From assembly GCA_964587425.1 (NCBI GenBank), contig CAZPLB010000001.1:30545-94544 (forward strand): a stretch of DNA of 64,000 nucleotides, read 5' to 3'. This DNA comes from an uncultured Gammaproteobacteria bacterium. Its GTDB lineage: Bacteria > Patescibacteriota > Microgenomatia > UBA8517. The notes below the pieces were generated by a model. The model saw nothing but the letters and a program-made list of their open reading frames with translations. It did no database searches and was not told the DNA's origin. Shown one piece after another: positions 1 through 64,000 of this stretch. The number at the start of each line of letters is the position of its first letter. The first letter of the stretch is position 1. A program made the translations under genes and the position numbers.

Positions 1-229
1 GTTTGTCTCTAAGTTGTTTTTCTATAAAATCATCACTTTTTACTATTTGGAGGTTAATTTGGAGCTCTTTTTGTTCCTTTTCAAGTTCTTTTATCCTATT
101 TTGTGCTTCTGTTATCTTGTCTCCAGAGTGGGCTACGTGATTTATGTTTTGAATAAGGGATATGGAGAGGATGACTGCGGCTATTAAAAATATCCAATTT
201 GCTATTTTTGTGAATTTATTTTTTAACAT
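1..229 (-). CDS. Partial CDS (start inside window, runs off window start): FtsB/DivIC-like septum formation initiator (N-terminal TM helix then coiled coil)
   Basis: Manual translation from ATG at 227-229 (minus): MLKNKFTKIANWIFLIAAVILSISLIQNINHVAHSGDKITEAQNRIKELEKEQKELQINLQ...; a TM helix then a heptad coiled coil is typical of FtsB/DivIC. Confidence 0.4.
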   Translation of the reverse strand, partial: MLKNKFTKIANWIFLIAAVILSISLIQNINHVAHSGDKITEAQNRIKELEKEQKELQINLQIVKSDDFIEKQLRDK

Positions 230-235
230 TTTTTG

Positions 236-290
236 GTATAATTTCCTATAGTTTGACTAATGTCTTTTAGAGGTATAAGCTACACCTTGT
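236..290 (+). promoter_or_regulatory. Candidate sigma70-type promoter upstream of the recombinase (extended -10 'TGgTATAAT' at ~236-244; alternative TTGACT at ~262)
   Basis: Sequence motifs read directly; untested. Confidence 0.25.
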
Positions 291-310
291 TTAGTTAATA
301 GCTGTACCGT

Positions 311-1177
311 TTGTCATTTATGAATGAATCGTTAAATACAATTCTTCCAGGTTTTATTGATTACCTTAAGGGAAAAGGTAGATCTCCTGCCACCATCTTA
401 GCCTACAGGGCAGATCTTGGGCAACTCATCGAATTCATTACCGCTCGAAACAAAGCTACAGCTCTCCAGGTTAATGCTTCTGATATTGAGGGATTCCGCG
501 ACTATTTACTTGCCCAGAAATATACTCCAAAGTCAGTTTCCAGGAAACTTAATGCTGTCAAAACCTTTTTTGGATGGCTTCATGAAAACAACATTGTTAG
601 CTTTGATCCTTCAAAAACTGTGTCTCACCCCAAACTTGAAGCTCAGCCACCAAAATTCCTCTCCCCGCTTGAATATAGGGCACTAAGGGATACTGCAAGA
701 AGCGATATCAGGATTGCAACAATAATTGAGCTTATTTTGCAGACTGGGATGAGAATTTCAGAGATTGCTTCTTTGAAGAAAGAGCATATTAAAGAAGAAA
801 TCATAATAATTGAAGCTTATGCAACACAGAAGACAAGGGAGATACCTTTAAATCAGATAGCTAAAAACACTATACAAACATTTTTACAAATGCATCCAAG
901 CAGCGCTGAATTTATATTTGTAAGCAAGAACGGGAAGCCGCTTGCTATTCGAAACATTCGCGCAATGATTGATAGATATTTTCAGAAGGCAGAGGTTCCA
1001 CAGTATTCAGTTAATGATTTGCGTACCACTTTTGTAATTGAAAACTTAAAAAGAGGGGTTGATTTGGTTCTAATCTCTCAGGTAACTGGACACAAGAGAC
1101 TTTCGACCACTCAAAGTTATTTGGAGCTGGCTGGAGTCAAAGAACCTGGTAAAAAACAAAAATTAGAAGAGCTTTAA
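311..1177 (+). CDS. Tyrosine site-specific recombinase, XerC/XerD (phage integrase) family
   Basis: N-terminal SAM-like domain 'ILAYRADLGQL'; C-terminal catalytic region with 'HKRLSTTQSYLEL' (His..Arg..Tyr) typical of Xer/integrase. Confidence 0.85.
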   Translation: MSFMNESLNTILPGFIDYLKGKGRSPATILAYRADLGQLIEFITARNKATALQVNASDIEGFRDYLLAQKYTPKSVSRKLNAVKTFFGWLHENNIVSFDPSKTVSHPKLEAQPPKFLSPLEYRALRDTARSDIRIATIIELILQTGMRISEIASLKKEHIKEEIIIIEAYATQKTREIPLNQIAKNTIQTFLQMHPSSAEFIFVSKNGKPLAIRNIRAMIDRYFQKAEVPQYSVNDLRTTFVIENLKRGVDLVLISQVTGHKRLSTTQSYLELAGVKEPGKKQKLEEL

Positions 1178-1404
1178 GGAGTTTTTTCTAATTCCTTTAT
1201 TTCATCATTTAGTGAATTAATGTAGCCTTCTGTAACTTTTATTTGGGTGTAGCGCATTTCTGAAGCTGAATCTTCATGTCTTACTCCATGAAAGCCAACC
1301 ATAAGATTTTTTAGTTTGATAAGCATTTCCTCGCGTTCTTTTAGTAATTTTTTTATTTTTTGAGAATTAGTCATTTTATTTATTTTTATCATTTTGTTTA
1401 TCAA
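1174..1404 (-). CDS. Hypothetical small coiled-coil protein
   Basis: ORF only; charged/heptad-like sequence, no recognisable motif. Confidence 0.3.
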   Translation of the reverse strand: MINKMIKINKMTNSQKIKKLLKEREEMLIKLKNLMVGFHGVRHEDSASEMRYTQIKVTEGYINSLNDEIKELEKTP

Positions 1405-1594
1405 GCATATGTTCTACAAGCCATGCAGTTCTCTCTTCTTCTGGAGTTGAGGATGAGTTGGACAGAATTGAGCGGGGGTTGTTCTTCATATTATGAATGC
1501 AAACAAGACAATCACCATCATTTTCAGGTGAAGATATGATGTATACCTGTTGGTTTTTTATGTCTTTATCAAATTTCATTCCAAACTTTATCAA
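1376..1594 (-). CDS. Hypothetical small protein
   Basis: ORF only, overlaps its neighbours by a few codons (operon-like). Confidence 0.25.
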   Translation of the reverse strand: MIKFGMKFDKDIKNQQVYIISSPENDGDCLVCIHNMKNNPRSILSNSSSTPEEERTAWLVEHMLDKQNDKNK

Positions 1595-2018
1595 GTGATA
1601 GTTTAGCCTTTTTACGAGAAATGCACCATAGATATAGATAACTTGATAAGAACCTGGCAGATCTATCTATATCCCAGCTTTCTTTTTTACTTTTCATAAA
1701 TTTCATAGATTCTTTAATCGCGACCAATTCTTCATTGAAGCGAAAATTTGATAGAAAAACATATTTTATTCCCCACAGGAGCCAACCTGTATTTTTTTGT
1801 CTTTTAATGTGTGTCTGTTCGTGAATTAGGATGGAAATATTCTTATTATCTGGTTTACTAGATTTCAAATTTTCAAAAATATCTCGAGGTAAGTAAATGT
1901 TTGGATATATAGCATGAGCTGTATAAGTTGATGTTATTGGTAGAATTGTCCAAGGGAAGGATTTTATTTTGACATTTTTAGAGAGTTTCATCTTGGTCAT
2001 CTTCCATATTTTCTTCAA
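1569..2018 (-). CDS. Putative zinc metalloprotease (HExxH motif 'IHEQTH')
   Basis: HExxH motif followed by an aromatic-rich segment; family not assignable by eye. Confidence 0.4.
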   Translation of the reverse strand: MKKIWKMTKMKLSKNVKIKSFPWTILPITSTYTAHAIYPNIYLPRDIFENLKSSKPDNKNISILIHEQTHIKRQKNTGWLLWGIKYVFLSNFRFNEELVAIKESMKFMKSKKESWDIDRSARFLSSYLYLWCISRKKAKLSLDKVWNEI

Positions 2019-2274
2019 CTAAATCACCCCAAATTCGAAGATATATTTCCACTGCGCTTTCTCGTCCCATGAAATAGGCGTACTCTCTTAAAACAGATTT
2101 CACGACATCTTCATCTGCATTACGAATTCCTGCTTTCAAATTCCTTTTCATGGCAACTGACCAATCTAAAACATTTTCCTTAAAAAGTTCCTTTGATTTT
2201 AGTTCAGTTGGTCTGCCTTCAGGGAAAACTTCCTCAATAAATTGTTCTTTAGATTCGATATTGAATACTGACAT
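1978..2274 (-). CDS. Hypothetical acidic protein
   Basis: ORF only. Confidence 0.3.
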   Translation of the reverse strand: MSVFNIESKEQFIEEVFPEGRPTELKSKELFKENVLDWSVAMKRNLKAGIRNADEDVVKSVLREYAYFMGRESAVEIYLRIWGDLVEENMEDDQDETL

Positions 2275-2282
2275 ATTGCGTT

Positions 2283-2356
2283 TGGTGGGCCCTGATGGAG
2301 TCGGACCATCCTTTGGTCTTTATAAGAGACCCGTCCTAGCCGATGAACGAAGGGCC
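2283..2356 (-). tRNA. tRNA-like element / possible pseudo-tRNA. It has a 7-bp acceptor stem, a D-arm with GG, a T-arm and an encoded CCA, but the anticodon stem carries only a 6-nt loop (CTTATA).
   Basis: Minus strand reads GGGCCCT-TC-GTTC-ATCGGCTA-GGAC-G-GGTCT-CTTATA-AGACC-AAAG-GATGG-TCCGACT-CCATC-AGGGCCC-A-CCA. This is a GC-rich island inside AT-rich DNA. Confidence 0.45.
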
Positions 2357-2372
2357 CAGATTGCCAATTATA

Positions 2373-2732
2373 TCAAATTTTCTTTTTGGAGACTTCTTTG
2401 ACTCTGAATTTGGTAATTCTTTCTACTAATCCCCATGGTATTTCTTGATCTAGGGGAAATATTATTGTTCCTCTTCCACCTTTAAATTTTGATAATTCTT
2501 TTCCAAAAACAGTTCTGGGCGAGGAGGTTGGGAAAAAACTTATGTGGTCTTTGAAACCACCAAAATGGACAAGATTTTTGCCATTTAATTTGAAAGTTGG
2601 GATGCCATAGCTAATTGTTTCAACTGCGTTTGGGGCAACACTGTGGACAACTGATCTAAATTTTGCTAATTTTTCTTGTACTTCTTTTGGGAAACCAGAG
2701 ATATATTCGTCTACTCCCTTAACGTTCTTCAT
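2373..2732 (-). CDS. DUF1801 (YdhG-like) domain protein
   Basis: Sequence pattern '...ISYGIPTFKLNGKNLVHFGGFKDHISFFP...' matches the DUF1801 family. Confidence 0.65.
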   Translation of the reverse strand: MKNVKGVDEYISGFPKEVQEKLAKFRSVVHSVAPNAVETISYGIPTFKLNGKNLVHFGGFKDHISFFPTSSPRTVFGKELSKFKGGRGTIIFPLDQEIPWGLVERITKFRVKEVSKKKI

Positions 2733-2735
2733 AAT

Positions 2736-5093
2736 TTAAAGTTTTGCGCGTCTTGTGATTTCTGCTTCAACCAACCTCATGTCTTTGCCATATCTTAGCC
2801 TACTCATTTCTATTATGATTTCTGCAATTCTTGGGTTTTCTGATGCTTTAATCTTTGCAATATCTTTAGTCATATCAAGTGAGAAAGGAGAGACGGGTTC
2901 ATTGCCAACAATTGTCTTTATGTATGCATGGTGTTTTTCTACATTCAAAAGATCATCCTCTGCAAAAACAGGGGTGAATTCATGGGTTAAGTAACTGGCA
3001 TCAGTTACTCCAACTCTATATGAGATGATTGTTCCCACATTTCCAAAAATTGCATTTTTAACTTCTTCTTCTACTTGTCCTATAAATTGGTTGGCAACGA
3101 TAAGACCAAGTCTGTATTTTCTAGCTTCAGATAGTATTACTGCAAAGTCTGGGGTGGCGAAGTTTTGAAACTCGTCAACATACAAATAGAAGTCACGGCG
3201 CTGACTTGGATCTTTAATGTCTACCCTACTCATAGCGGCCATTAGAATTCTTGGAACTATAATTAACCCCAAGAAGTTGGAGTTCTCTTCTCCCAAGCCT
3301 CCTTTGGCAAGATTAATGAGAAGGATTTTTCCTGTATCCATAATTTCTCTGAAATCAAAGGCGCTTTGGGATTGGCCAATGATGTTTCTGATGAGTTTAT
3401 TTGTAACAAACCTTCCAAATTTTGAAGTGATGTAGTCAAGAACCTCTGACTTATGGAAATCTGAGGTTTGGGCTATTTGATCAGTCCAATACCTTTTGAC
3501 TATTGGGTCGTCAACTCTTGGAAGGAGTTCTTGAACATATTTTGCATCTGTCAGAATTCTCATGATTTCAACAAAAGTTGAACCCGGCTCTGCACTCATG
3601 GCTGTTAACATGGCATTTCTAACTGCATGTTCAAACCTAGGTCCAACTATTCCAGTTTTGTATGGATCAAAAAGCTTGTACATCATATTAATTACAGCTG
3701 TTGCTACAAAGTGCTTTTGATCTTCTGTTTTTGCCTCAAGAAGATTTAGTCCCATGGGACGCTCTGTATCACTGGGGTTAAAGTAGATGACATCTTCAGC
3801 TCGCTCTGGGGGGATGAGCTTTAAGATATCTTCTATGGCGTCACCGTGGGGATCCATGAAGCAAAGCCCCTTACCTGCTCTAATGTCCTGTAAGATCATG
3901 TCTTTCAAAAGTTCTGATTTTCCAGTTCCTGTTTTACCTATGATGTAGACATGGCGCATACGATCTTCATTTCCAATATAGACAGGACGCTTTACTCCTC
4001 TATATGAACTTTCTCCAAGGTAGAGACCTGATGTTGGGATTTCAGATGGGGCCGGGGCAGTTTTGCTGTAGACCCAGTAAATATGAGGGGTGGTAATGAA
4101 CTTATTTGGGAAATGGAAAATGGTTGCCAACTCTTCTGAATTTAGTACTGATTTATGGGCGCCTCTGACGTTATACATTGGCTGATATCTATACAGAAAA
4201 TCCTCCATAAACATTGCTTTTCTTCTTACTTTTCTTCCACCTAATCCATTTAGGTCTCCATTGTATTGTTCAAAACTTGTACTAATATTTGTTAAGTGAG
4301 CCTTGGCGGAACCCTCACTTTGGGCAACAACTACAATTCTAACTGCAACTTCGAACCCTGGTTTTGCTATTTTATTTTCCACCGCTTCAAGGGTTTTGGC
4401 AGGAACACTAAACTTTGCTTTTTCTGGATCTGATTCCTGTTTTTTGGTGCTACTTATAAAACCCTTTCCTTCCTTTTGCCAAGGCAACTCTGCTGGAGAC
4501 AAAACTATTTGGATGGCTGCGGCTTCTCCTTCTCCCATTTTGGCAAGAGCTGACGTTATTGAGGACAGAGGATCAGTTGATAGTTCTCTAAATGTTTTAA
4601 TTGGGTAAAAACTGGGTTTTTTTAACTGAAGAGATTTATATGCTACTGCTCCATTTTCTGTAAAGATATTGTATTCTTCAACTTCTTGAATTTCGGCGTC
4701 TGGATAAGCTCCATGAACTTGTTTTTCAATCAAATCCTGCATCTTTTTGGGAGCCCAGATGTAGAACCTAATGTCCTCTTTTCTTGCAAGTATTTCAAAG
4801 GAAATAGTAGGCTGAATATCATATTTTTGTTTCCAACCTCCTTTTTTCATTGAAGAAAGCGATCCAATAAGTTGTTCCATTGCATCAATTTTTACTTCGT
4901 TGCCTCTTGCTACTCCCACTTGCAAGAGAACTGAGTCAATTGATCTTTCTTCTCTTTTTCTATTTTTAAATAATGTGAAGCCGATAAATCCTAGTGCAAA
5001 AAGAATAACTGAGAGAATGGCAATGAGGCCAAGAACCACAAAGATGGCCGCAAAATTGATTGTTGGAATTAAAGTAGACTCTTGTACAAACAT
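2736..5093 (-). CDS. TraG/TraD/VirD4-like type IV secretion coupling-protein-family ATPase with N-terminal TM segment and a long pre-ATPase domain
   Basis: N-terminal TM helix; Walker A 'IIGKTGTGKSELL' followed by 'CFMDPHGD'; Walker B/TraG-D_C-like 'LYVDEFQNFATPDFAVILSEARKYRLGLIVANQ'. Confidence 0.7.
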   Translation of the reverse strand: MFVQESTLIPTINFAAIFVVLGLIAILSVILFALGFIGFTLFKNRKREERSIDSVLLQVGVARGNEVKIDAMEQLIGSLSSMKKGGWKQKYDIQPTISFEILARKEDIRFYIWAPKKMQDLIEKQVHGAYPDAEIQEVEEYNIFTENGAVAYKSLQLKKPSFYPIKTFRELSTDPLSSITSALAKMGEGEAAAIQIVLSPAELPWQKEGKGFISSTKKQESDPEKAKFSVPAKTLEAVENKIAKPGFEVAVRIVVVAQSEGSAKAHLTNISTSFEQYNGDLNGLGGRKVRRKAMFMEDFLYRYQPMYNVRGAHKSVLNSEELATIFHFPNKFITTPHIYWVYSKTAPAPSEIPTSGLYLGESSYRGVKRPVYIGNEDRMRHVYIIGKTGTGKSELLKDMILQDIRAGKGLCFMDPHGDAIEDILKLIPPERAEDVIYFNPSDTERPMGLNLLEAKTEDQKHFVATAVINMMYKLFDPYKTGIVGPRFEHAVRNAMLTAMSAEPGSTFVEIMRILTDAKYVQELLPRVDDPIVKRYWTDQIAQTSDFHKSEVLDYITSKFGRFVTNKLIRNIIGQSQSAFDFREIMDTGKILLINLAKGGLGEENSNFLGLIIVPRILMAAMSRVDIKDPSQRRDFYLYVDEFQNFATPDFAVILSEARKYRLGLIVANQFIGQVEEEVKNAIFGNVGTIISYRVGVTDASYLTHEFTPVFAEDDLLNVEKHHAYIKTIVGNEPVSPFSLDMTKDIAKIKASENPRIAEIIIEMSRLRYGKDMRLVEAEITRRAKL

Positions 5094-5094
5094 G

Positions 5095-5418
5095 TTAGCT
5101 TTTAACTACGACTTGTTTTCCAAAATGAAATGCCTTTTTAATCATTCTTAACCAGAACAGTCCAAGCCATGTAATTGCATTTTCTATTTTTCCTTTGGAC
5201 CAACCCAGTAGTGTAGTTTGACTAGCTGGAATAGTTATTGTGGCAGCAGTATTTTGTGATGTCTGGATCATGGGTTTACCACTATCGTCTGTTACCTGTC
5301 CAGTAAAATTATTTGAGACAGCTGTAACTCCAACTTCTTGCAAGTTTTCAGGCACAGTTGGGGTTTCAGGAATTTCCTGAACAACACTTTCTGATTCTTT
5401 TTCGGGGAAGAGGGACAT
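5095..5418 (-). CDS. Hypothetical protein directly upstream of, and coupled to, the coupling ATPase (Ser/Thr/Gln-rich, C-terminal amphipathic segment)
   Basis: Stop codon abuts the ATPase start (5095 vs 5093). Confidence 0.35.
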   Translation of the reverse strand: MSLFPEKESESVVQEIPETPTVPENLQEVGVTAVSNNFTGQVTDDSGKPMIQTSQNTAATITIPASQTTLLGWSKGKIENAITWLGLFWLRMIKKAFHFGKQVVVKS

Positions 5419-5449
5419 ATCACAAATATTTTAACACGTTTTGCCTAGA

Positions 5450-5986
5450 TTATTTAGTTTTCCAGATTTCTTCAGTGAAGCCTTCGGACATGTTTACATA
5501 TCTTGAAAACATCCATAAATAATCTGAGAGTCTGTTTAAAAACTTTAATATTGTTGGCCTCACTTTTTCCTCTTTACTTAATGCCACTACCCTTCTTTCT
5601 GCTTTACGTGCCAAGGCTCTGGCGTAAAAAATCATAGTTCCCGTATTTGACCCTCCTGAAATTATGAAGTTGGTTACTTTGGGGAGTTTACTTTCCCAGA
5701 AGTCAATTTGTTTTTCCATTTTTTTAACTTTTGAAGAACTTAATTTTAAATCAGAACCGGCAAGAATTGAGGCAGTTGTGAATAAATCCAATTGAGTCTC
5801 TTTGATTAATTCCTCAACTTCTTTGTGTTTGGTGAAAGACTTGGCAATTCCAAGAAAACTATTCAATTCATCAATGGCACCTATTGCATTTACACGAAGT
5901 GAATCTTTACCAAGCCTCACTGGAGCATCTTTGGGGCTAATCATCCCTGTTTCTCCTTTGTCTCCTTTTTTGGTGTAGATTGGCAT
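5450..5986 (-). CDS. ATP:cob(I)alamin adenosyltransferase, PduO/MMAB type
   Basis: N-terminus 'MPIYTKKGDKGETGM' is the PduO-type signature. Confidence 0.85.
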   Translation of the reverse strand: MPIYTKKGDKGETGMISPKDAPVRLGKDSLRVNAIGAIDELNSFLGIAKSFTKHKEVEELIKETQLDLFTTASILAGSDLKLSSSKVKKMEKQIDFWESKLPKVTNFIISGGSNTGTMIFYARALARKAERRVVALSKEEKVRPTILKFLNRLSDYLWMFSRYVNMSEGFTEEIWKTK

Positions 5987-6019
5987 CTCGCTATTCTAAC
6001 TCAAAGCAACAACTTTTGC

Positions 6020-9000
6020 TTAACACTCAGCATGGCCACAGGAGTAACATTTTGCACAGCCTTCTTCTAATACCAAGCTTGCTTCCCCACAACTGGGACA
6101 AATGTCTTTGTGTGCCTTTTCAAGAAGACTAGGCTGCATGGTTACTTTTGGCACTACATGACCATTGCCTTCTGAGTCTTGGTAACCAATGAAGCCAAAG
6201 TGCATTCCTAGGGCTTTTGCTACAGCATCTGGAAGGCTTCTAACTTTGTTTACTCCAAAGCCAACTGATCCTGCTCCCCCAATTCCTTGGAGTTGTTCCA
6301 TGATTTCTCTAGCTCTTTCTTTTGCCGGGAGGTGATTTCCAAATCTAAGATTAGTTGAAATTAATCTTCCTAAAGCCTCTGCCATGGCTGCAAGTTCACT
6401 GCCTGCTTTTCCTACTGCGCAAAATACTTCAAATGGATTACCATCTTCATCTTGATTTACTGTGATGAAAGCATTGCCCATTGGGGTTTTTATTTTGTAT
6501 GTTGCCCCCTCTACTTTTACTGGGCGTTCTTTAATTGTAACCTCTGGTTTCTTTTCTTCTTCCTTCTTTTCATCAACTTTTGAAAGAACTCCCATGCGGC
6601 TTCCATCTCTAAAGTAAGTTACACCCTTGCAGCCTAGTTCATATGCCAAGGTATAAAGTTTTTTGACGTCATCTACTGTGTGAGAGTTAGGGGCATTGAC
6701 TGTTTTACTAATGGATGAGTCGACATATTCTTGGATTTTTGCCTGGACACGGACGTGCTCTTCTGGAGTTAGTTCACTTGCGCTTACAAAATAGTTAGGT
6801 ACTGTTTCACCTTGGTGCCTGTCCATCCACTCTTGGTAGAGAGGGTGATTAACTATGTGAACTCCAGTTCTGTCTGTTCTTTTGTAACTAAATTCATAAA
6901 CTGGTTCTATCCCAGAGCTTACTCCTGCCAAAAGAGATATAGTTCCAGTTGGAGCTTGGGTCAAGATGACAGCATTCCTAATTCCCTGGTCTGCAATTTT
7001 TTCTTGAATTTCAACAGGAAGTTTTTTGATGAATTGTCCTTGGAGATATTTTTCTTTTACGAATCCACCAAATACTCCTTTTTCTTTAGCGAGGTCGCTT
7101 GAAGTATTGTAGGCAGTATCACGAATGGTTTTGTATATTTTTTCAATTGTGACAAGAGATTCATCGGATCCATATCGAAGACCCATTTTTATTAGAGCGT
7201 CCCCTAACCCAAGCGTTCCAATACCAGTTCTTCTGATGTTCATTTGTGCCTTTTTATTTTCTTCGTAGAAATAATAGTTTGCATCAACTACGTTATCTAG
7301 GAATCGTGTAGCTGTTGCTGTGTGTTCTGCCAGGCTTTCATAATTCATTTGTCCATTTTCAACAAAAGCAGAGAGATTTAAATGGCCGAGGTTACAGACT
7401 CCCCATGCTCCCAATCCTTGCTCTCCACAGTTGTGAACTACAAAACCATTTGCAATGAATGAATGAGTCAATGGCTCTGTTAGATCGTATACCCATTCTT
7501 TTCCGGTAAACTTCAAGTCTTCAAAAGTTACTTGAAATTTCTCTTTGTAAGTACCATCTTTGTAGCCTTTTAGGGCATCAATTAGTTTTGCATTTTTATA
7601 GTCAACTAAGAATCCAATTTCTTTTGCAAATTTCCACAAATTATCTTTTGATATGACAAGATCGTGATATTCTTTGCAGAAATAGTCTTTCCTTCCACCT
7701 TTGCCGTCTGGCATCGAACGGTAACCGGCGTCTCTTCGGTTGCAATATATTTTTGAAGCAACTCCAAAGTTTAAAAGAAGTCTCTGGACATCTTGGAGCA
7801 TGTTGTAACTAACTGAAGTTAGCCTAACACTTACTCCTTTATCTGCTGTGCCTGCAACATGTCCGTCTGCTGTAAATAAAGCTTGTAAGAATCCTTTTTG
7901 CATATCTTCACTACCTGTGAATATTTTTTCTGGGACATTTATTTTATTTCCCGGAGTAATGCCATATTCAGAGACTAGTTTCCAAAGTCTTGTAGACCCT
8001 ACCCTTGCTTCATCTCTTTCGTCAATCCAGCCGACTCCCACTTTGTAATCTCTCTGGTTGATTTGCATTCCATCTACCAAATGGTTTACCATACTCGCAA
8101 ATTTGGGGGCGAGTTGCTGTTTTTCCTGTCCAAAGAAGGAGAGTACAGCTTCTGTTGCTTTCATTGTTCCGTCTCCTACCAACCAGCCTAAAACTTGTCC
8201 AAGTTCTTCGCTGCCAACTTTACCAAACCCTCCTTTTTGGTTTGAAATAAGAACCTTGTTTCCTTTTTTTAGATCCTTTGCTTTTTTCCACCCTTTGTCT
8301 GTCATCACTTGGTGGTCATTTGTAAGTTTTAATTCATATCCTTCTCTTGTTGTTAGTTTGTAAACTTCTTTAAACCCTGTTTTTACTGTTTTTGAACTTT
8401 TTGTCCATGAACCTTTATTAAATCTTCCATCGATTAAAACGTTTGGTTCTATTTTTGAATCAAATAAGTAAGAAGCTCTTAATAGACCATCTTCAGTTGA
8501 AACCAATGTGTCTCCTGTAATACAAGGGTTTGTTGCAATAATTTTTTCGAAGTACCAAGTGTTACTCATTTTGTTGTACCTATCGATAAATACTGCACCT
8601 GGTTCTGCACTTCTCCAAGCTGCTTCACAAATTGAATTCCAGACGTCCTTTGCTTTTACTGTTTTGTAAAGTTTTACTGGATAACCTTTTTCCTTCCATC
8701 CTTTCAAATCACCGTCCCAGACTTCATCATAGTTTTCATGCGTTGTGTCTGGAAATTCCAATTTCCAATCTCCATCTACTTTAACCGCTTCCATAAAGTC
8801 ATCTGATACACAAACTGAAAGATTTGCTCCTGGGATTTTTGTTAAGTCTTGTTTTACTGTTATGAATTCTTCAACATCTGGGTGCCAGTCGTTAAGCATT
8901 AACATGAGGGCTCCACGTCTACTGCCACCTTGTTGGATGACATCGTGGTTGGCTGTTGAATAGAGACTTGCCCAGTTGACAGGACCCGATGATAGGCCAT

Positions 9001-9517
9001 TAACCTTTCTTACTCTTGCTCCTCTTGGACGAAGAGAACTTAGGTTGATTCCAACTCCACCAGCACGGGATTGGATTTCTACTGTCTTTGTTATATTGTC
9101 CATAATTCCTCCACGGCTGTCGCTTGGAGACGGGATAACATAGCAATTGTAGTAAGTTACTTCATATGGAGTTCCTGCTCCTGAAAGGATTCTCCCCGCT
9201 GGAACAAACTTAAAGCCTTGCATTGCTTTGTAGAATTTTTCTTCCCAGGGTTTTCTATCTTTTGGTTTTTCAACTTGAGAGATGCCCCAAGCAACACGTC
9301 TCCACATTTGTTCTGGATATTTCTCGAGTGCTCTTCCCTCCTCTTCATCTTTAAGAGAATATCGGTCGAGAAAAACTTCTTGTCTGAAGCCATCCAAGAC
9401 TGTTGGATTGGCAGGGGCATCAAAAACAAACTCCTTGTTTCTTTTTTTAGGAGTTACAATTTGTTTCTTTTTGTTTTTCTCTTTTTCAATAACTACTGTT
9501 GCTGGCATATATTTCAA
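6020..9517 (-). CDS. nrdJ: Ribonucleotide reductase, probably adenosylcobalamin-dependent class II (NrdJ), interrupted by an intein; C-terminal Cys-rich zinc-ribbon-like tail
   Basis: Active-site 'ATNPC|...|GEQ' split by intein; conserved blocks 'RAGGVGINLSSLRPRGA', 'CGEQ'; C-terminus 'CPSCGE...CAKCYSCGH'; adjacent PduO supports AdoCbl dependence. Confidence 0.8.
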   Translation of the reverse strand: MKYMPATVVIEKEKNKKKQIVTPKKRNKEFVFDAPANPTVLDGFRQEVFLDRYSLKDEEEGRALEKYPEQMWRRVAWGISQVEKPKDRKPWEEKFYKAMQGFKFVPAGRILSGAGTPYEVTYYNCYVIPSPSDSRGGIMDNITKTVEIQSRAGGVGINLSSLRPRGARVRKVNGLSSGPVNWASLYSTANHDVIQQGGSRRGALMLMLNDWHPDVEEFITVKQDLTKIPGANLSVCVSDDFMEAVKVDGDWKLEFPDTTHENYDEVWDGDLKGWKEKGYPVKLYKTVKAKDVWNSICEAAWRSAEPGAVFIDRYNKMSNTWYFEKIIATNPCITGDTLVSTEDGLLRASYLFDSKIEPNVLIDGRFNKGSWTKSSKTVKTGFKEVYKLTTREGYELKLTNDHQVMTDKGWKKAKDLKKGNKVLISNQKGGFGKVGSEELGQVLGWLVGDGTMKATEAVLSFFGQEKQQLAPKFASMVNHLVDGMQINQRDYKVGVGWIDERDEARVGSTRLWKLVSEYGITPGNKINVPEKIFTGSEDMQKGFLQALFTADGHVAGTADKGVSVRLTSVSYNMLQDVQRLLLNFGVASKIYCNRRDAGYRSMPDGKGGRKDYFCKEYHDLVISKDNLWKFAKEIGFLVDYKNAKLIDALKGYKDGTYKEKFQVTFEDLKFTGKEWVYDLTEPLTHSFIANGFVVHNCGEQGLGAWGVCNLGHLNLSAFVENGQMNYESLAEHTATATRFLDNVVDANYYFYEENKKAQMNIRRTGIGTLGLGDALIKMGLRYGSDESLVTIEKIYKTIRDTAYNTSSDLAKEKGVFGGFVKEKYLQGQFIKKLPVEIQEKIADQGIRNAVILTQAPTGTISLLAGVSSGIEPVYEFSYKRTDRTGVHIVNHPLYQEWMDRHQGETVPNYFVSASELTPEEHVRVQAKIQEYVDSSISKTVNAPNSHTVDDVKKLYTLAYELGCKGVTYFRDGSRMGVLSKVDEKKEEEKKPEVTIKERPVKVEGATYKIKTPMGNAFITVNQDEDGNPFEVFCAVGKAGSELAAMAEALGRLISTNLRFGNHLPAKERAREIMEQLQGIGGAGSVGFGVNKVRSLPDAVAKALGMHFGFIGYQDSEGNGHVVPKVTMQPSLLEKAHKDICPSCGEASLVLEEGCAKCYSCGHAEC
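7430..8524 (-). mobile_element. Intein (365 aa) with LAGLIDADG-type homing endonuclease, inserted in the RNR active-site NPC|GE motif
   Basis: Starts 'CITGDTLV', ends 'VVHN' followed by extein Cys; LAGLIDADG-like blocks 'LGWLVGDGT' and 'LQALFTADGHV'. Confidence 0.8.
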
Positions 9518-9595
9518 AAATAAAACTTTTCACAAATGAAAAGGATAAATCTATCTTAATTAATCCAAAAGTTTCGTCAACTAGAAATAAATAAC

Positions 9596-10216
9596 TCAAA
9601 AGCTGTCAAAAGGGTTTTGGGGAGAGATTCTGCCCATATCAACTAAATTGCTTTTGGTCTCGAGGAAAAGTTTCTTGGGGTAATCCTCTGCCTGAACTAT
9701 CATTGGCTTGGCATCTTCTGGGGCATAATTCATGATTTCATCCATGACTTGCCTGTGCTTGAGCGTTGCCAATGCAAACCTTGAAAGGAATTCTGATGTA
9801 TCTGCTCCACTTGTTCTTGCTTTCTGTTCAGCATATTTTGCTTCTTCTAAATATTTTTCTGCTTTCACTAGAACTGACGCCCCAAGATCTGAATTTCCAT
9901 CTTTAAAGAGAGTTGTAGATTGTGCGAGCCTTTTGTCTGCAATAGTAAGAAGAGTGTTGGCTTTTTTCAGGTTGTTGAATGCAAATACTACCCAGAGTCT
10001 GTCTCTTACAGCCTTAAATGGCCAAAAAGGACTGTCTGGAGCAATTGGACCTGGGTAAACTAATTCATATTTTATATCCATGTCTTTTGCTGCGACTGGA
10101 GTAGGGCTTGGGGTTTGACCAAAAGCATATTGTATTTGTGAAGATTCAAGAATTGAGAATGCAAGAATTAGACTTGCGAAAAGAAAAGTTGCCGAAATTC
10201 CCGCTAAACGCTTCAT
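9596..10216 (-). CDS. Secreted DUF5667-like protein (signal peptide)
   Basis: N-terminal signal peptide; family common in CPR genomes. Confidence 0.45.
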   Translation of the reverse strand: MKRLAGISATFLFASLILAFSILESSQIQYAFGQTPSPTPVAAKDMDIKYELVYPGPIAPDSPFWPFKAVRDRLWVVFAFNNLKKANTLLTIADKRLAQSTTLFKDGNSDLGASVLVKAEKYLEEAKYAEQKARTSGADTSEFLSRFALATLKHRQVMDEIMNYAPEDAKPMIVQAEDYPKKLFLETKSNLVDMGRISPQNPFDSF

Positions 10217-10281
10217 TATTAGGTAATTATTAGGTTAACACAGGTTGTCAACAACTTTCAATTGTCTTTAGACAAGTACTC

Positions 10282-10926
10282 CTATCTAAATAGCATTATT
10301 GGCCATTCCCAGAGGACATGAAGAAGGATTGAGGAAGAAATGTTTCTGGTTCTTGAATAGAGATATGTGGAGCCAAGACCGAATACAAATGTTAGAAAAA
10401 TGTAAACAATGGAAGTTGCAAAATTGTATTTCCAAACAAAGATCATTACTGGAACATGGATTACTGTCCAAAGAACGCTAGTTATTATGTTTGATGTGAA
10501 TTCATTTTTAAAAACAAGAGAGAGTCTTGTAAAAATGTAGCCTCTGAAGGTGATCTCTTCCGATATGGCTGTTGCAAAAGAAATTCCAAGCGAGCTAAAA
10601 ATTCCTAGTGTTCCCAGGTTTGCCTGAAAATTAAGGTGGCCATACTTTACAAAATTTGTGACAATGGCCTCAATTGCAAAAAGGGAACCAAGAGCTAGAG
10701 AGAGATATATTGCTGGAAAGAGATTTTTAGTGGTTATACCAAGGTTTTCAAGTTTGAGGTGTCCTCTTTTAAAGAAAAAGAAAGTGGCTCCAAGCCAAAT
10801 TGCCGGCTTTAATACTAACTCCTCTACTTCCTGTGGGAGCTGAAAAAATAATCTATAGAAACCCCATACAACAAAGAGGAAAACAAAAAGACTTATTGAA
10901 TCTTTGAGTGCCCTAACCTTCCCCAT
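10282..10926 (-). CDS. CPBP (CAAX protease/Abi) family intramembrane metalloprotease
   Basis: Multi-TM; signature 'ISEEITFRGYIF' (EExxxR) and downstream His motifs. Confidence 0.8.
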   Translation of the reverse strand: MGKVRALKDSISLFVFLFVVWGFYRLFFQLPQEVEELVLKPAIWLGATFFFFKRGHLKLENLGITTKNLFPAIYLSLALGSLFAIEAIVTNFVKYGHLNFQANLGTLGIFSSLGISFATAISEEITFRGYIFTRLSLVFKNEFTSNIITSVLWTVIHVPVMIFVWKYNFATSIVYIFLTFVFGLGSTYLYSRTRNISSSILLHVLWEWPIMLFR

Positions 10927-11411
10927 TATTTAATTCTACACTCTTTAAATGATGTATCAATGGCTGTCACCACCTGCCCTACTCTATCTCTGGCTCCATC
11001 ATAATTTACTACTCTTTTTTCTTCTGGAAACCAGTGGAAAACTAAATTTCTGCAGTTTTTCCATGTCTCCCAAAGCATATCTGGAACCTCCTTACTCCCT
11101 AAGAATTCAACTAACTTGTCATATACACCTTCTTTTCTAAGGAATGGCTCAAGCTGGGGGTTTAGAGCTTTACCAATCCTGAAGTGTTTTCCATAATAGT
11201 CCTCTTCTCTAATGAACTTTAGGTCAAGGAGTAATTTTTTTAAATATCCTTCGTAGGCCTTGGCTGCTGGGAATACTATGAAAGAATAATCGTGGAAACT
11301 TTGATTGTTGCCTTCAAACTTATCTATCAAAAGGAATGACTCTTCAAGGAGTTCACGAAGGTCTTCTTCTAAATAGTCATACCAAGGTTTGTCTTTGATA
11401 TTTGCTTCCAC
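10926..11411 (-). CDS. Hypothetical protein with HEPN-like Rx4H motif ('CRNLVFHWF'), translationally coupled to the CPBP protease
   Basis: 1-nt overlap with the downstream CPBP gene; motif match only. Confidence 0.35.
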   Translation of the reverse strand: MEANIKDKPWYDYLEEDLRELLEESFLLIDKFEGNNQSFHDYSFIVFPAAKAYEGYLKKLLLDLKFIREEDYYGKHFRIGKALNPQLEPFLRKEGVYDKLVEFLGSKEVPDMLWETWKNCRNLVFHWFPEEKRVVNYDGARDRVGQVVTAIDTSFKECRIK

Positions 11412-11469
11412 GTAAAGAGTATATCGCTCTTGGGATTAAAATAAAAGACAAGATTGGAGTATAATTTAG

Positions 11470-13734
11470 ATGCTCATGGAAAAGAAGGTTGAAGAGATCT
11501 CAGAAAAACGAAAAGAGATCTTGGAGAAAGTTACTAATCAAAAAAAATACGGTAATATCTTTAGTAGATTGAGGCACAATGTTCACCTACAGAAGAAAGT
11601 AATTTTCTTTGGAGTAGTTGGAACTGCTTTGATTTGGTTTTTTTCTGGAGTCCCTCTACCCACTACTCTTGGACAGCAAGTTGCAGTATCGAGCAAAATA
11701 ATGGACAGGAATGGGAAACTTATATATGAAGTTTTTTCTGAAAAGAAAAGAAGTCCTATAAAAATATCTGAACTTCCTGATTCTGTTAAAAATGCCACGG
11801 TTTCAATTGAGGATAAAGACTTTTACAAACATAGTGCATTTTCACCAACTGGAATTCTTCGCGCCATTTACAGCACTGTCTTCAAGAGAAAAGTCCAAGG
11901 AGGGTCTACTCTTACTCAACAACTGGTCAGAACTGCGTTTTTGACAACTGACAGAAGTTTAATTCGTAAGGCAAGAGAATTTTTCCTTGCAATGATAGTT
12001 GAAGCCATTTATACCAAAGATCAGATACTTGAAGCATATTTAAATCAAGTTCCATATGGGGGAAGCGCATATGGAATTGAGGCAGCCAGTGAACTTTACT
12101 TTGACAAACCAGCCAAAGATTTAACACTTCCTGAGGCATCGCTTTTGGCTGGGTTAACCCAGGCTCCAACACAATATTCTCCTTTTGGTGCACATCCAGA
12201 ACTGGCAAAACAGAGACAAGAGGTAGTCTTGCAGACAATGGTTGACAATAAATACATATCATTTGATGAGGCAACTGTTGCCAAAACTACTGAACTGAAG
12301 TTTGCAACGCCTCAAAACATTAATGCTCCACACTTTGCTCTTTGGATTAAGGATCAACTAGCTCGTAAGTATGGTGACTTGTTGGTTGAAGAAGGCGGAC
12401 TTCGAGTCACTACTACTCTTGACCTTGATTTACAAAATTTTGCACAAGATGCTGTCGCAACAGAAGTTGGTAAATTGAAAAAGCAAAATGTAGGAAATGG
12501 GGCATTGATTGCAACTCGCCCTGGAACAGGAGAAATCTTGGCAATGGTCGGGAGCAAAGACTATTTTGCAAAAGATGAAGATGGACAAGTAAATGTGATA
12601 CTTGCAAATCGACAGCCTGGATCATCAATTAAACCACTTAATTATGGGCTTGCAATCAAGGACAAAAAAATAACTCCTGCAACTATTATTGCTGATGTTC
12701 CAACATGCTTTGTTGTAGCTGGTCAGCCTTCATATTGTCCTACCAATTATGACCATAAATATCATGGCGGGGTTGCTGCCAGATTTGCGCTTGGAAATTC
12801 ATTTAATATTCCTGCTGTTCGAGTGTTGGATTTAAATGGAATAGATAACTTTATAAATTTTGCAACAAGCCTTGGAATTACAACATTTACCGATCCTTCA
12901 CAGTATGGACTTTCATTAACTCTTGGAGGAGGAGAAGTGAGGCCATACGATATGGCTGAAGCATATGGAGTGTTTGCAAATCAAGGAATCAAAGAGCCAC
13001 TAACTGCAATTTTGAAGGTTACGGATTGGAAAGGAAAAGTATATGAAGATGACACACCTAAAGAACTTGAGGGAGATAGGGTACTTGGAGAAGATGTTTC
13101 ATTTTTGGTTTCGCATATTTTACTAGACAATAATGCAAGAACTGAGGCCTTTGGACCAAGTTCATTTTTGAATGTCAAAGGACACCCTGAAGTATCTGTC
13201 AAAACTGGAACTACTAATGACAGAAGAGACAATTGGACAATTGGCTACACTGGACAAATAGTTGTTGTTACATGGGTTGGAAATAATGACAACTCACCAA
13301 TGAGCGGGGCTGTGTCTGGAGTTTCTGGGGCATCCCCCATTTGGAACAAAGTGATTAAGTTTGCTCTCGATAAATCTGAGAAGGGTGCATACAACTCAAA
13401 AGATGAGGGGCACGCTTGGCCAAAGCAACCATCAAACGTTGTTGGTGCAAATGTTTGTGCAACTACTGGGGCAAGGCCAACAAGTACCGACCCCAATGTT
13501 CCAAATTGCCCTGCAAGATTTGAATACTTCTTAGAGGGTACTGTTCCGGCTGCGGCTGATGAACTGAGACAAGATGTTGTTGTCTACAAAGATACACATA
13601 TGCTGGCTGGATCAAAAGCACTTCCAGAGCAAGTTCAAACAGAAAACCATCCAGTATTAATTGATCCATTGAAAACTTTGATGTGTCTTGACTGTCCTCT
13701 ACCAACAGAGCCGGTTATTATTAGATATCCATAA
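11470..13734 (+). CDS. Bifunctional penicillin-binding protein 1A (GT51 transglycosylase + transpeptidase)
   Basis: GT51 motifs 'EDKDFYKH', 'GGSTLTQQL'; transpeptidase 'SSIKP' (SxxK). Confidence 0.9.
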   Translation: MLMEKKVEEISEKRKEILEKVTNQKKYGNIFSRLRHNVHLQKKVIFFGVVGTALIWFFSGVPLPTTLGQQVAVSSKIMDRNGKLIYEVFSEKKRSPIKISELPDSVKNATVSIEDKDFYKHSAFSPTGILRAIYSTVFKRKVQGGSTLTQQLVRTAFLTTDRSLIRKAREFFLAMIVEAIYTKDQILEAYLNQVPYGGSAYGIEAASELYFDKPAKDLTLPEASLLAGLTQAPTQYSPFGAHPELAKQRQEVVLQTMVDNKYISFDEATVAKTTELKFATPQNINAPHFALWIKDQLARKYGDLLVEEGGLRVTTTLDLDLQNFAQDAVATEVGKLKKQNVGNGALIATRPGTGEILAMVGSKDYFAKDEDGQVNVILANRQPGSSIKPLNYGLAIKDKKITPATIIADVPTCFVVAGQPSYCPTNYDHKYHGGVAARFALGNSFNIPAVRVLDLNGIDNFINFATSLGITTFTDPSQYGLSLTLGGGEVRPYDMAEAYGVFANQGIKEPLTAILKVTDWKGKVYEDDTPKELEGDRVLGEDVSFLVSHILLDNNARTEAFGPSSFLNVKGHPEVSVKTGTTNDRRDNWTIGYTGQIVVVTWVGNNDNSPMSGAVSGVSGASPIWNKVIKFALDKSEKGAYNSKDEGHAWPKQPSNVVGANVCATTGARPTSTDPNVPNCPARFEYFLEGTVPAAADELRQDVVVYKDTHMLAGSKALPEQVQTENHPVLIDPLKTLMCLDCPLPTEPVIIRYP

Positions 13735-13793
13735 TTATTTTCTTGATCAAACTCCCCGTTTAATATTATGGGTTTGAATGATACAATCGGTGC

Positions 13794-16217
13794 GTGGTTA
13801 AGCTTCGAAAGAAAGTTTCAAATTTAAAAATTTTTGCCAGTATCTTAGTTTTTATTGGGAAACCTTTTTACATCATCTTTAGTTATGTTGTTATTGGAGT
13901 ATTAACTTTCTTCTACGTCATTGGAAATAGAAGTAGGATCTTGGTTGAAAAAACTTTTGCAGTAACTCAAAAATTAATTAAGAGAGCTAAGAAGAAAAAG
14001 GTTCGTTCAAAGAAAAAGGCAAAGAAGTTTAAATTTCCAAAACTGATTTTCCCAAGTATTTCTTTTACCCTCCCAAATTTCTCTTTCTCTCCAAAAGTTT
14101 TTTCCAAGAGATTTGTACACATAACGAAAACAAAGTCTTCAAAAAAGAAGTTACAAAAGAAAAATGTTCTTCTCGAAAAATTAAATATTTCGAAAGTATT
14201 ACTTTTTTCTAAATTAAGTGTTGGGAGAAAAGTAAAGATTGGTGGAATAATTTTTGTGTGTTTGGCTTCTATTGTTTTTTTCATATGGAATGGTGTTTTT
14301 CGCAGTCTCCCCTCTTCAAAAGAATTGATGAGCCGTAAGATTCAGGTTTCAACTAAGATACTAGACAGAAACGGACAACTCTTGTATGAAATTTACAAAG
14401 ATCAAAACAGAACTCCCGTTTCTCTTTCTCAAGTCCCAAATGAAGTAAAAGCAGCTACTCTTGCTTCTGAGGATGCTGATTTTTACAACCATCCAGGGTT
14501 TTCTGTAAAAGGAATTGTTAGGGCTTTATTTAATGATGTCACTCATGGACAACTGAGTGGAGGATCTACAATTACACAGCAGTTGGTTAAGAATGCATTA
14601 CTTACACCACAGAAAACTTTTACAAGAAAAATTAAAGAACTTGTTCTTTCTCTTGAAGTAGAGGCAAATTTCTCTAAAGATCAGATTCTTGAGATGTATC
14701 TCAATGAGGTTTCGTATGGAGGAAGTGCGTACGGAATACAGGAGGCTTCAAGGATTTATTTCGGAAAGGATGTGACTGAAATTGATTTGGCTGAAGCTGC
14801 ACTCTTGGCAGGTCTTCCTAAAAGTCCAACACAATACTCCCCGCATGGAGCTGACCCTGAACTTGCTATTGAACGACAGAGGGAGGTTTTGAAACTGATG
14901 TTTGATAATGGATTTATAACAAAGGAACAACAAGATGCCGCACTGAGTGAGAAACTCACTTTTTCAGCAAGCGATATCTCAATTAAAGCACCACATTTTG
15001 TAATGTATGTTAAACAGCAATTGGTTGATAAATTTGGAGAGGAAATGGTTGAATCTGGAGGACTAACTGTGACAACTACTCTTGACTACTCTATTCAAAA
15101 AATGGCTGAGGGGGTTGTTAAAAAACAAATTGGGCAATTGAAAAATTATCATGTCACGAATGGAGCGGCTATAGTTATGGATCCCAAAACTGGAGAAATA
15201 CTCGCCATGGTTGGATCTGAGGATTACTTCAACACAAAGAATGACGGTGAAGTGAACGTGACCACATCACTCCAGGAACCTGGGTCTTTTGTAAAGGTAA
15301 TTAATTATGCATATGCATTGGGGCATGGGTTTACTCCGGCTTCCATAATTTCTGATACTCCCACTAAGTTTATTGTTCCAGGGCAAGCGCCATATATTCC
15401 TGTTAATTATGATGGCAAGTTTGTTGGAAATGTCACACTTCGCTCCGCCTTAGCACAGTCTAGAAACATTCCAGCTGTTAAAGTTGAAGAGTCATATGGG
15501 GTTGATAAAATGGTTGCCTTGGGGCAGAAGATGGGAATTACTACATGGAAGGATCCCTCTTTATATGGACTATCTTTGACTCTTGGAGGAGGAAGCGCCA
15601 AGCTAATTGACTTGGCACGAGTTGGGTCAACAATTGCAAACTATGGAGCGAGGCCTCCCTTGCTTTCAGTCTTGAGGGTAACTGATTACCGCGGAAAAAG
15701 ATTAATTTACGGGTGCGATAGTGAAACTTGCACTGAAGAGCAAGTCATAACTCCTGGAGTAGCATTTTTATTAATTGATATATTAAAGGACAACAAGGCT
15801 CGTGCTCCTGAATTTGGATTCAGATCTCAACTTGTTGTTACTGGGCACCCTGAGATTGCTGTAAAAACTGGGACGAGCAATAGTTTTCGAGACAATTTGA
15901 CGATAGGGTTTAGCCAGAAATACTTAACTGCTGTATGGGTTGGAAACAATGACAATTCACCTATGAATAGAATTGCATCAGGGATTACAGGGGCAGCACC
16001 CATTTGGAATGAAATCATGAATAGACTAATGGCACAAGAGCCAAGCCTGGCTTGGGAGGCACCTGATGACGTACTTTCAATGCAGGTGTGCGGGTACAGT
16101 GAATGGTTTCTGAAGGAGGCGAAAGTAAAAGTTAATTGCGGTTTAAATAGCACTGCAAAAGCAAATAGTAATATAAAAAAGGAAGATATATTAGATGGAA
16201 TTAGTACTTCGCGTTAG
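13794..16217 (+). CDS. Second bifunctional PBP1A paralog (tandem), with lysine-rich N-terminal extension
   Basis: 'EDADFYNHPGF', 'GGSTITQQL', 'SFVK'; same domain order as upstream gene. Confidence 0.85.
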   Translation: MVKLRKKVSNLKIFASILVFIGKPFYIIFSYVVIGVLTFFYVIGNRSRILVEKTFAVTQKLIKRAKKKKVRSKKKAKKFKFPKLIFPSISFTLPNFSFSPKVFSKRFVHITKTKSSKKKLQKKNVLLEKLNISKVLLFSKLSVGRKVKIGGIIFVCLASIVFFIWNGVFRSLPSSKELMSRKIQVSTKILDRNGQLLYEIYKDQNRTPVSLSQVPNEVKAATLASEDADFYNHPGFSVKGIVRALFNDVTHGQLSGGSTITQQLVKNALLTPQKTFTRKIKELVLSLEVEANFSKDQILEMYLNEVSYGGSAYGIQEASRIYFGKDVTEIDLAEAALLAGLPKSPTQYSPHGADPELAIERQREVLKLMFDNGFITKEQQDAALSEKLTFSASDISIKAPHFVMYVKQQLVDKFGEEMVESGGLTVTTTLDYSIQKMAEGVVKKQIGQLKNYHVTNGAAIVMDPKTGEILAMVGSEDYFNTKNDGEVNVTTSLQEPGSFVKVINYAYALGHGFTPASIISDTPTKFIVPGQAPYIPVNYDGKFVGNVTLRSALAQSRNIPAVKVEESYGVDKMVALGQKMGITTWKDPSLYGLSLTLGGGSAKLIDLARVGSTIANYGARPPLLSVLRVTDYRGKRLIYGCDSETCTEEQVITPGVAFLLIDILKDNKARAPEFGFRSQLVVTGHPEIAVKTGTSNSFRDNLTIGFSQKYLTAVWVGNNDNSPMNRIASGITGAAPIWNEIMNRLMAQEPSLAWEAPDDVLSMQVCGYSEWFLKEAKVKVNCGLNSTAKANSNIKKEDILDGISTSR

Positions 16218-17074
16218 GAGTTTTTATTCCAACCCCAGATAACTCTTGAGAGGAAGACTATTAATATTATTGAAGGGATGAAGGCAGGGCCTGCAAACCC
16301 CATGAGGTTAAATATTAAAACCAAAATTACAGGAATTGTAATTGCGTGCATGCCCATTTGATATATTTTCCCAAATTCCAATTTTGATTTTAATAGTTTT
16401 GAGATTAACCAGACAATAATGGTTATGAAGAAAAGGTATATTAGTTTTCCCAAGAGCGCAAAACTGGCTGCTATAAATGGCCAAACTATAATGGAAAGTA
16501 AAATTAGAACGATAGCTAGAGTTGGAAGGAAATTAAGATATGGCAGGAGTTTGGCAACTATTGTATCGTAGCCATTTTTATCGATAACAAAATTAGTCTG
16601 TGTGTTGTCTTTATTGAGTTCGTTTAATGGATATACTCTGTAGGAAGACTCCTTGTCAAAGCTGACCACTGAATCTTTGGTTACAAGAATTACAGTTTTG
16701 TATTTTAATATATCTTCTGCTTTGGCTTTGGTATCGATAGTTATGAAATGTTTATCAACCATTTTTGGAAGATCTAAATAGTATGGTTCTTTGACATTTG
16801 TTGATATTAATCCATCTTGAACTTTAACCACCAATTCTTTGGGGTAGAAATTTTGCGCAGAAGTTTTAACTTCATTTACAAAATTTGGAATCTTGGGAAT
16901 TAGGCTGCCGATCTCAAGAGAGAACCTGATTCCAGAAAGAATAGAAACAAAAAGTAATAACAAGAATAGGTACTTAAGAGAGAAGGAGAATTTTGTCTTA
17001 ACTATTTCTTTGTAGTAACTAAAACTACCAATGCTTTTCTTGAAAACGTGCCAGAAGGTTTTTAGTTTTAACAT
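16214..17074 (-). CDS. Hypothetical polytopic membrane protein (DUF1189-like)
   Basis: Multiple TM helices; weak family resemblance. Confidence 0.35.
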   Translation of the reverse strand: MLKLKTFWHVFKKSIGSFSYYKEIVKTKFSFSLKYLFLLLLFVSILSGIRFSLEIGSLIPKIPNFVNEVKTSAQNFYPKELVVKVQDGLISTNVKEPYYLDLPKMVDKHFITIDTKAKAEDILKYKTVILVTKDSVVSFDKESSYRVYPLNELNKDNTQTNFVIDKNGYDTIVAKLLPYLNFLPTLAIVLILLSIIVWPFIAASFALLGKLIYLFFITIIVWLISKLLKSKLEFGKIYQMGMHAITIPVILVLIFNLMGFAGPAFIPSIILIVFLSRVIWGWNKNS

Positions 17075-17078
17075 GCTT

Positions 17079-18068
17079 TTAATTCTCTACTTCAAAATTA
17101 TATATCAATTTTGAAATTTGTGGAATAGCAACTTTCGCCTCTTCAATATCTGCTTCTTCGGTCATTATAACCAAGATGAAAGGATTCTTGGCAAAAACTA
17201 TTCCCCCATCATTTAAAACTCCAGTTGTTGTTGCATATTTATGGGCAACCCGAACATCTGGAATTCCTTCGGGGATTAATAACTCAAAACTCGTGTTTGT
17301 AAGGAGATCTAGTATTTCTTCTTTTGAAGAGTCACTAACAAGGTTGCCCACCATCATGTTTTTGTATAAATTACCTATGTCATGGGGAGTTGTCGCACTG
17401 TCATCAATTGAAGTATTTTCCATTTGGGCATCAACTATTGCCTTTTTTATTGATGCATAACCAACAATATTTGAAAGCTGTACAAAGGCTCCGTTGTCTG
17501 AATTTTTAGCAAGGCGGTAGAGGGCGTCTGATACTGCGTCTTTATCCACTTTTCCTGATTCTATTCCACGGTAGACTGCAATCATTAAAGGTAATTTAAA
17601 GAGTGATGCCCCTTCAGTAGGTTTATCTTCATTAATGCCATATGATAATTTTTCTCCACCAAGTTCTTCTACCCATATATCATAGTTTCCAGTTAGATCT
17701 GCAGTAAGAGTGTTAATGGAACTAATTAGAGCCTGCCTGTCTTTGATTGGTTTTTTGTAAACATGAAATTTTTCTCCATCGTCTTTTGTTATCACTACAG
17801 TTTCAGTTAGTGTTGGGAGGGCAAATTTTGGGAAATTGAATGAGGTATTTGTCCTTTTGGAGGATAGAGCGAGGCCCACTGGGGTTGCGATTGTGAGGGC
17901 AAGTACTGCAACAACAATAATTCTTTCTCTTTTTGTCCAAATCTTTATTGGTTCTTTTCTTCTTCTTCTGTTTCTTGAAGTCAGGTCTTTTATTTTAGTT
18001 TTAGGTATTTTCTGTTCTACATCTTCAACTTCATCAACTTCTACTTTTTTGCGGCGAAATGAGAGCAT
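17079..18068 (-). CDS. Membrane-anchored serine hydrolase, class A beta-lactamase / DD-peptidase-like
   Basis: 'SLFK' (SxxK), 'SDN' and KTG-like 'HKYATTTG' motifs in order; TM anchor. Confidence 0.55.
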   Translation of the reverse strand: MLSFRRKKVEVDEVEDVEQKIPKTKIKDLTSRNRRRRKEPIKIWTKRERIIVVAVLALTIATPVGLALSSKRTNTSFNFPKFALPTLTETVVITKDDGEKFHVYKKPIKDRQALISSINTLTADLTGNYDIWVEELGGEKLSYGINEDKPTEGASLFKLPLMIAVYRGIESGKVDKDAVSDALYRLAKNSDNGAFVQLSNIVGYASIKKAIVDAQMENTSIDDSATTPHDIGNLYKNMMVGNLVSDSSKEEILDLLTNTSFELLIPEGIPDVRVAHKYATTTGVLNDGGIVFAKNPFILVIMTEEADIEEAKVAIPQISKLIYNFEVEN

Positions 18069-18112
18069 AATTGTATTTTACTATAAAGTGATACCGGAAG
18101 CTCAATGGTTAA

Positions 18113-19099
18113 TTATTTTCTTCTTTTTTCCCAAACTTCAGGATTAACAATATTTTCTGGTTGTTTGTCGCTTGCAACATCTAAAATTGCTTGTACCACC
18201 TGGCTTCCCATTTTATCTCTTGCTTCATTTGTCGCTGATGCAATGTGGGGAGTTAATATCACATTTGGCATTCCAATTAGTTCTGGATCAATACTAGGTT
18301 CATTGTCAAAAACATCAAGACCAGCAGCTCCCAACTGTCCACTCCTTAATTCTTTTACTAAATCTGTTTCACTTACAATTGGACCCCTGGCAGTATTAAC
18401 CAAGATTGCACCTTTTTTCATTTTTGCAAATGTCGCTTCATTTACCATGTGCCTTGTTTCATCTGTTAGTGGGACATGGAGAGATACAATGTCTGATGAG
18501 GCGAAAAGTGTATCAAGGTCTGCAAACTTAATTCCCAGCTCTGACTCTACCTTTGGATCTGGTTCTCTTTTATTATATAAAACATTCATTTCAAATCCTT
18601 TGGCGCGTTTGGCAACCATGGTTCCAATTCTTCCAAGACCTATTATTCCAAGTGTTTTTCCTTTAAGAGTAGTTCCTAGAAAAATATCAGGTTCCCAACC
18701 TTTATATCCTCCACTTCTGGTTGCTTTGTCTGCTTCTACTACTCTTCTGGCAAGACCCAGTATTAATGCCCAAGTGTGTTCGGCAACTGCTTCATTTACT
18801 TCGTCGCTTGGAGTATTAACTACCACAATTCCCCTGTCTGTTGCTGCTTTTACATCAACATTATCAAAGCCAACGGCATAATTACTTACTATTTTTAACT
18901 GTGGACCTGCTGCATCCATTAAATCACCATCAATTCTATCTGTGAGCAAACAAAGAAGGGCATCTATGCCTTTTACTTTTTCTACTAGTTCTTCCTGTGT
19001 TAGTGGTCTATCTACTTCTGAGACAAGAACTTGATTTCCGTCCACTTTTAGCTTTTCAATGTGGTTTCCTGGAATTTTTCTTGTTACAAATATTTTCAT
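18113..19099 (-). CDS. D-isomer-specific 2-hydroxyacid dehydrogenase (glyoxylate/hydroxypyruvate reductase or PGDH-like)
   Basis: NAD-binding 'GIIGLGRIGTMVAKRAKGFEM', catalytic His near C-terminus. Confidence 0.85.
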   Translation of the reverse strand: MKIFVTRKIPGNHIEKLKVDGNQVLVSEVDRPLTQEELVEKVKGIDALLCLLTDRIDGDLMDAAGPQLKIVSNYAVGFDNVDVKAATDRGIVVVNTPSDEVNEAVAEHTWALILGLARRVVEADKATRSGGYKGWEPDIFLGTTLKGKTLGIIGLGRIGTMVAKRAKGFEMNVLYNKREPDPKVESELGIKFADLDTLFASSDIVSLHVPLTDETRHMVNEATFAKMKKGAILVNTARGPIVSETDLVKELRSGQLGAAGLDVFDNEPSIDPELIGMPNVILTPHIASATNEARDKMGSQVVQAILDVASDKQPENIVNPEVWEKRRK

Positions 19100-19126
19100 A
19101 TTATTAATCTAAATTAAACAATAATC

Positions 19127-20122
19127 TTAAAATTCTTCAACTTTAACATCTGAACTTTTGCATCTTTCAAGCCATGCTGGAATTTCATCTTCATGAAGAA
19201 GTCCACGCTGGGGACCAATATATCCAATAACTGAAGATGAATTTACCATTCCCCAAAGGAGGGCTTCGGTTAATGGTTTTCCTTTAATGAGAGCTCCAAG
19301 GCAACCTGAACCAAAGGCGTCTCCTGCTCCAGTTCTTTCATATGCATCAACAGGGAGAATTCCAGTTTTATAGAACTTTCCATTTTCAAGTGCAAATGCA
19401 CCTTGTCCACCATCTGTGATTATTGGAACTTTGCAACCTAATTTATTGAGTGCTGTTAATAATTCTTTTTCATTATTTGCAGAGGCCGTTATTCCTGTTA
19501 AATTTTGGGCTTCTTCTCTATTTACAAATATAATTTGAGATATTTTCATAATCTCTGCTATATCTTTTGGGTCTGCCCTTAACTGCCAACTGCCTGGATT
19601 GAAGGCAAGTTTTACAGTTGGATTTTTGGCAAGCCACTCTGCCATATGTTTATAAAATGGTCTAAAGGATTCACCCATTGAAGTAAGGTAGACCCATGGG
19701 ACAGTTGGCAGTTGGACTGGGTATTCATATGAACGGGGTGCGTGATATACAAAAATGGTTCGTTCACTTTGATAGTTAACTACTGTTGAATAATTTGAAC
19801 TTGTTTGGGTTTGCTGGAAAACATAAGTTCTGTCTACTTTTTCTTTCTCAAGAGTTTGAACGATTTGGTTGCCAATGTTGTCATCTCCTAGAGTCAACAC
19901 AATTGCTGTTTTAATTCCCAACCTACTTGCACCAACTGCATTATTTGCTGCATTTCCACCAATTGAGAAATTCAGGGATTTAACTGGAATTTTGTCTCCA
20001 AAAGAAAAACAGATGAGGCAGTCCTTTGTGTCTAATTTACACATGGTTTGAGACTCTGTTGGCTCTATGAAAGTGTCAAGAGAAGCGTCGCCTACTGAGA
20101 GCAGTTCAAAATTATTGTCCAT
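19127..20122 (-). CDS. PfkB-family carbohydrate kinase
   Basis: C-terminal 'TGAGDAFGSGCL' PfkB signature. Confidence 0.75.
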   Translation of the reverse strand: MDNNFELLSVGDASLDTFIEPTESQTMCKLDTKDCLICFSFGDKIPVKSLNFSIGGNAANNAVGASRLGIKTAIVLTLGDDNIGNQIVQTLEKEKVDRTYVFQQTQTSSNYSTVVNYQSERTIFVYHAPRSYEYPVQLPTVPWVYLTSMGESFRPFYKHMAEWLAKNPTVKLAFNPGSWQLRADPKDIAEIMKISQIIFVNREEAQNLTGITASANNEKELLTALNKLGCKVPIITDGGQGAFALENGKFYKTGILPVDAYERTGAGDAFGSGCLGALIKGKPLTEALLWGMVNSSSVIGYIGPQRGLLHEDEIPAWLERCKSSDVKVEEF

Positions 20123-21083
20123 ATCGGGCTAGTGAATTCATTTTAGCACGGTTAAAGAAAGCGAGTTTTGCAGCTTCTTTGTTCTCTTCTTTGCCTGACC
20201 AAATTTTTAAGGCTGAATTTTGAAGAGCTCGGCCAAAGGAAAAGCTTAACTGCCAAGGACCACCGATTTTATTTAATTCACGCAAATTGTTTGCTGCTTC
20301 ATCCTCAGACTGACCACCAGATAAAAAGACAATGCCTGGAACTTCAGATGGCACAGTGTCTTTCAACACTTCGATTGTTTTTTGGGCAATTTCAGTTGAC
20401 TCTACAATTTGTCCACTGTCCTTACCTGGCAGAATCATATTGGGTTTAAGAAGCATACCTTTTAGATCTACATTCTTTTCTTTCAGTTTGATGAAAACTA
20501 CTTTTAAAATTGCTCTTGTTATCTCGTAGGTTTTTAAAATATCGTGTATTCCATCCATTAGTACTTCGGGCTCCACAATTGGAACCATACCGGCATCCTG
20601 CGAAGCTTTTGCAAACTCTGCCAAAAGCTTTGCATTTTCTTCAACACATTGGATAGATGGCATATCATTCCCTATTGTAAAAACTGCACGCCACTTGGTG
20701 AATTTGGCTCCCAACTCTTTGTATTCTGTCAATCTTTGGGGCAACCCTTCAATTCCTTTGGTTATTTTGTCTCCTGGGTGGCCTTCAAAATCAATTGTTC
20801 CCCCATCTACTTTAATGCCAGGAATAATATTTGGATTTGTAAGAATCTTTGAACGAATTGTTTCGTCAAACATAATTATTCCACTAATGAATTCTTCAAT
20901 CCCTGGAGCACTAAAAAGCATTTCTCTATATAACTTTCTTGTCTCTTCTGTAGATGGAACATTAATCGTTGCAAAACGTTTTTCTATAGTTGGAAATGAT
21001 TCATCTGCAGCTAATATTCCCTTGCCTGGAGCAACTAATGCTTTTGCAATTTGACTAATATCATCCATCATTAAATCTAGCAT
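20112..21083 (-). CDS. fba: Fructose-bisphosphate aldolase, class I (eukaryote-type)
   Basis: 'GILAADES' and 'IVFLSGGQSEDEA' class I blocks. Confidence 0.85.
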   Translation of the reverse strand: MLDLMMDDISQIAKALVAPGKGILAADESFPTIEKRFATINVPSTEETRKLYREMLFSAPGIEEFISGIIMFDETIRSKILTNPNIIPGIKVDGGTIDFEGHPGDKITKGIEGLPQRLTEYKELGAKFTKWRAVFTIGNDMPSIQCVEENAKLLAEFAKASQDAGMVPIVEPEVLMDGIHDILKTYEITRAILKVVFIKLKEKNVDLKGMLLKPNMILPGKDSGQIVESTEIAQKTIEVLKDTVPSEVPGIVFLSGGQSEDEAANNLRELNKIGGPWQLSFSFGRALQNSALKIWSGKEENKEAAKLAFFNRAKMNSLARYGQ

Positions 21084-21104
21084 TTGTGTTAGGATAATTA
21101 AAGA

Positions 21105-21551
21105 GTGAAGAAAAATATCTTTGGATTTGCACCGGTAATTATATTGGTTCTAGTTTTAGTTATTGCTGTAGTTGTAGGAGTTTTTTATTTTAGACGCCAA
21201 GGGAATAATTACTCTTCGAGCCCCACTCCACCTTTCTTTTCCAACGTCAAAGAAAATACTAAATTGCCTAGTTCTGGGACAGTTGTTGTAAAGGGAACAG
21301 TTCCTGCTGGATGGATGTTTGAAGGGCAGCTTCAAATTAAATTACTTGATGTAGATAAGAAAGTAATAGCAACTGCAGTTGGCAAAGAAACTATTCCTGG
21401 TTCCTGGCAAAGTAGCGAACCTGCTGACTTTTCTGGAACATTAACTTTTACAACAAATGCAAAGAGTGGGTATTTAGTCATTGAGGCGGATAATCCAAGT
21501 GGAAAACCTGAGAATGACAAAAACTACGAGATTTATATTCAGTTTGAATAG
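21105..21551 (+). CDS. Membrane-anchored Gmad2/GerM-like immunoglobulin-fold protein
   Basis: N-terminal TM helix, beta-rich C-terminal domain. Confidence 0.4.
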   Translation: MKKNIFGFAPVIILVLVLVIAVVVGVFYFRRQGNNYSSSPTPPFFSNVKENTKLPSSGTVVVKGTVPAGWMFEGQLQIKLLDVDKKVIATAVGKETIPGSWQSSEPADFSGTLTFTTNAKSGYLVIEADNPSGKPENDKNYEIYIQFE

Positions 21552-21568
21552 AATTAATAAAAAAAGGG

Positions 21569-21733
21569 TTATTCGACTTTTGTGATCGTTACACCTTTGC
21601 CATCCGGAGTTATTTCAACAGAAACTTTGGTGCCGGCATGAATATCCAGTTCCTTGCAAACTCCCCTGGGAAGTGGAACACATAGTTGTCCTTTGTATTC
21701 AATTACTGTGACGATATGACTACCTTTTTTCAT
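21569..21733 (-). CDS. Unlisted 54-aa AbrB/MazE (SpoVT-AbrB) fold protein, antitoxin-like
   Basis: Manual translation MKKGSHIVTVIEYKGQLCVPLPRGVCKELDIHAGTKVSVEITPDGKGVTITKVE; below the ORF-track size cutoff. Confidence 0.45.
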   Translation of the reverse strand: MKKGSHIVTVIEYKGQLCVPLPRGVCKELDIHAGTKVSVEITPDGKGVTITKVE

Positions 21734-21735
21734 AC

Positions 21736-22011
21736 TTATGTCTGGAGTTCTTTTTCAACTCCTTGAGAAATGTATTGCTTCATCAAAGTTTGATATGGCA
21801 TATCTTTTTTGTTAGCTACAGACTTTACTTTGGCTAGTAAGCTTGTGGTGACACGAAGTGAAATGGGCTGTCTAGTCAATTTAAGATTGGGAAAGATGGC
21901 ATGTCTGGCTTTAGACCAATCAAAATATTCGCTAGTGTCAACTTTGGCCCAAAAGTCTCTTTCTTCATCTTCATTTTTGAACTCTGGTATTTTTTTAAGA
22001 TTTTTTTTCAT
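21736..22011 (-). CDS. brnA: BrnA antitoxin (CopG/RHH-like)
   Basis: 'KNEDEERDFWAK...ISLRV...MPYQTLMK' BrnA pattern; overlaps brnT. Confidence 0.8.
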   Translation of the reverse strand: MKKNLKKIPEFKNEDEERDFWAKVDTSEYFDWSKARHAIFPNLKLTRQPISLRVTTSLLAKVKSVANKKDMPYQTLMKQYISQGVEKELQT

Positions 22012-22336
22012 ATAGTCTTTTCTCTTTTTTATTTGCCGATCTTACTGAAATTATTCTGATTTTCTTATTTCTAATCGTAAATATTACGTTTAATAATTTA
22101 TTATTTTCACTCTTACCTATAATTTGATATCTATTTTCTGTTTTGGAATGCTTAGAATCCTCGGAAAAAACAGACTTTTCATCTAAAAAAACCTGTTCTG
22201 CTTCTTCGTTATTGATTCTATGCTTCGTAAAATTTTTATTTATATTCCCTTTGTCCCACTCAAATTCAAGCGGTTCAGGAATAATATCCATTATATTGGA
22301 GTATATACCAGGTAAATACAGATTGTCAAGGGTCAA
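21995..22336 (-). CDS. brnT: BrnT toxin (DUF497 ribonuclease)
   Basis: 'FEWDKGNINKNFTKH' and 'IRIISVRSANKKEKRLY' signature blocks. Confidence 0.8.
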   Translation of the reverse strand: MTLDNLYLPGIYSNIMDIIPEPLEFEWDKGNINKNFTKHRINNEEAEQVFLDEKSVFSEDSKHSKTENRYQIIGKSENNKLLNVIFTIRNKKIRIISVRSANKKEKRLYEKKS

Positions 22337-23328
22337 TTGTTTTTTCTTTTAATTACTCTTTTTGCAGCGTCAACAATATGGTGAGATTTCATGCCATATT
22401 TTTCTAGTAATTCTTCTGGTTTTCCTGATTCGCCAAAATGATTAGGCATACCAATGAATTCAATTGGGGTTGGATGGTTTCTAGATAAACTTTCTGCAAC
22501 AGCTCCACCCAACCCTCCTGTGATTTGGTGCTCTTCTACTGTTACTACTGCTCCTGTTATTTTTGCAGCTTTAATGATTGTTTGTTCATCAAGGGGTTTA
22601 ATTGTGTGGGAATTTATAACCAAACATTCTATTTTACTTTTTGCTAAATCTTTAGCCGCCAATAATGTTTCGTAAACAAGAGGGCCACAGGCAATAATGG
22701 CAACCTGCGGGTCTTTTGATTCCCAGATAACTTCAGCTTTTCCTATTTTAAAAGGAGTTTCTACTGTTGTGAAGACTGGAGACTTTTCTCTTGCAAATCT
22801 TAAATATGTTGGCTTGCCATTTTTAGCTGCTTCAATTGTTGCTTTCTTTGCTTCTATTGAATCGGCAGGATATACAACAATCATATTGGGCATGGCGCGC
22901 ATTAAGGCAATATCCTCGAGCATTTGATGAGTTGCTCCATCTGGACCAACTGAAACTCCAGCATGGGCTCCTGCAATTTTCACTGGAACATCATTTAGAG
23001 CAATTGTCGTTCTAATTTGCTCCCAGTTGCGTCCTGGAGAAAAACAAGCATAGCTACTGATGAAAGGAATTTTGCCATAATTTGCCATACCTGCAGCTAT
23101 TGTTGCCATTCCCTGCTCTGCAACTCCTACTTCAATAAATCTTTCTGGGAATTTTTCTTTGAAGAGAATACTTTTTGTGCTTTCTGTTAAATCTGCACAA
23201 AGAACAACAACTCTCTCATCTTTCTCTCCCGCTGCAACAAGACCTTCACCATATCCTTGTCTGGTTGGTTGCATTTCAATATCTTTTTTGAAAATTTTTG
23301 GTGATAATTTTTGTTTTGGATTTAACAT
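22333..23328 (-). CDS. Transketolase, C-terminal subunit (split transketolase)
   Basis: Pyrimidine-binding and C-terminal domain blocks. Confidence 0.9.
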   Translation of the reverse strand: MLNPKQKLSPKIFKKDIEMQPTRQGYGEGLVAAGEKDERVVVLCADLTESTKSILFKEKFPERFIEVGVAEQGMATIAAGMANYGKIPFISSYACFSPGRNWEQIRTTIALNDVPVKIAGAHAGVSVGPDGATHQMLEDIALMRAMPNMIVVYPADSIEAKKATIEAAKNGKPTYLRFAREKSPVFTTVETPFKIGKAEVIWESKDPQVAIIACGPLVYETLLAAKDLAKSKIECLVINSHTIKPLDEQTIIKAAKITGAVVTVEEHQITGGLGGAVAESLSRNHPTPIEFIGMPNHFGESGKPEELLEKYGMKSHHIVDAAKRVIKRKNN

Positions 23329-23334
23329 TTAATA

Positions 23335-23610
23335 TTAATATTTAGTAACGTGTGACATATTCCAAATATCAAATAGTGATACGTCAAAAGGTTCTTCTGT
23401 ATCGCTAGTTGTCCAGAAACGATGAGAATTATATACTCTGGTTTTAGAAACTTTTAAAACGCACTCTGTTGAAACCCCAACGGCCTGAAGTTGACCAATA
23501 GACGAGGAAATATATTTTCTACAAGTTACTGTTGGAATTTTAAGTAAAACAAATAATAAAATTCCAAAACAGACTATAAACACTAAAGGTCTGAAGTATT
23601 TTTTATTCAT
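23335..23610 (-). CDS. Hypothetical small membrane protein inserted between transketolase subunit genes
   Basis: ORF with N-terminal TM helix. Confidence 0.3.
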   Translation of the reverse strand: MNKKYFRPLVFIVCFGILLFVLLKIPTVTCRKYISSSIGQLQAVGVSTECVLKVSKTRVYNSHRFWTTSDTEEPFDVSLFDIWNMSHVTKY

Positions 23611-24451
23611 GTTCTGATTTTATCTTTCCTTGCAAAGTCCTTAATTCATGCAATGCTATTTTTGCTTCTTCTGGTGTTGGAGGTTTACCATGCCATTCAA
23701 ACTTGTTTTCCATAAAGTCAACTCCTTTGCCTGGAATTGTGTGGGCTATTATTACAGTTGGTTTTTCATACACACTTCTGGCGTGATTAACTGCATTTAT
23801 TATTTCTTCAAAATTGTGGCCATCAATGTGTAAGACATGCCAATTAAATGCTTTGTATTTGTCTTCAAGAGGTTCAAGGGGCATGACATTTTCTGTGTAT
23901 CCATCTATTTGAATATTATTGCGGTCTACAAAGCTTGTTAAATTTGAAAGTTTATACTTACCAGCAAACTCGACTGCTTCCCAATGATTTCCTTCGTCAT
24001 GCTCTCCATCGCTTGTTATGCAAAATACCCTAAATCTTTTATTGTCCATTCGACTTGCGTATGCATAGCCCGAAGCTTGTGCAAGACCGCTTCCCAGTGG
24101 CCCTGATGTTGTTTCGACTCCAGGGAGCTTCAATCTTTCGGGGTGGCCTTGAAGACGGCTTCCCAGTTTTCTTAATGTTTTTAATTCTTTTTTCTCAAAA
24201 TAACCTGCTTCAGCCATGGTTGCATACCTTACTGGACAAATGTGACCATTACTTAAAATTAATCTGTCTCTATCTTCCCAATCTGGATTTTTGGGGTCAT
24301 GATTCATTATTTCAAAATATAGAGCAGTGAAAATATCTGCCATCCCAAGGGGGCCTGCAGAATGGCCACTGCCTGCTGCCACAAGCATTTGAATAATGTC
24401 TTGCCTTACCTCATTGGCAATTTTTTCTAGATCTTTTGTCGAGTGTTTCAT
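23603..24451 (-). CDS. Transketolase, N-terminal (TPP-binding) subunit
   Basis: 'GSGHSAGPLGMADIFTALY' and 'GDGEHDEG' TPP motifs. Confidence 0.9.
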   Translation of the reverse strand: MKHSTKDLEKIANEVRQDIIQMLVAAGSGHSAGPLGMADIFTALYFEIMNHDPKNPDWEDRDRLILSNGHICPVRYATMAEAGYFEKKELKTLRKLGSRLQGHPERLKLPGVETTSGPLGSGLAQASGYAYASRMDNKRFRVFCITSDGEHDEGNHWEAVEFAGKYKLSNLTSFVDRNNIQIDGYTENVMPLEPLEDKYKAFNWHVLHIDGHNFEEIINAVNHARSVYEKPTVIIAHTIPGKGVDFMENKFEWHGKPPTPEEAKIALHELRTLQGKIKSEHE

Positions 24452-25056
24452 GCTGTATTTTCAAATGCTTTTTCATCCTGACTTGCGTTTTCTTTGTTTT
24501 GGGAAAATTCATCAAAAAGCTGTATTGCTGCATATGCCTCTTGGGGGGTATTTGCTATCCTATACACCTTTAGATCTTCCGGTCTTATTCTCATGTTATC
24601 AACAAATGCTTTAATTATTGGCTCCCAAAATTGTCCGTATAAAATAAGCGGTTTGTGGTGGCCATAGTAGAGACGAGCTAAACCCCATGCCATTCCAAAT
24701 TCGCTGATCGTTCCAGTTCCCCCTTTTAGGATCACATAGGCATCTCCTAATTCGAGAAGCTTCAAGGTTCTTTCCAAATAATTTTTGCAAACAATTTCTT
24801 GATCCATTGGGTTATTTGGATCTCTGCCTTCAAAATTTGTAATGTCTTTGGGGTAGAAGGTTGCTCCAATTGCCATCCCTCCTGCTGCTTTGGCTCCTTC
24901 TGAGACTGCACGCATGGTTCCAGGGCCACCACCGTTAATTGCAACAAATCCCTTACCACTTAAGAATTTGGCACATTCATAGGCTTCTTTGTAAAGTGGA
25001 TCTGAAGGACTAGCATCAGCAAAACCAAAATATGAAATGTGTTTTATTTTTCCCAT
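24448..25056 (-). CDS. LOG family protein (Rossmann-fold nucleotide hydrolase, TIGR00730-like)
   Basis: 'INGGGPGTM' and 'KGGTGTISE' motifs. Confidence 0.8.
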   Translation of the reverse strand: MGKIKHISYFGFADASPSDPLYKEAYECAKFLSGKGFVAINGGGPGTMRAVSEGAKAAGGMAIGATFYPKDITNFEGRDPNNPMDQEIVCKNYLERTLKLLELGDAYVILKGGTGTISEFGMAWGLARLYYGHHKPLILYGQFWEPIIKAFVDNMRIRPEDLKVYRIANTPQEAYAAIQLFDEFSQNKENASQDEKAFENTA

Positions 25057-25063
25057 TTTTTAA

Positions 25064-25696
25064 TTACATCCAAATATTCTTGAGATTGTTTTCAAGCCCA
25101 CCTTCAAAAATTCTTTTGCCTACGACTACCTCGTCTACTCCACTTTTTTCCATATCTTCTATCAACTGTTTTGTGACTCCACCGTCTATACAGATTTTGA
25201 ATTTTAGATTAAGTCCACGCCTGATGGACTCTACCTTTCCTATTTTGTCCCAGACATCTAGATTAAATTCTTGCCCACTAAAACCTGCTTCAACACTCAT
25301 CAATAAAATAACATCTACTTTTGATATGACTTCTTGGTCCAACTTATCTACTGGGGTACTTAGGTCTACTGCAAGTCCAACGAGCATATTTTTTTCTTTT
25401 ACTCTCTCAACAAATTCCTTTTGGCTCTCCATCATTTCTATTTGACCAATAAGCCTATTGCCTTTCTTTTCTCTACACTTATCTATCCAACTAACAGGGT
25501 CTTTCACCATTAAGTGAAAATCAAAATCTAAAGTGGTATTTAATTTGGAAAGAACGGATGGATCAACTGTTTTGTTGTTTGCAAAAACTCCATCGAGAAT
25601 ATCTATTTGAATTCTGTCAACTTTTTCTTCAGATTCTTGGACAAGTCTCTCCAGTTCTCCTTGGTCGTTGGTTAAGATGGCAGGAATGATTTTCAT
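25064..25696 (-). CDS. rpe: Ribulose-phosphate 3-epimerase
   Basis: 'IDILDGVFANN' and 'FDFHLMV' motifs. Confidence 0.8.
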   Translation of the reverse strand: MKIIPAILTNDQGELERLVQESEEKVDRIQIDILDGVFANNKTVDPSVLSKLNTTLDFDFHLMVKDPVSWIDKCREKKGNRLIGQIEMMESQKEFVERVKEKNMLVGLAVDLSTPVDKLDQEVISKVDVILLMSVEAGFSGQEFNLDVWDKIGKVESIRRGLNLKFKICIDGGVTKQLIEDMEKSGVDEVVVGKRIFEGGLENNLKNIWM

Positions 25697-26160
25697 TTTT
25701 TGTATTTTTCTTGAAATTCTTTTAAAGCATTCATTTGGTTTTCCAAGATATGTATTTCAGGCCTCGCTCCTTGAATTTTTGCAATTGCTTCATCAATATT
25801 TAAATTTTCAAATCTAATGAGATAAGCAGCTAGCATTGTTGGACTTCTTCCGTGGCCGTTTTTGCAGTGAAGAAAAACTTTTTTGTTTTTTAAAACTGCT
25901 TCATTTATAACATTTGTTCCAATGGCAAACTGGGCTTCGTTTGGAGAACTATTATTTTGCACTGGAAGCCAAACATATGCATCCATATTGTCTGGAGGAA
26001 CTTCTTTTTTCTCCATACTTAAATTGAGTTCTACTGTAACACCAAGCTCTTTGAATTCACTGCCATGAATCGGACAAATATTTCCCTTGCAAAGATCAGA
26101 ACCAATGAAGATATTATCAGTTATTTGGGAAAAATCCATTATGTGTCCATCGTCTTGCAT
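25693..26160 (-). CDS. Dual-specificity / protein tyrosine phosphatase (CX5R)
   Basis: Active site 'HCKNGHGRSP'. Confidence 0.75.
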   Translation of the reverse strand: MQDDGHIMDFSQITDNIFIGSDLCKGNICPIHGSEFKELGVTVELNLSMEKKEVPPDNMDAYVWLPVQNNSSPNEAQFAIGTNVINEAVLKNKKVFLHCKNGHGRSPTMLAAYLIRFENLNIDEAIAKIQGARPEIHILENQMNALKEFQEKYKK

Positions 26161-26165
26161 AATTT

Positions 26166-26558
26166 TTAATTTAAAGTTGTTAATTTACAAATAGAATTTA
26201 TATTGAAAACAGAACCAGTTTCTCTGCATTGTGCAGAAATATATAATAAAATGAGAAAAACTGTACCTATGATAATTAAAGTTTTTGATACATTTGATAA
26301 ATGGAAAATATAGTAAATTGAATAATTTTTATCATTTCTTTTTGGAAACAAGTAGACAATTGTAATTACTAATGTAATCAACATTGGTAATAATAAGACC
26401 CAAAAACTATTTTCGGATAATGAATTCCTAAAATGTAGATAGAGCAAGAATTGGATAATTAAATAAATTGGAATTATAAATAAGTTGATCCGTGCATTTG
26501 TTACGCTAACATTAAATAATATTTTTATTTCTTTTTGGATTTGTTTTATAAATTTCAT
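26166..26558 (-). CDS. Hypothetical membrane protein
   Basis: ORF, 3-4 TM helices. Confidence 0.3.
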   Translation of the reverse strand: MKFIKQIQKEIKILFNVSVTNARINLFIIPIYLIIQFLLYLHFRNSLSENSFWVLLLPMLITLVITIVYLFPKRNDKNYSIYYIFHLSNVSKTLIIIGTVFLILLYISAQCRETGSVFNINSICKLTTLN

Positions 26559-26565
26559 TTTGTTA

Positions 26566-27669
26566 TCATATTTTGGCGAAAGTTAGAGTAAGCGGATCTG
26601 ATGGTGCTAGGTCGCTTGAAAGAGAATTCCCTACTCTAATTACTTGCTCAACCAATCTATTTGTATATCCCCACTCATTGTCGTACCAAGCAAAAACTTT
26701 TACCAAGTTTCCACCAATTACTTGGGTTAGTGAAAGATCAACTATTGCTGACTCACTTCTTCCAATGATGTCTGATGAGACAAGGGGTTCCTCACTCACT
26801 GCTAAGATTCCTTTGTAAATTGCATTTTGGGTTGCTTCTTTGAAAGCATTATTTACTTCTTCAACTGTAACGGGCTTTTTTGTAACAATTGCAAAATCTG
26901 TAATAGAACCTGTTATTGTTGGAACTCTCAAAGAAATGCCATCAAATAATCCTTTTAGCTCAGGAATTGTTTCTGTTGTTGAAATTGCAGCTCCCGTTGA
27001 TGTTGGGATAATGTTCATAGCAGCGGCACGAGCTCGGCGAAGATCTTTGTGGGAACTGTCCTGCAACACTTGGTCGTCTGTGTAGCTATGAATTGTTGTC
27101 ATTGCAGCCTTTTCAATGCCAAATTTTCCGTACATTACTGCTGCAACTGGGGCAACACAATTTGTAGTGCAGCTGGCATTTGAAATAACTTCAGCTTTGC
27201 CATCATAGTCATTAACTGATAAAACATAAGTTGAGACGTTTCCGCCTTTTGGAGGAGCTGAAATGACTACTCTTTTTGCTCCTCCAATAGCATGCTTTTT
27301 GGCATCTTCTTCAGTTATAAATCTACCAGTTGATTCGATAACAATATCAACCCCATACTTCCCCCAGGGAATTTTAGCTGGATCCTTTTGTGCTAGAACT
27401 GGAATCTTTAAATTATTAACAAGGAGATTCCCTATCTGAGGATCTTCATCGGTTACTTCTTCAATCTTTTTTAACTCCTCTGATTTAACATCATGTTCGA
27501 ATTTTCTGTATGTGGTGTCGTAATTGGTTAAATGTGCCCAACCAGCTGTTGGCATGCTGCCTGAAGTATTTATGGCAACAAATTCGATAGCACCTGAGTG
27601 TTTTAAAAGTCCTATTCTAAAAGCAAGCCTTCCAATTCTCCCGAAGCCGTTAATACCAACTTTCACCAT
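26566..27669 (-). CDS. gap: Glyceraldehyde-3-phosphate dehydrogenase, type I
   Basis: 'VGINGFGRIGR', 'ASCTTNC' active site. Confidence 0.95.
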   Translation of the reverse strand: MVKVGINGFGRIGRLAFRIGLLKHSGAIEFVAINTSGSMPTAGWAHLTNYDTTYRKFEHDVKSEELKKIEEVTDEDPQIGNLLVNNLKIPVLAQKDPAKIPWGKYGVDIVIESTGRFITEEDAKKHAIGGAKRVVISAPPKGGNVSTYVLSVNDYDGKAEVISNASCTTNCVAPVAAVMYGKFGIEKAAMTTIHSYTDDQVLQDSSHKDLRRARAAAMNIIPTSTGAAISTTETIPELKGLFDGISLRVPTITGSITDFAIVTKKPVTVEEVNNAFKEATQNAIYKGILAVSEEPLVSSDIIGRSESAIVDLSLTQVIGGNLVKVFAWYDNEWGYTNRLVEQVIRVGNSLSSDLAPSDPLTLTFAKI

Positions 27670-27672
27670 ACT

Positions 27673-28680
27673 TTATCCTAACAGAGCTTCTATTCCAGGT
27701 AAAGTGCCCTTCGATAAAAAATCCAACATTGCTCCCCCACCTGTTGATATCCAATCAAAACTTTTTGTTAGATTAAACATTGAAAGGGCAGCTTCTGAAT
27801 CTCCGCCACCAACGATTTTAAAGGCTGTGGAGTTGGCAATTACTCTAAAGACTCTTTCTGTACCTTGACGATGACCAACTTCTTCATATTTACCAAGAAC
27901 ACCTGCAAGAATTATTGTCCCGGCACCCTTAATTTCTTCCTCAAAACTTTCTATTGAATGAATTGTTATGTCTTCTTTGTCTGGGTTTAGTTTTGCAACT
28001 AATACTTTAGGATCTGAATAATCATCACCTAAGTATTCCGGCAATCTTCCTCCAACAAGAACCCTATCTGCTATCTTTTTGAGATTTTCCATGTAGTCTA
28101 ATTTGTCTTTTTTAATACCACTAATGACAGCTAAAACTGGATGTCTTGGATTCTCTAGAACTTTCTTGAGATATTCAACTTCTTGTTGAAATCTCAAGCC
28201 TGCAGCGTGCGGCAATAGCTTGGGCAATAAAACGATTGAGGCGTGCTCTCTGTGACTTGTGGCAAAGGCTTCGTTGACGTAGAAATCTGCAAGGCCCACT
28301 AAACTTTTTGCAAAACTTTCATCATTTGCCTCCTCACCTGAGTTTGAACGAACATTATCTAAAAGCAGTACTTTCCCCTCTGGAAGATTTGTGGGGGGCA
28401 TACCTGGGACAAAAATAACATTCTCACCTAATAATTCTGATATCTTATTTTGTAAAAACGAAGTTGAGACAGTTTTTTCTTTTCCCTCATACTTACCAAT
28501 GTGCCCCAAGATTAAAAGATTCTTTGCGCCTTTTTCCAAAACTAACTTAAGAGTTCGTGTGCAGTTTTTTATTCTTGTGTCATCAAGAATGGTGTTTCCA
28601 TTGAAGGGAACATCAAGATCAATTCTTGCAATAACTCTTTTCCCATTTAAATCGAAATCATTTAGATTTGGTAAATTCAT
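27673..28680 (-). CDS. pgk: Phosphoglycerate kinase (short, 335 aa)
   Basis: N-terminal 'LNGKRVIARIDLDVP...DDTRI', C-terminal 'STGGGAMLDFL'. Confidence 0.8.
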   Translation of the reverse strand: MNLPNLNDFDLNGKRVIARIDLDVPFNGNTILDDTRIKNCTRTLKLVLEKGAKNLLILGHIGKYEGKEKTVSTSFLQNKISELLGENVIFVPGMPPTNLPEGKVLLLDNVRSNSGEEANDESFAKSLVGLADFYVNEAFATSHREHASIVLLPKLLPHAAGLRFQQEVEYLKKVLENPRHPVLAVISGIKKDKLDYMENLKKIADRVLVGGRLPEYLGDDYSDPKVLVAKLNPDKEDITIHSIESFEEEIKGAGTIILAGVLGKYEEVGHRQGTERVFRVIANSTAFKIVGGGDSEAALSMFNLTKSFDWISTGGGAMLDFLSKGTLPGIEALLG

Positions 28681-28683
28681 AGT

Positions 28684-29484
28684 TCATTTTACTCCCCAAT
28701 ACCACAGTCCTGCACCCCAAAATCTTGGAAACCAATTATCCCATCTATCAAACTTTTTCCAAAGAGGGAGAGTTGGCTTCATAACTAGTGTATATATTTT
28801 ATCTAAAAATCTGGGAAGAGTTAAGCGAGGAAATGGTCTATTGCCACGGACCTCTAGTTTTTTTATTCCCGCTTTTTTAATCAGATTTTTATAATCATCA
28901 CAAGTTAATTTGCTTTCAAAATATAGAGGTCTAAAATTTCTAGCTGCCTTTTTTGGACTAAAAGGAAAGGTCACGATGAAATTAAAGATATTACCAATAC
29001 TTTGAACTGAGAATCTATTTGGAACAATGTCTGCAAAAAAGACTCCACCAGGTTTTAGTACTCTAACCATTTCCGCAAAAACAACAGAGGGGTTTTCAAA
29101 GTGTTCCATTAAGCCGTAGGAGGAAACAATATCAAAGGAGTTACTTTTGAACGGAAGTTTCTCAGCTGTTCCCACAACAAATTTTCCTTTTGCATTTTCT
29201 TTTTTGAAATTGTTTTTGGCGATTTTGACGATACTTTCATTTACATCAAGGCAGGTAACATCGTAACCATTTTTTGCAAAGTAGAGGGAGACAAAGGCGC
29301 TACCACAGCCAACTTCAAGCATTTTGGTTCCAGTTTTATTTGGAAAAATTTCTTTCAAAAAAGATATTTTTGTGTGTTCAAAAACTTGATTTTGGGTTTG
29401 AGGATTATCTGAGTAGACTACATCATTTCCTTCAAAAATTTCATCCCAGACTTGAGGTGTACCATGAACATCTTTTGAGGTCAT
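28684..29484 (-). CDS. Class I SAM-dependent methyltransferase
   Basis: Motif I 'MLEVGCGSAFVS'. Confidence 0.75.
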   Translation of the reverse strand: MTSKDVHGTPQVWDEIFEGNDVVYSDNPQTQNQVFEHTKISFLKEIFPNKTGTKMLEVGCGSAFVSLYFAKNGYDVTCLDVNESIVKIAKNNFKKENAKGKFVVGTAEKLPFKSNSFDIVSSYGLMEHFENPSVVFAEMVRVLKPGGVFFADIVPNRFSVQSIGNIFNFIVTFPFSPKKAARNFRPLYFESKLTCDDYKNLIKKAGIKKLEVRGNRPFPRLTLPRFLDKIYTLVMKPTLPLWKKFDRWDNWFPRFWGAGLWYWGVK

Positions 29485-29493
29485 ATCCGAAGT

Positions 29494-29943
29494 TTAGTTG
29501 CCGGTCTCCAGTTTGGCAATATCTGAAAGGCGTTTTTTGTGACGGGACAATCCATCGAATGGAGTTGTCAGAAATGCTTTAACTAATTCCTTTGCTTCAT
29601 GTTCCTTTGTGAAGTCTGCTGCAATTACTAATATATTCATGTTGTCATCGCGTCTGCCAGCTGTTATTTGGTCTGGAGATTTTCCAATACTGGCTCTCAC
29701 TCCATCAAACTTATTGGCAACAACATCAACACCTACTCCACTGCCACAAATTAATATTCCCATTGATCCTTTCTCTTTACCAACTATGGAACCAACTCTT
29801 GTAGCGTAAATGGTGTAATCATCTTTCGTATCAAGATGATCTGCCCCCATATCTTCAAACTTATATTTCCATTCAAAAAGCCATCTGGCTATTTTTTCTT
29901 TGAGTGGATATCCTCTGTGATCGGCTCCAATATATATATTCAT
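29494..29943 (-). CDS. rpiB: Ribose-5-phosphate isomerase B
   Basis: 'IYIGADHRGY...ILICGSGVG' RpiB/LacAB pattern. Confidence 0.85.
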   Translation of the reverse strand: MNIYIGADHRGYPLKEKIARWLFEWKYKFEDMGADHLDTKDDYTIYATRVGSIVGKEKGSMGILICGSGVGVDVVANKFDGVRASIGKSPDQITAGRRDDNMNILVIAADFTKEHEAKELVKAFLTTPFDGLSRHKKRLSDIAKLETGN

Positions 29944-29951
29944 ATGAAAAT

Positions 29952-30614
29952 TTATGCAGTAAACCCTTCTACTAATTCTAGAAGTGCCTTTTTTGGATCT
30001 TCTGCTTTTACTATATTTGTTGCAACAGCTATTCCTGATGCACCTAGTTCTACTGAAACTCTGACGTCTTGGGCTACATGAATGCCTGCGCCGACTATTA
30101 AGGGTATACTTTTTGCTTTTGAAATTTCAGCAGCCTCTTTAATGATTTCTGGTTTTTCTGTTGCTACCGATTTATCAGTTGCCCCAACCAATTCTCCCGG
30201 TTCATATGAAACATAAGTTGGAGTTAATTCCAGAACTTTTTTTAACTCTTCAATGTTGTCTGCAAAGATTAATGTTTGAAGATTTACACTTTTGCACTTT
30301 TCAACTGCTGTAGTTAGTGCATTCATGTCTTCAAACTTGTGTTCTGAATGATTCAAGAAAACTCCTCTCACTCCAAGAGCTGATACTTCCTCCGGAAGGG
30401 TCCAACCTGTGTGTGCACCGTAGGTGATCGGATCGACGTGCTGTATCCAAACTTCAAGCTTGGTGGAATTAATTATTGTTTCTGCATCTAAGGCTTGAAC
30501 TACAGGGATTATTTTTTGTGAGGTTAAACTTCCTACTTCCTCCAAAATTTTTGTGAGTGCAACAGCTTTAGCTCCACTTCCCTCTTCGTAAGTCTTGAAA
30601 TTTACAAAAATCAT
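29952..30614 (-). CDS. tpiA: Triosephosphate isomerase, short archaeal-type (220 aa)
   Basis: 'FVNFKTY', 'LNHSEHK', 'SYEPGELVGATD', 'LIVGAGI' TIM blocks. Confidence 0.75.
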   Translation of the reverse strand: MIFVNFKTYEEGSGAKAVALTKILEEVGSLTSQKIIPVVQALDAETIINSTKLEVWIQHVDPITYGAHTGWTLPEEVSALGVRGVFLNHSEHKFEDMNALTTAVEKCKSVNLQTLIFADNIEELKKVLELTPTYVSYEPGELVGATDKSVATEKPEIIKEAAEISKAKSIPLIVGAGIHVAQDVRVSVELGASGIAVATNIVKAEDPKKALLELVEGFTA

Positions 30615-30877
30615 TTCCCAAGTATAGTATCTATTTTGCCTTTATCAAAACCAATAACGTGTTCTTTGGTACCATCATCTTTGGCAAAGACAATAAATGG
30701 AACTCCAAGAAAACCGTTTGATTCCCTCATCATTTCCTCTTTTGCTGCATCGTCGGTGTCAACTAATTTCTCAGTAAATGCTTGACCTTTTTCTTTGAAA
30801 TAGTCCTTGAGCATTTTGCAGTAGGGACATGTTGTTGTTGTGTAAACAGTTATAGTCATAAAATCACCTCCATTCAT
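30611..30877 (-). CDS. Glutaredoxin/NrdH-like redoxin (CPYC)
   Basis: 'TCPYCKMLK' active site. Confidence 0.8.
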   Translation of the reverse strand: MNGGDFMTITVYTTTTCPYCKMLKDYFKEKGQAFTEKLVDTDDAAKEEMMRESNGFLGVPFIVFAKDDGTKEHVIGFDKGKIDTILGK

Positions 30878-31602
30878 CCAAAAAGAAATCCTAGAACCTT
30901 AAACCATCCAGGATCCACTTTTAAGACTTCTCCAGTCAGGGCTGATATATATACCTTGGTATCGAATTTATATGGAATGATATTAAAAAAGTTGAGTTCT
31001 TTTTTTCCTGAGAGAAGATAACTAAGTTCTCCATTGGGACTCTCTGTAATTTCGGCAAGGCTAGGACTCTCTGTTAATAAATTTGCCTTCATGGCACTAG
31101 TTGATGCTTCAAAGGGCAAGATGGCCAGTACTCTCAAACCAGAAGGGGTTGTAACAGATAGTTCATTTGTTTTGGCATTTATTGTAATTGGAAAGGTAGT
31201 TCTTGCTGTAACACCGTTTTCTGTAATTATAAATTGTTCATCTTTATATCCAATTGTTACTTTTTGGGTTTGAGGCCGTGCCTCTATCTCAATTAAATTA
31301 TCCTTAATGTTTGTTACATCGGCTTGATGTTCGCCTGTTTCATTTTTTACATCAAGAACTACATTGCCGGCGTCTTTCGTGAGTGAGACTTGAGCATCGG
31401 ATAGTGCAAGGCTTGTATTTGAAACGCTTGTAATATCAATGCTTTCTGGTTTTTGGGCAGTGAGAGTTGACTCTTCACCTAGAACATTCCAAATTATATT
31501 GCCATTAGTCGTGATGTGGACAAAAGCTGCGTGAATGGGAGTCGGAAATGCGAAGTAAGCAGGTATAAGGAGTAAAACAAAAAGAAACTTAATTTTGTTC
31601 AC
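30874..31602 (-). CDS. Secreted hypothetical protein (signal peptide)
   Basis: ORF; N-terminal signal peptide. Confidence 0.4.
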   Translation of the reverse strand: MNKIKFLFVLLLIPAYFAFPTPIHAAFVHITTNGNIIWNVLGEESTLTAQKPESIDITSVSNTSLALSDAQVSLTKDAGNVVLDVKNETGEHQADVTNIKDNLIEIEARPQTQKVTIGYKDEQFIITENGVTARTTFPITINAKTNELSVTTPSGLRVLAILPFEASTSAMKANLLTESPSLAEITESPNGELSYLLSGKKELNFFNIIPYKFDTKVYISALTGEVLKVDPGWFKVLGFLFG

Positions 31603-31626
31603 AAGATTATTGTACCAGGAATCGCT

Positions 31627-31821
31627 TTAGAAAGAAAAATTATCCTCAAGTTGAAGTTCTGTATAATCTGGGTGTGATTCTACAACATCTGGAGTATTAG
31701 TTTTAGATAAATAATTTATTTTGTATCCGTTTCTTATTATATGTATATCACCGTTGTTGTCTATGAAACCCATAGCCTTTCCCTCATCGTCATAATCGTA
31801 TAAAACTAGTTCTGGTCCCAT
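31627..31821 (-). CDS. Hypothetical small protein
   Basis: ORF only. Confidence 0.25.
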   Translation of the reverse strand: MGPELVLYDYDDEGKAMGFIDNNGDIHIIRNGYKINYLSKTNTPDVVESHPDYTELQLEDNFSF

Positions 31822-32315
31822 TATTGGAGTGTACCTTCTAGAATGCGCTTCTCAGGAGTTCTGTCGTTAATTCTTTCAAGGGTTACCCAAACCGTCTTAT
31901 GGGTTCCTAAATCTTTGGTCTCAAAATTGAACATCCATCCACCTTTGCCTTGGTAGAGAATTCCCATTGGAGTTACATTGCTGCCGTCAACTAACCAGGC
32001 TTCGTAGAAATATCCAGACCCAGGGTCTTCGAGATCTGCAATAACTGTATATGCTTTCATATTATTTTTGTCTTCTACTGTTACTATCCCCTGTCCACCA
32101 GAATTGGCAACATCTTTAAGGTCAGTTTTTACAACATTGTCTGGAATTGTTATGTTGAAATTGTTTTCTAATTTTTGTTCAAAGGCTGAAGTTTGAGTTG
32201 GAAGAGGAGTAGCTACTGGATTTGCGGCTTTTCTGTGTCTGAATAAATATATTGCTACTAAGCCAACTACAAGAATAGTTATGCCGATAGCTATGTCTTT
32301 GGCGCGTCCTTTCAT
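31821..32315 (-). CDS. Membrane-anchored hypothetical protein
   Basis: ORF; N-terminal TM. Confidence 0.35.
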   Translation of the reverse strand: MKGRAKDIAIGITILVVGLVAIYLFRHRKAANPVATPLPTQTSAFEQKLENNFNITIPDNVVKTDLKDVANSGGQGIVTVEDKNNMKAYTVIADLEDPGSGYFYEAWLVDGSNVTPMGILYQGKGGWMFNFETKDLGTHKTVWVTLERINDRTPEKRILEGTLQ

Positions 32316-32388
32316 GATTATAGGGCGATGGTAACAAAGATGCGGATGGTTGTCAAATAATGGTAGTATAAATAGGGGGTGATTTAGA

Positions 32389-32580
32389 TTGTATAAACGA
32401 ATGATGAATTATTTTTCAAAGCATGTTTGGTACACATCCATTGTTCATGCGATTGCTGGGGTTGGTCTTGGAATAATAATTGCTAGACCAATAGATGCCA
32501 GTCATCCAGTAAAGCTCGGCCTTATACTACTCACGGTTGCGACTTTGGGACACATTTACCCAATGACCTTAAAGAAGTAA
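32389..32580 (+). CDS. Hypothetical small membrane protein
   Basis: ORF; 2 TM. Confidence 0.3.
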   Translation: MYKRMMNYFSKHVWYTSIVHAIAGVGLGIIIARPIDASHPVKLGLILLTVATLGHIYPMTLKK

Positions 32581-32584
32581 TTTT

Positions 32585-32995
32585 TTATTTGGAAGGTTTT
32601 GTTTCAAACCACAAAGGGTTTTTGTTTTTTCCCTTTTTGTTGTAGTTTACCGTTATTTCTTCGTCTTCTTTGATATTTTTCAGTGCAACAAATTCAATTA
32701 ATTTTTTAACGCTCTTTATCTTATAAATTGCATTTGGTTTATATGAATGGTTATAAATGGAGCCAAAACCTAACGCTATCAGTAGTTTTTCTTTATTTTT
32801 GCCGAAGTAGAAAAAGTAAGTCACTAGAATACTTTCTCGTAAGTTTGCTGTGTCATACCTTGAAACTTCGATAATCGGACATGATTCAATGATTTCGCCT
32901 TTTTTAATATAGCGTTTGGCATAGACACCACGGCCAGCGTTTTTAATCTCAGACTCCTTAATGTATATCTTTTTTGAGGTGAGAAGTTTTTTCAC
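32585..32995 (-). CDS. SET domain protein (putative protein-lysine methyltransferase)
   Basis: 'NAGRGVYA...IKKGEII', 'YNHSYKPNA', 'EEITVNY' SET signature blocks. Confidence 0.65.
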   Translation of the reverse strand: MKKLLTSKKIYIKESEIKNAGRGVYAKRYIKKGEIIESCPIIEVSRYDTANLRESILVTYFFYFGKNKEKLLIALGFGSIYNHSYKPNAIYKIKSVKKLIEFVALKNIKEDEEITVNYNKKGKNKNPLWFETKPSK

Positions 32996-33016
32996 TGGCT
33001 GAATTATATCAGAGAG

Positions 33017-33565
33017 TTAGAACTTGTAATCATCTGGCCTTGGAATTCTTTTATAGACCTTGTACCAATCAATTCTGATTTCTTCCTGGGCTTTTTCCAA
33101 GGTTTCTCTACTTTTACAAACTTCATCATGGAGATAATTTTCAACTACATCTTTTTCGTGAAAGCCAGGACGAGGTTCAGCTGGCTCCAAAAATAAATTT
33201 TTGATGTCATTACTGCCTCCTAATTCCAGTGGTATAAAATGATCTACTTCGTAGGCACCTTTGGATTGCGGATATGAAACACCATATTCTTCATATACTA
33301 ATTTCTTTGTTTTAAGAGAAACATCTCTAACTGATGAACTGTACCCTTTGACACAAACTTGTTCCCCTGTAACATCAAATACATCGCCTGGAGTTAATGC
33401 TTCATCTGGATATATATCAAGTCTTGGTTCGGGTGTCGAAGAGGGCATTTCTGTTTGGGCTGGGAGTACCTTTAGTTCTTGATTGGTTCTTTGGAGATTA
33501 AAGGATAGGAATACGATGCCAAGTATTAAAGTGCTTAATCCTGCAATAAAGAATCTTTTATTCAC
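33017..33565 (-). CDS. Secreted/membrane-anchored HNH nuclease
   Basis: Signal/TM then 'YEVDHFIPLELGGSNDIKNL' HNH motif. Confidence 0.7.
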   Translation of the reverse strand: MNKRFFIAGLSTLILGIVFLSFNLQRTNQELKVLPAQTEMPSSTPEPRLDIYPDEALTPGDVFDVTGEQVCVKGYSSSVRDVSLKTKKLVYEEYGVSYPQSKGAYEVDHFIPLELGGSNDIKNLFLEPAEPRPGFHEKDVVENYLHDEVCKSRETLEKAQEEIRIDWYKVYKRIPRPDDYKF

Positions 33566-33660
33566 TTGGTGTGATTTTAGATATATTTTGACAAAAAGTC
33601 ACTATTGGGTATTTGTTAATACTTGACATGTATTTTCTATCGAATTATATTTGTTGAAAT

Positions 33661-33879
33661 ATGGCTTTTGAAAGAGAAAGTTCACAAATTTTAATGGATG
33701 CATATATGAGCATGAGGGGTAAAGGGATATCTGCTGAAAATTATTTAGCGACAAGATCTCTTTTAGTAGCTCCTGGTGTCACGATGCAAAATTATATTAA
33801 ATCACGTATTGAAGCTGGTGATATTGTTTGGGCTACTGTAAAAGATAGAAGAGTTTTAGTGGAAAATAGACAAAGATAG
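33661..33879 (+). CDS. Hypothetical small protein
   Basis: ORF only. Confidence 0.25.
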   Translation: MAFERESSQILMDAYMSMRGKGISAENYLATRSLLVAPGVTMQNYIKSRIEAGDIVWATVKDRRVLVENRQR

Positions 33880-33880
33880 A

Positions 33881-34492
33881 TTAGAAACCCAATACTTCTT
33901 TAACTAAAATCAGTGTTATTCTTCCTTCTTTCTTTTCTTTATTTACTATTAATAATTTATTAACATTGCTTCCATTGCCATATGCAACTTGAGAACGTTT
34001 GTCTTCAAGTGGGAGACAATATTCATAGATCCTTTGCATTCCTTCATTTGTATCCTTAACTATTTTTTGCGTTCCTGCTACCCATATGACATTTGGTGAA
34101 CCATATACATATCCTGAAAGTTGGGAACCTGACTGGCTTGCAATTAAAACGTGGCCGTCTGAAGTTATTGCATGAACTGAACCAATGGCATATTGAGGAG
34201 CTGCACCTAATTTTTGCATTTCAAGATTCTCTTGTTCTCTATTCATGCTGCGCAGTTTTGTATGAACTGATACAAATTTATTTCCCTCATCAATTTCTTT
34301 TATAAGGCCAATTGTTTCAAGTGTTACTGAAGTCATGGTCATAACCTCACTTTTTTGTGGTATTAATTCCAGAACTTTATCTTTTGCCTCAACTCCATTT
34401 TCTGTGACTATTACATTAAAGTTGTTAGCTTTTAAATTCTTGATTGTTTCATCTAGGAGTACGTTTGGGGCTAGAGTTTTCCATTTGTCCAT
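33881..34492 (-). CDS. LUD-domain (LutC/YkgG-like) protein
   Basis: Overall LUD/DUF162 pattern. Confidence 0.65.
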   Translation of the reverse strand: MDKWKTLAPNVLLDETIKNLKANNFNVIVTENGVEAKDKVLELIPQKSEVMTMTSVTLETIGLIKEIDEGNKFVSVHTKLRSMNREQENLEMQKLGAAPQYAIGSVHAITSDGHVLIASQSGSQLSGYVYGSPNVIWVAGTQKIVKDTNEGMQRIYEYCLPLEDKRSQVAYGNGSNVNKLLIVNKEKKEGRITLILVKEVLGF

Positions 34493-34553
34493 AAATGTAT
34501 TTTAGCATAATTTGAAATTTTTGATTAATTCTATTAGAATCAGGTGAATCAAA

Positions 34554-34787
34554 ATGGAATTGAATAAAGTGGTTCCCGGTTTACAGTTTCGTCTAGCTTT
34601 TGGGGTGTTTCCATCTGATCCCGAGGCAGGACGCATTGTTCATATTAAAATAAATCGGTTGGTTAGATATTGGGAAGGGATGGCTCCATATGTTGAATAT
34701 AATGAAGAGAAGATATCTACTTGGGAACAAATTTCTCGTCTTACTGAAGTAGCCAAGAAATTTGGATACTTCAGAGATGAAGACTGA
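34554..34787 (+). CDS. Hypothetical small protein
   Basis: ORF; a competing antisense ORF exists. Confidence 0.25.
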   Translation: MELNKVVPGLQFRLAFGVFPSDPEAGRIVHIKINRLVRYWEGMAPYVEYNEEKISTWEQISRLTEVAKKFGYFRDED

Positions 34788-34827
34788 TTTATCTTGCAAA
34801 GATTGCGGTTGTGGAGATTTGAAATAT

Positions 34828-35136
34828 CTACAAAGTGATTGTGCTTTTGTCTTCCACATATTGACGAATCAAAAGTCCAATAAGAGTTTGGTATGCAACA
34901 TTTTTTCTTTTTGCTTTTGCTTTTATTCTGACCAAGTCTTCATTTTTTATTCTTAATGTAACGCTCTTGCTTTTTTGTAGTTCCAGATAATTTTTGGCTG
35001 CTTCCTGGAACATTTTTTTTGTCTTTTCTAAATTTTTGGTACTAACAAATTCACCTTTATTCAAGGCCTCTTCTAGTTCTAGTTCGTATTTATCTAAAAC
35101 TAAATTTTCAAATGGGTTAAGTTTATTTTTTGGCAT
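34828..35136 (-). CDS. CopG/BrnA-like antitoxin
   Basis: 'VTLRIKNEDLVRIKAKA...VAYQTLI' RHH pattern; overlaps upstream toxin by 14 nt. Confidence 0.55.
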   Translation of the reverse strand: MPKNKLNPFENLVLDKYELELEEALNKGEFVSTKNLEKTKKMFQEAAKNYLELQKSKSVTLRIKNEDLVRIKAKAKRKNVAYQTLIGLLIRQYVEDKSTITL

Positions 35137-35404
35137 ATTTTTTAGTTAATTTTCGGCTTGGATACAAAGTTTTTAAAAACCACGTACTTTTCTCTTTGTT
35201 AATCGCGTATGGTACTGCATATACATATTCTTTTATTTTTACTACTAAAATTCTCTGATTTGGATATCTCTTTGCATTGTGGTGTTTTAAATCACCCAAT
35301 ATTTTTTTATTTTCAATGCATTCGATTATATCCTCAAAACCGACTCCTCTGGTTTCTTTTAGAATTAAGTTTTTCTCTTCAGAGAAATCAATTTTGAATA
35401 TCAC
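35123..35404 (-). CDS. BrnT/DUF497-like toxin (divergent)
   Basis: 'IFKIDFSEEKN...RGVGFEDI' resembles the BrnT N-terminal block; paired with a CopG-like gene. Confidence 0.45.
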   Translation of the reverse strand: MIFKIDFSEEKNLILKETRGVGFEDIIECIENKKILGDLKHHNAKRYPNQRILVVKIKEYVYAVPYAINKEKSTWFLKTLYPSRKLTKKYAKK

Positions 35405-35446
35405 AGATATAGTATATTAAATGTACATACTTTGTCAATACTCAAT

Positions 35447-36928
35447 TTACCTTGCAAAAATTATGGCTGTTGGAATTTGTCGCCCTGGTCCATATTTATA
35501 GCTTCCATTAATCCAGAGGGCTGAGGAGCCACCGCCGTCAATATTAATGGCATTATTTACTCCAAGAGTCTTGTACACCTGTGCTGAATCTGGAACTGTT
35601 GCACCTCTTGTTATGCAAAGATATATATTTGCCCCTGCTTCAACAAATGCTCCTCTATTTGATTTAACTGTTCTTTGTTTACTGTCTAGATTTCCTTCAA
35701 CTACTGAAATATTTCCACCTTGAACCAACATTGGGTTTCCTGCAGTTCCTGCTTGGATTCCAGTGTCTCTTCCCCACTCCAAAGTTCTACCTATAAATCT
35801 TGGACTGCCATCTCCATTAATTACAAGGAAAGGAAGAGTGCTATATACATTATTGGCCGAATTAATATATTTTTTGAGTCTGGAATTGAAAAAGAGTGTG
35901 TCAAAGGAGTTTTTTTTGTCTGAACAGGCTGGGTAATCAGCTGGGCAGAAATACATTCCATTCATGGCTGCAAAACCACCATTTCTTGTTGCAAATTGGT
36001 CAAGAGGAAGAACTGGACAATCATTTGTGCAGTCATTGTCATTTGCTGAGTCTGTGATGACACGCGTTCCTTTGGGGGTTCCTATACAGCTCAACACAAA
36101 AGTTCCAACTGGGGTATTAACAGACCCTGAACTATAGCCAATTCCAGGCATACTATTGAGAGACGAAACTGGTACTGGGGCAGTTGATGGACTTGATGAT
36201 CCACTTGGCTTTGGAGAGGTAGATATTTTTGGAGTTGGCGTTGGAGTCGAGAGAATTCCTGCGTCCAGATTTTTATTTAGTTCAAGCCAATCTTTTTCTT
36301 CCTGAGTTAGCGTTTGCTTTACTGGTTTTTTTAATTTTTTAGTTAGAAGTGAAAAGACTATTTCATCTCCAGCATTGACGGTTTCCTTTGAATCTTCTAG
36401 TTTATTTCCATCTGCGTCCTTGGCAGTAACTTCAACGGTATCTTCTTGTACCAATACTTTTGGATCAAATCCTTTTTTGATGATGGATGCGAAAGCGGTT
36501 CCACGTACCGTTGCAACTAAATTTGATGTTTCGACCGAGAAGTTTTCTTCTCCACCAAGTGCCTTTCTGAATCTCACAAAAACTTTTCCGATGTCTTGAA
36601 AGAGAGAGGTTGAGTTTGCATAGGTTACAGTGGTGCCTGGGCCAAGGCGTGCTTCGGTACCACTGTCGTATTTGATGACAGCAATTCCGCTAATGTCTGT
36701 TGTAACTTTGTCTCCTTCTTTTAACAATGAAGGAGAATCGGTCGCAATTTTTATTTTTTCTTCATTTCTTTCAATTACTACTCCATCTCTTAATGTTTTT
36801 AATTCTGCCGGCTTACTTTGAGTTGGAAGATTTGAGGTCATGGGGTTTTTTGAAATGAGTTTGCTTCCCAGAAGAAGAATTAGAAGGGCAATAATTATGG
36901 CTATTACTGCTAAAGGTAGTAGTTTCAT
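35447..36928 (-). CDS. Secreted FecR-domain + phosphodiester glycosidase (NAGPA/DUF2233)-like protein
   Basis: TM anchor; 'VATVRGTAFAS' FecR-like; C-terminal 'NAINIDGGGSSALWING'. Confidence 0.55.
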   Translation of the reverse strand: MKLLPLAVIAIIIALLILLLGSKLISKNPMTSNLPTQSKPAELKTLRDGVVIERNEEKIKIATDSPSLLKEGDKVTTDISGIAVIKYDSGTEARLGPGTTVTYANSTSLFQDIGKVFVRFRKALGGEENFSVETSNLVATVRGTAFASIIKKGFDPKVLVQEDTVEVTAKDADGNKLEDSKETVNAGDEIVFSLLTKKLKKPVKQTLTQEEKDWLELNKNLDAGILSTPTPTPKISTSPKPSGSSSPSTAPVPVSSLNSMPGIGYSSGSVNTPVGTFVLSCIGTPKGTRVITDSANDNDCTNDCPVLPLDQFATRNGGFAAMNGMYFCPADYPACSDKKNSFDTLFFNSRLKKYINSANNVYSTLPFLVINGDGSPRFIGRTLEWGRDTGIQAGTAGNPMLVQGGNISVVEGNLDSKQRTVKSNRGAFVEAGANIYLCITRGATVPDSAQVYKTLGVNNAINIDGGGSSALWINGSYKYGPGRQIPTAIIFAR

Positions 36929-36957
36929 ATGTTTGTTACAATAATAATATCAAAATT

Positions 36958-38511
36958 ATGAAAAAAAATATTCCTTATATACTTCTTTTTCTCATCGTAA
37001 TTTTAAGATTAGCTCTCAGGGTAGTTCCCTTATTAAACAATAATATTTATTTTACTGTTGATCAAGGGAAAACTGTTCTTTATGTAAGGGAAATATTGGA
37101 GCAGCACAGAATTTTTCTCAAAGGGCCTGAGACTAGCATTGCTGGAGTACATGCTGGACCACTATGGTATTACTTCGAGGCAATTGGGTATGGTATTTTT
37201 GGCGGCAACCCAATTGGCGGGGTTTTGGTCTTAACCATTCTAAAACTTGGTGTAGTAGTTGCCTTTACTTTGTGGATTCGTAAAAAAATAGGGTGGGCGT
37301 GGGCTTTGACAATTGCTTTCGTATTTCAATTTTTTTGGCCTTTCTATGAAGCATCTCTGTGGTCATTTAATCCTTTTCCTCTAGTGCCTCTTGCGATTTT
37401 ATTGGTCATCTTTCTCACAAAATTTTTATTGGGGGAGAGAAAATTTTACTACTTTGCTCTAATAGTTGTCCTCCTTTCCATTAATGCAGATGTTGCAGGG
37501 GCAGCTGTTTTTATATTATTTTTTACCCTTATTGGTCTAATCGGAGTTAGAAATAAAATATTAACTAAAAAAAGTTATTTAATTTCTGCTCTCCTAACTC
37601 CCTTAGTTGCTGTTGTTGGGATATTAGTGGAATTCATTCATTTGTTTATTAAGACAAAAGTTGTTTCTTATGAGGCAAGCGGAATTGGAGTTTTCAGCGG
37701 AACAAATTTTGTCTATATGGCACAAGAGTTTCTCAAATTGTTTGCTGGTGTTGTGAATCAGCAAAATATTCTCATTGGAATTCTTCTTTTTTTCTTCATC
37801 ACAGTATTGTATTTCAAGGTAAAAAAACCTGAGAAGTCCGTTCATAAATTTATAGTACTTACTTTTGTGTTTACATTGGTGTCATATCTATTCTTCTCAA
37901 CTAACAAAGGTTGGAAAGATTGGCATACTGTTTACCTCTCCCCTCTTCTTTTTATTACATTCATGTTGATGCTGTCACAAATTAAAAAGCAGATAGCAAT
38001 ACCTATACTTATTTTGACAATTGCTTTTCAAACATCTTACTTTAGCCAGAGGTTGACTTCATATATGAAACCTACGGATGATCCAAGTATTTTATATAAT
38101 GAACTTGCTGCTGTTGATTGGACTTACCAGAAAAGTGAAGATCAGGGATTTAGCGTTTACAACTATACAGATAGATTTTATGACAATCCATATCAATATC
38201 TTTATTGGTGGCATGGACTTAAAAAATATGGCTACTTGCCATGTGAGTATTCTAATTTTCCACTTTCTTCAAAGAGCGCCTATGTTGAGGGTTATGAACA
38301 TTATCTGGAACCAAAAAGAGGGTGCGATAGGATTTCGTTTCTAATTATACAAAGCGACACAAACGGCAATCAAAACACTGATTGGATTAAAAAATATCGT
38401 GAGTATCACACTCTGATTGAATCAACAAAGGTAGGGAGAATTACAATTGAAAAATATTACAGAAAAATTGGAGCACCTAATGATTTTTGTATTTGGCTTG
38501 AGAAGTGTTAA
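36958..38511 (+). CDS. GT-C fold glycosyltransferase-like polytopic membrane protein (ArnT/PMT family-like)
   Basis: About 12 TM helices with large C-terminal soluble domain. Confidence 0.5.
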   Translation: MKKNIPYILLFLIVILRLALRVVPLLNNNIYFTVDQGKTVLYVREILEQHRIFLKGPETSIAGVHAGPLWYYFEAIGYGIFGGNPIGGVLVLTILKLGVVVAFTLWIRKKIGWAWALTIAFVFQFFWPFYEASLWSFNPFPLVPLAILLVIFLTKFLLGERKFYYFALIVVLLSINADVAGAAVFILFFTLIGLIGVRNKILTKKSYLISALLTPLVAVVGILVEFIHLFIKTKVVSYEASGIGVFSGTNFVYMAQEFLKLFAGVVNQQNILIGILLFFFITVLYFKVKKPEKSVHKFIVLTFVFTLVSYLFFSTNKGWKDWHTVYLSPLLFITFMLMLSQIKKQIAIPILILTIAFQTSYFSQRLTSYMKPTDDPSILYNELAAVDWTYQKSEDQGFSVYNYTDRFYDNPYQYLYWWHGLKKYGYLPCEYSNFPLSSKSAYVEGYEHYLEPKRGCDRISFLIIQSDTNGNQNTDWIKKYREYHTLIESTKVGRITIEKYYRKIGAPNDFCIWLEKC

Positions 38512-38519
38512 GCTGAAGT

Positions 38520-38948
38520 ATGAGATGGGTTAATGAAAAATTCTTAAAGGTTGCCGATTTTGTCAGTTTTGGAATGGGTACCCCAACGAACATTATCTTT
38601 TGGATTCTGGCAGTTGTTGTTTGGTTCATTCTAGGTGCAACAAGATCTAATCTTTTCATGACAGGTAGTTTCTTACCATTATGGTTTACATCGAACGCCT
38701 GGAATTTTCCTTTGAACACGATTACAACTTTGGCTGAGCTTTACATTGGCTTCTTGGTTGCAGCTGCAACAAACAGAGCAGAACGGGAATTAAAAAAAAT
38801 TATTTTTGGAATGAAGGAAACACTTGATAAAGTGGAAAGGATAAATACAAATCAAAATAAAATATTAGATTTACTTGTTGAGTATCAAAAGAAAGAACTA
38901 CACAAAGAATCTGAAGTATTGAGGACTGTAAAGGAAATAAAGAGTTAA
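38520..38948 (+). CDS. Low-affinity iron permease-like small membrane protein
   Basis: 'NIIFWILAVVVWFILG' pattern. Confidence 0.4.
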   Translation: MRWVNEKFLKVADFVSFGMGTPTNIIFWILAVVVWFILGATRSNLFMTGSFLPLWFTSNAWNFPLNTITTLAELYIGFLVAAATNRAERELKKIIFGMKETLDKVERINTNQNKILDLLVEYQKKELHKESEVLRTVKEIKS

Positions 38949-40805
38949 TCACCTTAATAGACGAAGGGAGTTTGCGATTGGGAAAAAATCTGTAACAAAG
39001 TTAAAGACTGCAGCTCCCTGGGGATTTAAGACACCTGCAAAAACAAGCACCAGACCAATACAATTAACTACTCCCCAAATTATGAAATTCTGGTGAGCGA
39101 CTTTAACAGTAGTTTTCCCTAGTTTCACAAATTCACTTAGTTTTGTGAAATCGTCATTCATTAAAGCAACATTTGCAGATTCTATTGAAGCATCTGAACC
39201 TATTGCACCCATGGCTATTCCAATATCTGATGCAGCAAGCGCTGCTGCATCATTTACTCCATCCCCTATCATTGCCAGCTTATTTTTCTTTTCAATATGA
39301 GTCTTTACAAAGGAAAGTTTGTCTTGGGGCATTAAATTTGCTTTGTAGTCGTTGATACCAACTTCCTGGGCTACACTTTTAGCGACAAACTCATTGTCGC
39401 CGGTTAACATATAGAGTTTTTCTACTCCAAGACCTTTTAACTCTCTAATTGTTTCTTTCACATTAGATCTTAATTCATCTTTAAATTTAATTATCCCCAA
39501 TATTTTTTCTTGGGCTACAATGACAACATTGATTCCATTTCCTAAATTGTCTTTGATAATCTGAGAGGATTTAGTGTCAAATTTTATACCCATTTCTTTT
39601 AAATATGATTCTTGACCAACAAATGTTTTCTTGCCATCTATATTTGCTTCTATCCCTTTACCAGGATATTCTCTGGACTTTGTCGGAATTTTAGCCTTTA
39701 TATTTTTTGATTTCATAAATTTAACAATCGCTTTGGCAATGGGGTGTTCAGATACTGACTCAACACTGCCAATAATTTGAAGAATATTGGTGTCATCCTT
39801 CGTGAAATTTTCTGTCCCTATTACTTTTAGTTTCCCTTTAGTTAAAGTTCCTGTTTTATCAAAAATGACCGTTTTTAAATTATTGGAGGCTTCTAAAAAC
39901 TCTCCTCCTTTTACTATTATTCCAGATCTCGCTGCTTTGCCAATTGATGCCCAAAAAGCCATAGGGACTGCTATGGCTATGTCGTCGGCACAAACGACAA
40001 GAAGAACTGCAAGAATTAATTGTAAATCTTTGGTAAAGAAATAAATAATTGCTGAGGCAACAAATGCGATTATTATATAAATAGTAGCAAAACGCTCCCC
40101 AAGTGTTTCTATTTTTACTTTTCCTTTTTGGGCAACAGTTACTAAATTTATTATTTTTTCTAATGTTGTATCCTTACCAATCTTCTCTGCCTTGACCATC
40201 AGAGTACCTGCAACATTTAACGTTGAAGAGTAAACCATATCTCCCTTACTTTTGGAAATTGGTATAGATTCGCCTGTTAGTGACGATTGATCAACACTTC
40301 CCTCCCCTTCTATAATTTTTCCGTCAACAGGAATCCTGTCACCTGACTCAACAACAATTAAATCACCAATTTTAACTTCTTTTAAAGAGATTTCTTTAAA
40401 ACTATCATCAACTCTTATCTTTACAATATTAGGCCTAAGTTTGAGGAGTTTTTTTATAGCATTGCCTGCAACATTTTGGGTATAGTCTCCAAAAATTCTA
40501 GCTGAGGTTATCATTAAATTAATAAATGCTACAGATGACCATTCTCTATTTAACAAGGAGGCAAGCAAGGCAACACTTGCCAAAAGATCGACAGAAATTT
40601 TCCTATTTAATAGTGCTTTAACCGCACTGACTGCAACAAAAATTGTTGATATTAGTCCAACTGCAATTATGAACTGGCCTTTGATAAGGAGGCTTAAGAT
40701 TAATGCGATAAGGAGAACAATATTTAACAACAACTTGAATAAAGTATATAATTTATTCGTGGAAACAGAAACTGCAGTACTTGCCGGAGGGTGTTTCTGG
40801 TGCAC
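38949..40805 (-). CDS. P-type cation-transporting ATPase (P1B-like, no N-terminal metal-binding domain; TM6 motif 'CAD' instead of CPC)
   Basis: 'TGES', 'DKTGTLT', 'GDGVNDAAALA' motifs. Confidence 0.85.
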   Translation of the reverse strand: MHQKHPPASTAVSVSTNKLYTLFKLLLNIVLLIALILSLLIKGQFIIAVGLISTIFVAVSAVKALLNRKISVDLLASVALLASLLNREWSSVAFINLMITSARIFGDYTQNVAGNAIKKLLKLRPNIVKIRVDDSFKEISLKEVKIGDLIVVESGDRIPVDGKIIEGEGSVDQSSLTGESIPISKSKGDMVYSSTLNVAGTLMVKAEKIGKDTTLEKIINLVTVAQKGKVKIETLGERFATIYIIIAFVASAIIYFFTKDLQLILAVLLVVCADDIAIAVPMAFWASIGKAARSGIIVKGGEFLEASNNLKTVIFDKTGTLTKGKLKVIGTENFTKDDTNILQIIGSVESVSEHPIAKAIVKFMKSKNIKAKIPTKSREYPGKGIEANIDGKKTFVGQESYLKEMGIKFDTKSSQIIKDNLGNGINVVIVAQEKILGIIKFKDELRSNVKETIRELKGLGVEKLYMLTGDNEFVAKSVAQEVGINDYKANLMPQDKLSFVKTHIEKKNKLAMIGDGVNDAAALAASDIGIAMGAIGSDASIESANVALMNDDFTKLSEFVKLGKTTVKVAHQNFIIWGVVNCIGLVLVFAGVLNPQGAAVFNFVTDFFPIANSLRLLR

Positions 40806-41274
40806 AGAGGCAATATTTAAGAGACTAAAAGGTGTGGTTAGTGTGATGCCAGGATATTCTGGAGGAACAATTGAAAACCCTAGCTATGAAGAAGTATCTT
40901 CGGGCAGCACAGGACACGCAGAATCGGTTCAAATTCAATTTGATCCAAAAGTTATTTCATATGAAAAATTACTTGAAGTTTTTTTCAAACTTCATGATCC
41001 TACAACATTAAACCAACAAGGAGCTGATGTTGGAACACAATATCGTTCTGTCGTCTTTTACTATGATGATACTCAAAAGAAGTTGGCTGAGAAAGCGAAG
41101 GCAAGAATAAAAAATGCTGTTACTGAGATAGTTCCCTACTCTAACTTTTACCCTGCTGAGGAATCACACAGGGAATATTATGAGAAAAATAAAAGTGCTG
41201 GGTACTGCAGACTTGTGATCGATCCAAAAATTCAGAAATTATATAAAGAGTTTAAGAACGAAGTTGGGTCTTGA
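40735..41274 (+). CDS. msrA: Peptide-methionine (S)-S-oxide reductase MsrA (5' end uncertain; longest ORF begins 40669 and overlaps the ATPase start)
   Basis: 'GGCFWCTEA' active site. Confidence 0.85.
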   Translation: MNKVYNLFVETETAVLAGGCFWCTEAIFKRLKGVVSVMPGYSGGTIENPSYEEVSSGSTGHAESVQIQFDPKVISYEKLLEVFFKLHDPTTLNQQGADVGTQYRSVVFYYDDTQKKLAEKAKARIKNAVTEIVPYSNFYPAEESHREYYEKNKSAGYCRLVIDPKIQKLYKEFKNEVGS

Positions 41275-41288
41275 CATACATCTGATGT

Positions 41289-41573
41289 ATGGTGTATATT
41301 GTAAATATGTTAAGGGTAAATATTTACATACTAGAGGAAGTAGATAATAAAATAGCCTTCCTTGCCAAATCTATGGGAATTAAGAAGGCGGAAGTTGTTC
41401 GTTCTGCACTAGACCTTGGTTTGAAAAGCCTTAGACCCAAATCCGTTAGTGCTCAAGGTCTCTTGGATTTTGTGAAATTGACAGAAAAGATTCCCACCAA
41501 AAATAAACTGCCGAAGGATTTTATCAAGAATTTGGATTATTATACGTGGGGAGGGAGCAGGCGTGATCAATAA
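41289..41573 (+). CDS. vapB: Ribbon-helix-helix antitoxin (VapB/CopG-like)
   Basis: 'KAEVVRSALDLGL' RHH; overlaps downstream PIN gene. Confidence 0.6.
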   Translation: MVYIVNMLRVNIYILEEVDNKIAFLAKSMGIKKAEVVRSALDLGLKSLRPKSVSAQGLLDFVKLTEKIPTKNKLPKDFIKNLDYYTWGGSRRDQ

Positions 41574-41982
41574 TATTGCGATTGTGGATTCAGATGCATT
41601 GATAGCCTTGGCTCTAGAAAAAGATCCAAATCATGAAAAAGCAAAGGCGACTGCAATTAGGCTTTTAGCGAAGAATTTTGAGATCATCTTTCCAGATACA
41701 GTGTTTCCTGAGGCAATAACATCTCTCGTGAGAGCTGCAAATGAACCACAAAAAGCACATATTATAAATAAACAGCTTCAGGCTGGGGTGTTTCAAGTAG
41801 AATATGTAGATAAAGAAATACTTTCGAGCGCAAGTAGATTGTTTGAGAAAACTGAGTCAAAACAGAACACCTTCTTTGATTCAATCGTAGTGGCTACAGC
41901 AGAAAAACTGGGTACCAAAACAATTTTTTCTTTTGACAATTGGTACCCCAAATTAGGTTTTACCCTTGCTTCAAATATTTAA
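41563..41982 (+). CDS. vapC: PIN-domain toxin VapC
   Basis: 'IVDSDALIAL' N-terminal Asp, C-terminal 'DSIVVATAEKLG...FSFD'. Confidence 0.75.
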   Translation: MINNIAIVDSDALIALALEKDPNHEKAKATAIRLLAKNFEIIFPDTVFPEAITSLVRAANEPQKAHIINKQLQAGVFQVEYVDKEILSSASRLFEKTESKQNTFFDSIVVATAEKLGTKTIFSFDNWYPKLGFTLASNI

Positions 41983-41983
41983 A

Positions 41984-42601
41984 TTATTGTTTTTTAAGTG
42001 AAGATATCATTCCATCAAGGACTACAAGAAGTGTTTGGTCTGGGTTTGCAGGGGTGTTGTATGTGATATAACCAAACTGGGTTGGTAGACCAAAGCCAGA
42101 TGGTTTTTTCTCACAAATTGTGTAAACAGATGTTCCGGCAGGAGAACCACCAGTTGAAGTTGCCCTTCTATATTCTCCTTCGGCTGAAGTAATTGTTGTA
42201 AATGCATTAAATGGTGCTCCAAAATCTTGAGGAGGGTCTCCTGGATATAAACAGGCTGCTCCACCACCCGCACCTTGGGAAATGACTAACTGATAGGTTG
42301 CATTTGTTATTGTTAACTTTGGTGCTCCGGCAATCTGAGAACTATCTGCAGTCCAACCATTTGGAACTGTGATTTTAAATGATACAAACGATCCTCCGGG
42401 GCTTGTGACAGAAACTATATTTGGGGCTACGGTTGGTACTGGAGACTCTTTACTCTCAGGTGCTGGTGATTGGTTTGAACTGAAAACTCCCCCTTTTTGA
42501 TTTTTTATTTTCAAACCAACATATATTCCCCCACCTACCAAAAACCCAACTACCACTAATATAATTGTTAATTTGCCAAGAAGAGAGAAAAAAGCGTTCA
42601 T
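41984..42601 (-). CDS. Membrane-anchored hypothetical protein
   Basis: ORF; N-terminal TM, Gly/Thr/Ser-rich. Confidence 0.35.
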   Translation of the reverse strand: MNAFFSLLGKLTIILVVVGFLVGGGIYVGLKIKNQKGGVFSSNQSPAPESKESPVPTVAPNIVSVTSPGGSFVSFKITVPNGWTADSSQIAGAPKLTITNATYQLVISQGAGGGAACLYPGDPPQDFGAPFNAFTTITSAEGEYRRATSTGGSPAGTSVYTICEKKPSGFGLPTQFGYITYNTPANPDQTLLVVLDGMISSLKKQ

Positions 42602-42645
42602 TAAAAAAGATTATAACACATGGAGTTTTTATGTATAATTAACAG

Positions 42646-43467
42646 GTGAAAGTACTTCCAGTTTTTATAATTGTTTTGATTATTTTTATATTTGTTAATT
42701 TGTCATACAAAAATGCAAGAGAAAAATTAGTTTTTACTCCAATTATTCCCATAGCTACTCCATTTAATCCGTTTCCATATAAACCTCCTACAATTCCAAA
42801 TAAACGATCATACCTTACCATGATAGTTGGAGACTCTATGGTATATGCCCTTGGAGCCAATGCAAACCAACTGCGTTTAGATCTGATTAAATTATATCCA
42901 ACTCATGAATTTGTTAACTATAATTATGGTCAACCCTCCACAAATATCCTTACTCTTCCAGATAGACTTAATACTGAAACCACTTCACTTGGAACAAAAT
43001 ACCCACCCATATTAAAAGGGGGTTTTGATTTAATTATTATTGAATCATTTGCATATAATCCCCTTTCAGAATTCCCAGTTGATGAGGGAGTCAAAAAATA
43101 TACAGAGGTCCTTGATGCAAGTGTAAAAGAGATAATTCAAAAACATCCTGAGTCAGTAGTTGCTCTAATGACTCCAATTGCTCCAAACAAAGAAAACTTT
43201 GCAAAAAACACTTACAAATTAAGTCAAGAGACTAGAACAATGTGGGTGAATGAAAGAATTGCATACATAAATGCTTTGATTAATTATGCAAAAGAAAAAA
43301 ATATTCCTTTAATTAACGTGTATGAAAAATCACAGACACCAGACGGAAATGGTGATCTTAAATATATAAATAGAGATGATTATATTCATCCTTCCAAGTT
43401 TGGGGTTCAATTAATGGCGGATACTATTGCTAATTTTATTTTTGATAACAAAATTTTTCCTAATTAG
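42646..43467 (+). CDS. Membrane-anchored SGNH/GDSL hydrolase
   Basis: 'IVGDSMVY' (GDS) and 'DYIHPS' (DxxH). Confidence 0.7.
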   Translation: MKVLPVFIIVLIIFIFVNLSYKNAREKLVFTPIIPIATPFNPFPYKPPTIPNKRSYLTMIVGDSMVYALGANANQLRLDLIKLYPTHEFVNYNYGQPSTNILTLPDRLNTETTSLGTKYPPILKGGFDLIIIESFAYNPLSEFPVDEGVKKYTEVLDASVKEIIQKHPESVVALMTPIAPNKENFAKNTYKLSQETRTMWVNERIAYINALINYAKEKNIPLINVYEKSQTPDGNGDLKYINRDDYIHPSKFGVQLMADTIANFIFDNKIFPN

Positions 43468-43768
43468 ATCTCCATTGTGAGAGTAAGAGATCTACTTTCT
43501 CTCCTTTAAAGACAACACCTTCTTTGGTTAACATTTCTTTTTTTTGTTTCACTCCACCATTGCCTGAATAACCTGTTAATTTGCCATCACTTGCTACTAC
43601 TCTGTGGCACGGAGTGTTTGGAGCATCTGGATTTCGTTTCATGAAACCACCAACAGCTCTTGCAGCTTTCGGATGTTCTGCTAATTTTGCAATTTGGCCA
43701 TAGGTTGCCACTTTGCCCTTTGGAATTTGTCTTGTTATTTTGTACACTTCTTCTTGAAAAGTCATCAA
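43460..43768 (-). CDS. ogt: Methylated-DNA-protein-cysteine methyltransferase (MGMT DNA-binding/active-site domain)
   Basis: 'PCHRVV' active site. Confidence 0.8.
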   Translation of the reverse strand: MMTFQEEVYKITRQIPKGKVATYGQIAKLAEHPKAARAVGGFMKRNPDAPNTPCHRVVASDGKLTGYSGNGGVKQKKEMLTKEGVVFKGEKVDLLLSQWRSN

Positions 43769-45269
43769 TGCAGTATATCAAAAAGAAGCTACAGGAAAAT
43801 AAGATTTTAGCTATCGTAATCCTCGTTGCATTACTTGCTCGAATACTCACAACTGACAAACTAATGATATTTAGCCCCGATGAAGAGTATTTGGCATATC
43901 TTGCTCAAAGCATCATCAAAGATTTTCATATTATATGGATTGGGATCAGTGCTGGAAGCTTTGATATTTACTATGGTCCTCATTGGATATATATAATTAC
44001 TCCACTACTTTTAGTTTCCCATGGAAATCCAGTAATCCTTGGCTATTTTGGAAGTTTATTGGGGGTTATAACTGCAGTTCTACTTTATTTTCTCGGAAAA
44101 GAGATGTTTGGCAAAAGAGTTGGACTAATTGCAAGTATTTTTTATTCAACATCCGCCCTCATTGTTTACTACGATCAGAAGGGTACCCAAGCGGAATTCC
44201 CCTTTTGGCCACTTTGATGGCTCTTTCTCTGTATAAATTTAAACAGAATAAATATTGGCTTTTTGTTTTTGCAATTTCGTTTGGAATATCTTTTAGTGTC
44301 CATCTGTCACTTCTACCCATACTTCTTGTTGCAGTTTATGTGTTAATCAAAAATAGACAGGTTTTAGATAGAAAGACTATTTTTATAGCTTCTCTACTTT
44401 TTCTCTTAACTGTCTCTCCACTTATTGCCTTTGATTATTTTCATAAAGGCAGCAATATCACTTCCCCTATTAGAATTTTAAAGGCAATGCAGACTGGCAT
44501 TTATAAACCAAATATTCCCTACCATGGCCGAACCTTTTTTGATTCGCTTGGAAGAGTCATTTATTTGGGGGTGAACAAAAACAGCAGTGATGAAATATTA
44601 TATCCTTGTTCATTAGTTTCATCCTCTACTCGAACCGTTCCTCCCATAATTATTTCTCTTATTGTTTTTATTCTTCTTTTTTACTTTTTAACAAGAAGAC
44701 AAACTTGGAAGAATGAAAATACCAGAATGGTTGCACTCTTAATGCTTACTTTCATCGTTCCCTTTATAACTTCATCTTTTATTAACCCGGTTGAATATTA
44801 TTTACTGGGATTTTTTCCATTTTTATTCTTGGTGTTTGGATACTTAACGGAGGAGGTTGGTAAAAACAGGAAAAAGTTTATTTATTTTTCTATCGCAATT
44901 ATATCTATAGTTAACTTAATCACAATTTTAACAGCTAAGGGTGACTATGGTTTTGCAGTAAAAAGAAATTTAGTAAAAAAAGTTATGGATGTTGTAAAAG
45001 ATTCTCCCTATTCCTTAACTGAAATTGGAGAGTGTCACAAATATGAAGCCTGGAGATATCTATTCTCTGTCATGGGTCAAAGCCAGGTGACATCATCTGA
45101 GGACAATGCCTATGGATGGCTCTACACTGATGAATTATCTAAAAAGACACCGGTCTATGATGTAGTTATTGGTGAGACTAGAATTAAAAATGATGAGCAC
45201 GGTTTTAAATATAGTTTTGAAGAGGGTGGTTTTACTGGCTATATTTATGAACGACAAAACTCAAAATAA
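43768..45269 (+). pseudogene. Frameshifted GT-C glycosyltransferase-like membrane protein (two overlapping frames, shift near 44175-44217)
   Basis: ORFs 43660-44217 and 43983-45269 are contiguous in sense. The frame changes at 'YYDQKGTQAEFPFWPL*' / 'LRSEGYPSGIPLLATL'. Confidence 0.5.
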
Positions 45270-46005
45270 ATATTAACGTACTTGCTATTACAACTATTGG
45301 GCCTGATGGTAAACTGAAAAGGGTAGCGCATACAATTCCAACAAGCGCAGATAATATTCCAAAACAAATAGAAAGGATGTGAAAGCTCATTATATTCTTG
45401 GCAATATTTTTTGCTGCTACAGCTGGAATTATAACTAAGGCTCCTGTTAAAAGTGTTCCAACAAATCTCACCCCCAGGGCAACGACTATACCAATCATCA
45501 AAAGATATACCAGGTTCACTAGTTTTGTTTTTACATTAACTGACTTTGCTAAGTCTTCTGAAATTATGCCGATCATTAATTTTTTTGAGATGAAAAAGGT
45601 AAGAAGAATAACCATGACTGAAAGAATCACAGCACCTATGCCTTCTAGTGTTGTAATTTTTTGAAGATTACCAAAAAGTGCTTCGAAGAGTTCTGGTTCT
45701 GGGGTAACCAGAAGTCCAATTGCAAGACTAACAGTGAAAAATACACCAACGAGGGCTTCTGGGTAAACTTCCGATTTTTCACTAATGTACCAAATGGCAA
45801 CGATTGCAATAGCGAGAGCGACGAAGGCTCCAATCATTGGACTTATACCAATCAAAAGAGCGATTGCCATACCAGGAAGGGCAACGTGGCTTAATGCATC
45901 GCCTACTAATGACATTCTCTTTAAAACCATGAAGGAACCAAGATATGCAGAGGCTGCTGCTACAGTGATTCCAACTAAACTTAAAAATAGTAAATTATTT
46001 GTCAT
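45232..46005 (-). CDS. ABC-3 family metal (Zn/Mn) ABC transporter permease
   Basis: Polytopic; ZnuB/MntB-like. Confidence 0.8.
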   Translation of the reverse strand: MTNNLLFLSLVGITVAAASAYLGSFMVLKRMSLVGDALSHVALPGMAIALLIGISPMIGAFVALAIAIVAIWYISEKSEVYPEALVGVFFTVSLAIGLLVTPEPELFEALFGNLQKITTLEGIGAVILSVMVILLTFFISKKLMIGIISEDLAKSVNVKTKLVNLVYLLMIGIVVALGVRFVGTLLTGALVIIPAVAAKNIAKNIMSFHILSICFGILSALVGIVCATLFSLPSGPIVVIASTLIFILSFVVHKYSQ

Positions 46006-46006
46006 A

Positions 46007-46720
46007 CTAATGATGGTGGTAGATACTTACTTCTTCGCCGTACAGTTTTGTTAGACTTTCTCTTCCAATTACTTTGTTTGGATTACCAAAACATATTTTT
46101 TGTTTATTTAAACAAAGGACATTGTTTGCATATTGGTAAACAATTTCAAGCTCATGGGAGATAAAAATAACTGTCATACTTCTTTCTTTTCGAAGTCTCT
46201 GGATTAGGGAATAAATTGTTTCTTCGCCGCTCACGTCTACGCCCGAGGTTGGCTCATCAAACAATAGTATGTCTGGATCTCCCAAAAGTGCGAAAGCAAT
46301 TAGCACTCTTTGGAATTCACCACCTGAAAGGACACCCAATTTTGAATTTAGTATTCTTTTGCCATGGTGGGCTTCTTCACTTCCTTTATTCCCAAGTCCA
46401 ACAAAGTCCAGATACTCTTTTATTTTTGAAACACTCTTCTCTTTGAATTTTAAGAAGTCAGATACAGTGAATGGAGTGTCATTTTCTATACTTAATTTTT
46501 GTGGGACATAGCCAACTTTAATTCCTTTCTGCCAAGTTACTTCTCCACTATATGGAATTAGCCCCAAGAGGCATTTGAAGAGAACAGATTTACCAGCACC
46601 ATTTGGACCAATTATTCCAAGATAGTCATCCTTTGTTACATCAAAGGTGATATTTTTCAATGCAGTGTGATTACCAAATTTTACTGTTATATTTTTGACT
46701 GAAAGAATTGTGTTATCCAT
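46007..46720 (-). CDS. Metal ABC transporter ATP-binding protein
   Basis: 'GPNGAGKS', 'LSGGEFQRV'. Confidence 0.85.
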   Translation of the reverse strand: MDNTILSVKNITVKFGNHTALKNITFDVTKDDYLGIIGPNGAGKSVLFKCLLGLIPYSGEVTWQKGIKVGYVPQKLSIENDTPFTVSDFLKFKEKSVSKIKEYLDFVGLGNKGSEEAHHGKRILNSKLGVLSGGEFQRVLIAFALLGDPDILLFDEPTSGVDVSGEETIYSLIQRLRKERSMTVIFISHELEIVYQYANNVLCLNKQKICFGNPNKVIGRESLTKLYGEEVSIYHHH

Positions 46721-46724
46721 TTTT

Positions 46725-47177
46725 TTATTTTACAGGTTTATAGTCATGAGTTGACAAAATACTTTTTCCTGATTTTAGATAGATACTCTTAGATCTATCA
46801 GCTAGCATATCACGCACTTCTTGTAGAGAGTGTCTTGAGGGAAAAACCAATAAGCCATCGATTGGATGCCTGTGTCCTTCATGAACAAATTTACCAATAT
46901 GATATAAATCAAAACAACTTTTTTTGACAGTTGTAAAACTCCAGTCTTTTGGAATCGCAAAAGCTTCATCAAGAATGACAACAAGATCAATATCAGAGCC
47001 TTCTCGCCCATCATATTCATGCTCATAAAGGCCAAATTTTCCTTCTGCTAATGATGCCCAAACAAGAGCTTCTTGAACAACTGGCTTATCCGTAACTATC
47101 TGTGTCAAGAACTCTTTAGCATTTTTCCAAATCGCTTCTTGATTTTCGTATAGTATTTTTCTTGGTTTATCACTCAT
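46725..47177 (-). CDS. Nucleotidyltransferase-fold (minimal NTase-like) protein
   Basis: 'GREGSDIDLVVIL' hG[GS]...D.D motif. Confidence 0.4.
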   Translation of the reverse strand: MSDKPRKILYENQEAIWKNAKEFLTQIVTDKPVVQEALVWASLAEGKFGLYEHEYDGREGSDIDLVVILDEAFAIPKDWSFTTVKKSCFDLYHIGKFVHEGHRHPIDGLLVFPSRHSLQEVRDMLADRSKSIYLKSGKSILSTHDYKPVK

Positions 47178-47196
47178 GAATGAATTATATCAAGAA

Positions 47197-47490
47197 TTAT
47201 TTTGGCGAGATTGAGGAGTTTAATTCTTTATTCACTCTCTCTGCCAAAAATATTTTCATTAAAGACTGATAAGGGACATCGCGGGAATTGGCGATTTCCT
47301 TAATTCTCATCAATAGAAATGCTGGTAAGCGAAGAGATATTGATTCTGTGGTTGGTTTGAGTTTGGATAAATCTAGTTTTATTGGTTTTTCGAAATCAAA
47401 ATATTCACTACTATCTGCTTTTGCCCAAAAATCCCTTTCTTCATCCTCATTTTTAAATTTTGGTATTGATTTCAATTTTCTTTTAGACAT
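47197..47490 (-). CDS. brnA: BrnA antitoxin (paralog of the 21736-22011 gene)
   Basis: 'KNEDEERDFWAKADSSEYFDF...ISLRLP...VPYQSLMK'. Confidence 0.8.
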   Translation of the reverse strand: MSKRKLKSIPKFKNEDEERDFWAKADSSEYFDFEKPIKLDLSKLKPTTESISLRLPAFLLMRIKEIANSRDVPYQSLMKIFLAERVNKELNSSISPK

Positions 47491-47765
47491 GTCTTCCTTT
47501 CTTTTTTATTTTGTTTTCTTGCTGAAATTATTCTTATTTTATCTGCTCTAATAGTAAAAATGATTGATAAAAATTTAGTTTTGTCTGTAACTCCTAATGC
47601 TAAAAACCTTTTTTCTTTTAACGAATGCTTCTTGTCCGGAAAAATTTTAACTGGTTTATTAAAAAATATTTCTTCTATTTCTTTGGAATGAACCTTATGT
47701 TTATCCCAATTCTTAGTTAAATTACCCTTGTCCCAATCAAATTTTACTGGGACAGGTAACTTCAT
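47472..47765 (-). CDS. brnT: BrnT toxin (DUF497)
   Basis: 'FDWDKGNLTKNWDKH...IRIISARKQNKKERK'. Confidence 0.85.
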   Translation of the reverse strand: MKLPVPVKFDWDKGNLTKNWDKHKVHSKEIEEIFFNKPVKIFPDKKHSLKEKRFLALGVTDKTKFLSIIFTIRADKIRIISARKQNKKERKTCLKEN

Positions 47766-47770
47766 GAATT

Positions 47771-47799
47771 AGTATATTACTATAATATACACTTGTCAA
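47771..47799 (-). promoter_or_regulatory. Consensus sigma70-like promoter (TTGACA-17-TATACT) 5 nt upstream of the brnT ATG, with an embedded 8-bp inverted repeat (GTATATTA/TAATATAC) that is a putative operator
   Basis: Read directly on the minus strand; spacing implies a leaderless or very short-leader transcript. Confidence 0.4.
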
Positions 47800-47802
47800 G
47801 TG

Positions 47803-48480
47803 TTATTTAGGAGTGGCAGAGGAAGTTGCGATAGGTGTTGCTAGACTTTGGTCAATTACTGCCTTCAGAGCTTCAGGGTTTGGAATCCCTACTACCATTT
47901 GGCCATTTATGAAAAAAGTGGGGGTGGAATTAACTTGCAGTGTGTTTCCATCTGTCTGGTCTTTATTTATTTTTTCTTTGAATTTTTCATTTTTGACGTC
48001 TTCTTTAAATTTATCAACATTAAGATTCAAATCTTTTGCGTAGCCTGCAAAGATTTCAAGTGGGTCGGTGCTTTCTGACCACTTGTCCTGGTTTTCATAT
48101 AATTTGTCATACATTTCCCAATATTTATTTTGTGCACCAGCTGCTTCTGCAGCTTCCGAGGCTATCTGTGCATTTTTGTGCTGAGGGAGAGGGAAATTCC
48201 TAAAAACAAAATTTACTTTGTCCCCATATGTTTTCATTATTTCTTTCATTACTGGGTGTGCCTCTTTACATGATGGGCACTGAAAGTCTCCAAACTCTAC
48301 AATTGAAAACTTTGCCTTGGGAGAAGTTTGATTACTGTCTTCTCTAATTAGTATTGCAGGGTCTCCTGTTGGTTTGGGAACAGATGGGCCAGTTGGTTTG
48401 GTTGTGAAGTAAATTAATGCACCAAATAATACTAAAAATAGTGCACCGATTCCTCCAATTACTTTAATTTCGTTTGACAT
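47803..48480 (-). CDS. DsbA-family thiol:disulfide oxidoreductase (membrane-anchored)
   Basis: 'FQCPSCK' CxxC in thioredoxin fold. Confidence 0.75.
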   Translation of the reverse strand: MSNEIKVIGGIGALFLVLFGALIYFTTKPTGPSVPKPTGDPAILIREDSNQTSPKAKFSIVEFGDFQCPSCKEAHPVMKEIMKTYGDKVNFVFRNFPLPQHKNAQIASEAAEAAGAQNKYWEMYDKLYENQDKWSESTDPLEIFAGYAKDLNLNVDKFKEDVKNEKFKEKINKDQTDGNTLQVNSTPTFFINGQMVVGIPNPEALKAVIDQSLATPIATSSATPK

Positions 48481-48481
48481 A

Positions 48482-48922
48482 TTACTTCGTATTATATCTT
48501 TTGAGAGCCAGCATACAAATGATGATTAAAGAAAAGGCTAAAAATGACAGGAGTGGGATGGTAACGAAACCAAAGTAGGAGATGAACTTTGTTGTACAAG
48601 AAATTCCTGCAACACATGGGGCTGAACTTTCTGGGATTATTCCATAGTAAAGGAGATTGTGGAACAAACTGATAAACCATCCAACTATTGTTAGGGGTAA
48701 GACGTAGTTTGGAAGGTTTTTGTCTTTTTTGATTATTCCAACCGCTATTATAAAAACTAGTGGGTATATGAAAATTCTCTGGTACCAGCAAAGGGTGCAA
48801 GGTGGAAAGTGTTTCACTTCACTGAAGTAGAGGCTTCCAAGGGTTGCAACAAGTGCCTGACCCCATGCAATATAGGCAAGACTTTTTGTATTTTTCTTTA
48901 GAACTTTTTCAATTTCTTTCAT
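48482..48922 (-). CDS. DsbB/BdbC-like disulfide bond formation protein
   Basis: 4 TM, 'CTLCWYQR' motif. Confidence 0.7.
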   Translation of the reverse strand: MKEIEKVLKKNTKSLAYIAWGQALVATLGSLYFSEVKHFPPCTLCWYQRIFIYPLVFIIAVGIIKKDKNLPNYVLPLTIVGWFISLFHNLLYYGIIPESSAPCVAGISCTTKFISYFGFVTIPLLSFLAFSLIIICMLALKRYNTK

Positions 48923-49095
48923 CTGGCTTAACGATTATAAGTCATTTCATGTATGTTATCCAACTTGCCTATCCCTCTTCTATTCGGGTCAAACCCATTT
49001 AGGAGTAGGAATTTCTAAGTGTACAAGCTTGGATTAAAGCCATTGAAAAACATATCTTGAGACTGAATCAGATTAAGTAACTCTAATTTTGAATA

Positions 49096-50322
49096 TTAAA
49101 TGAAGGTAATTGCTATACCCTTTTTGTCTGCTCTACCCGTTCTTCCAATTCTGTGAATATAGTCTTCCCTTGTTTCTGGCAAATCGTAATTAATGACGTG
49201 TGTTACGTTACTAATATCAAGTCCACGGGCAACAATGTCTGTTGCCAAAAGAATTTGAACTCTATTATTTTTAAAGTCAGTAAGAGCACGCTGTCTTTGA
49301 TTTTGGGTCTTATTTCCATGAATTGCTTCAACTCTAAATCCTCGTTGTTTAAGCTCTATTGATAACTTTTCGATACCAAATTTTGTTCGACCAAAAACAA
49401 GGACTTTGTCAAATCCATCTGTTATTAAAAGGTCGTGGAGTGCATCTGGTTTTGGTTTACCATTTAATCTTAAGACCTCCTGGTGAACGCTTTGTGTTGG
49501 TTCATTTGAGCGAACTGAAATGGCGATAGGGTTTTGCAAGAAAGTTCTGGCAACATTGTCGACTTTTGTTGGCATTGTTGCTGAAAAGAAGAATGACTGT
49601 CTTTTTTGTGGAAGTTTTGACAGAATGAAACTTAGGTCTTCAATGAAACCCATGTCTAGAATTCTATCTACTTCATCCAAAACTACATTTGTGTAATTTC
49701 CAAAGTTGATCACTCTTTGTCTTTCAAGATCCATTAGTCTTCCTGGTGTTCCAATCACGAAATTTGCACCGCGCCTCAAGCCATATACTTGAGGTCCCAT
49801 ACCAACTCCACCAATGCAAAGAACTGAAAATAATCCCATACCACGGGCGAACTCTCTAAATTCTGCTTCAATTTGAACAGCAAGTTCACGGGTTGGAGCT
49901 ACTATTAATACTCTTTCTCCCCTATTTTTATATGCTTTATCTATTAAGGGAATTAAAAAGGCTGCTGTTTTACCTGTTCCAGTTTTTGCCATTCCAACGA
50001 CATCTCGGCCATTTAAGCCTTCTGGGATTGCTTGGTCTTGAATTGGAGTTGGTGTTTTGTAACCACGAGAGACGATATTTGCTTTTAACTTTCCATCAAT
50101 TGGAAAAGCTTCAAATGAATTCTTGGCAACGAAAACTTCCTCTTTTTGAGTAGGTTCGAACTCATTTTGACTATTGATGAGGCTGGTTGGGTCAAAGGAT
50201 CTAAATCCACGCCTTCCTCCACGGCTGAATCCACCGCCCTGGCCACCACGAGAATAGCCACCATTGCCATGTGAATAGCCTCCTCTGCCAGAACCTCTTT
50301 GATTACCGTAATACATATACAA
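49096..50322 (-). CDS. DEAD-box ATP-dependent RNA helicase with N-terminal RGG/YGG low-complexity tail
   Basis: 'AKTGTGKT', 'DEVD', 'SAT', 'HRIGRTGR'. Confidence 0.9.
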   Translation of the reverse strand: MYMYYGNQRGSGRGGYSHGNGGYSRGGQGGGFSRGGRRGFRSFDPTSLINSQNEFEPTQKEEVFVAKNSFEAFPIDGKLKANIVSRGYKTPTPIQDQAIPEGLNGRDVVGMAKTGTGKTAAFLIPLIDKAYKNRGERVLIVAPTRELAVQIEAEFREFARGMGLFSVLCIGGVGMGPQVYGLRRGANFVIGTPGRLMDLERQRVINFGNYTNVVLDEVDRILDMGFIEDLSFILSKLPQKRQSFFFSATMPTKVDNVARTFLQNPIAISVRSNEPTQSVHQEVLRLNGKPKPDALHDLLITDGFDKVLVFGRTKFGIEKLSIELKQRGFRVEAIHGNKTQNQRQRALTDFKNNRVQILLATDIVARGLDISNVTHVINYDLPETREDYIHRIGRTGRADKKGIAITFI

Positions 50323-50479
50323 AAAAGTAACTGCTCGAAGAACGAAAATTAAGTGAATTTAAGAAGAAAAGATACAATATTCACTAAAACTAATGGGGTA
50401 TCTTTATCTAAACTTATTCAACTAGCTCTATAAATCAAGCAGTTAAAGCAGTATAGCATAATATTACTTCTTGTCAATA

Positions 50480-51625
50480 TTATGGGGTAATTTTGCTTCC
50501 TACAGCCTCAGAAATATTTTCGAAGCCATCTTTCTTAAGCGCTTTAATTAAGCCCAGGTTTATTTGGGATATTAATTGTGGACCTTCAAAAATCATACCT
50601 GTTATTAGTTGAACAAGGGAGGCACCAAGCTTAATCTTTAAATATGCATCTTCTATACTGAAGACTCCTCCGCAACCAATAATTATGAAGCGGTTTTTGT
50701 AGTTTTTGTAGGCAAGAGCTATTAGCTCATTTGATCTTTCAAAAGTTGGTTTACCGCTAAAGTTGCCCACTTTAAACTTTTTGACCTCCTCCTTAACCAG
50801 GGATGGATGGTTCCTGTCTTTTTGGAGATTGCCAAAAACAACTCCTTTTACCTTGTGTTTTGCAATTATCTTCAACATGGCGAGAACTTCCCTGTCTGAT
50901 TTCTCAATAGGCATTTTGATAAACAAAGGTTTTTTTATGTGAATTTTGTCAACTTCGTGCAGTAGTTCTTCCAGGTTCTTGGGTGGGTAAAAACTAATGT
51001 TCCCTATCAAATTGGGACAGCTAATATTTAATTCATAATATGATATTTTTAGCTTTGATTTTTCGAATTTCTTAAAGGTATCTACAACATCATCCATACT
51101 TTCTCTTTGGGTCATTTCTCTCCCGTTGGTTCTACCAATACTCACCCCTACCGGGAAGTTTTTACCAATCTCTAAATTTTCTATTTTTTCAATTATTTTG
51201 TCTGCCCCTCTACTTTTGAAGCCTTTATTTACCATTAATGATTTTGATTTGGGGAGTCTTCCCAGCATTGGTTTTGGATTACCCTCATATGGATGGTTGG
51301 TTACAGTTCCTACTGTTTCAAAGCCAAAACCAATTGCGGGCAATATTTTGGGGAGCTTTGCTTCATAGTCAAAACCAGCTGCTAAGCCTATTGGACTCAT
51401 GAAGTTAATTCCATGAATTTTTTGCTTTAGAATTGGGTTTTCGATTTGGAATATGCTTTTGAGGATTTTTCTGAAGAACTCTACTTTACTCAATAATTCA
51501 CCGAGTGAAGTTATTAGGGTGTGCACCATTTCAGCATCAAACAAGAAGAGTATTCTTTTGAATACATGCTTGTAGGAAAACGACAACAGAGATAAAAGGA
51601 ATGTGGTGGCGAATATTTTCTTCAT
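50480..51625 (-). CDS. pyrD: Dihydroorotate dehydrogenase (quinone), class 2, with N-terminal membrane anchor
   Basis: 'SPIGLAAGFD', 'GFETVGTVT...GNPKPM'. Confidence 0.8.
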   Translation of the reverse strand: MKKIFATTFLLSLLSFSYKHVFKRILFLFDAEMVHTLITSLGELLSKVEFFRKILKSIFQIENPILKQKIHGINFMSPIGLAAGFDYEAKLPKILPAIGFGFETVGTVTNHPYEGNPKPMLGRLPKSKSLMVNKGFKSRGADKIIEKIENLEIGKNFPVGVSIGRTNGREMTQRESMDDVVDTFKKFEKSKLKISYYELNISCPNLIGNISFYPPKNLEELLHEVDKIHIKKPLFIKMPIEKSDREVLAMLKIIAKHKVKGVVFGNLQKDRNHPSLVKEEVKKFKVGNFSGKPTFERSNELIALAYKNYKNRFIIIGCGGVFSIEDAYLKIKLGASLVQLITGMIFEGPQLISQINLGLIKALKKDGFENISEAVGSKITP

Positions 51626-51657
51626 CCACCATATTTTAAACCTTTTATTTCAAATGG

Positions 51658-52218
51658 CTACTTTCCCTTGACGGCTGCCTCAATAATGTCGTGTGGAAGG
51701 GATGCTGCTGACAAAAGCGCTTTTCTCGCTCCCTGTCCTGCTTCACTTCCCACTTTATCTGCTGCGTGGATTACTCCGAGCACGGCTTCTGTTACAAATT
51801 CTCCTGTATTCTTGCCTAAACTTTCTGCTGTTGCCATAGCTCCTTCTACTGCTCCCACTGCAACGTTTCCGATATCGCCTCCGACGCCTGCTGCTCCATA
51901 GATTGCACCTCCTGCAGCTTTTCTAACTGCAACAAGTACATCTCCTCCAAGCTCTGAAACTGCCATGACTGCGGAACTAACCGTGTCTTTGGCTGCTTCA
52001 ACCAATGCAATGCCTGCTTCCTGGGCTGCTGCAACACCAGCTGCTACAAAATCTCCAACATTCTCAAGAGCTGATGACGATATGTCACCAACGTCTTTCA
52101 AAGAGCCTGTTACTTGGTTTTTGACAGCTGATCTTAAAGAAGAAAGGGAATCATCTGCGCCCTTGACGACTGATACGATAACGTCTTTTGTGCTTTCAGC
52201 TAAACTAGATAATTTCAT
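51658..52218 (-). CDS. Ala/Gly/Val-rich repetitive hypothetical protein (locally elevated GC)
   Basis: ORF; compositionally distinct from flanks. Confidence 0.4.
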   Translation of the reverse strand: MKLSSLAESTKDVIVSVVKGADDSLSSLRSAVKNQVTGSLKDVGDISSSALENVGDFVAAGVAAAQEAGIALVEAAKDTVSSAVMAVSELGGDVLVAVRKAAGGAIYGAAGVGGDIGNVAVGAVEGAMATAESLGKNTGEFVTEAVLGVIHAADKVGSEAGQGARKALLSAASLPHDIIEAAVKGK

Positions 52219-52279
52219 TCATAATCACCCCCTTTTTGTATATTTCATACTAGCAGTGTTTTCGTGGTGATTCAAGGAA

Positions 52280-53632
52280 TTAAAATTCTATTTCTTGGTT
52301 TAGGACTGGTAAACTTATGTCTGATATCCCCAAATCCTCAGTTATCTTTTTTGCAAGAGTGTTCCTTGGTTCGTCTTCACCATGTGTTAGAAATACTTTC
52401 TTTACTCCTTTTATGTTTTTTAGCCAATTCATTAGTTGTGTTTGGTCAGCGTGCGAACTCATTGTTTGAGTATTTGTTACGGTTGCCCTTACTTCAACAC
52501 CAACTCTATCAATTGTAATTTTTTTACTTCCTTCCAATAATTCGCGCCCTAGAGTTCCTTCTCCTTGATACCCAACTATGAGCAGGCGTGTTGATGCAAT
52601 GGGCAAATAAAAGCCAGCGTGCCCTACAATTCTCCCTCCTGTCATCATTCCACCACCTGCAATAATTACTTTTGGACTTTCCTCAAGATGGAGTGCTTCA
52701 CTTTCTCTTTCTCCTTCTATGTTAGTAAAACCTGGAAAGATGAATGGATTATCCCCCTTCGCAAGATCATCTTGGATATGAGGATTAAAATTTTCTTTAT
52801 AATTCGTGTAAATCGAGGTTGCTCTTTGAGCCATCGGGCTATCAAGATATATCGGGGTCTCACTTGAAATCTTACCTTCCTTTTTTAAGTGCATAATTAT
52901 GTGAAGGATTTCTTGTGTTCTCTCTAGGGAAAATGCAGGGATGAGAAGAGTTCCACCACTTTCTATTTTTTTAATTTCTGATTCAATAATCCCTATTGGA
53001 TCACCTTCTGGGTGGAGCCTGTCTCCATAGGTTGATTCCATAACAACGGCGTCACTTTCTTCTATCATTTCTGTTTTTTGAACTAAGGGTTCAGGGGAAT
53101 TTCCTAAATCACCGCTGAAAACAATTTTTTTTATTTGGGAGTTTGGAGTTTTATCTACAATTTCAAGACTGGCTGAGCCCAGTATGTGGCCGGCGTCTCT
53201 ATAGGTCACTGTAAAATTTCCAATATCAACCGGCTTTCTATAATCAACTAATTCAAAACGCATAATTGCCTTTGTTACCTGGTCGCGGTTGAAGAGTATT
53301 TTTGAATTATTTCTTCCGTTTGCAATTTTTGCTGCGTCAAGAAGGGATAATTCGGTTAGGTCACGGGTTGCGGGAGTCATGTAAATTTTTCCTTTGAAAC
53401 CTTTAGGGAGCAGAATTGGGAGCCTGCCGCAATGATCAAGGTGTGCATGGGTTAAAACCATAGCTGAGAGACTGGCTGCATCGTAATCAAATGGTTCGTA
53501 ATTTAATTTTTCAACTTCTGGGGGTCCTTGGAACATTCCACAGTCGACTAGTATTGATTGGCCACTTCCCGATGTGAGAACGTAACAGGAACCAGTTACA
53601 GTCCCAGCTGCACCTAAGAATTTTATTTTCAT
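52280..53632 (-). CDS. MBL-fold beta-CASP ribonuclease (RNase J/CPSF-like)
   Basis: 'LTHAHLDHCGRLP' HxHxDH motif plus beta-CASP region. Confidence 0.8.
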   Translation of the reverse strand: MKIKFLGAAGTVTGSCYVLTSGSGQSILVDCGMFQGPPEVEKLNYEPFDYDAASLSAMVLTHAHLDHCGRLPILLPKGFKGKIYMTPATRDLTELSLLDAAKIANGRNNSKILFNRDQVTKAIMRFELVDYRKPVDIGNFTVTYRDAGHILGSASLEIVDKTPNSQIKKIVFSGDLGNSPEPLVQKTEMIEESDAVVMESTYGDRLHPEGDPIGIIESEIKKIESGGTLLIPAFSLERTQEILHIIMHLKKEGKISSETPIYLDSPMAQRATSIYTNYKENFNPHIQDDLAKGDNPFIFPGFTNIEGERESEALHLEESPKVIIAGGGMMTGGRIVGHAGFYLPIASTRLLIVGYQGEGTLGRELLEGSKKITIDRVGVEVRATVTNTQTMSSHADQTQLMNWLKNIKGVKKVFLTHGEDEPRNTLAKKITEDLGISDISLPVLNQEIEF

Positions 53633-53653
53633 TCAATCTCAAGTCTATAGAGT

Positions 53654-54247
53654 TTACTTTCTTCTGGCAATGACGTGGAACACATGCCAGTGTTTGGGGG
53701 TACCGTTGGCTGTAGTTGAATCTTTATCTTCTTCAGTTAGTTCAATAATTTCCATATCAGATAATAGTTTTTCGACTTCGTCTTTTGTTTTAAACGTCAT
53801 TTTTGTTCCAGGTCTATTCCATTCATCGTTCACACCAAAAAATTGGCCCGTAAATACTCCACCTTTCTTTAGCGAGTTTTTTACTTTATTCCATGTTTCT
53901 TCAAACGTATCTGGTGGGTTAAAAGGAAGTGCCCATTGGGCATTCACCAAATCGTAATGCTCTCGTGAATAATCAAAATTATTAAAATTTGAGGTAACTG
54001 CTTGAAGTTTACTGCTATTTAATTCCTTTGCAGCTTCAATCATTAGCGGCTCACTATCTACTGCTGTAATGTGCTTGAATCCTGAGTCAATTAAGAACTT
54101 GGTGTCTCTTAACGCTCCGGCACCTAGGTCTAACGCATCATCTTTAACATTCACAAATTGTAGCGCTTTAATTAGTAAGGGAGATGGCGGTTTGTTTTTG
54201 GTGATTTCGTAGAATTCCAGCCACCTAGTGTTTGTTTTGTCTGCCAT
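53654..54247 (-). CDS. TehB-like SAM-dependent methyltransferase
   Basis: 'ALDLGAGALRD' motif I. Confidence 0.7.
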   Translation of the reverse strand: MADKTNTRWLEFYEITKNKPPSPLLIKALQFVNVKDDALDLGAGALRDTKFLIDSGFKHITAVDSEPLMIEAAKELNSSKLQAVTSNFNNFDYSREHYDLVNAQWALPFNPPDTFEETWNKVKNSLKKGGVFTGQFFGVNDEWNRPGTKMTFKTKDEVEKLLSDMEIIELTEEDKDSTTANGTPKHWHVFHVIARRK

Positions 54248-54250
54248 AGT

Positions 54251-55252
54251 TTAAGAATCTTTAATCAAACTCCAAGTTGCATACTCCTCAGGGGTTAATG
54301 ATAACTTATGCTTCCCCTTTTTACTCATGGACATTGCAAAGTGCGGTACAAGAATATTTTTTTCATATGATTTTATAATTGCTGGGTGGATGTAGTAGAT
54401 GCGACATACTCTTTTTGTATTTCCTAAGTGGTTTGAAACTTCGGATACAACATCTGTGATATTGGTTTTCATTTCTTTCTCTCCCTCTGCACTTCCTTTT
54501 TTATAGAATGAATCCCCTGCTAGTACACTTGCCCCCCAAGTACGAAAATCTTTGGCTGAGAAATCACCGCCAGTGTGGGTATGCAAATACGCATTTACAT
54601 CTCCTGAATCTACGACCTGTTTTTTGTTGTTTTCATCCATGTATTGGAAAAGTTCGTAACCTGGAAGCTCAATACATTCTTTTATTGTTTTGGCAACTCT
54701 ATTGTTACTTATATCAAGTTCGTGGAAGACTCCACTTTTACCTTCAAAACTAAAGGTTACAGTATTGCCTTTGACACCAATGTGTTTTTCCCGCATGGTA
54801 GTTAGTCCGTATGATTGATTTTCTTTGGCATACTCAACATTTCCTACTCGAATAAAGGTGTGCTCTAAAAGCCAAACTACTGTTGCAATAACTCGGTCAC
54901 AAGTTAGAGCGCGCTCGTGCATATGGGAGTGCACAATGTGGCGAAGAGTTGGGAGACGCTCGCCAAAGGCAATTAATTGATCAAACTTGTCTTCCTGATT
55001 TCTTCTCACCCATTCAATGTGGTAAATGTATTGTTTCCTTCCTTTGGCATCAGTGCCTGTTGCCTGTATGTAGTCCAAGGGATCTGGACTTATCTCCACG
55101 TCTTTCCAAGCAGGAGGGATATTGAGGTCTGAAATTCTTTTTTCTCTCTTTTTTGAAACTTTTTTTCCACTTTTGCTGACAAACACAAAGCCACTATTCT
55201 TTTTAATTCTTCTTACACTTCTACTTTTGTTTCTAAAATGAATTGGCGCCAC
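54251..55252 (-). CDS. DNA topoisomerase IB (poxvirus-like type)
   Basis: 'IPPAW', 'GRKQYIYH', C-terminal 'CRIYYIHP' catalytic Tyr region. Confidence 0.75.
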   Translation of the reverse strand: MAPIHFRNKSRSVRRIKKNSGFVFVSKSGKKVSKKREKRISDLNIPPAWKDVEISPDPLDYIQATGTDAKGRKQYIYHIEWVRRNQEDKFDQLIAFGERLPTLRHIVHSHMHERALTCDRVIATVVWLLEHTFIRVGNVEYAKENQSYGLTTMREKHIGVKGNTVTFSFEGKSGVFHELDISNNRVAKTIKECIELPGYELFQYMDENNKKQVVDSGDVNAYLHTHTGGDFSAKDFRTWGASVLAGDSFYKKGSAEGEKEMKTNITDVVSEVSNHLGNTKRVCRIYYIHPAIIKSYEKNILVPHFAMSMSKKGKHKLSLTPEEYATWSLIKDS

Positions 55253-55277
55253 AGATTAAGTATAGTATAATTATCGT

Positions 55278-55727
55278 ATGCAGAAAATTACTCCTTTTTT
55301 GTGGTTCAATAAAGAGGCTGAAGAAGCAGCTAATTTTTACACCTCAGTTTTTCCAAACTCAAAAATTCTTGGAACTGCATACTACTCTGCTGACAATCCC
55401 TCAAATTTACCTAAAGGGTCTGTGATGACAATTAGTTTTGAACTTGATGGACAAAAGTTTACGGCTCTAAACGGTGGGCCGGTTTTTAAGTTCAATGAAT
55501 CTATCTCGTTTGTAGTTCTCTGCAAAGATCAGAAAGAAATAGATTATTACTGGGAAAAGCTTTCATCTGTTCCTGAATCAGAGCAGTGCGGGTGGTGTAA
55601 AGATAGATTTGGACTCTCCTGGCAAATAATCCCGGAGAATATGGGAAAACTGATAAAGAACGAAAAAGGGATGCAGGCAATGCTTAAAATGCATAAAATT
55701 GTTATTGAAGATTTGGTGAATGCTTAA
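55278..55727 (+). CDS. VOC-family (PhnB-like / 3-demethylubiquinone MT-like) protein
   Basis: 'ITPFLWFNKEAEEAANFY' pattern. Confidence 0.7.
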   Translation: MQKITPFLWFNKEAEEAANFYTSVFPNSKILGTAYYSADNPSNLPKGSVMTISFELDGQKFTALNGGPVFKFNESISFVVLCKDQKEIDYYWEKLSSVPESEQCGWCKDRFGLSWQIIPENMGKLIKNEKGMQAMLKMHKIVIEDLVNA

Positions 55728-55951
55728 AAGTTAGTTCTCTTCACAGTTTTCCCTTTTTTGTCGTAAGTAATCCATTCTCCAACTTGCTTGCTTTTTAAAA
55801 AATGTCCCGAGCGCATTTTGGTTCCATCTTTTCGAAACCATTCCCAGTAACCCTCACATACTCCATTTACTATATCCCCTTTTGCCCAGATGCTGCCATC
55901 CTTGTGGTATTCAATGTGCTTTTTTTTCATAGAGTATTTTAACAGAAGCAA
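55724..55951 (-). CDS. YwqK-family / MORN-repeat-like small protein
   Basis: Repeated 'G.W..Y..nG' units. Confidence 0.5.
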   Translation of the reverse strand: MLLLKYSMKKKHIEYHKDGSIWAKGDIVNGVCEGYWEWFRKDGTKMRSGHFLKSKQVGEWITYDKKGKTVKRTNF

Positions 55952-56009
55952 GAAGGTTGCTTTTTTTTTACATATCGGATTATTATTTATGAAAAGGAGG
56001 TGATTAATT

Positions 56010-56426
56010 ATGGCACAATCTCAAGAAGTGATTCGTGAACGATCGGGGGGTGTAACTCCAAGCGGAAAAAGTGTTTCTCGGGAAAAGGTTGAAGTTTCTT
56101 CCCCTGAAGCGGAAGAAAGAGTTGCGATATGGTCTATGAATCGATTGGTTCTGTATTTGGCTGGGGTGATTGAAACACTATTGGTGTTTCGTTTTACACT
56201 TAAAATATTGGGGGCAAATCCAGTAAGTCCATTTGTCTCTTTCATCTATTCTGTATCTCAAATATTTGAGGCACCTTTCAGAGGAATTTTCCGAACTGCA
56301 GTTAACCCTGGTATTGAAACAGTTTCAGTATTTGAACCATCAACAGTTTTTGCGATGTTAGTCTATATTGTTTTGGCTGCTGGAATCGTCGAACTAGTGA
56401 GGGTATTAACAGCAACAGAAGAATAA
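56010..56426 (+). CDS. YggT-family membrane protein
   Basis: 'FRFTLKILGANPVSPFVSFIYSVSQ...PFRGI'. Confidence 0.6.
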   Translation: MAQSQEVIRERSGGVTPSGKSVSREKVEVSSPEAEERVAIWSMNRLVLYLAGVIETLLVFRFTLKILGANPVSPFVSFIYSVSQIFEAPFRGIFRTAVNPGIETVSVFEPSTVFAMLVYIVLAAGIVELVRVLTATEE

Positions 56427-56581
56427 AGCACTTGCTTAAGCTATTTATGCTTTTTGTTGTTTTAGGAATAACTTAAAGAAGGTGTTTTATCTTGATGATA
56501 TTTCTCAGATCCCAAACGTGGGGGCAAAAATGATTGGCGCATTTTACTGCACTTAATCTCAAGATTCAAGGGCATTAGCAC

Positions 56582-56935
56582 TTATTTTTTGCCTGGCATG
56601 AACATGTGGATACCAGTACTCACAAGGGACAGTACTACTCCAAAGACAAATGCCCAAAGGATATTCTCTACTTCAAAACCTGGGACAACAGCATCAACAA
56701 GCATTACCATTAATGCACTAATAACTAAACTGAAAAGTCCTAAAGTAAGTATGCTTAAGGGCAGTGTCAAAAATGAAATCAATGGCTTAATGAAAGCATT
56801 AACAAGTGCCAGTACTACAGCAACAATTAATGCCGTTACAAATCCGTCAACTTTCACACCTGGAAGAATATAGGCACTAATGAAAACTGCGACTGCACTT
56901 AATATTAAGTTAATTAAAATCTGCAATTTACTCAC
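56582..56935 (-). CDS. 4-TM holin-like (DUF360/Phage_holin_4_2) membrane protein
   Basis: 4 TM, small size. Confidence 0.5.
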   Translation of the reverse strand: MSKLQILINLILSAVAVFISAYILPGVKVDGFVTALIVAVVLALVNAFIKPLISFLTLPLSILTLGLFSLVISALMVMLVDAVVPGFEVENILWAFVFGVVLSLVSTGIHMFMPGKK

Positions 56936-56994
56936 CCCCTATCTTTATTTAGATTAGTTTATGTATTACATGAAGTCAAATTAGAACTTTGAGT

Positions 56995-57303
56995 CTATTT
57001 TCTATGTTTTTTATTGAGCATTGCTTGCACTGAAGGGCTTATTGGCTTATCTGTGCGATGAATACAACCCAGCCAACAACATGGTCTGCGCATCCCATCT
57101 TTAAGTTCACTCACTGTCCTTTTAACGTGTTCTTTTCTTGTCTCCTCTTTCTTGACAAGGGTAACCCAACATATCCACTCATTACGGGCAAGAGGTGTTA
57201 GATCTTCCCATATGGCAAGTGCTTTTGGGTTAGAGGTTAAAGCTCTACGTAAATCCAATGGCAATTGATGAACTACACCACTGGCAATTGTTTTGCTGGC
57301 CAT
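56995..57303 (-). CDS. YdeI/OmpD-associated family protein
   Basis: 'WICWVTLVKKEETRKEHVKRTVSELKDG'. Confidence 0.6.
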   Translation of the reverse strand: MASKTIASGVVHQLPLDLRRALTSNPKALAIWEDLTPLARNEWICWVTLVKKEETRKEHVKRTVSELKDGMRRPCCWLGCIHRTDKPISPSVQAMLNKKHRK

Positions 57304-57385
57304 AATATTATTATATCAAATGAGGCTAAAATGTGATGCTTTACTTATAGATTATATCAAAACCTATTTTACGATTTAATTTTTT

Positions 57386-58132
57386 TTGGATTATAATGAA
57401 CTTGTGAGATACACACACAACATCCATGTTTTACGAAAAAAGAAACACATAATAACTTCTTCCATTATCCTCACCCTTTTAATAATCATTCTAATATTAT
57501 TCTTGGGTCTTTCAACTCTTGATATTAATAAATTTTTTATTGGTTTCGCGCAAAGCTTTATTAGAGTCGTTATTTCTTACATCATATCTGTAGTTTTAGC
57601 GATTCTACTTACTCTTTTTGTGACTTCATCACAAAAGATTGAATCAATTTTTCTTCCATTATTTGACGTTTTACAGAGTTTTCCTTCTTTTGCCATGTTT
57701 CCTCTATTATTGGTTTGGTTAGGTAGAGGAAGTACTGTAACAATATTTATTTTGATAATTAGTATGTTATGGCCGATATTATTTACACTAATAACAGCAC
57801 AAAAACAAACAAAACAAGAATTAGTTGAAGTTTCTCACGTTTTTGGGGCGACAGGATTTAAATATTTACGTTATGTGCAAATACCTTTAATGTTTTCGGC
57901 AATCATCACAGGCTCAATTGTGGCCTGGGGAGAAGCATGGGAAGCAATAATTGCCGCCGAAATCATTGCTTCTGTCCCAGGGGTTGGATCGTACTTGGCA
58001 GAGGCAGGAACTGCAGGAAGGGAAAATGTTCTTATTATTGGAATTTTACTTTTAATGCTACTTCTTTTCATAATGAATAAATATGTCTGGCTTCCACTTT
58101 TAAATAAAAGTACCAAATATCAAGGAGAATAA
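57386..58132 (+). CDS. ABC transporter permease (NitT/TauT-type)
   Basis: 6 TM with EAA-like loop. Confidence 0.8.
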   Translation: MDYNELVRYTHNIHVLRKKKHIITSSIILTLLIIILILFLGLSTLDINKFFIGFAQSFIRVVISYIISVVLAILLTLFVTSSQKIESIFLPLFDVLQSFPSFAMFPLLLVWLGRGSTVTIFILIISMLWPILFTLITAQKQTKQELVEVSHVFGATGFKYLRYVQIPLMFSAIITGSIVAWGEAWEAIIAAEIIASVPGVGSYLAEAGTAGRENVLIIGILLLMLLLFIMNKYVWLPLLNKSTKYQGE

Positions 58133-58848
58133 TGTTAACTATAAAAAATCTATCAAAAACGTTTATTTTGGATACAGAGAAAATTGCTGCTTTAAATGAC
58201 GTAAATTTCAACGTAGACAAAGGTGAGTTTTTTACAGTTATTGGTCCATCTGGCTGCGGAAAATCTACACTACTTAGAATTATTGCAAATTTGGATACTC
58301 CAACAAATGGAGAGGTTGTTTGGGAGGAAAAACCAACTATTGGCTTCGTTTTCCAACATTTTGCTCTTTTCCCATATCTTGATGTCTTTGAAAATGTAGA
58401 ATTTGGTTTAAAAATGCAGGGAGTTAAAAAAGATAAAAGAGTAACAATTGTTGATGAACTTCTTGAAGAAGTTGGTTTAACGGAATTTAGAAAAAAACAT
58501 CCGCAAGAATTATCAGGTGGAATGAAACAGAGAGTTGGAATTGCCCGGAGTCTGGCAGTTAGTCCAACCGTACTTCTTTTAGATGAGCCTTTCTCTTCCT
58601 TGGATGAACTTACCGCTGAAAATCTTAGAAATTTATTACTAGATATCTGGGAGAGAAGAAAAATTACAATAATTCTAGTTACACATTTAATACGTGAAGC
58701 CCTACAATTATCAGATAAAATAGCAGTTATGACTCCTGCTCCTGGCAGTATTGAAAGAATTTTGGACAACAATCTTTCTAGACCTAGAAATATGAGATCA
58801 AAAAACTTTTTTGAATTTGAGGACAAACTAAATCTACTACTGAAATAA
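58132..58848 (+). CDS. ABC transporter ATP-binding protein (NitT/TauT-type)
   Basis: 'GPSGCGKST', 'LSGGMKQRV', 'LLLDEPFSSLD'. Confidence 0.9.
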   Translation: MLTIKNLSKTFILDTEKIAALNDVNFNVDKGEFFTVIGPSGCGKSTLLRIIANLDTPTNGEVVWEEKPTIGFVFQHFALFPYLDVFENVEFGLKMQGVKKDKRVTIVDELLEEVGLTEFRKKHPQELSGGMKQRVGIARSLAVSPTVLLLDEPFSSLDELTAENLRNLLLDIWERRKITIILVTHLIREALQLSDKIAVMTPAPGSIERILDNNLSRPRNMRSKNFFEFEDKLNLLLK

Positions 58849-58883
58849 TTTGTTTCGCCTGACCAGAAAAATTAGAACTTATT

Positions 58884-59483
58884 TTATATTAATGAGCCTG
58901 TTTTGACTTCACCAGCACGTTTGAATGAAGCAATTATTACACCACTTGGAGAAGTTTTAGATTCTATTAATTTAAAGGCTTTCGGAATAGTACCACTCTC
59001 GAACAAACGTTTCCCCTTTCCAAGAGTTATGGGGAAAATCTTTAGCCAAAGTTCATCAACTAAATCATTTTTCAGAAGTGTTTGGACTAAATTTCCACTA
59101 CCATAGACTTGCATATCTGGACCACTCTGGCTTTTGAGTTTTTTTAACTCTTCAACTACATTCTCGTTTATGAATACAGAGTTACTCCATTCGTGTTTTT
59201 TAAGCGAGTTTGAAACAACATACTTTGTAGCACTGTTAACTCCATGCCATTCATCTTCATGCTTGGGCCAATATGAAGCAAAAATTTCAAATGTTTTCCT
59301 TCCCAGAAGCAGGCTGAATGGTTCTCTCATCTGCTCTGCCATAATTTTCCCTGCAAAATCGTCAAAGTAAGGAGCAGTCCAGCCCCCATATTTAAAACCA
59401 CCTGAGGCATCTTCTTCTGGACCACCGGGAGCTTGGATGACACCATCAAGGGTTATAAATTCAAGAACATTAATCTTTCTCAT
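58884..59483 (-). CDS. Dihydrofolate reductase family (RibD C-terminal domain) protein
   Basis: 'FITLDGVIQAPGGPEED' pattern. Confidence 0.75.
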   Translation of the reverse strand: MRKINVLEFITLDGVIQAPGGPEEDASGGFKYGGWTAPYFDDFAGKIMAEQMREPFSLLLGRKTFEIFASYWPKHEDEWHGVNSATKYVVSNSLKKHEWSNSVFINENVVEELKKLKSQSGPDMQVYGSGNLVQTLLKNDLVDELWLKIFPITLGKGKRLFESGTIPKAFKLIESKTSPSGVIIASFKRAGEVKTGSLI

Positions 59484-59523
59484 ATTTTAATTATATCAGA
59501 GGTGTGCAGGAAGATTGGCTCCA

Positions 59524-60150
59524 TTAATAACTAATAGTTACAATTTTATTTATTAAATTTTTATTATCAATATTTTTTAATAAAAAATCTGCGACATCGG
59601 CACGAGATATTTTTGAAAATAAACCAATTGGAAGATTTTCTCCCATGTTGTATCTTTCAGTTTTTGAGGTATTTACTAAACGAGCTGGGTGGACAATTGT
59701 CCACTTTAAACTACTTCCTTTAATCAAGTTTTCTTGTTTGGGAATATCTATAAAGAGATTTTTTAACACAGTTCTAAGGATTAATTTTTCAGGTAGAAAT
59801 ATGTTTTCGTTTACTCCAAAGGATGCAACAAAGAGGAGTCTTTCTACTTTGTGCTTCTTCATGGCTGAAATAATGTTTTTAAGCCCATCGGAGACGGTAG
59901 TAATTGGCTTTGAGAAGGCTTGAGAGGTTTTATTTCCTAATACGCTTATCACAACATCTTGACCTTTCACTGCGTTTTCAACGTCTTTTGGATTTAAAAT
60001 ATCTCCCTTCACAACCAAAAGCTTTTTGTTTTCGATCTTTAAGTTAGCAGGGTTTCTAACAAAAGCAGTAATACCATAGCCCATTTTCAACCCTTGATTT
60101 ACTAAATGTACTCCCGTCCCTCCTGTTGCTCCAAAAATAAGAACTTTCAT
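59524..60150 (-). CDS. NAD(P)H-binding (NmrA/BVR-B-like) oxidoreductase
   Basis: 'VLIFGATGGTG' Rossmann motif. Confidence 0.75.
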   Translation of the reverse strand: MKVLIFGATGGTGVHLVNQGLKMGYGITAFVRNPANLKIENKKLLVVKGDILNPKDVENAVKGQDVVISVLGNKTSQAFSKPITTVSDGLKNIISAMKKHKVERLLFVASFGVNENIFLPEKLILRTVLKNLFIDIPKQENLIKGSSLKWTIVHPARLVNTSKTERYNMGENLPIGLFSKISRADVADFLLKNIDNKNLINKIVTISY

Positions 60151-60239
60151 TGTTCTATTGTATCAATAAATTCAAAAACATTTTATATGAAGTACTGGCT
60201 CGCTTACTGGGATGATTTTAGGGCTTATTACCTATATTA

Positions 60240-60848
60240 CTAGCGGACTATTTTTGCTTTTGGCCATCTTTCAGCAATATGTTTATTTTCAACTCTCCAT
60301 TCAAATACTTTCTCAGTAATTCTGTCTCCTTCTATGTTTCTTCTGAAAACCATGTCCAACAAATCATCAATGTCGTAAGGAGCATATATTAATAATTGGT
60401 TGTCATTCTGAAGTCTTATCCCAATGCAAGAACATATCTCTGGCCAGTTATCAATATCTTCTTCTGAAGAATTTAGTGGTTTTCTATCTATTCCTTTCTT
60501 CTCTTTGTACCATTTATGAACAATGGCTGAATTTTTAAAATCCCACTCAACATTGGGTATAGAGTTCTCTAGAAATTGCCTTACTTCTTGTTCTTGTATT
60601 TCTTCTGAGGAGAAATAAACTAAATCAATATCTCTAATAGGTGTCTTACCTGGAGTTCCATGGAGATAATCCCAAACAGAATTTCTTACTATTCCTGCTC
60701 CTATATACCAATTTGGCAAATTTGCAGATCTGGCAATTTCCAAGACGTGCATTAACTGAGTATCTTGGCGAATGATATCAATGAGTTCTTGCTCTCGTCT
60801 CATTGCCGAAATTATAACAGGTTCTATCGTCCTACTCTGGGTAATCAA
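60240..60848 (-). CDS. Nucleotidyltransferase family protein (NTP_transf_6-like)
   Basis: 'WYIGAGIVRNSVWDYLHG...RDIDLVYF'. Confidence 0.55.
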   Translation of the reverse strand: MITQSRTIEPVIISAMRREQELIDIIRQDTQLMHVLEIARSANLPNWYIGAGIVRNSVWDYLHGTPGKTPIRDIDLVYFSSEEIQEQEVRQFLENSIPNVEWDFKNSAIVHKWYKEKKGIDRKPLNSSEEDIDNWPEICSCIGIRLQNDNQLLIYAPYDIDDLLDMVFRRNIEGDRITEKVFEWRVENKHIAERWPKAKIVR

Positions 60849-60937
60849 AAACTGAAGCTAAAAATGACTGGCTCCACCTGGTGGATGAAGTCAGAACTTA
60901 TTTTGCAATTTAAAATATAAATATATAACATTGCACT

Positions 60938-61525
60938 ATGGTGGATAGAAAAATAGGTTTTATAAGTCAACTCGAAGAAATAATGACAGGTCTTCCCTTT
61001 GAAAAATGTACTTTTGTGACTGAATCAATTACTGGAGATAAAGGATGGTATGCCCCAAAAGGTTACGCTTTTAAAATTTCAGGGCAATTTATTCTAGGCT
61101 GTGATCAATCTTTAGGTAATTGGGATGTCGTGATACCTTCTGCAAGTGTAGATTTGTTGAAAGAAAATAACGAAGAACCATCCGAAGAAGTTGGTACTCC
61201 ACCAACAGAATTTACAGGAAAATGGTTGTATATAGATATATATGAACGTGGAGTACAACTCTACGTCAAACAAAATAAAAATTTCTATTTTGAAAATGGA
61301 AAAGGTTGGTTGACTGAAATAGATGGATATTACTTTTCTACACAAGGAGTTCCTGAGATGAACTCAGTTGAATGGGAACAAAATTATGCTCAAGGAATGA
61401 TTGGTTTTTGCAGCATTGAACTTGTCGAGTGTGAAGAACAAGAACCACAGTTATATACACCTTTGGAAAATCATACAGAAGACAGTCTTACGTTACCGAG
61501 TATCTCCAAGAAATATAGTATATAA
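60938..61525 (+). CDS. Hypothetical protein
   Basis: ORF only. Confidence 0.35.
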   Translation: MVDRKIGFISQLEEIMTGLPFEKCTFVTESITGDKGWYAPKGYAFKISGQFILGCDQSLGNWDVVIPSASVDLLKENNEEPSEEVGTPPTEFTGKWLYIDIYERGVQLYVKQNKNFYFENGKGWLTEIDGYYFSTQGVPEMNSVEWEQNYAQGMIGFCSIELVECEEQEPQLYTPLENHTEDSLTLPSISKKYSI

Positions 61526-61526
61526 C

Positions 61527-61788
61527 TGGCTCCCCGGGTAGGATTCGAACCTACGACCTCGATCTTACAGAAATCCTCTTGTTACCAAGAGGGCTGGACT
61601 ATTTCATCATCCTTTTCAGGATGTCGGGTATATAGTCTCTACACATTTACCAAGATATCTTGGATTTAGCTCGAGATTGTCCTTTTTTTGAAAGGAGTTC
61701 CTCGAATTAGCCCAATTTTCATCCTGGTGTTACCACCAAGAGCTGCCTTACTCAACAGGATCTCGCGCTACCGCTGCGCCACCGGGGA
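61527..61788 (-). tRNA. tRNA-Asn(GUU) gene split by a ~187-nt intron within the anticodon (exons approx. 61755-61788 and 61527-61567)
   Basis: Spliced product reads TCCCCGG-TG-GCGC-AGCGGTA-GCGC-G-AGATC-CTGTTAA-GATCG-AGGTC-GTAGG-TTCGAAT-CCTAC-CCGGGGA-G-CCA. Loop CUGUUAA matches bacterial tRNA-Asn. One A27:G43 mismatch. Confidence 0.6.
61568..61754 (-). ncRNA. Putative self-splicing group I-like intron in tRNA-Asn
   Basis: U preceding the 5' splice site can pair as U:G with intron 'GCAG' (P1-like). The intron ends in G. There are two GNRA (GTAA) hairpins, TTGGTG/CACCAG and CCTCTTG/CAAGAGG, plus a CCAAG-ATAT-CTTGG hairpin. Confidence 0.4.
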
Positions 61789-61827
61789 ATGTATGTAAAG
61801 GAACAAGGCTATTATACCAATTGGAGT

Positions 61828-62910
61828 CTAGATATCCAAGTAGGCTTGAAGGATTTTTCTCCTTGAAGGGTGTTTTAATTTTCTGAGTGCTTTTGCCTCA
61901 ATTTGTCTTATGCGTTCTCTTGTTACACCAAATATCTTACCAACATCTTCTAAGGTGTGTGGCTGGTCTCCTTTGAGGCCAAATCTAAGTCCTAGAACTT
62001 TTGCTTCTCTTTCTGAAAGAGTTGAAAGGAGTTCTCCAAGGTCATCTCTTAATAATTCTTTTGATGCTTGGTCAACTGGTGAGAGAACTTTGTCATCTTC
62101 TATAAAATCACCTAATTGGCTGTCATCTTCCTCCCCTACTGGCTTTTGAAGAGATGTGGTTTCTTGCGAGATTTTAAATATTTCTCTTACTCTGTCTCCA
62201 GTAATCCCTAACTCATCCCCAATTTGTTCTGGAGTTGGTTCGTGACCCAATTCCTGCATTAATCTCTGGCTGGTTCTATAAATTTTATTTATGGTCTCAA
62301 CCATGTGGACCGGGATCCTGATGGTCCTTGCCTGGTCTGCTATGGCTCTAGTTATGGCCTGCCTAATCCACCAGGTTGCATATGTAGAAAATTTGAAGCC
62401 TCTTCTCCAATCATATTTTTCAACTGCGCGAATAAGTCCTTGGTTTCCTTCTTGGATTAGATCAAGGAGTGAGAGACCTCGACCAATGTACTTTTTTGCA
62501 ATTGAAACAACTAACCTCAAGTTTGACTGGGTCAGTTTGTCTTTTGCTCTTTTTTCTTTTTTCTCAAATCTCTTGGCGAGCTCTATTTCTTCTTCAGCAT
62601 CCAATAGCGGGAACTTGCCAATCTCCCTTAGGTATTGCCTTACGGGGTCTGTTGACTCGGCACTTCCTTCTAATTTTGAAAGGAGTTCTATTTGGCGCTC
62701 TATATCTTCATCTGGGGAAACTCCATCTTCTTCATCTTCACCAACGGACTCAAAAACATCAATTCCCTCTTCCAAAAGTTTGGCATATAGTTCATCTAAT
62801 TCTGTGAGTCTTGTTTCAGCATCTGTGAAGACTTCAAGTATTTCATCTTGAGTTAGAAAGCCTTGGTCTTTGCCCTTTTTGATTAGTTCAAGGGTAATAT
62901 TTCGAAGCAT
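61828..62910 (-). CDS. rpoD: RNA polymerase sigma-70 factor RpoD
   Basis: Regions 1.2-4 with '[30 protein letters not shown]'. Confidence 0.95.
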
Positions 62911-62925
62911 GCCCCAATTATACGA

Positions 62926-64000
62926 CTAAATCTTCATTTTTGAAATGGCCTCAAGTTTTTGGCTTAATTTGGTGAATTCGAGCTTGACTGAACGCTTCCC
63001 TATTTGAGGCGAGAGGGCTGCCATTTTTTCTCTAATATCTAAAGATTGGAGCTCGTGCATTGTTTCATTTATTTCATCTTTTGATACTTCCTCTATTGAA
63101 TTACTTAATATTATTTCAGCCAATTTTTCTTTTAATTCCTGGGGTAAATCTTCAACATTCTCAAATTCAAGAACCTTCTTAAGAAATGAGTTTTTGATTA
63201 ATTCCCTTACTTTTGGATCTACCATTAACTTTTTTTCTTTGGCAAAAATTAAACCTATTAATCTTTCTTCAAGAAGGGTTCTTCTCCCTCTTTTTTCTTC
63301 AATTACCTCTTTTACTTCTTGTTTTCCATCCACTCTTTCTCTTTTTTTCTCTACTTCCTCCTCAACTGCTGTCTCATCAACATCGAGGATTCGAGCAAGC
63401 TTTTTAATATAGTGGGCTTCTATAATTTTGTCTTGAATGGTTCCAAGAATGGGAGTTAGTTCCCTACTTATTTTTGCTTTACCACCACCTGTAGATTTAT
63501 CGTACTTTGCGACTATTGAATCTATTATAAAGTCCCAAACTGGGACAGCATCTTGAAGGGCACTTTGGTAGAACTTTGAATCTGCCCTTGAGGCTTCATC
63601 TGGATCCTTGAATCTTCCAAACTTGGCAACTTTTGTTTCAACTCCAGCGTTTTCAAGAATTGAAATACCTCGAAGAGTTGCCTGGCCTCCTGCAAAATCT
63701 GAGTCGAGGGCTAGAATCACTTCTTTTGTGAAACGGCTTAAAAGTGAAACTTGCTCTTCGGTAACTGCAGAACCCTTGATTGCGACTACATTTTTTACAC
63801 CATTTTGATATGACGAAATGAGGTCTAGTTCGCCTTCAACAACAATTGCCTTACCTTCTTTTTTGATAAAATCCTTGGTTATGTTAAGTCCATAAAGTGA
63901 CTGACTTTTGTGATAAATGGGTGTTTCTGGGGAATTTATATACTTACCAACGTTTTTCTTTTCTGGGGGCAGTAGTCTTCCGGCGAGTGCTACCACTTGT
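62926..64000 (-). CDS. dnaG: DNA primase DnaG, C-terminal portion (gene continues beyond window end)
   Basis: TOPRIM 'VVEGELDLIS' then DnaB-binding C-terminal domain; N-terminus off-window. Confidence 0.8.
   Translation of the reverse strand, partial: QVVALAGRLLPPEKKNVGKYINSPETPIYHKSQSLYGLNITKDFIKKEGKAIVVEGELDLISSYQNGVKNVVAIKGSAVTEEQVSLLSRFTKEVILALDSDFAGGQATLRGISILENAGVETKVAKFGRFKDPDEASRADSKFYQSALQDAVPVWDFIIDSIVAKYDKSTGGGKAKISRELTPILGTIQDKIIEAHYIKKLARILDVDETAVEEEVEKKRERVDGKQEVKEVIEEKRGRRTLLEERLIGLIFAKEKKLMVDPKVRELIKNSFLKKVLEFENVEDLPQELKEKLAEIILSNSIEEVSKDEINETMHELQSLDIREKMAALSPQIGKRSVKLEFTKLSQKLEAISKMKI

Follow-up and report, generated by a model that had tools for sequence, protein, structure and literature searches.

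Organization of the locus

The locus lies in a 64-kb stretch of DNA, referred to here as the window, and is centred on a gene for a 785-residue, membrane-anchored ATPase of the type found among conjugative coupling proteins (T4CPs). Directly ahead of it is a gene for a 107-residue protein (Table 1). The junction of the two reads TAA-c-ATG, with the stop codon at 5097-5095, a single spacer base at 5094 and the ATG at 5093. Genes for a PduO-type cobalamin adenosyltransferase and an intein-containing ribonucleotide reductase (RNR), together spanning 5450..9517, are found immediately upstream of the small gene on the same strand, with gaps of 31-33 nt. On the other side is the Xer-type recombinase recognised in the initial annotation, followed by the beginning of a DivIC/FtsB-like gene. 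Neighbours of the ATPase gene also include a DUF1801 gene and a tRNA. The latter had been described as a tRNA-like element; a tRNA is indeed present, but it is a regular tRNA-Ile(TAT). A supposed HExxH protease is a 149-residue protein that has an HEQTH motif, but its only match is a weak, M56-like one. The other genes of the window look like housekeeping genes by eye.

Table 1. Features of the ATPase locus (positions in the window; residues refer to the ATPase).
Feature	Position	Strand	Basis or remark
DivIC/FtsB-like gene, 5' part	1..232	-	Translation; cut off by the window start; divergent from xer
XerC/D-like tyrosine recombinase (context)	311..1177	+	Pfam, NCBIfam; convergent with the ATPase gene
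tRNA-Ile(TAT)	2283-2357	-	
DUF8128 + T4CP-type ATPase gene, 785 aa, membrane-anchored	2736..5093	-	ORF, Pfam, AF2
C-terminal helical tail, conserved, residues 745-785, motif SRL+YG...VEAEI..R	2739..2861	-	AF2, alignment
FtsK/HerA-superfamily ATPase domain, T4CP type, residues 357-740	2874..4025	-	Pfam, NCBIfam, Foldseek
Walker B FYLYVDE, residues 635-641	3171..3191	-	Motif in translation
All-alpha insertion within the ATPase domain, residues 457-572, where TrwB has its all-alpha domain	3378..3725	-	AF2 secondary structure
Walker A GKTGTGKS, residues 386-393	3915..3938	-	Motif in translation
N-terminal alpha/beta domain, Pfam DUF8128, VirB4 N-terminal-domain fold, residues 44-352	4038..4964	-	
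Single N-terminal transmembrane helix, residues 14-43	4965..5054	-	Hydropathy profile, AF2
Partner gene, 107 aa	5095..5418	-	ORF; one base separates its end from the ATPase ATG
PduO-type cobalamin adenosyltransferase (context)	5450-5986	-	Pfam, NCBIfam
Intein-containing ribonucleotide reductase (context)	6020-9517	-	Pfam, NCBIfam

The AF2 model of the ATPase is of high confidence (mean pLDDT 89.4). It bears out the earlier description of an N-terminal membrane anchor and some 340 residues ahead of a T4CP-type ATPase, with one transmembrane (TM) helix. The hydropathy profile places the hydrophobic stretch at about residues 9-42, in agreement with the AF2 helix. Since it is followed by the basic sequence KNRKREER, the positive-inside rule predicts that the rest of the protein is cytoplasmic. 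In the predicted structure the domain ahead of the motor is folded like the N-terminal domain of VirB4. The long N-terminal region noted at first is not special to this gene; it corresponds to Pfam DUF8128, which is common to the whole family. The Walker A motif and the sequence LCFMDPHGD (residues 409-417) make up the conjugative block noted at first, and 69 homologues, as well as CPR, plasmid and phage members, all keep residues G386, G389, G391 and K392. Homologues vary little or not at all at the Walker B residues D640 and E641. The motif stands as first described, but the TraG-D_C likeness attributed to this region does not pass: the Pfam model scores 20.8 bits, just under its cutoff of 22, over residues 636-694. 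The C-terminal tail is predicted to form three helices (residues 745-751, 754-768 and 772-784), several of its positions are nearly invariant, and its motif can be aligned in a haloarchaeal homologue too.

The N-terminal part of the 107-residue protein is acidic and rich in Pro, and towards the C terminus there is a conserved amphipathic helix (WSKG..ITWLGLFWLRMIKKA). No TM segment is predicted, and searches of Pfam, NCBIfam, PADLOC and PHROG gave no match. Orthologues in two related loci (L001 and L002) are 39-46% identical. An ORF on the same strand precedes the ATPase gene in 76 of 85 loci, and an iterated HMM unites 46 of these 76 into one family, so that the coupled small gene of the initial annotation is a genuine, conserved and tightly coupled partner.

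Relationship to coupling proteins

Profile searches agree in part with the original assignment to the T4CPs. Pfam TrwB_AAD_bind matches residues 378-677 with 32.9 bits against a cutoff of 20.5. The HerA-type model DUF87 is borderline, at 23.6 bits against 23.2, and FtsK_SpoIIIE (PF01580), at 15.9 bits, falls below its cutoff of 24 and covers the P-loop only. In the Pfam search T4SS-DNA_transf did not match the ATPase. NCBIfam T4CP models, with TraD, VirD4 and CD1115 among the weaker matches, scored 24-44 bits against curated cutoffs of 250-800. A profile of the family searched against PDB sequences found TrwB (6e-7) and DotL (1.3e-5) as the sole matches at E <= 1e-4; no VirB4 chain and no FtsK chain was retrieved. 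In Foldseek comparisons TrwB, Cag-beta and DotL all superpose on the predicted ATPase domain; about 410 columns align with TrwB (E 1e-11; TM, normalised to TrwB, about 0.64). In sequence, T4CP models and the TrwB and DotL structures thus match better than FtsK does. A HerA-type helicase was considered and set aside, given the borderline DUF87 score, the VirB4-type fold of the N-domain and the lack of an adjacent nuclease gene. Databases already label the ATPase a 'type IV secretion system DNA-binding domain-containing protein'.

Like TrwB of R388, DotL and Cag-beta, the protein is a membrane-anchored ATPase of the FtsK/HerA superfamily; it has both Walker motifs and a predicted all-alpha insertion. 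It differs from all three in the extra VirB4-like N-domain of about 300 residues between the TM helix and the motor. Classical T4CPs usually carry two TM helices, whereas one is predicted here. In contrast to VirD4/TrwB systems, relaxase and MPF genes are missing from its surroundings, and the gene is chromosomal, vertically inherited and exceptionally conserved.

Distribution of the family

The family is defined by Pfam DUF8128 (PF26449) together with TrwB_AAD_bind (PF10412); the PF26449 assignment is the precomputed Pfam one, which covers the identical protein P0001 as well as every homologue listed. There are more than 6,300 close homologues, and those listed carry PF26449 and nearly all of them PF10412 as well. 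Clustered at 50% identity, homologues fall into 23,407 groups. The ATPase gene is carried by at least 598 GTDB species genomes, and the 80 GTDB loci inspected have, nearly without exception, Patescibacteria titles or obviously mis-titled MAG labels. A literature search for 'DUF8128' returned no mention of the domain and no experiment on any protein containing it.

Full-length homologues, N-domain included, are encoded on Bacillaceae plasmids (81-89% coverage, 22-30% identity). They include the 'DUF87 domain-containing proteins' of Bacillus methanolicus pBM69 and of 27-kb B. subtilis plasmids (83-89% coverage, about 26% identity, E about 1e-50), in which both the N-domain and the ATPase motifs align. 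In these operons the DUF8128 homologue comes first, followed by Replic_Relax, TcpC and an AAA_10 VirB4. The plasmid proteins are longer, at 833-885 residues, and the window gene differs from theirs in having none of these three genes nearby.

Phages carry the family as well. The PHROG 5156 profile matches residues 230-782 (E 6e-101), and tblastn found homologues in 60 phage genomes, covering 81-88% of the protein at 22-24% identity. Members in large Bacillus phages include gp156 of phage G, gp129 of the SPO1-like phage CampHawk and ORF201 of 0305phi8-36; in some, the sequence around Walker B has diverged, with DE or E kept. The homologue in phage G adjoins a VirB4-like gene, and those of SPO1-like phages adjoin Replic_Relax and ParM(-like) genes. 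On a haloarchaeal plasmid, N-domain and ATPase occupy separate genes that lie side by side.

Conservation and gene neighbourhood

The gene order PBP - HEPN-like - Rce1-like - DUF5667 - RNR - PduO - small gene - ATPase is shared by Woesebacteria relatives, among them one complete chromosome, and the PduO-RNR order is the same in L001, L002 and L003 and in many GTDB loci. Within this block the ATPase is the most conserved protein, with 63-81% identity, above RNR, the PBPs and Xer. Its identity falls with taxonomic distance, as vertical descent predicts. The gene is under strong purifying selection with its catalytic motifs intact, and it ranks with the best-conserved genes on the chromosomes of these ultra-small bacteria.

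Among the neighbours it is the Xer-DivIC pair, not a T4SS gene, that is conserved most deeply. Xer lies downstream of the ATPase in three of the four Woesebacteria loci compared. In the GTDB loci with enough flank it is found within 3.5 kb downstream in 27 of 51, in 18 of them within 1 kb; 26 of these 27 are convergent, DivIC follows Xer in 18 of the 27, and Xer is upstream of the ATPase in none of 56 loci. The DivIC Pfam family is present at the same position in L001 and L011. The adjacency reaches orthologues in Dojkabacteria/WS6 (44-49% identity), where other synteny has been lost. It is missing in about half of the loci, and in Saccharibacteria-titled and Doudnabacteria-titled ones and L009. 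Because xer runs convergently to the ATPase gene and is served by a conserved sigma70-type promoter of its own, the two are not co-transcribed. Xer is a conserved neighbour, and a functional link to it is putative.

Secretion genes near and far

The initial annotation had called the ATPase an orphan, with no relaxase, VirB4 or pilin gene around it, and this holds for the whole window: among its ORFs of at least 50 residues, none matched a custom T4SS-pilin HMM (E <= 10), plasmid and phage VirB4 queries or a Replic_Relax query. Pilin or VirB4 genes within 10 kb of the ATPase gene occur in just 7 of 84 relative loci; in five species T4SS_pilin clusters lie 2-9 kb away, and in two (L038 and L058) VirB4 is about 7 kb away.

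This agrees with what has been published for Patescibacteria at large. According to Quinonero-Coronel et al. (2025; PMC12102498), these bacteria have a chromosomal MPF-FATA-like T4SS and almost never a relaxase. [quoted passage not shown] It also reports that in Southlakia epibionticum t4cp is dispensable and the T4SS essential, for which reason the authors themselves raise exaptation. In the T4SS cluster studied by Wang et al., too, a coupling protein could not be recognised (PMC10633639). Patescibacterial coupling-protein homologues remote from virB4 are thus already on record, and the window ATPase is of this kind. It represents the same phenomenon of abundant, virB4-distant genes in relaxase-poor genomes with suspected exaptation (PMC12102498). 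The passages considered describe neither the DUF8128/VirB4-like N-domain, the small partner and the Xer-DivIC neighbourhood nor the full-length homologues of phages, plasmids and archaea.

Alternative interpretations

With a two-domain VirB4 architecture and a small gene where virB3 usually sits, the protein could be a divergent VirB4 rather than a coupling protein. TrwK/VirB4 are its best full-length Foldseek matches (E 6e-17, about 880 aligned columns), the N-domain has the VirB4 fold, and the small gene directly upstream is translationally coupled. However, identity to TrwK of R388 is only 7-10%, and the VirB4 models CagE_TrbE_VirB, AAA_10 and P-loop_TraG do not match the ATPase in the Pfam search, while they readily detect genuine VirB4s in L007, L038 and phage G; T4CP models do match, TrwB_AAD_bind including the all-alpha insertion. 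A distinct, bona fide VirB4 gene coexists with the DUF8128 ATPase in L038 and L058 of Patescibacteria and in the Bacillaceae plasmid operons, where the DUF8128 protein takes the place of the coupling protein beside a relaxase-like gene. VirB4 depends for its anchor on a separate VirB3, whereas the present protein carries its TM helix in the same chain, and the small partner is without the TM segment that VirB3 has. A VirB4 identity is accordingly quite unlikely. Somewhat easier to entertain, but still improbable, is an exapted DNA translocase independent of any T4SS, acting like FtsK at the septum with Xer and DivIC in chromosome dimer resolution or septal DNA clearance. T4CPs fall in the same superfamily as FtsK and SpoIIIE, the ATPase is likewise membrane-anchored and close to a Xer recombinase and a divisome gene, and the arrangement seen in the window is the one retained in Dojkabacteria/WS6. 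Extreme conservation fits a housekeeping role, and the published dispensability of t4cp for epibiotic growth permits a role outside the T4SS (PMC12102498). Against this stand the convergent, separately transcribed genes, the many loci that lack the adjacency, the sub-cutoff FtsK_SpoIIIE score and the conjugation operons in which the plasmid homologues are found. The T4CP-type insertion and single TM helix also differ from FtsK/SpoIIIE, FtsK having four TM helices, and a winged-helix gamma domain is not evident. Furthermore, the Saccharibacterium TM7x has a gene annotated ftsK (PMC10768705), so that Patescibacteria are not obviously without FtsK, which counts against a septal role.

In the initial annotation the ATPase, the recombinase, the HExxH protein and the tRNA were thought to mark a degraded integrative or conjugative element. 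A T4CP-type gene without partners near a tyrosine recombinase and a tRNA gene would suit such an element, as would relatives encoded on plasmids and phages. The gene order, however, is shared by many species, including the complete Woesebacteria chromosome; no element boundaries appear in this conserved chromosomal context, and the conservation of the ATPase exceeds that of RNR, the PBPs and Xer. GC content is unremarkable, 0.386-0.391 across the ATPase gene and 0.327-0.397 in windows elsewhere, and in 1-17 kb neither the tRNA 3' end nor any other att-like sequence is repeated. The recombinase is of the XerC/D type and is paired with DivIC across classes. These findings refute the degraded element, which retains only a very small probability, and synteny and conservation rule out a recent integrated one. 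Ancient domestication at the root of the lineage is a different matter, and may have occurred. The other idea of the initial annotation, a device of an episymbiont for taking up or exporting DNA, is conceivable. A part in anti-phage defence, as a HerA/DUF87-type or MADS Mad8-like ATPase, is scarcely credible. PADLOC mad8 matches the ATPase domain with 59 bits, there are weak HerA and DndH P-loop matches, and DUF87 just clears its cutoff; but the PADLOC match is limited to the generic ATPase core, the neighbours (PduO, RNR, DUF1801 and the tRNA) include no other defence gene, and core-gene conservation with synteny is atypical of defence islands. No other mad gene or nuclease partner was seen in the annotated relative loci.

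Proposed function

The explanation we favour, with a probability of roughly 0.55, is that of a vertically inherited core gene of Microgenomatia (Woesebacteria-like), encoding a membrane-anchored, ring-forming ATPase of the VirD4/TrwB type that serves a relaxase-less T4SS. Counting against it are the lack of a T4SS gene in the window, the NCBIfam T4CP scores far below cutoffs and the single TM helix. So do the deep conservation of Xer-DivIC rather than of a T4SS neighbour, the rarity of t4cp genes near virB4 and the dispensability of t4cp in Southlakia epibionticum (PMC12102498), and the T4SS cluster of Wang et al. in which a coupling protein could not be recognised (PMC10633639). The protein would derive from the ATPase that occupies the coupling-protein slot in conjugation modules of monoderms and archaea, and would have been kept in this lineage without a relaxase. 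It would form a hexamer at the membrane. VirB4 N-domains contact VirB3, VirB8 and the membrane (review, PMC12857230); the VirB4-like N-domain of the ATPase may dock onto membrane components of the T4SS, onto the translationally coupled 107-residue partner, or onto both. ATP hydrolysis would then recruit a substrate, protein or DNA, and feed it to the T4SS, presumably the relaxase-less chromosomal system that Patescibacteria encode elsewhere in the genome.

Significance

The plain message is that the ATPase gene is a core gene, not an integrated element. New here are the plasmid, phage and haloarchaeal homologues, the small conserved partner and the convergent downstream Xer-DivIC in about half of the loci. 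The family joins Patescibacteria with Bacillaceae plasmids, SPO1-like and G phages and haloarchaeal plasmids, and bears on the divergence of VirB4 and coupling proteins. More tentatively, and with considerable doubt, the DUF8128 ATPases might be a third ancient branch of T4SS motors, a VirB4/T4CP 'hybrid' common to archaeal plasmids, Firmicute plasmids and phages and Patescibacteria, which in the last has become an indispensable housekeeping machine. If so, they would possibly supply the lacking motor that feeds substrates to the essential, relaxase-less T4SS on which epibiotic life depends or, alternatively, work with Xer and DivIC at the septum in the manner of FtsK.

Patescibacteria depend on host cells, and growth of at least one cultured member requires its T4SS; no coupling protein or relaxase has so far been tied to this system. 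Because it is present in hundreds of species, is locally more conserved than RNR and has a dedicated small partner, the family is an obvious candidate for the missing motor. Since VirB4 N-domains bind VirB3 and VirB8, its VirB4-type N-domain offers a concrete hypothesis of how that motor may dock.

Architecture and fold of the ATPase

The initial annotation described an open reading frame with an N-terminal membrane anchor, a long N-terminal region and Walker A and B motifs, and translation, motifs and Pfam matches bear this out. The sole hydrophobic stretch, at residues ~9-42, is directly followed by KNRKREER; by the positive-inside rule, all of the protein after the transmembrane (TM) helix would be cytoplasmic. 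The motifs are intact: Walker A (GKTGTGKS, residues 386-393), LCFMDPHGD (residues 409-417) and Walker B (FYLYVDE, residues 635-641). TrwB_AAD_bind scored 32.9 bits, above its Pfam cutoff of 20.5, DUF87 scored 23.6 bits (cutoff 23.2), and FtsK_SpoIIIE, with 15.9 bits, fell below its cutoff of 24. The Walker B region had been likened to TraG-D_C; the motif is there, but that profile reached 20.8 bits, under its cutoff of 22. The NCBIfam models for TraD, VirD4 (CD1115), TrbC and CedD also matched, each far under cutoff. When the family sequence profile was searched against the PDB, it returned only type IV coupling proteins (T4CPs; TrwB 6e-7, DotL 1.3e-5) and no VirB4. With TrwB_AAD_bind over its cutoff, FtsK_SpoIIIE under, and T4CPs alone in the PDB, the assignment to the coupling-type ATPases stands.

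An AlphaFold2 model from a 69-sequence alignment (mean pLDDT 89.4) gave the domain boundaries listed in the table. The best fold match of the whole model was TrwK/VirB4 of R388 (~880 columns, E 6e-17), followed by HerA, TrwB (E 1e-11; TM score 0.64 normalised to TrwB), Cag-beta and DotL. The N-domain modelled alone (pLDDT 91.4, pTM 0.90) found TrwK chains in all of its top 14 Foldseek matches (E 3e-8 to 2e-5). Since the fold of the N-domain matches TrwK/VirB4 and the sequence profile matches T4CPs, the protein is predicted to be a VirB4-type N-domain fused to a coupling-protein-type engine.

Coordinates of features in the window, the ATPase and compared loci, with protein identity in six relatives
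Feature	Position	Strand	Identity to window protein (%)
DivIC-like gene, 5' end	runs off window coordinate 1		
Xer recombinase	window 311-1177		44-63
tRNA-Ile, TAT anticodon	window 2283-2357	-	
ATPase ORF, 785 aa	window 2736-5093	-	63-81
Small-partner ORF, 107 aa	window 5095-5418	-	31-51
PduO			37-51
Ribonucleotide reductase (RNR), 1,165 aa	window 6020-9517	-	41-77
Class A PBP paralogues, tandem (Transgly + Transpeptidase)	window 11470-13734, 13794-16217	+	44-70 (PBP)
Type II toxin-antitoxin loci	window 21736-22336, 47197-47765, 34828-35404, 41289-41982		
TM helix, single (AlphaFold2)	ATPase residues 14-43		
Alpha/beta N-domain (AlphaFold2)	ATPase residues 54-325		
ATPase domain (AlphaFold2)	ATPase residues 357-740		
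All-alpha insertion in ATPase domain (AlphaFold2)	ATPase residues 457-572		
C-terminal tail, three helices (AlphaFold2)			
Phage G module, gp150 + gp155 + gp156	L006 972-7337		
SPO1-like module, ParM-like - small ORFs - DUF8128 ATPase - Replic_Relax	L004 (CampHawk) 3815-9340		
Haladaptatus salinisoli plasmid split form	L008 8908-12837		

A conserved small partner

A single base separates the stop codon of the small upstream gene from the ATPase start codon (TAA-c-ATG), as had been noted. The neighbourhoods of 84 relative loci and the window's own flank were surveyed by local ORF calling and HMMER. An ORF of 60-280 aa on the same strand, ending -250 to +80 nt from the ATPase start and often overlapping or abutting it, was found in 76 of these 85 sequences. 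An iterated HMM joined 46 of the 76 with the window's 107-aa protein, the remainder being too divergent to assign, so that the coupled gene is a real conserved partner. Its sequence changes rapidly, no TM segment is predicted in it, and the C-terminal motif rWLaew.lR.iKk is shared within its family; no match was found in Pfam, NCBIfam, PADLOC or PHROG. In some lineages a large protein (~670-780 aa) lies directly upstream of the pair (L011 5329-7605, L039 7366-9375 and L087 6749-9085). Those of L011 and L039 are homologous (E 6e-37), and that of L087 is grouped with them by its similar position only. Pfam gave nothing significant for the three, with a sub-threshold PP2C_2 match in L087.

Distribution and synteny in Patescibacteria

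Over 6,300 proteins are close homologues of the ATPase; the top 120 are 75-81% identical to it, and those named by source are Patescibacteria (Microgenomates, Woesebacteria). All homologues listed carry PF26449 (DUF8128, the N-domain family) and nearly all also PF10412. In an exhaustive search, 23,407 clusters (50% identity) passed E <= 1e-3, and 6,001 still passed E <= 1e-30. At least 598 relatives were found in a GTDB scan with one genome per species, from which 80 loci were used for taxonomy and identity. Among the 80, Woese-, Levy-, Gottesman-, Roizman-, Curtiss-, Davies-, Collier- and Shapirobacteria show 58-76% identity, and Dojkabacteria/WS6, WWE3, Saccharibacteria-titled and Doudnabacteria genomes 41-49%. 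Such a drop of identity as taxonomic distance grows is what vertical descent produces. Two orthologues, L019 and L031, belong to the complete Patescibacteria genomes CP055307.1 and CP066685.1. Many third-party-annotated MAG records that have a Patescibacteria-type ATPase in its syntenic context bear the title 'uncultured Gammaproteobacteria', 'Pseudomonadales', 'Bathyarchaeia', 'Limisphaerales' or 'Methylomirabilota'. They (L014, L016, L020, L021, L023, L064, L092 and others) are probably mislabelled or contaminated bins.

The gene order PBP-PBP-HEPN-like-Rce1-like-DUF5667-RNR-PduO-small gene-ATPase is the same in several relatives, one of them a complete Woesebacteria chromosome. In the six relatives compared, no protein of this block is as well conserved as the ATPase, which is under purifying selection. 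GC content across its gene is 0.386-0.391, compared with 0.327-0.397 in GC windows elsewhere, and neither the tRNA end nor any other sequence recurs as an att-like repeat in 1-17 kb of the window. The initial annotation had suggested a degraded integrative element; conserved synteny, ordinary GC and the lack of element boundaries refute this, and we regard such a remnant in the source genome as very improbable. What survives of that interpretation is the coupling-type ATPase with its partner gene.

Surrounding genes

The remaining genes of the window look like housekeeping genes (enzymes of glycolysis and the pentose-phosphate pathway, the two PBPs, RpoD, DnaG, a DEAD-box helicase and ABC transporters), with several toxin-antitoxin pairs. 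The reported lack of relaxase, VirB4 and pilus genes holds, as no ORF in the 64-kb window matched a custom T4SS-pilin HMM or the VirB4 and Replic_Relax queries. The tRNA-like element is an ordinary tRNA-Ile(TAT) gene. Bacterial AUA codons are usually decoded by a lysidine-modified CAT tRNA, and a tRNA-Ile with a UAU anticodon is uncommon; the gene may bear on AUA decoding in the source lineage.

The RNR owes its length to an intein that includes a LAGLIDADG homing endonuclease, as judged from the Pfam matches Intein_splicing and LAGLIDADG_3 in the near-identical gene of the related locus L003; the orthologues in the related loci L001 and L002 are ~800 aa long and lack it. The tandem PBP pair, which is kept in relatives, accounts for all long direct repeats of this region (74-78% DNA identity over 60-87 nt). 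The toxin-antitoxin loci comprise two BrnT toxin/CopG-type antitoxin pairs, an antitoxin-like gene (CopG/BrnA-type) beside an unassigned 93-aa ORF, and a PIN-domain toxin gene preceded by an unassigned 94-aa ORF, a high density for a housekeeping stretch of a small genome. Gaps of 1-33 nt suggest an operon RNR-PduO-small gene-ATPase-DUF1801; the proposal is drawn from these gaps because promoter and terminator scans round the ATPase locus found sites no more numerous than in shuffled controls.

Of 51 loci with sufficient flank, 27 have a convergent Xer gene no more than 3.5 kb downstream of the ATPase, at 1 kb or less in 18, and DivIC follows Xer in 18 of these 27; Xer was upstream in none of 56 loci. 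The arrangement is present in the window and persists in Dojkabacteria/WS6 orthologues (44-49% identity). Spacers between Xer and DivIC carry a recurrent motif, CCTATAATATCA-N17-19-GTCAA (L022, L031, L041, L088, L032, L029, L056 and others), of which the window's own spacer (1178-1260) has a degenerate version only. A dif-like site was considered here and rejected, as the motif on the xer strand reads TTGACT - 17/18 nt - TGnTATTAT, that is, a -35 box and an extended -10, and is a predicted conserved sigma70-type promoter of xer.

Relatives in phages, plasmids and haloarchaea

The ATPase matches the phage protein family PHROG 5156 (E 6e-101), and tblastn detected it in the genomes of 60 phages, almost all of them Bacillus-type, with at least 80% of the protein covered in 36. 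In phage G the DUF8128 ATPase gp156 adjoins the VirB4-like gp155, and gp150 is weakly pilin-like (E 5e-4 to the custom pilin HMM). In the SPO1-like CampHawk, gp129 sits between a ParM-like gene and a Replic_Relax gene. These large Bacillus phages thus carry a plasmid-like module around the ATPase. Phage 0305phi8-36 and B. subtilis phages of 55 kb have homologues too.

Plasmid records matching the ATPase number 376 (at least 80% covered in 95), among them records from Bacillus, Streptomyces, Staphylococcus, haloarchaea and Sulfolobus. Two of the plasmids, B. methanolicus pBM69 and one of 27 kb from B. subtilis, have the homologue as the first gene of a typical monoderm conjugation operon. The order in these Bacillaceae plasmids, ATPase - Replic_Relax - (small) - TcpC - ... 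- AAA_10 VirB4 (387 bits), places it beside Replic_Relax with a separate VirB4, hence in the coupling-protein slot. In the Haladaptatus plasmid the two halves are adjacent separate genes: the product of the first, 350 aa long, matches residues 55-351 (E 2e-15), and that of the next, a 930-aa T4CP-like ATPase, matches residues 353-781 (E 8e-32), C-terminal motif included. The 1,081-aa protein directly before the pair is weakly similar to phage G gp155. The N-domain and junction motifs SFEI..IRFY, Q195, R252 and EELA..H.P are common to Patescibacteria, phage, plasmid and haloarchaeal members. These relatives fit the origin of the Patescibacteria T4SS in monoderm (MPF-FATA) conjugation systems, as concluded by Quinonero-Coronel et al. 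(2025; PMC12102498).

A representative search also gave a subfamily of ~1,370-1,510-aa proteins (P0210-P0283), whose C-terminal ATPase shares 48-53% identity with residues ~300-784 of the window protein, while the N-terminal region of ~950 residues is different; it may be the second T4CP-type paralogue of Patescibacteria genomes.

Proposed function

In the best supported reading, with a probability of roughly 0.55, the membrane-anchored T4CP-type ATPase would work as a hexamer, would be docked by its VirB4-like N-domain to T4SS parts in the membrane, to the small partner or to both, and would feed substrate to a relaxase-less chromosomal T4SS. VirB4 N-domains of the R388 machine contact the membrane, VirB3 and VirB8 (review PMC12857230). 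T4SS_pilin clusters lie 2-9 kb from the ATPase in five species, and a true VirB4 ~7 kb away in two.

The conserved Xer-DivIC adjacency, its sole support, might instead point to an FtsK-like role alongside Xer and DivIC that does not involve the T4SS. We think this unlikely, since the xer and ATPase genes are convergent and transcribed independently, the adjacency is absent in half of the loci, and an ftsK gene is annotated in TM7x (PMC10768705). Slightly less likely still is a divergent VirB4, as the N-domain fold might suggest, which the sequence models contradict and with which the coexistence of true VirB4s and the DUF8128 ATPase is hard to square. A defence-system ATPase (PADLOC mad8, HerA) was dropped for want of partner genes and is the least credible of all, behind even the element remnant.

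An orphan coupling ATPase in an episymbiont follows a published pattern. Quinonero-Coronel et al. (2025; PMC12102498) give 5,713 VirD4-type homologues in 2,918 Patescibacteria genomes, only 148 of them near virB4, with relaxases almost absent; they note that the t4cp of Southlakia epibionticum is non-essential, other T4SS genes being essential, and consider exaptation possible. Wang et al. (2023; PMC10633639) described an essential T4SS cluster without a recognisable coupling protein or relaxase. Such orphans are thus already known, and databases already name these proteins. The literature searched yielded no mention of 'DUF8128', of its VirB4-fold identity, split archaeal form or phage homologues, or of the conserved small partner and Xer-DivIC neighbourhood, all features of the family and not specific to the window. 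Within its lineage the ATPase gene is nothing unusual; the DUF8128 family, which now has a structural handle, stands out as a strong candidate for a core machine of Patescibacteria in need of an explanation.

Follow-up and report, generated by a model that had tools for sequence, protein, structure and literature searches.

What interrupts the catalytic loop of a ribonucleotide reductase (RNR) gene in this DNA, and does the interruption belong to the enzyme or to a mobile element? The question concerns 365 codons at 7430..8524 of the window, by which we mean the whole stretch of 64,000 nucleotides that was analysed. The DNA comes from a bacterium with a small genome of the Patescibacteria type. 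A sequence-only reading had taken these codons for an intein, and our analysis supports that reading, which overreached in emphasis only. The refuting checks proposed with it were all carried out, and the reading withstood each of them. We hold with high confidence that 7430..8524 is a class 1 intein with a double-motif LAGLIDADG endonuclease, situated in nrdJ at NP/CGE (a slash within a motif marks the splice junction).

Host gene

The interrupted gene and its two exteins are laid out as follows.

6020..9517, minus strand: nrdJ precursor gene, putative class II AdoCbl-dependent RNR with one intein (ORF, TIGR02504, Pfam)
8525..9517, minus strand: N-extein, precursor residues 1-331, ending ...EKIIATNP (alignment to T. 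maritima NrdJ, 1XJE)
6020..7429, minus strand: C-extein, CGEQGLGAWGVCNLG..., with the stop codon (ORF, Pfam, 1XJE alignment)

From its family matches, the ORF at 6020..9517 would encode a class II, adenosylcobalamin-dependent ribonucleotide reductase, as had been proposed. The NrdJ equivalog model TIGR02504 (NrdJ_Z) scores 554.7 bits against a cut-off of 400 (E 2.6e-166), the Pfam matches are Ribonuc_red_lgN, Ribonuc_red_lgC and TSCPD, with the RNR barrel domain at E 2.1e-116, and the catalytic residues C134, N320, C322, E324 and C333 of 1XJE all have equivalents in the alignment. The N-extein contains the first redox cysteine (YYNCYVIP, equivalent to C134) and the Asn of NPCGE (equivalent to N320), and the C-extein comprises the remaining barrel, the TSCPD domain and a Cys-rich C-terminal tail (CPSCGE...CAKCYSCGHAEC). 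Adenosylcobalamin-dependent activity is likely on two grounds, membership in this family and the adjacent PduO-type adenosyltransferase. The 1165-aa ORF described earlier does exist, but that length hangs on a TTG start; from the ATG at 9508 the precursor has 1162 aa, and an identical 1162-aa protein (P0001) has been called from that ATG in public data.

Intein boundaries and splicing residues

The insertion resolves into the two parts of a Hint (splicing) domain, with an endonuclease domain between them that is described further below.

7430..8524, minus strand: intein, 365 aa, class 1 (Cys1 ... His-Asn / Cys+1) (HMMs, AF2 model, Foldseek)
8225..8524, minus strand: N-terminal half of the Hint domain, intein residues 1-100 (TIGR01445, mini-intein alignment, allele alignment)
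8501..8524, minus strand: block A, CITGDTLV (intein N-terminus)
8300..8332, minus strand: block B, LKLTNDHQVMT, with T68 and H71 (allele alignment)
7430..7549, minus strand: C-terminal part of the Hint domain, intein residues 326-365 (TIGR01443, DnaB mini-intein alignment)
7427..7429, minus strand: Cys+1 codon TGT (1XJE alignment, C322 equivalent)

The insertion occupies precursor residues 332-696 in frame, runs from CITGDTLV to FVVHN and is followed by Cys; its flanks are ...EKIIATNP before and CGEQGLGAWGVC after. The earlier description of a 365-aa insertion that starts with Cys and ends with His-Asn before a further Cys was thus exact to the base. That description was also right in naming the catalytic motif, but it split the motif as NPC/GE; the first Cys is the intein's own, and the junction lies at NP/CGE. 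The positions given in that description already implied NP/CGE. With this as the true junction, Cys+1 would become the thiyl-radical cysteine of NrdJ after splicing.

All splicing residues are kept: C1 in block A, T68 and H71 in block B, D347 and H354 in block F (VYDLTEPLTHSFIANG), H364 and N365 in block G (FVVHN), and Cys+1. The C-terminus of the intein reads VYDLTEPLTHSFIANGFVVHN/C. In alignment A1, C1, T68 and H71 are invariant, and N365 and Cys+1 occur in 103/103 alleles, a set recovered with a pattern that demanded Asn, Gln or Asp and then Cys. Autocatalytic splicing would be expected from so fully conserved a set of residues. Four models score above their curated cut-offs, namely the intein N-terminal model TIGR01445 (39.5 bits, cut-off 24.5), the intein C-terminal model TIGR01443 (25.8 bits, cut-off 15.6), Intein_splicing PF14890 (59 bits, E 5e-16) and the LAGLIDADG model PF14528, and, as judged by the HMM E-values, the assignment of the insertion is far beyond chance. 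In a sequence search against PDB chains, the Hint blocks align with the solved DnaB, DnaX and RecA mini-inteins. A second intein was looked for with an HMM built from the 103 alleles, run against six-frame ORFs of at least 60 aa in the window, and only the nrdJ intein matched.

The segment might instead be a lineage-specific RNR domain, or an artefact of assembly or frameshift. We found nothing in favour of this idea, whose probability we regard as negligible, and it is refuted by the intein and LAGLIDADG models that score above their cut-offs. When the intein is removed, NrdJ aligns with 1XJE gaplessly over the junction (iaTNPCGEqGL against nsTNPCGEiGL), and intein-free syntenic orthologues meet exactly at NP/CGE; in one of them, L003, the junction reads ...GAAAAAATAATTGCAACTAATCCT/TGTGGCGAGCAAGGTTTAGGGGCT..., 23/24 junction residues are identical to ours and the junction is clean at the DNA level. 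A Logan contig provides an independent assembly of identical sequence, and the predicted fold, described next, matches solved inteins.

Endonuclease domain and predicted fold

Between the two parts of the Hint domain lies the second functional unit of the intein.

7550..8224, minus strand: predicted LAGLIDADG homing-endonuclease domain, intein residues ~101-325 (PF14528, conserved Asp, model)
8165..8191, minus strand: motif 1, LGWLVGDGT, intein residues 112-120, with D118 (allele alignment)
7859..7891, minus strand: motif 2, FLQALFTADGH, intein residues 212-222, with D220 (allele alignment)

The two LAGLIDADG-like blocks noted earlier correspond to these motifs, and LAGLIDADG_3 (PF14528) matches with 83 bits (E 2e-23). 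The acidic residues D118 and D220 are both present; they do not vary in alignment A1, and conservation in their two columns is 95% or higher over the 103 allelic inteins. The AF2 model of the intein (pLDDT 91, pTM 0.91) predicts a Hint fold (horseshoe beta) formed by the N- and C-terminal segments, and between them a pseudo-dimeric alpha-beta-beta-alpha-beta-beta-alpha fold like that of I-DmoI. In this model each LAGLIDADG motif closes a helix (106-118 and 206-220), and beta hairpins follow both. The top PDB matches in Foldseek are all endonuclease-containing inteins (7QSU at 7e-20, then 7QSS, 1DQ3, 7QST, 1VDE and 2CW7), followed by I-DmoI and I-Tsp061I at ~1e-8; the mini-inteins 6FRG, 5I0A and 2IN0 are also matched. 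Judging from the conserved residues, the intein probably has homing-endonuclease activity. In LAGLIDADG enzymes, changes beyond the two aspartates can also abolish activity.

Proposed mechanism

Translation would yield a precursor of ~130 kDa, which should be inactive because its active-site loop NPCGE is split by 365 residues, as can be read directly from the sequence. Splicing would begin with an N-S acyl shift at Cys1, helped by T68 and H71 of block B, after which the thioester would pass to Cys+1; N365 would then cyclise, helped by H364 and by D347 and H354 of block F, and release the intein, and an S-N shift would restore the peptide bond. The expected products are an NrdJ of ~800 aa (800 from the TTG, 797 from the ATG) with the TNPCGEQ loop intact, and a free protein of ~40 kDa. 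As this free intein, or as a domain inside the precursor, a monomeric LAGLIDADG endonuclease with intact aspartates (D118, D220) would presumably cut an intein-less nrdJ allele near ...GCAACWAAYCCT/TGYGGNGAGCAAGG..., and repair of the cut allele would copy the intein in, which is homing. Two features of the distribution would follow from homing, namely that the closest orthologues are intein-free within the same gene neighbourhoods and that hundreds of distant alleles occupy the same codon.

Distribution and history of the intein

NP/CGE is the classical site, the commonest known insertion point for RNR inteins (Dassa 2009, PMC2677866), and RNR ranks second in frequency among bacterial intein hosts (PMC4760082). 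At least 568 related stretches were found among species-representative genomes; the site was inspected in the best 80 of these genome loci, which come from several phyla, and 74/80 have an allelic intein at NP/CGE. The allelic family extends to a Nitrosopumilus MAG. Of the 120 best-matching homologues, 17 retain an uninterrupted NPCGE and the other 103 have an intein at this position. Within this set, the nine hosts whose exteins are closest (79-81% identity) all lack the intein, and the nearest intein-bearing hosts have exteins 75-77% and inteins 59-66% identical to the window copy. The gene order PBP1, Rce1-like, DUF5667, nrdJ, pduO, a small ORF and DUF8128-TrwB-like is common to loci with the intein (the window and L002) and without it (L003, L005 and L008).

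Does the endonuclease still home, or is the intein a passenger? An intein that still splices but whose endonuclease is dead, fixed and vertically inherited late in the homing cycle, would owe its patchy presence among relatives to ancient gains and exact losses, not to continuing homing. Divergence of the inteins closely tracks that of the exteins (r = 0.85), so much of the family history appears to be vertical; the closest allele to the window intein among the matches listed is only 66% identical; and intein GC (37.1%) is near that of the extein (40.7%) and equal to the window average, hence base composition gives no sign of a recent arrival. All three agree with such a passenger, as does the fact that endonuclease activity is not readable from sequence. 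Yet, across the 103 alleles, conservation reaches at least 95% both at the two catalytic Asp and in the LAGLIDADG helices around them, and the endonuclease domain equals or exceeds the Hint domain in this respect (column means of 0.69 for the former, and of 0.62 and 0.67 for the latter). At 365 aa, within a family range of 359-392, the intein has no truncation or large deletion, the nine closest host orthologues lack it, and in 555/4095 pairs the intein is more alike than the extein, which suggests transfer. Weighing these points, we consider a dead endonuclease possible but rather unlikely, and prefer an intein whose endonuclease is presumably active.

A different role would be that of a post-translational switch, in which splicing is conditional, for example through a Cys1/Cys+1 disulfide that forms under oxidation and delays dNTP synthesis. 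Cys1 and Cys+1 do flank the intein within the catalytic loop, and the tendency of inteins to gather at functional sites of proteins for replication and dNTP supply has been put forward as a hint that they serve a function (PMC4760082). However, homing into a conserved site is enough by itself to place inteins in conserved active-site codons, the same residue arrangement is required of an intein that is purely selfish, no sequence feature points directly to a switch, and close relatives thrive without the intein. We therefore regard co-option as very unlikely.

The adenosyltransferase neighbour

Downstream of nrdJ lies the gene that would supply its cofactor.

5450..5986, minus strand: PduO-type ATP:cob(I)alamin adenosyltransferase, 178 aa (PF01923, TIGR00636, PDB matches)

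This gene starts 33 nt past the nrdJ stop on the same strand, directly downstream, where a PduO-type enzyme had been predicted. Its product begins YTKKGDKGETG and matches PF01923 (155 bits) and TIGR00636 (158 bits, cut-off 108); full-length PDB matches are B. subtilis YvqK 1RTY (3e-33), L. reuteri PduO 3CI1 (5e-25) and human MMAB 2IDX (4e-23). Most likely, PduO turns scavenged cobalamin into adenosylcobalamin for the spliced NrdJ. The two genes are probably co-transcribed, considering the 33-nt spacing and the conserved adjacency. A promoter and terminator consensus scan of 2200..10400, in which sites were no more frequent than in shuffled sequence, gave no terminator-like site on the minus strand in the gap between the two genes. 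Our literature search on NrdJ with an adenosyltransferase in Patescibacteria returned nothing directly usable.

The linkage that the sequence-only reading had singled out recurs in related small genomes: in 6/7 Patescibacteria loci examined, one of them from a distant Gottesmanbacteria genome, pduO is found downstream of nrdJ at a distance of no more than one gene and in the same orientation. This recurrence argues against the improbable alternative that the two genes are neighbours by chance and do not form a functional module for cofactor supply, as does the finding that NrdJ is the only match to a B12-dependent enzyme family among the scanned window ORFs. The alternative draws on the missing linkage in Blackburnbacteria locus L007 and Dictyobacter L006, on the lack of any cobalamin riboswitch in the window at the Rfam gathering threshold, and on the lack of B12 transporters, or other B12 enzymes, in a Pfam scan of ~45 window ORFs, which took in the majority of those with 140 aa or more. 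Next to pduO in locus L004 lie DUF4430 and DUF6580 genes, which are candidates for cobalamin uptake. A bolder proposal would combine both features of the locus, with nrdJ and pduO as a minimal module to scavenge, adenosylate and use B12 in auxotrophic Patescibacteria with reduced genomes, and the intein at the radical cysteine as a conditional gate, perhaps a redox-dependent one that works through Cys1 and Cys+1, which times RNR maturation and is not only selfish. We hold this to be highly doubtful; if it were true, the wide allelic family would stand for repeated cross-phylum and cross-domain homing into an extremely conserved codon string.

Significance

It is a textbook pattern that inteins settle in the active-site codons that are most conserved in genes for replication and dNTP supply, and this locus is another instance of it. 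The finding is ordinary because it concerns the commonest and best-known intein site in these RNRs, and the kind of element is already known, with an allelic family in hundreds of genomes. Its main value is for annotation, since the ORF of 1165 aa stands for an NrdJ of ~800 aa plus a 365-aa mobile element and ought not to be taken for an oversized or fused reductase. The sole dNTP-synthesis enzyme seen in the window would rely on protein splicing and on external cobalamin activated by PduO, and the conserved pair of nrdJ and pduO can usefully serve to flag Patescibacteria genomes that depend on B12. Of modest practical value are the many natural Cys1/Cys+1 LAGLIDADG inteins and their intein-less targets, which could be mined for splicing or endonuclease tools.

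Comparison with known inteins

The closest counterparts are the allelic NrdJ inteins of Dictyobacter (P0085, P0100), Gottesmanbacteria, Woesebacteria and Chloroflexota, which share the enzyme, the codon and the architecture, and whose hosts NCBI names 'intein-containing adenosylcobalamin-dependent ribonucleoside-diphosphate reductase'. They have a Hint domain split by a double-motif LAGLIDADG domain, measure 359-392 aa, are 47-66% identical to the window intein and likewise have C1, TxxH, GWLVGDG, LFxxDG, the terminal Asn and Cys+1. The window intein ends in His-Asn, whereas ~60% of the 103 alleles (from the top protein matches) end in Ser-Asn or Leu-Asn, and, unlike these alleles, the window copy has intein-free closest host orthologues.

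The endonuclease inteins of solved structure, PI-PfuI (1DQ3, from the RNR of Pyrococcus furiosus), PI-SceI (1VDE), Tli/Pho VMA (7QSU/7QST) and PI-TkoII (2CW7), share the predicted two-domain fold with Foldseek E values of 7e-20 to 3e-11, and TM-scores of 0.57-0.65, and the same mechanism is expected of them; sequence identity is only 11-20%. At 365 aa the window intein is smaller than PI-PfuI (454) and PI-TkoII (537), which suggests that it is without their extra DNA-recognition or stirrup regions. The Pyrococcus RNR inteins were considered as possible close allelic relatives; the sequence search against PDB chains matched only mini-intein splicing domains and missed PI-PfuI, which is therefore not a close relative. 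For PI-PfuII, the literature search gave nothing directly usable. A match to NCBIfam PRK08332 hints that a Thermococcales RNR intein may end at the same junction.

The SPbeta NrdE intein (Bsu SPbeta RIR1), described by Lazarevic et al. 1998 according to the citation in PMC3653736, also lies directly N-terminal to the thiyl-radical cysteine (SNL/C...GN/CSE); it is of LAGLIDADG type and similar length and is 30% identical across all 365 residues. Its host differs, being a phage class Ib NrdE and not a bacterial class II NrdJ, and its penultimate residue is Gly where the window intein has His. The NrdJ-1 split intein from metagenomes (Dassa et al. 2009, PMC2677866) shares the host enzyme NrdJ and the catalytic loop, but it is inserted one residue more C-terminal, after the Cys (PMC2677866), and is naturally split with a free-standing endonuclease gene, whereas the window intein is one continuous segment with a LAGLIDADG domain inside it.

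The nrdJ intein and its splice junction

We describe an intein that interrupts nrdJ, the gene for a class II ribonucleotide reductase (RNR): where it begins and ends, its key residues and predicted fold, the orthologous loci that lack it, and how widely it occurs. The features concerned are:

6020..9517, minus strand: nrdJ precursor, ORF of 1165 aa from a TTG start
7430..8524, minus strand: intein, 365 aa, precursor residues 332-696
5450..5986, minus strand: pduO, 178 aa, beginning 33 nt past the nrdJ stop

The whole precursor scored 554.7 bits with NrdJ_Z (TIGR02504; cut-off 400) and also matched the Pfam domains Ribonuc_red_lgN, Ribonuc_red_lgC, and TSCPD; in the identical public protein P0001, the start is an ATG at 9508, three codons past the TTG, giving 1162 aa. 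The intein begins with CITGDTL at residue 332 and ends at residue 696, read from VVHN|CGEQ, with ...YFEKIIATNP on its N side and CGEQGLGAWGVC on its C side. Motif mapping of both ends returned exactly the coordinates of the sequence-only reading. Its placement in the NPCGE loop also holds, but the cut that it drew as NPC|GE is NP|CGE: of the two junction cysteines, the first opens the intein as its residue 1, and the second occupies position +1. Removing residues 332-696 in silico leaves a spliced product of 800 aa, which aligns to the intein-free T. maritima NrdJ (PDB 1XJE, E = 4e-74) with a clean, gapless extein joint (‘iaTNPCGEqGLgawgvCNLG’ against ‘nsTNPCGEiGLsdyeaCNLG’). The active site is disrupted in the unspliced precursor because, in this alignment, the equivalents of N320 and of C134, the redox partner cysteine, lie in the N-extein, and those of C322, E324, and C333, a redox cysteine, are beyond the intein in the C-extein. 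The counterpart of C322, the thiyl-radical cysteine of T. maritima NrdJ, is Cys+1.

The insertion alone matched the intein N-terminal region (TIGR01445, 39.5 bits, cut-off 24.5), the intein C-terminal region (TIGR01443, 25.8 bits, cut-off 15.6), Intein_splicing (PF14890, 59 bits), and LAGLIDADG_3 (PF14528, 83 bits). Several “intein-containing” NCBIfam models, including those for DnaB, GyrA, RecA, RFC, and the PRK08332 RNR, match it over their intein portions, and in a PDB sequence search both of its ends align to DnaB, DnaX, and RecA mini-inteins. An AlphaFold2 model from a 14-sequence alignment reached a mean pLDDT of 91 and a pTM of 0.91. All its top Foldseek matches in the PDB were endonuclease-containing inteins (Tli VMA intein 7QSU, 7e-20; PI-PfuI 1DQ3, 4e-16; Pho VMA intein 7QST; PI-SceI 1VDE; PI-TkoII 2CW7); the free-standing LAGLIDADG enzymes I-DmoI and I-Tsp061I came next. 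The set of splicing residues is complete: C1, T68 and H71 in block B, D347 and H354 in block F, and H364 and N365 in block G, then Cys+1. Standard class 1 protein splicing would rebuild the NPCGE loop. The intein reading as a whole is confirmed as an observation and supported as an interpretation.

The endonuclease and allelic inteins

Both acidic residues expected of a LAGLIDADG enzyme are present, D118 closing the predicted helix 106-118 (LGWLVGDG) and D220 closing the predicted helix 206-220 (LFTADG). Among the best 120 homologues from a search with the full precursor, 103 carry an intein of 359-392 aa, every one inserted at NP|C in the NPCGE loop, and the loop is uninterrupted in 17. Their C-terminal dipeptide is SN in 50, HN in 38, and LN in 12. 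Across the 103 aligned inteins, C1, the TxDH block, GWLVGDG, the DG of the second motif, and the terminal N are at least 90-95% conserved, as are many endonuclease-domain positions (RLTS, DVQRLLLNFG, NRR, PDGKGG). Conservation of this domain (column mean 0.69, versus 0.62 and 0.67 for the Hint segments) argues for purifying selection on the endonuclease across the allelic family. The enzyme is probably active, and cleavage and homing would account for the spread of the element.

Eight homologues of 1458-1598 aa (P0007, P0031, P0041, P0048, P0076, P0098, P0115, and P0117) have 300-430 aa of extra length. They hold additional Hint/homing-endonuclease domains (PF13403, PF07591, PF05204) and are therefore candidates for a second intein at a site other than NP|CGE.

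Empty sites and inheritance

Within the best 120, the nine closest homologues by extein identity (79-81%) all lack the intein, and the nearest intein-bearing hosts have 75-77% extein and 59-66% intein identity. Intein-plus loci (the window and L002) and intein-minus loci (L003, L005, and L008) have in common the order PBP1, small HEPN-like ORF, Rce1-like, DUF5667, (NrdR), nrdJ, pduO, then an ORF of ~100 aa and a DUF8128-TrwB-like ATPase. The shared order therefore marks these loci as orthologous, with the intein as the difference. The joined window flanks match the uninterrupted DNA of L003 at 61 of 72 positions and that of L005 at 59 of 72, with the break precisely at the boundary of the CCT (Pro) and TGT (Cys) codons. 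The syntenic relatives, among them an 811-kb chromosome-sized record (OZ246419.1, holding L005), indicate a Patescibacteria/CPR genome, as do the homologue source names (Gottesmanbacteria, Blackburnbacteria, Microgenomates, and “Patescibacteria group”); this agrees with the earlier suggestion of a reduced genome.

A NrdR repressor gene lies directly upstream of nrdJ in L002 (4560..5000) and in the Gottesmanbacteria locus L004 (4513..4959), and is absent at the nrdJ loci of the window, L003, L005, and L008; in the window just 78 nt (9518..9595) separate nrdJ from the DUF5667 gene.

Over 4095 pairs, extein and intein identity correlate at r = 0.85, and intein similarity exceeds extein similarity in 555; P0029, for example, shows ~61% extein and ~73% intein identity with many others. 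The history is therefore mostly vertical, with some apparent transfers.

The adenosyltransferase and a proposed cofactor link

A PduO-type adenosyltransferase does lie immediately downstream of nrdJ, as first proposed: the 5450..5986 product scored 155 bits with PF01923 and 158 bits (cut-off 108) with the PduO_Nterm equivalog domain TIGR00636, and aligned full-length with B. subtilis YvqK (1RTY, 3e-33), L. reuteri PduO (3CI1), and human MMAB (2IDX). In the window, L002, L003, and L004, pduO directly follows nrdJ; L005 and L008 have one small gene in between, and no pduO was found near nrdJ in the Blackburnbacteria (L007) and Dictyobacter (L006) loci. From gene order, a functional linkage conserved in this lineage is reasonable, and the two genes are probably co-transcribed. 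Our literature search found no paper describing the linkage. A riboswitch search of the window and a Pfam comparison of most of its ORFs of 140 aa or more turned up neither a cobalamin riboswitch nor any B12 transporter or further B12 enzyme.

Downstream lie two further genes:

5095..5418, minus strand: ORF of ~100 aa, no Pfam match
2736..5093, minus strand: 785-aa DUF8128/TrwB-like coupling-protein ATPase, its start abutting the stop of the small ORF

This pair (2736..5418) follows nrdJ-pduO in all close relatives (L002, L003, L005, and L008). In L004 (9172..12530), the genes after nrdJ-pduO encode a 797-aa product without a Pfam match, a DUF4430 protein, and a membrane protein with DUF6580. 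Together these may serve to bind and import cobalamin, and the cofactor module would then be larger; nothing equivalent turned up in the window.

Other features of the window

311..1177: tyrosine recombinase (Phage_integrase)
2283..2357, minus strand: tRNA-Ile, anticodon UAU
54251..55252, minus strand: type IB topoisomerase (PF01028, with the bacterial N-terminal domain PF21338)
61530..61790, minus strand: group I intron region (Rfam RF00028) in a tRNA gene downstream of rpoD

The tRNA-Ile(UAU), unusual in bacteria, lies a short way downstream of the nrdJ-pduO-TrwB-like block, with the recombinase gene nearby. Type IB topoisomerases are uncommon in bacteria. The group I intron (61575..61764, 83.6 bits) sits inside an anticodon and contains no ORF; the 5' exon ends ...GAGATCCTGT and the 3' exon runs TAAGATCGAGG...GGGGAGCCA, and the joined flanks give a 75-nt tRNA-Asn(GUU) recognised by ARAGORN. 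It is a second self-splicing element in the window, besides the nrdJ intein.

Distribution and comparison with known inteins

With the intein alignment as query, a search through one genome from each GTDB species gave at least 568 related stretches, the 80 best being 51-65% identical. By record title, hosts of these 80 are Chloroflexota (Anaerolineae, Dehalococcoidia, and others), Patescibacteria (Woesebacteria, Azambacteria), Thermoleophilia, Bacteroidota, MAGs labelled Gammaproteobacteria, and a Nitrosopumilus MAG. All 74 loci with readable junctions among them read NP|C...N|CGE. The complete 819-kb Woesebacteria genome CP011214.1 carries an allelic intein. Locus L062, in an archaeal (thaumarchaeal) record (Nitrosopumilus sp. 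MAG chromosome OZ250186.1, 3001..4086), has a 52%-identical intein at NP|CGE. Alleles in the Nitrosopumilus, Bacteroidota, Thermoleophilia, and “Gammaproteobacteria” MAGs suggest cross-phylum, possibly cross-domain, spread, or mis-binning.

The best relative in phage genomes is the known SPbeta bnrdE intein (30% identity, full length), whose site (SNL|CVTGE...GIVTGN|CSE) is homologous to NP|CGE, but in a class Ib enzyme. Among RNR inteins NP|CGE is the classical site and the one used most often, and the split NrdJ-1 intein lies one residue more C-terminal (Dassa et al., PMC2677866). Among bacterial intein hosts RNR ranks second, with 211 inteins (Novikova et al., PMC4760082), and NCBI already names allelic proteins such as P0085 and P0100 [quoted passage not shown]. 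The window intein is thus another allele of a well-described element, of a kind already known.

Follow-up and report, generated by a model that had tools for sequence, protein, structure and literature searches.

A stand-alone HEPN domain and a CPBP-family intramembrane protease are encoded side by side in the window (the whole stretch of 64,000 nucleotides of DNA analysed here), as a vertically inherited gene pair that is fixed in the chromosome and is not a mobile cassette. With moderate confidence, the two proteins are considered to form one functional unit, split into separate genes in Woesebacteria and fused in Shapirobacteria and other Microgenomates, which would act as a membrane-localised, non-mobile, RNA-cleaving unit with a lineage-specific housekeeping or envelope-linked regulatory role. 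Among the prokaryotic HEPN RNases that have been characterised, nearly all serve as weapons in conflicts, in toxin-antitoxin (TA) systems, in abortive infection (Abi) or as CRISPR effectors. The RnlA-type HEPN domain described here appears to have been domesticated: it is fixed, evolves slowly and is physically coupled to a membrane protease, in a split, a fused or a TM-anchored form, and it always lies beside peptidoglycan polymerase genes. To our knowledge, the bacterial functions of CPBP proteases are mostly unknown, and we know of no described CPBP protein with a cytoplasmic HEPN RNase as partner or fusion. No earlier description of a HEPN-CPBP architecture was found, and both the architecture and the context appear to be new for HEPN domains; a literature search returned no paper combining 'HEPN' with 'CAAX protease', and the term 'CAAX' is absent from the 2013 HEPN survey (PMC3710099). 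Should the RNase prove active, bacteria would have a rare case of a HEPN nuclease with a housekeeping or regulatory function, CPBP proteases would gain a defined cytoplasmic partner, and the picture of RNA metabolism and envelope control in CPR bacteria, a poorly understood and uncultivated group, would gain a testable piece.

The HEPN gene (10926..11411, minus strand) encodes a soluble protein of 161 residues from a GTG start codon, which is supported by alignment of its N-terminal MEANIK with the MEVNLK of homologues. Split HEPN genes of this type are currently annotated as 'hypothetical protein'. The preliminary description of this DNA had proposed a HEPN-like protein on the basis of the string CRNLVFHWF, and this string is present, with the Rx4H motif R121-N-L-V-F-H126 read from the sequence at 11034..11051 (minus strand). 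A bare R-x4-H string is weak evidence, with a chance occurrence, by our estimate, in about one in seven proteins of such size. Here the motif stands far beyond chance, because R121, N122, F125 and H126 are invariant in all 82 HEPN orthologues aligned and because the motif matches RHGLFH of LsoA and RHSLFH of RnlA. The same four residues are also invariant in 25 HEPN-CPBP fusions, and the RNxxxH form is retained in nearly all of the full-length representatives listed from clusters at 50% identity. The protein is an all-alpha, up-down helical bundle with HEPN topology, and its Rx4H motif stands where the last core helix region begins. A profile of the HEPN family run against the PDB reached LsoA (E 0.018) across the whole domain, with RNLVFH aligned to RHGLFH; this match was obtained with the family profile only, and a single-sequence phmmer search of the 161-residue protein against the PDB gave none. 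In Pfam, the protein matches PF19034 (RnlA-toxin_DBD) at E 1.7e-5 (25.6 bits against a gathering cutoff of 27) and PF18869 (HEPN_RnaseLS) at E 4.9e-4 (20.9 bits against a gathering cutoff of 29), and all 26 aligned HEPN homologues match both families at E<0.01, the best at 4.6e-7. A search of NCBIfam with the HEPN protein returned nothing.

Profile alignments (hhalign and hmmsearch) that include the E. coli K-12 RnlA sequence pair D245, Y246, P252, R255, E258 and G259 of RnlA with D41, Y42, P48, K51, E54 and G55. The segment K51-A-Y-E54 (11250..11261, minus strand) is the counterpart of RnlA R255/E258, the second catalytic pair, on the helix ahead of the one with Rx4H, and R318-x4-H323 (RHSLFH) of RnlA corresponds by position to R121-x4-H126. 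Both K51 and E54 are invariant in 82 of 82 HEPN orthologues, the lysine standing where RnlA has the substrate-binding R255. Activity of RnlA requires R255, E258, R318 and H323, together with canonical HEPN dimerisation via the Rx4-6H motif (PMC8266594). By residue conservation and by comparison with these RnlA data, the window protein is predicted to be a metal-independent endoribonuclease that acts as a dimer. Since fold, Pfam and family profiles and residue conservation all agree, the earlier assignment to HEPN is upheld, and no non-HEPN fold was assigned by the profile searches; as read from its sequence, the protein is a stand-alone HEPN domain of the RnlA/LsoA (RNase LS) branch with its active-site residues intact. 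The HEPN toxins RnlA and LsoA (RNase LS) of E. coli provide the nearest comparison, with a related HEPN domain and shared catalytic residues. The window protein differs from them in consisting of the HEPN domain alone, with neither the TBP-like (NTD/NRD) domains found N-terminally in RnlA nor RNase H-like domains ahead of it, in the lysine for R255 and in falling below the Pfam gathering cutoffs. Moreover, its partner is a membrane protease and not an antitoxin of the RnlB or Dmd type, and in CPR bacteria its gene has a syntenic position on the chromosome, with vertical inheritance, and is not borne by a prophage or plasmid, whereas rnlAB lies inside prophage CP4-57.

The gene downstream (10282..10926, minus strand), which encodes 214 residues, had been described as a CPBP protease, and a match to PF02517 (Rce1-like/CPBP) at E 8.3e-17 (61.7 bits, cutoff 22.4) substantiates this. 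The protein has the features of the PF02517 class, with the EExxxR, FxxxH and HxxxB motifs and hydrophobic segments. The EExxxR motif, E123-E-I-T-F-R128 (10543..10560, minus strand), was located by translation and conservation; E123, E124, R128, H157 and H203 are conserved in the alignment, and all fusions carry EExxxR, with E292, E293 and R297. The fold matches SpdC and Rce1, and among solved structures that of SpdC/LyrA comes closest to the CPBP half, a top match that is weakly informative with just two CPBP folds among the PDB matches. To judge from its residues, the window partner is a bona fide, probably catalytically competent glutamic intramembrane protease of the CPBP family. It differs in this from SpdC of S. 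aureus, which is catalytically inactive; the window CPBP keeps its catalytic residues.

The two genes meet in a TAATG stop/start overlap (10924..10928, minus strand; cat at 10924-10926 and tta at 10926-10928), which confirms the overlap of 1 nt reported previously and coincides precisely with the junction of the two domains, which is uninterrupted in fused orthologues. Among 72 orthologous HEPN-CPBP pairs, the genes overlap in 16, are separated by 0-30 nt in 30 and by 31-100 nt in a further 23, and lie more than 100 nt apart in three, the gaps running from -31 to +144 nt when the best-matching start is taken. The 1-nt overlap of the window is not, then, a conserved feature of the pair. The spacing of these 72 pairs nevertheless makes co-transcription of HEPN and CPBP likely.

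The HEPN family is compact, with 219 clusters at 50% identity among 1.84 billion representatives and 1739 clusters at 90% identity, and its sources, where named, are Woesebacteria, Microgenomates or Patescibacteria. The analysis as a whole draws on sequence, structure prediction and genome comparison, and the loci compared are from metagenome-assembled genomes, the set of 81 being made up of 80 from species-representative genomes and one metagenome contig; one bin supplies two of the 81 (L026 and L074), and some record titles are placeholders, such as 'uncultured Gammaproteobacteria' for loci syntenic with those of Woesebacteria. HEPN and CPBP genes are adjacent and on the same strand in 72 of the 81 species-level loci. 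Two representatives of the 50% clusters are proteins of 383 residues with the HEPN domain followed by CPBP, and a search with a reference fusion (P0125) returned 25 distinct fusion clusters at 90% identity, of 369-393 residues and 39-64% identical to P0125. Gene-pair conservation, which had been named as a way of checking the original proposal, is thus evident in both split and fused form. The fusions are hosted by Shapirobacteria and other Microgenomates, keep the catalytic residues of both domains and are labelled by NCBI just as 'CPBP family intramembrane metalloprotease'. They are single ORFs on many independent contigs, with P0125 and P0293 on 11 contigs each. The 383-residue fusions were also considered as frameshift artefacts of overlapping genes, and this was rejected because there are 25 distinct clusters, several of which recur on contigs of different origin, up to 11 in number. 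In the reverse direction, with CPBP orthologues that stand alone in other Microgenomates as the starting point, the upstream gene again encodes 161-162 residues in both of the two loci checked; one of these genes has a Pfam HEPN match, and the other has no Pfam match on record.

Not every relative supports the pairing equally. In the most distant lineage checked (P0328), a nearby CPBP is 22-31% identical to the others and a kinase-like gene lies in between, and this case was discounted as strong evidence. A fusion-bearing genome (L091) has, in addition, a second, stand-alone CPBP at 10042..10686, beside the DUF5667 region. This copy is 43% identical to the window CPBP, as against 35% for the C-terminal half of its own fusion, and, because the stand-alone copy is the closer to that of the window, CPBP duplication and/or repeated fusion is indicated in the L091 lineage; given this case, strict one-to-one orthology is not claimed for the C-terminal half of every fusion.

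Three kinds of link join the HEPN family to the membrane, namely an operon partner, a fusion and an anchor of its own. The last of these is seen in 16 of 72 full-length 50%-cluster representatives, more distant relatives in which one to four N-terminal TM helices are fused to the HEPN domain. Their gene context is variable and CPBP-free, and it backs the membrane theme and not the CPBP link. These observations bear on the suggestion that HEPN and CPBP have no functional link, being mere neighbours in a slowly rearranging genome with an incidental 1-nt overlap. The whole block of PBP1A, HEPN-CPBP, DUF5667 and RNR genes is syntenic, which makes adjacency by itself unspecific, and the overlap is not conserved. 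Mirror-tree correlations likewise fail to single out HEPN-CPBP, since the distances of HEPN, CPBP and DUF5667 give partial r values of 0.46, 0.41 and 0.26, in which co-evolution and shared phylogeny are not separated. Nevertheless, mere coincidence of position would account poorly for the 25 divergent clusters in which the genes are fused and both active sites retained, for related HEPN domains that are independently membrane-anchored, or for lineages in which DUF5667 and RNR drifted away and HEPN and CPBP are still together, and coincidental synteny is the least probable of the four rival explanations considered, with very little to be expected of it.

Adjacency is not universal. The CPBP gene is absent from the locus in eight clear cases, which nearest-neighbour analysis assigns to at least six separate lineages, and the HEPN gene is present in these with every catalytic residue; at one of them (L012) an unrelated soluble ORF is found in place of CPBP. 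The HEPN protein can therefore persist without an adjacent CPBP, as far as the locus is concerned, and loss of CPBP with HEPN kept argues against an obligate toxin/immunity dependency, at the level of the locus. This speaks against a type II-like toxin-immunity pair, in which CPBP would neutralise a toxic HEPN RNase. Some CPBP/Abi proteins are bacteriocin self-immunity factors, which speaks for such a pair, as does the tight and sometimes overlapping gene arrangement, and HEPN domains are common among TA toxins (PMC3710099). The order is toxin-first, as in RnlAB, yet the window has no RnlB homologue (a tblastn search of the window with RnlB gave nothing below E 4.6), a covalent toxin-antitoxin fusion that is stable over 39-64% divergence would be atypical, and there is no mobility signal. 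The unit is also distinct from the HepT/MntA (HEPN-MNT) type VII TA systems, in that it has no MNT nucleotidyltransferase, belongs to a different HEPN branch, is not patchy or mobile and has a partner that is dispensable at the locus. A toxin-immunity pair is, on this evidence, very unlikely and ranks third among the rivals.

The gene order common to the 81 loci places two PBP1A genes divergently to HEPN, CPBP, DUF5667 and RNR. In the window, two tandem class A PBP (transglycosylase/transpeptidase) genes (11470..16217, plus strand), identified by a Pfam match of the second paralogue and by Transgly and Transpeptidase domains on orthologues, are separated from the HEPN gene by a divergent intergenic region of 58 bp (11412..11469). 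A promoter-like site on the plus strand within this region (11436..11465) is a consensus match only, and promoter and terminator scans performed no better than on shuffled sequences and were not used. The tandem class A PBP paralogues are 45% identical to one another, and both Woesebacteria and the fusion lineages retain them in tandem. A divergent PBP1A gene is found less than 1 kb from the HEPN start in all 76 loci with enough upstream sequence and also in all fusion loci, which occupy the same chromosomal position, divergent from two PBP1A genes. The PBP genes are the most constant neighbour of the HEPN-CPBP unit, although the conserved synteny could reflect slow rearrangement and not shared function. 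On the other side, a DUF5667 protein with an N-terminal signal or anchor (9596..10216, minus strand; PF18915 E 1.1e-12; one N-terminal hydrophobic segment) is encoded downstream in 76 of the 81 loci and has a putative functional tie to the pair; in the fusion lineages it is separated from HEPN-CPBP by LeuRS or other genes.

A reversal of roles was also considered, in which HEPN would be a regulatory or ligand-binding module (for RNA or a nucleotide) controlling CPBP, and the protease would be the effector, for example in processing an envelope protein such as the PBPs or the DUF5667 protein. The invariant CPBP catalytic residues and the constant association with class A PBP genes suit such an arrangement, and SpdC/LyrA, the closest CPBP structure, is a partner in the SagB-SpdC peptidoglycan-release complex (bioRxiv 10.1101/2020.05.21.109470), a likeness that carries little weight for the reason given above. 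Some HEPN domains are non-catalytic binders (PMC3710099), but non-catalytic HEPN domains normally lose Rx4H, and here K51, E54, R121, N122 and H126 are invariant; the HEPN domain also persists after CPBP loss at the locus. Control of the protease by HEPN is ranked second among the rivals and is regarded as unlikely.

The neighbourhood in the window is of a housekeeping kind: besides the two class A PBPs, it encodes a cobalamin adenosyltransferase, a class II RNR, the DUF5667 protein, a DUF1189 protein, a dehydrogenase and a protein with a beta-lactamase fold. For HEPN and for CPBP, the median identity to the window protein stands at 53%, compared with 64% for PBP1A, 42% for RNR and 40% for DUF5667, and the divergence of HEPN-CPBP is housekeeping-like because it falls between that of PBP1A and that of RNR. 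The HEPN gene is single-copy within the window, and the profile of GC content and composition across the window showed no anomaly and no island signature. PADLOC assigned the HEPN, CPBP and DUF5667 proteins to no family, tblastn searches of phage genomes and plasmids found no homologue, and a pattern scan of IMG/VR found no relative in viral contigs. A XerC/phage-integrase family recombinase (311..1177, plus strand) and a VirD4/TraG-like coupling ATPase (2736..5093, minus strand) are encoded 5-10 kb from the pair, with no sign that these genes form a mobile element with the HEPN locus. In two relatives, small TA pairs (ParE/Phd and BrnT/CopG-like) are inserted near PBP1A, just upstream of HEPN (L092, 1005..1504; L093, 3136..3676). 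Mobile TA cassettes do land near the HEPN locus, yet they look quite unlike the HEPN-CPBP unit.

The preliminary description had gone on to suggest a toxin-immunity or abortive-infection module, and this suggestion finds no support in a syntenic, single-copy housekeeping position, in the lack of any PADLOC, phage, plasmid or viral match, in divergence within the range from PBP1A to RNR, or in the loss of CPBP from the locus on at least six occasions with an intact HEPN gene kept. A chromosomally fixed form of Abi or stress suicide might still be imagined, in which CPBP would sense membrane perturbation (phage entry or lysis proteins) and would free or activate the HEPN RNase, leading to degradation of cellular and phage RNA. 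RnlA and LsoA, the nearest relatives to have been characterised, are endonucleases that act on mRNA against phages (PMC3710099 and PMC8266594), and CPR bacteria have few recognised defence systems (PMC6509639). The HEPN catalytic site is intact, and both active sites are kept in the fusions. Against this, the searches of defence families, phages, plasmids and viral contigs were negative, the chromosomal position is identical in every locus examined, with housekeeping neighbours, and the divergence is housekeeping-like, where conflict genes typically evolve fast and occur patchily. Furthermore, the supposed sensor has been repeatedly lost from the locus and the RNase kept. Fixed Abi is placed first among the rivals in confidence, followed by regulation of CPBP by HEPN, a toxin-immunity pair and coincidental synteny, and is itself improbable.

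In the preferred reading, that of a membrane-tethered RNase, the CPBP partner would hold the HEPN RNase domain at the cytoplasmic face of the membrane. A structure model of the fusion (pLDDT 83.5, pTM 0.69) places HEPN helix 137-158 directly before TM helix 160-195, and the final HEPN helix is predicted to continue almost straight into the first TM helix, with an inter-domain geometry that is just moderately confident at this pTM. In the split form, the two proteins would presumably be in contact. HEPN RNases need a dimer, in which two Rx4H motifs are brought together, in order to cleave, and CPBP would be suitably placed to gate dimerisation; its own protease residues are retained, suggesting that it may be a protease-competent partner. 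The KEN domain of Ire1 and RNase L is classed as HEPN in PMC3710099, and these KEN-domain RNases may serve as an analogy only, as dimerisation-dependent RNases tied to a sensing module, which in Ire1 is transmembrane. The window unit differs from them in having no kinase domain and no sequence kinship beyond the superfamily, and its membrane part has a protease fold. On this analogy, the unit might be the bacterial counterpart of Ire1 logic in Microgenomates, with a HEPN RNase rigidly coupled to CPBP translating conditions in the envelope or in peptidoglycan synthesis, the latter represented by the divergent class A PBP operon, into specific RNA cleavage; it would be core and non-defensive, and may partly replace a membrane-bound initiator of RNA decay in these reduced genomes. 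This extension is speculative and unlikely.

Other features of the window include an intein, a group I intron and an uncommon tRNA. In the class II RNR (6020..9517, minus strand; 1165 residues), residues from about 375 to 696 make up an intein that includes a LAGLIDADG homing endonuclease (Pfam Intein_splicing and LAGLIDADG_3), which is missing from most orthologues, where tblastn matches are split at query positions 384/697. At 61515..61800 (minus strand), a tRNA gene is split in its anticodon-loop region by a group I intron (61575..61764; Rfam RF00028, 83.6 bits). ARAGORN made no call for the intron-split tRNA at this position; the intron flanks can be read as tRNA halves, 5' ccccggtggcgcagcggtagcgcgagatcctgttgag ... 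3' gatcgaggtcgtaggttcgaatcctacccggggagcca. Finally, a tRNA-Ile with the anticodon TAT is encoded at 2283..2357 (minus strand), which is unusual for bacteria, as these normally decode AUA via a modified CAT tRNA.

Follow-up and report, generated by a model that had tools for sequence, protein, structure and literature searches.

The window analysed here is a stretch of 64,000 nucleotides with a G+C content of about 37%, part of a bacterial chromosome, in which dnaG, rpoD, and a split tRNA gene follow one another in that order on the minus strand. The dnaG gene (62926-63996; Pfam Toprim/DnaB_bind) is cut by the window end, rpoD/sigA (61828-62910) codes for a 360-residue protein with Pfam Sigma70 regions r1.1-r4, and 39 nt downstream of rpoD lies a split pre-tRNA-Asn(GUU) (61788-61527), made up of exons of 34 nt (5′) and 41 nt (3′) on either side of a 187-nt intron. 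The original prediction for this locus gave the coordinates 61527-61788, which are exact, and left the strand unstated; it is the minus strand. A consensus scan also identified a promoter-like site at 61811-61838 (minus strand)—a −35 element TGGATA, a 16-nt spacer, and a TG-extended −10 element TATAAT—that overlaps the end of rpoD and stops 22 nt short of tRNA position 1. It has 10 of 12 consensus matches plus the TG, although with one such site found and 1.2 expected in the region it carries no statistical weight.

The 5′ exon (61788-61755; 34 nt, minus strand) has the sequence UCCCCGGUGGCGCAGCGGUAGCGCGAGAUCCUGU and covers tRNA positions 1-35 in 34 nt, with a D loop of 7 nt and U35 as its last base; by element it reads UCCCCGG-UG-GCGC-AGCGGUA-GCGC-G-AGAUC-CUGU. 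The 3′ exon (61567-61527; 41 nt, minus strand) has the sequence UAAGAUCGAGGUCGUAGGUUCGAAUCCUACCCGGGGAGCCA and covers positions 36-73 plus CCA, reading UAA-GAUCG-AGGUC-GUAGG-UUCGAAU-CCUAC-CCGGGGA-G-CCA by element. When joined, the exons give a 75-nt product that is called by ARAGORN as tRNA-Asn(gtt), with an acceptor stem of seven perfectly matched pairs, D and T stems of 4 and 5 bp, the T loop UUCGAAU, the anticodon loop CUGUUAA, discriminator G73, and a CCA encoded at 61529-61527. The two tRNA halves that were originally proposed, with their 7-bp acceptor, D- and T-arms, and CCA, are thus all present, and the estimate of about 187 nt between them proves to be exact (187 nt, 61754-61568); the proposed U|...G| join is also the one that yields CUGUUAA and the ARAGORN tRNA-Asn call. 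In the intact DNA, however, the split gene is missed both by ARAGORN with default settings and by the tRNA model of Rfam, and the intron mode of ARAGORN reports it as a tRNA-Leu(aag).

The isotype was examined by global alignment of the spliced tRNA with 108 intron-less tRNAs from all of the fetched loci. tRNA-Asn genes account for all of the best 12 matches (74-81% identity), and other isotypes reach no more than 68%; a blastn-short comparison with the intron-less tRNAs returned partial alignments only, with none at 75% coverage. The spliced tRNA has U1-A72 and G73, as do the intron-less tRNA-Asn genes of relatives, and the three tRNA-Thr genes compared have G1-C72 and U73. Its D stem is GCGC/GCGC as against GCUC/GAGC in the relatives, a compensated pair which argues that the tRNA fold is maintained and not decaying, and the 27:43 mismatch is common to split and intact tRNA-Asn genes. 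No other tRNA-Asn was found by ARAGORN in the 64-kb window.

The whole window was scanned against Rfam at gathering thresholds and gave one match only, to Intron_gpI (RF00028). It lies on the minus strand at 61764-61575, spans model positions 1-253 of 253, and scores 83.6 bits (gathering score 50; E = 8.5e-20), far outside what chance would produce; the covariance-model scan suggested in the original prediction as a check therefore returns a full-length group I match. The intron (61754-61568) scores 210 bits with its own covariance model (R1, described below), and its minimum free energy (MFE) when folded alone lies at z = −4.9 relative to dinucleotide shuffles. Without any constraints, this MFE structure already contains P2, P4, P5, P6a, P8, and P9, and in the structure drawn by hand—P1, P2, P3, P4, P5, P6/P6a, P7, P8, and P9—56 of 56 pairs are standard in the window. 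The longest open reading frame in an ORF scan of the intron is 22 amino acids, and it thus contains no homing endonuclease.

P1 (61758-61743) is formed by C32-U35 together with the first intron nucleotide (61758-61754) and the guide GGCAG (61747-61743); all five of its pairs are standard in the window, its loop is GAGUAA, and its U35.G wobble marks the 5′ splice site. The GCAG guide (61746-61743) pairing with C32-U35 had been recognised from the outset. P2 is an 8-bp hairpin at 61741-61722 that was recovered in the MFE fold and is capped by a GNRA tetraloop, L2, with the sequence GUAA (61733-61730). The 5′ strand of P3, UUGGG (61715-61711), pairs with CCCGA (61628-61624), for which the evidence is covariation, and between them are P4 (61705-61700 with 61676-61671) enclosing P5 (61696-61691 with 61685-61680), a domain at 61705-61671 seen in the MFE fold with GAA as J4/5 and CAAU as J5/4, and the element at 61670-61643, where a 2-bp P6 and the P6a hairpin (61663-61659 with 61654-61650) are indicated by the drawn pairs, covariation, and MFE.

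The 5′ strand of P7 (61639-61633) is a G, a bulged A, and GACUA, and it pairs with UAGUCC (61601-61596) through six of six standard pairs, with J8/7 (AUGAAA) directly before the 3′ strand; P7 and P3 together make a pseudoknot, and P7 is where guanosine is expected to bind. J7/3 is the 4-nt UAUA, with no hairpin between P7 and the 3′ strand of P3 (P3′) in the window. P8 is a 6-bp hairpin with a GAAA loop (61623-61608; MFE and covariation), and P9 is a 7-bp MFE hairpin (61592-61575) closed by the second GNRA tetraloop, L9, also GUAA (61585-61582); a terminator reported at 61592-61575 by a simple terminator scan is this same helix and was rejected as such. The intron ends in C-U-G (61570-61568), which comprises the P9.0 strand opposite A-G of J7/9 (61595-61594) and the omega-G at 61568, the last intron base. 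L2, L9, and this base account for the two GUAA hairpins and the terminal G of the original prediction. P7.1/P7.2 is absent from the window intron, and the peripheral elements are small. No convincing P10 pairing was seen in the window, where the 3′ exon UAA gives one U.G at most against the P1 loop GAGUAA; with a P1 of only 5 bp and no clear P10, the 3′ exon may need the anticodon stem or a cofactor for its alignment.

When the eight positions at which the anticodon loop could be spliced were enumerated, only 35/36 was seen to combine U(−1) with G(omega); splicing at 36/37 would end the intron in U, and splicing at 33/34 would end it in C and generate a Thr-like UGU anticodon. The junction had originally been left ambiguous by one U, an ambiguity that is resolved to 35/36 by this combination, by the intron starts of relatives, and by P9.0. 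The introns of loci L001, L003, L005, and L010 start with A or G and not with U, and in these the U-U ambiguity is therefore absent and only 35/36 is left. Across the relatives, an intron start of A, C, or G removes it. P9.0 is formed (both pairs) in 99% of 102 family introns, and its inner (second) pair covaries, with CG in 53, AU in 28, GC in 10, and UA in 7. Shuffled controls are paired in 46% and controls slid by one in 12%, and because these values were computed without the covariance-model alignment, they are independent of it. The P9.0 covariation fixes the omega-G at 61568.

Metagenome relatives were collected with a pattern made up of the P7 3′ strand (for which ATAGTCC was required), the omega-G, U36-A38, and the T arm. 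There are at least 120 matches, and those listed yielded 96 full precursors, a full precursor being one in which 7/7 acceptor pairs form and the order is CUGU|intron...G|UAA. The introns among the matches listed are between 178 and 898 nt long, and L102 (178 nt), L169 (179 nt), and L129 (180 nt) are shorter than the 187 nt of the window intron. The nearest intron among those found is that of L102, which is 75% identical (the exons are 87.5% identical), and the window copy is thus a distinct member of the family. Twenty-two of the introns are 425-898 nt long, and most of these carry, on the intron strand, an ORF of about 105-170 amino acids in which CxxC...HH...CANCH motifs occur; one representative scores above the Pfam HNH threshold (PF01844) and another is sub-threshold. 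LAGLIDADG proteins are present in the introns of L084 (PF03161, E = 1.6e-25) and L152 (PF14528).

A covariance model was built from the introns of the window, L102, and L169 using our own structure, with P7 left out as a pseudoknot. It finds 85 matches in 90 sources, including just one match in the window, and it recovers the split tRNA-Asn introns of L001, L003, L005, L008, L010, and L015 at 63-95 bits. Covariation was scored across 84 distinct homologues with P7 added back, amounting to 56 pairs and 3786 cells. Standard pairs occupy 92.0% of the P1-P9 cells; with the 3′ partners displaced by 1-3 columns the figure is 36-47%. The pair counts are biased toward the drawn structure since the alignment was fitted to the own-structure model, whereas P9.0 and the MFE fold are independent of it. 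Changes on both sides are seen in 46 of the 56 pairs, and none of 500 column shuffles reaches any of the five measures used.

The compensatory changes are spread over most of the helices: 8/8 pairs in P2, 5/5 in P3 (with 95% of cells paired), 5/6 in P4 (98.7% paired), 5/6 in P5, 6/6 in P8, and 6/7 in P9, with P6a also covarying in the family alignment. P7 is nearly invariant in the family, as are the four exon pairs of P1, which are conserved in the 84 sequences and include UG at the splice-site pair in 74 of them; these elements are uninformative on covariation, and their invariance arises in part from how homologues were selected, the search pattern having required ATAGTCC in the case of P7. 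The fifth pair of P1, involving intron nucleotide 1, does covary (AU 23, CG 22, GC 16, UA 5, GU 4, UG 4). GNRA tetraloops are present at L2 in about 80 of the 85 homologues and at L9 in 83 of 85, and 63 of the 85 aligned members resemble the window intron in having no hairpin between P7 and P3′.

A strict form of the 11-nt receptor, CCUAA[AG]...UAUGG, occurs in P8 of seven of the 85 introns, all with GAAA at L2 (Fisher p = 0.012), a suggestive but weak sign of a link between the L2 tetraloop and a P8 receptor in the family. Such a contact was discarded for the window copy, which has GUAA at L2 and a plain P8.

The Rfam model, the splice-site enumeration, the isotype, the covariation in 85 homologues, and P9.0 all agree on the group I reading put forward in the original prediction, and judged from these sequence comparisons the locus contains a real group I intron that is very probably functional.

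The host was placed using SigA. The best matches listed among species-representative genomes range from 57 to 77% identity, and the closest are metagenome-assembled genomes (MAGs) at 66-77% that have generic or clearly mistaken labels; at 64% and below, the matches listed include Candidatus Gottesmanbacteria, Levybacteria, Shapirobacteria, Roizmanbacteria, and 'Patescibacteria group'. As the SigA relatives are MAGs of Patescibacteria, this one marker protein points to a Patescibacteria (Microgenomates-like) bacterium as the host. A phage origin was rejected, because a megablast search of 58000-64000 against a phage collection gave no match and the neighbouring genes (dnaG, rpoD, and an ABC transporter) are chromosomal.

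Split and intact alleles alternate among close relatives at the syntenic locus after rpoD. An intact tRNA-Asn(GTT) follows rpoD in L002, L007, L009, L012, and L025, and a group I intron above the Rfam gathering score is found there in L001, L003, L005, L008, L010, and L015; in all six of the split relatives the U35|...G|U36 join generates a tRNA-Asn(gtt). In the metagenome set rpoD is within reach at nine of at least 120 loci, and the synteny is therefore either limited to this lineage or hidden by short contigs. The presence of both alleles among relatives, together with the HNH and LAGLIDADG proteins of longer homologues, suggests that the intron arrived by homing and that an endonuclease was later lost or was never present in this copy.

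Introns of this kind have been described. Williams 2020 (bioRxiv 10.1101/2020.01.27.920355) expanded the classes of bacterial tRNA group I introns from 4 to 21, and one of its classes, Asn.4Ug—tRNA-Asn with insertion at 35/36, U(−1), and G(omega)—is cited in a recent survey of complete genomes (Nakagawa et al., mSystems 2026, PMC13011429). That survey reports 333 tRNA introns in 4,934 complete genomes, of which 28 are at 35/36 and 19 of those in Patescibacteria; among 95 complete Patescibacteria genomes there are 15 tRNA-Asn(GUU) genes with 35/36 introns (PMC13011429). Bacterial tRNA intron lengths are given as 184-894 nt with a mean of 257, endonuclease genes are absent from most introns (HNH is present in four tRNA-Asn introns), and 25 of the 28 introns at 35/36 are assigned to subgroup IA, with no IC in Patescibacteria (PMC13011429). 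A tRNA-Asn intron of Patescibacteria self-splices at 35/36 in vitro (PMC13011429).

The window intron shares with Asn.4Ug the phylum, the tRNA-Asn(GUU) host, and the U35|U36 site with U(−1)/G(omega). It has no homing endonuclease, which is also true of most members, standard tRNA finders miss or miscall it in the same way, and a covariance model shows it to be homologous to the introns that split tRNA-Asn in MAGs of Patescibacteria. It differs in that its 187 nt are at the short end of the 184-894 nt range, and in having no P7-P3′ hairpin, which is present in some relatives (L005, L008, L010, and L015). Both an Asn host and this small size had been thought unusual in the original prediction. 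With the class listed, as far as the citation of Williams 2020 conveys, 15 such genes counted in PMC13011429, and lengths of 184-894 nt there and 178-898 nt among our metagenome matches listed, neither the Asn host nor 187 nt is unusual. The window intron is a further example of a known and experimentally validated class, although its sequence is itself distinct.

Two other well-known systems offer comparisons. Reinhold-Hurek and Shub are said to have described in 1992 a 205-nt group I intron of subgroup IC3 in the tRNA-Ile(CAU) of Azoarcus sp. BH72. The window intron resembles it in being compact, ORF-less, and inserted in an anticodon loop, in having GNRA-capped P2 and P9, and in its simple P4-P5-P6 domain that lacks P5abc and P7.1/P7.2; it differs in being located at 35/36 of a tRNA-Asn and not at 36/37 of an Ile2 tRNA in a proteobacterium, and is 18 nt shorter. 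The cyanobacterial and plastid tRNA-Leu(UAA) intron, an IC3 intron inserted at 34/35, likewise interrupts an anticodon loop and is a self-splicing group I intron; its 5′ splice site has U.G and its exons are brought together by the anticodon stem, but it is found in a different tRNA, site, and lineage, and is typically about 250 nt long.

The window intron matches none of the four classical IC3 combinations (tRNA-Leu 34/35, Ile2 and Arg 36/37, and fMet 33/34). Its J7/3 anatomy looks IC3-like rather than classical IA, as a description of anatomy and not a formal classification. The introns of the window, L102, L169, L129, L111, and L114 are all 178-202 nt in length and have UAUA as J7/3, no P7.1/P7.2, and a plain-helix P8. 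It is conceivable, though we would put it well short of an even chance, that these six constitute a distinct compact sub-lineage of IC3-like character, as opposed to the published picture of IA introns and no IC in this phylum.

The pathway that we propose for this locus follows that of other group I introns. Transcription would start at the gene's own TG-extended −10 promoter or proceed as read-through from dnaG-rpoD, and the intron would fold into the canonical P1-P9 core, in which C32-U35 would pair with the guide GCAG so that the 5′ splice site is marked by the U35.G wobble. P7 would bind an exogenous guanosine, which would attack after U35; the omega-G (61568), positioned by the 2-bp P9.0, would then take the place of this guanosine in P7, and the free 3′-OH of U35 would attack after the omega-G to ligate the exons and create the loop CUGUUAA. 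RNase P would remove the 5′ leader, and the CCA is already encoded. In the Anabaena tRNA-Leu intron the anticodon stem is reported to help exon alignment, and it probably has the same part here. The sequence analysis establishes which family the intron belongs to, its exact boundaries, the identity of the tRNA, and a conserved, covarying fold; by homology to the Patescibacteria tRNA-Asn intron examined in vitro, we infer that this copy splices, and does so without the help of proteins.

We hold with considerable confidence that the tRNA-Asn(GUU) gene at this locus is functional, that it belongs to a Patescibacteria (Microgenomates-like) bacterium, and that it carries a 187-nt endonuclease-free group I intron between positions 35 and 36. 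The alternative that fares best, and which we regard as unlikely, is that so reduced an intron is not autonomous in vivo, either needing a protein chaperone or cofactor, or splicing slowly and so acting as a brake on tRNA-Asn supply. The small peripheral elements, the absence of P7.1/P7.2, the short P1, and the weak P10 are all in keeping with this; yet the conserved GNRA loops of L2 and L9 are typically tertiary-stabilising, and compact group I introns can self-splice efficiently, as does the 205-nt Azoarcus tRNA-Ile intron. A regulatory role for such introns was raised as speculation by Nakagawa et al. (PMC13011429), whose data also show related Patescibacteria tRNA-Asn introns self-splicing in vitro within minutes to an hour.

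Considerably less probable is that the locus is a decayed copy, a pseudogene in which the intron no longer splices, with Asn decoded by a gene elsewhere. In its favour, the view of tRNA-Asn genes here covers 64 kb of the genome, and the intron is at the short end of its family and without a clear P10. Against this, the core helices are all whole, Rfam matches the intron over its entire model with a score well over the threshold, the U.G wobble is present along with omega-G and P9.0, and the cloverleaf is perfect, with its compensated D-stem change and encoded CCA. The notion of other boundaries and another host, either a tRNA-Thr(UGU) with the intron at 33/34 or a tRNA-Leu(AAG), has a negligible chance of being correct: it draws on the ARAGORN -i calls of tRNA-Leu(aag) i(33,176) for the window precursor and tRNA-Thr(agt) for the closest relative, L001, and on the UGU anticodon that splicing at 31/32-33/34 creates and ARAGORN accepts as Thr, but these boundaries put C or U at omega (and for two of them C at −1), they conflict with the omega-G set by P9.0 covariation, the tRNA body is Asn in overall identity, U1-A72, and G73, and the same ARAGORN/tFind miscall has been documented and experimentally corrected for this intron class (PMC13011429).

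The functional, intron-containing tRNA-Asn(GUU) gene that we favour opens no new question by itself and has modest upside only; its practical consequence is chiefly for the annotation of tRNA-Asn. Because such a gene is missed or miscalled by standard tools, the genome would wrongly seem to be without a tRNA-Asn and would be scored as less complete, a source of underscoring in Patescibacteria that was raised by Nakagawa et al. (PMC13011429). For the intron family, the locus adds a very compact, endonuclease-free example to a class known to self-splice, and members of 178-190 nt could be minimal natural ribozymes for structural and folding studies. If the compact sub-lineage were real and its members self-spliced free of protein, these would count as natural group I ribozymes that are shorter than the 205-nt intron of Azoarcus, and the sub-lineage would possibly represent the first IC-type tRNA introns in Patescibacteria.

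Two contigs carry a second group I intron beside an intron-split tRNA-Asn(GUU) gene. One metagenome contig, L169, has two split tRNA-Asn(GUU) genes, at 7460-7647 (+) and 10425-10627 (-), which are separated by about 3 kb, oppositely oriented and interrupted by compact, related introns of 179 and 194 nt; the second of these genes was miscalled by ARAGORN as tRNA-Thr(tgt). The other is a Patescibacteria MAG contig, L010, in which a split tRNA-Asn follows rpoD and a second group I intron lies at 7204-7415 (-). Judged by eye, the host of this second intron looks like a tRNA-fMet(CAU) interrupted at site 33/34, and the intron scores 86.5 bits with the covariance model built from tRNA-Asn introns; the intron family therefore crosses host tRNAs.

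Some longer introns at the 35/36 site of tRNA-Asn carry endonuclease or endonuclease-like ORFs of more than one type. The 898-nt intron of Ga0163155_10000242 (L084) contains a LAGLIDADG endonuclease ORF (PF03161, E 1.6e-25), as does the 686-nt intron of Ga0136623_10005257 (L152; PF14528, E 2.2e-5); small HNH-like ORFs with CxxC...HH...CANCH motifs are found in roughly 18 more of the long introns, 500-620 nt in size, among the metagenome matches listed. The endonuclease genes reported in tRNA-Asn introns by Nakagawa et al. (PMC13011429) are HNH only.

At the split tRNA of the window, a promoter-like site is present at 61811-61838 (-), with a -35 TGGATA, a 16-nt spacer and a TG-extended -10 TATAAT. 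It overlaps the final codons and the stop codon of rpoD and ends 22 nt before the split tRNA, which may be transcribed from its own promoter instead of by read-through from dnaG-rpoD. A simple terminator scan also flagged the P9 hairpin of the intron (61575-61592, -) together with the UUUCUGU that follows it as terminator-like. Pausing or termination of RNA polymerase at P9, if real, would cut the precursor short immediately ahead of the 3' splice site; the flag is probably a mere pattern match.

Two other features of the window were recorded. ARAGORN calls a tRNA-Ile(TAT) at 2283-2357 (-). Its 7-bp acceptor stem is perfect, CCA is encoded after A73, the loop reads CUUAUAA, and the cloverleaf is also the MFE fold (z = -3.4). 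Its T loop is UCCGACU, with C in place of the expected U55, and it has no match with the Rfam tRNA model even at E <= 1; it could represent either a tRNA-like element or a tRNA-Ile2(UAU) of atypical form that decodes AUA. An ORF at 54251-55252 (-) has the catalytic core of type IB topoisomerases together with the N-terminal domain of bacterial TopIB (Pfam PF01028, PF21338).

All seven split tRNA-Asn genes have a mismatch at 27:43 in the anticodon stem (61762 and 61555 in the window), as A-G, G-A, C-U or A-A. A C-U mismatch is also present in the two intron-less tRNA-Asn genes inspected by eye (L007 and L009), and the mismatch appears to be a lineage feature that is independent of the intron.

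Among the rpoD-region loci, several from genomes outside the Patescibacteria (L068, L020, L044, L045, L034, L017, L022 and L037) have a tRNA-Asn gene with no intron downstream of rpoD, no more than a few kb away and in some cases close behind it (Sporomusa, Thermoleophilia, Atribacterota, Peptococcaceae and others). The rpoD-tRNA-Asn neighbourhood is thus older and wider than the intron.
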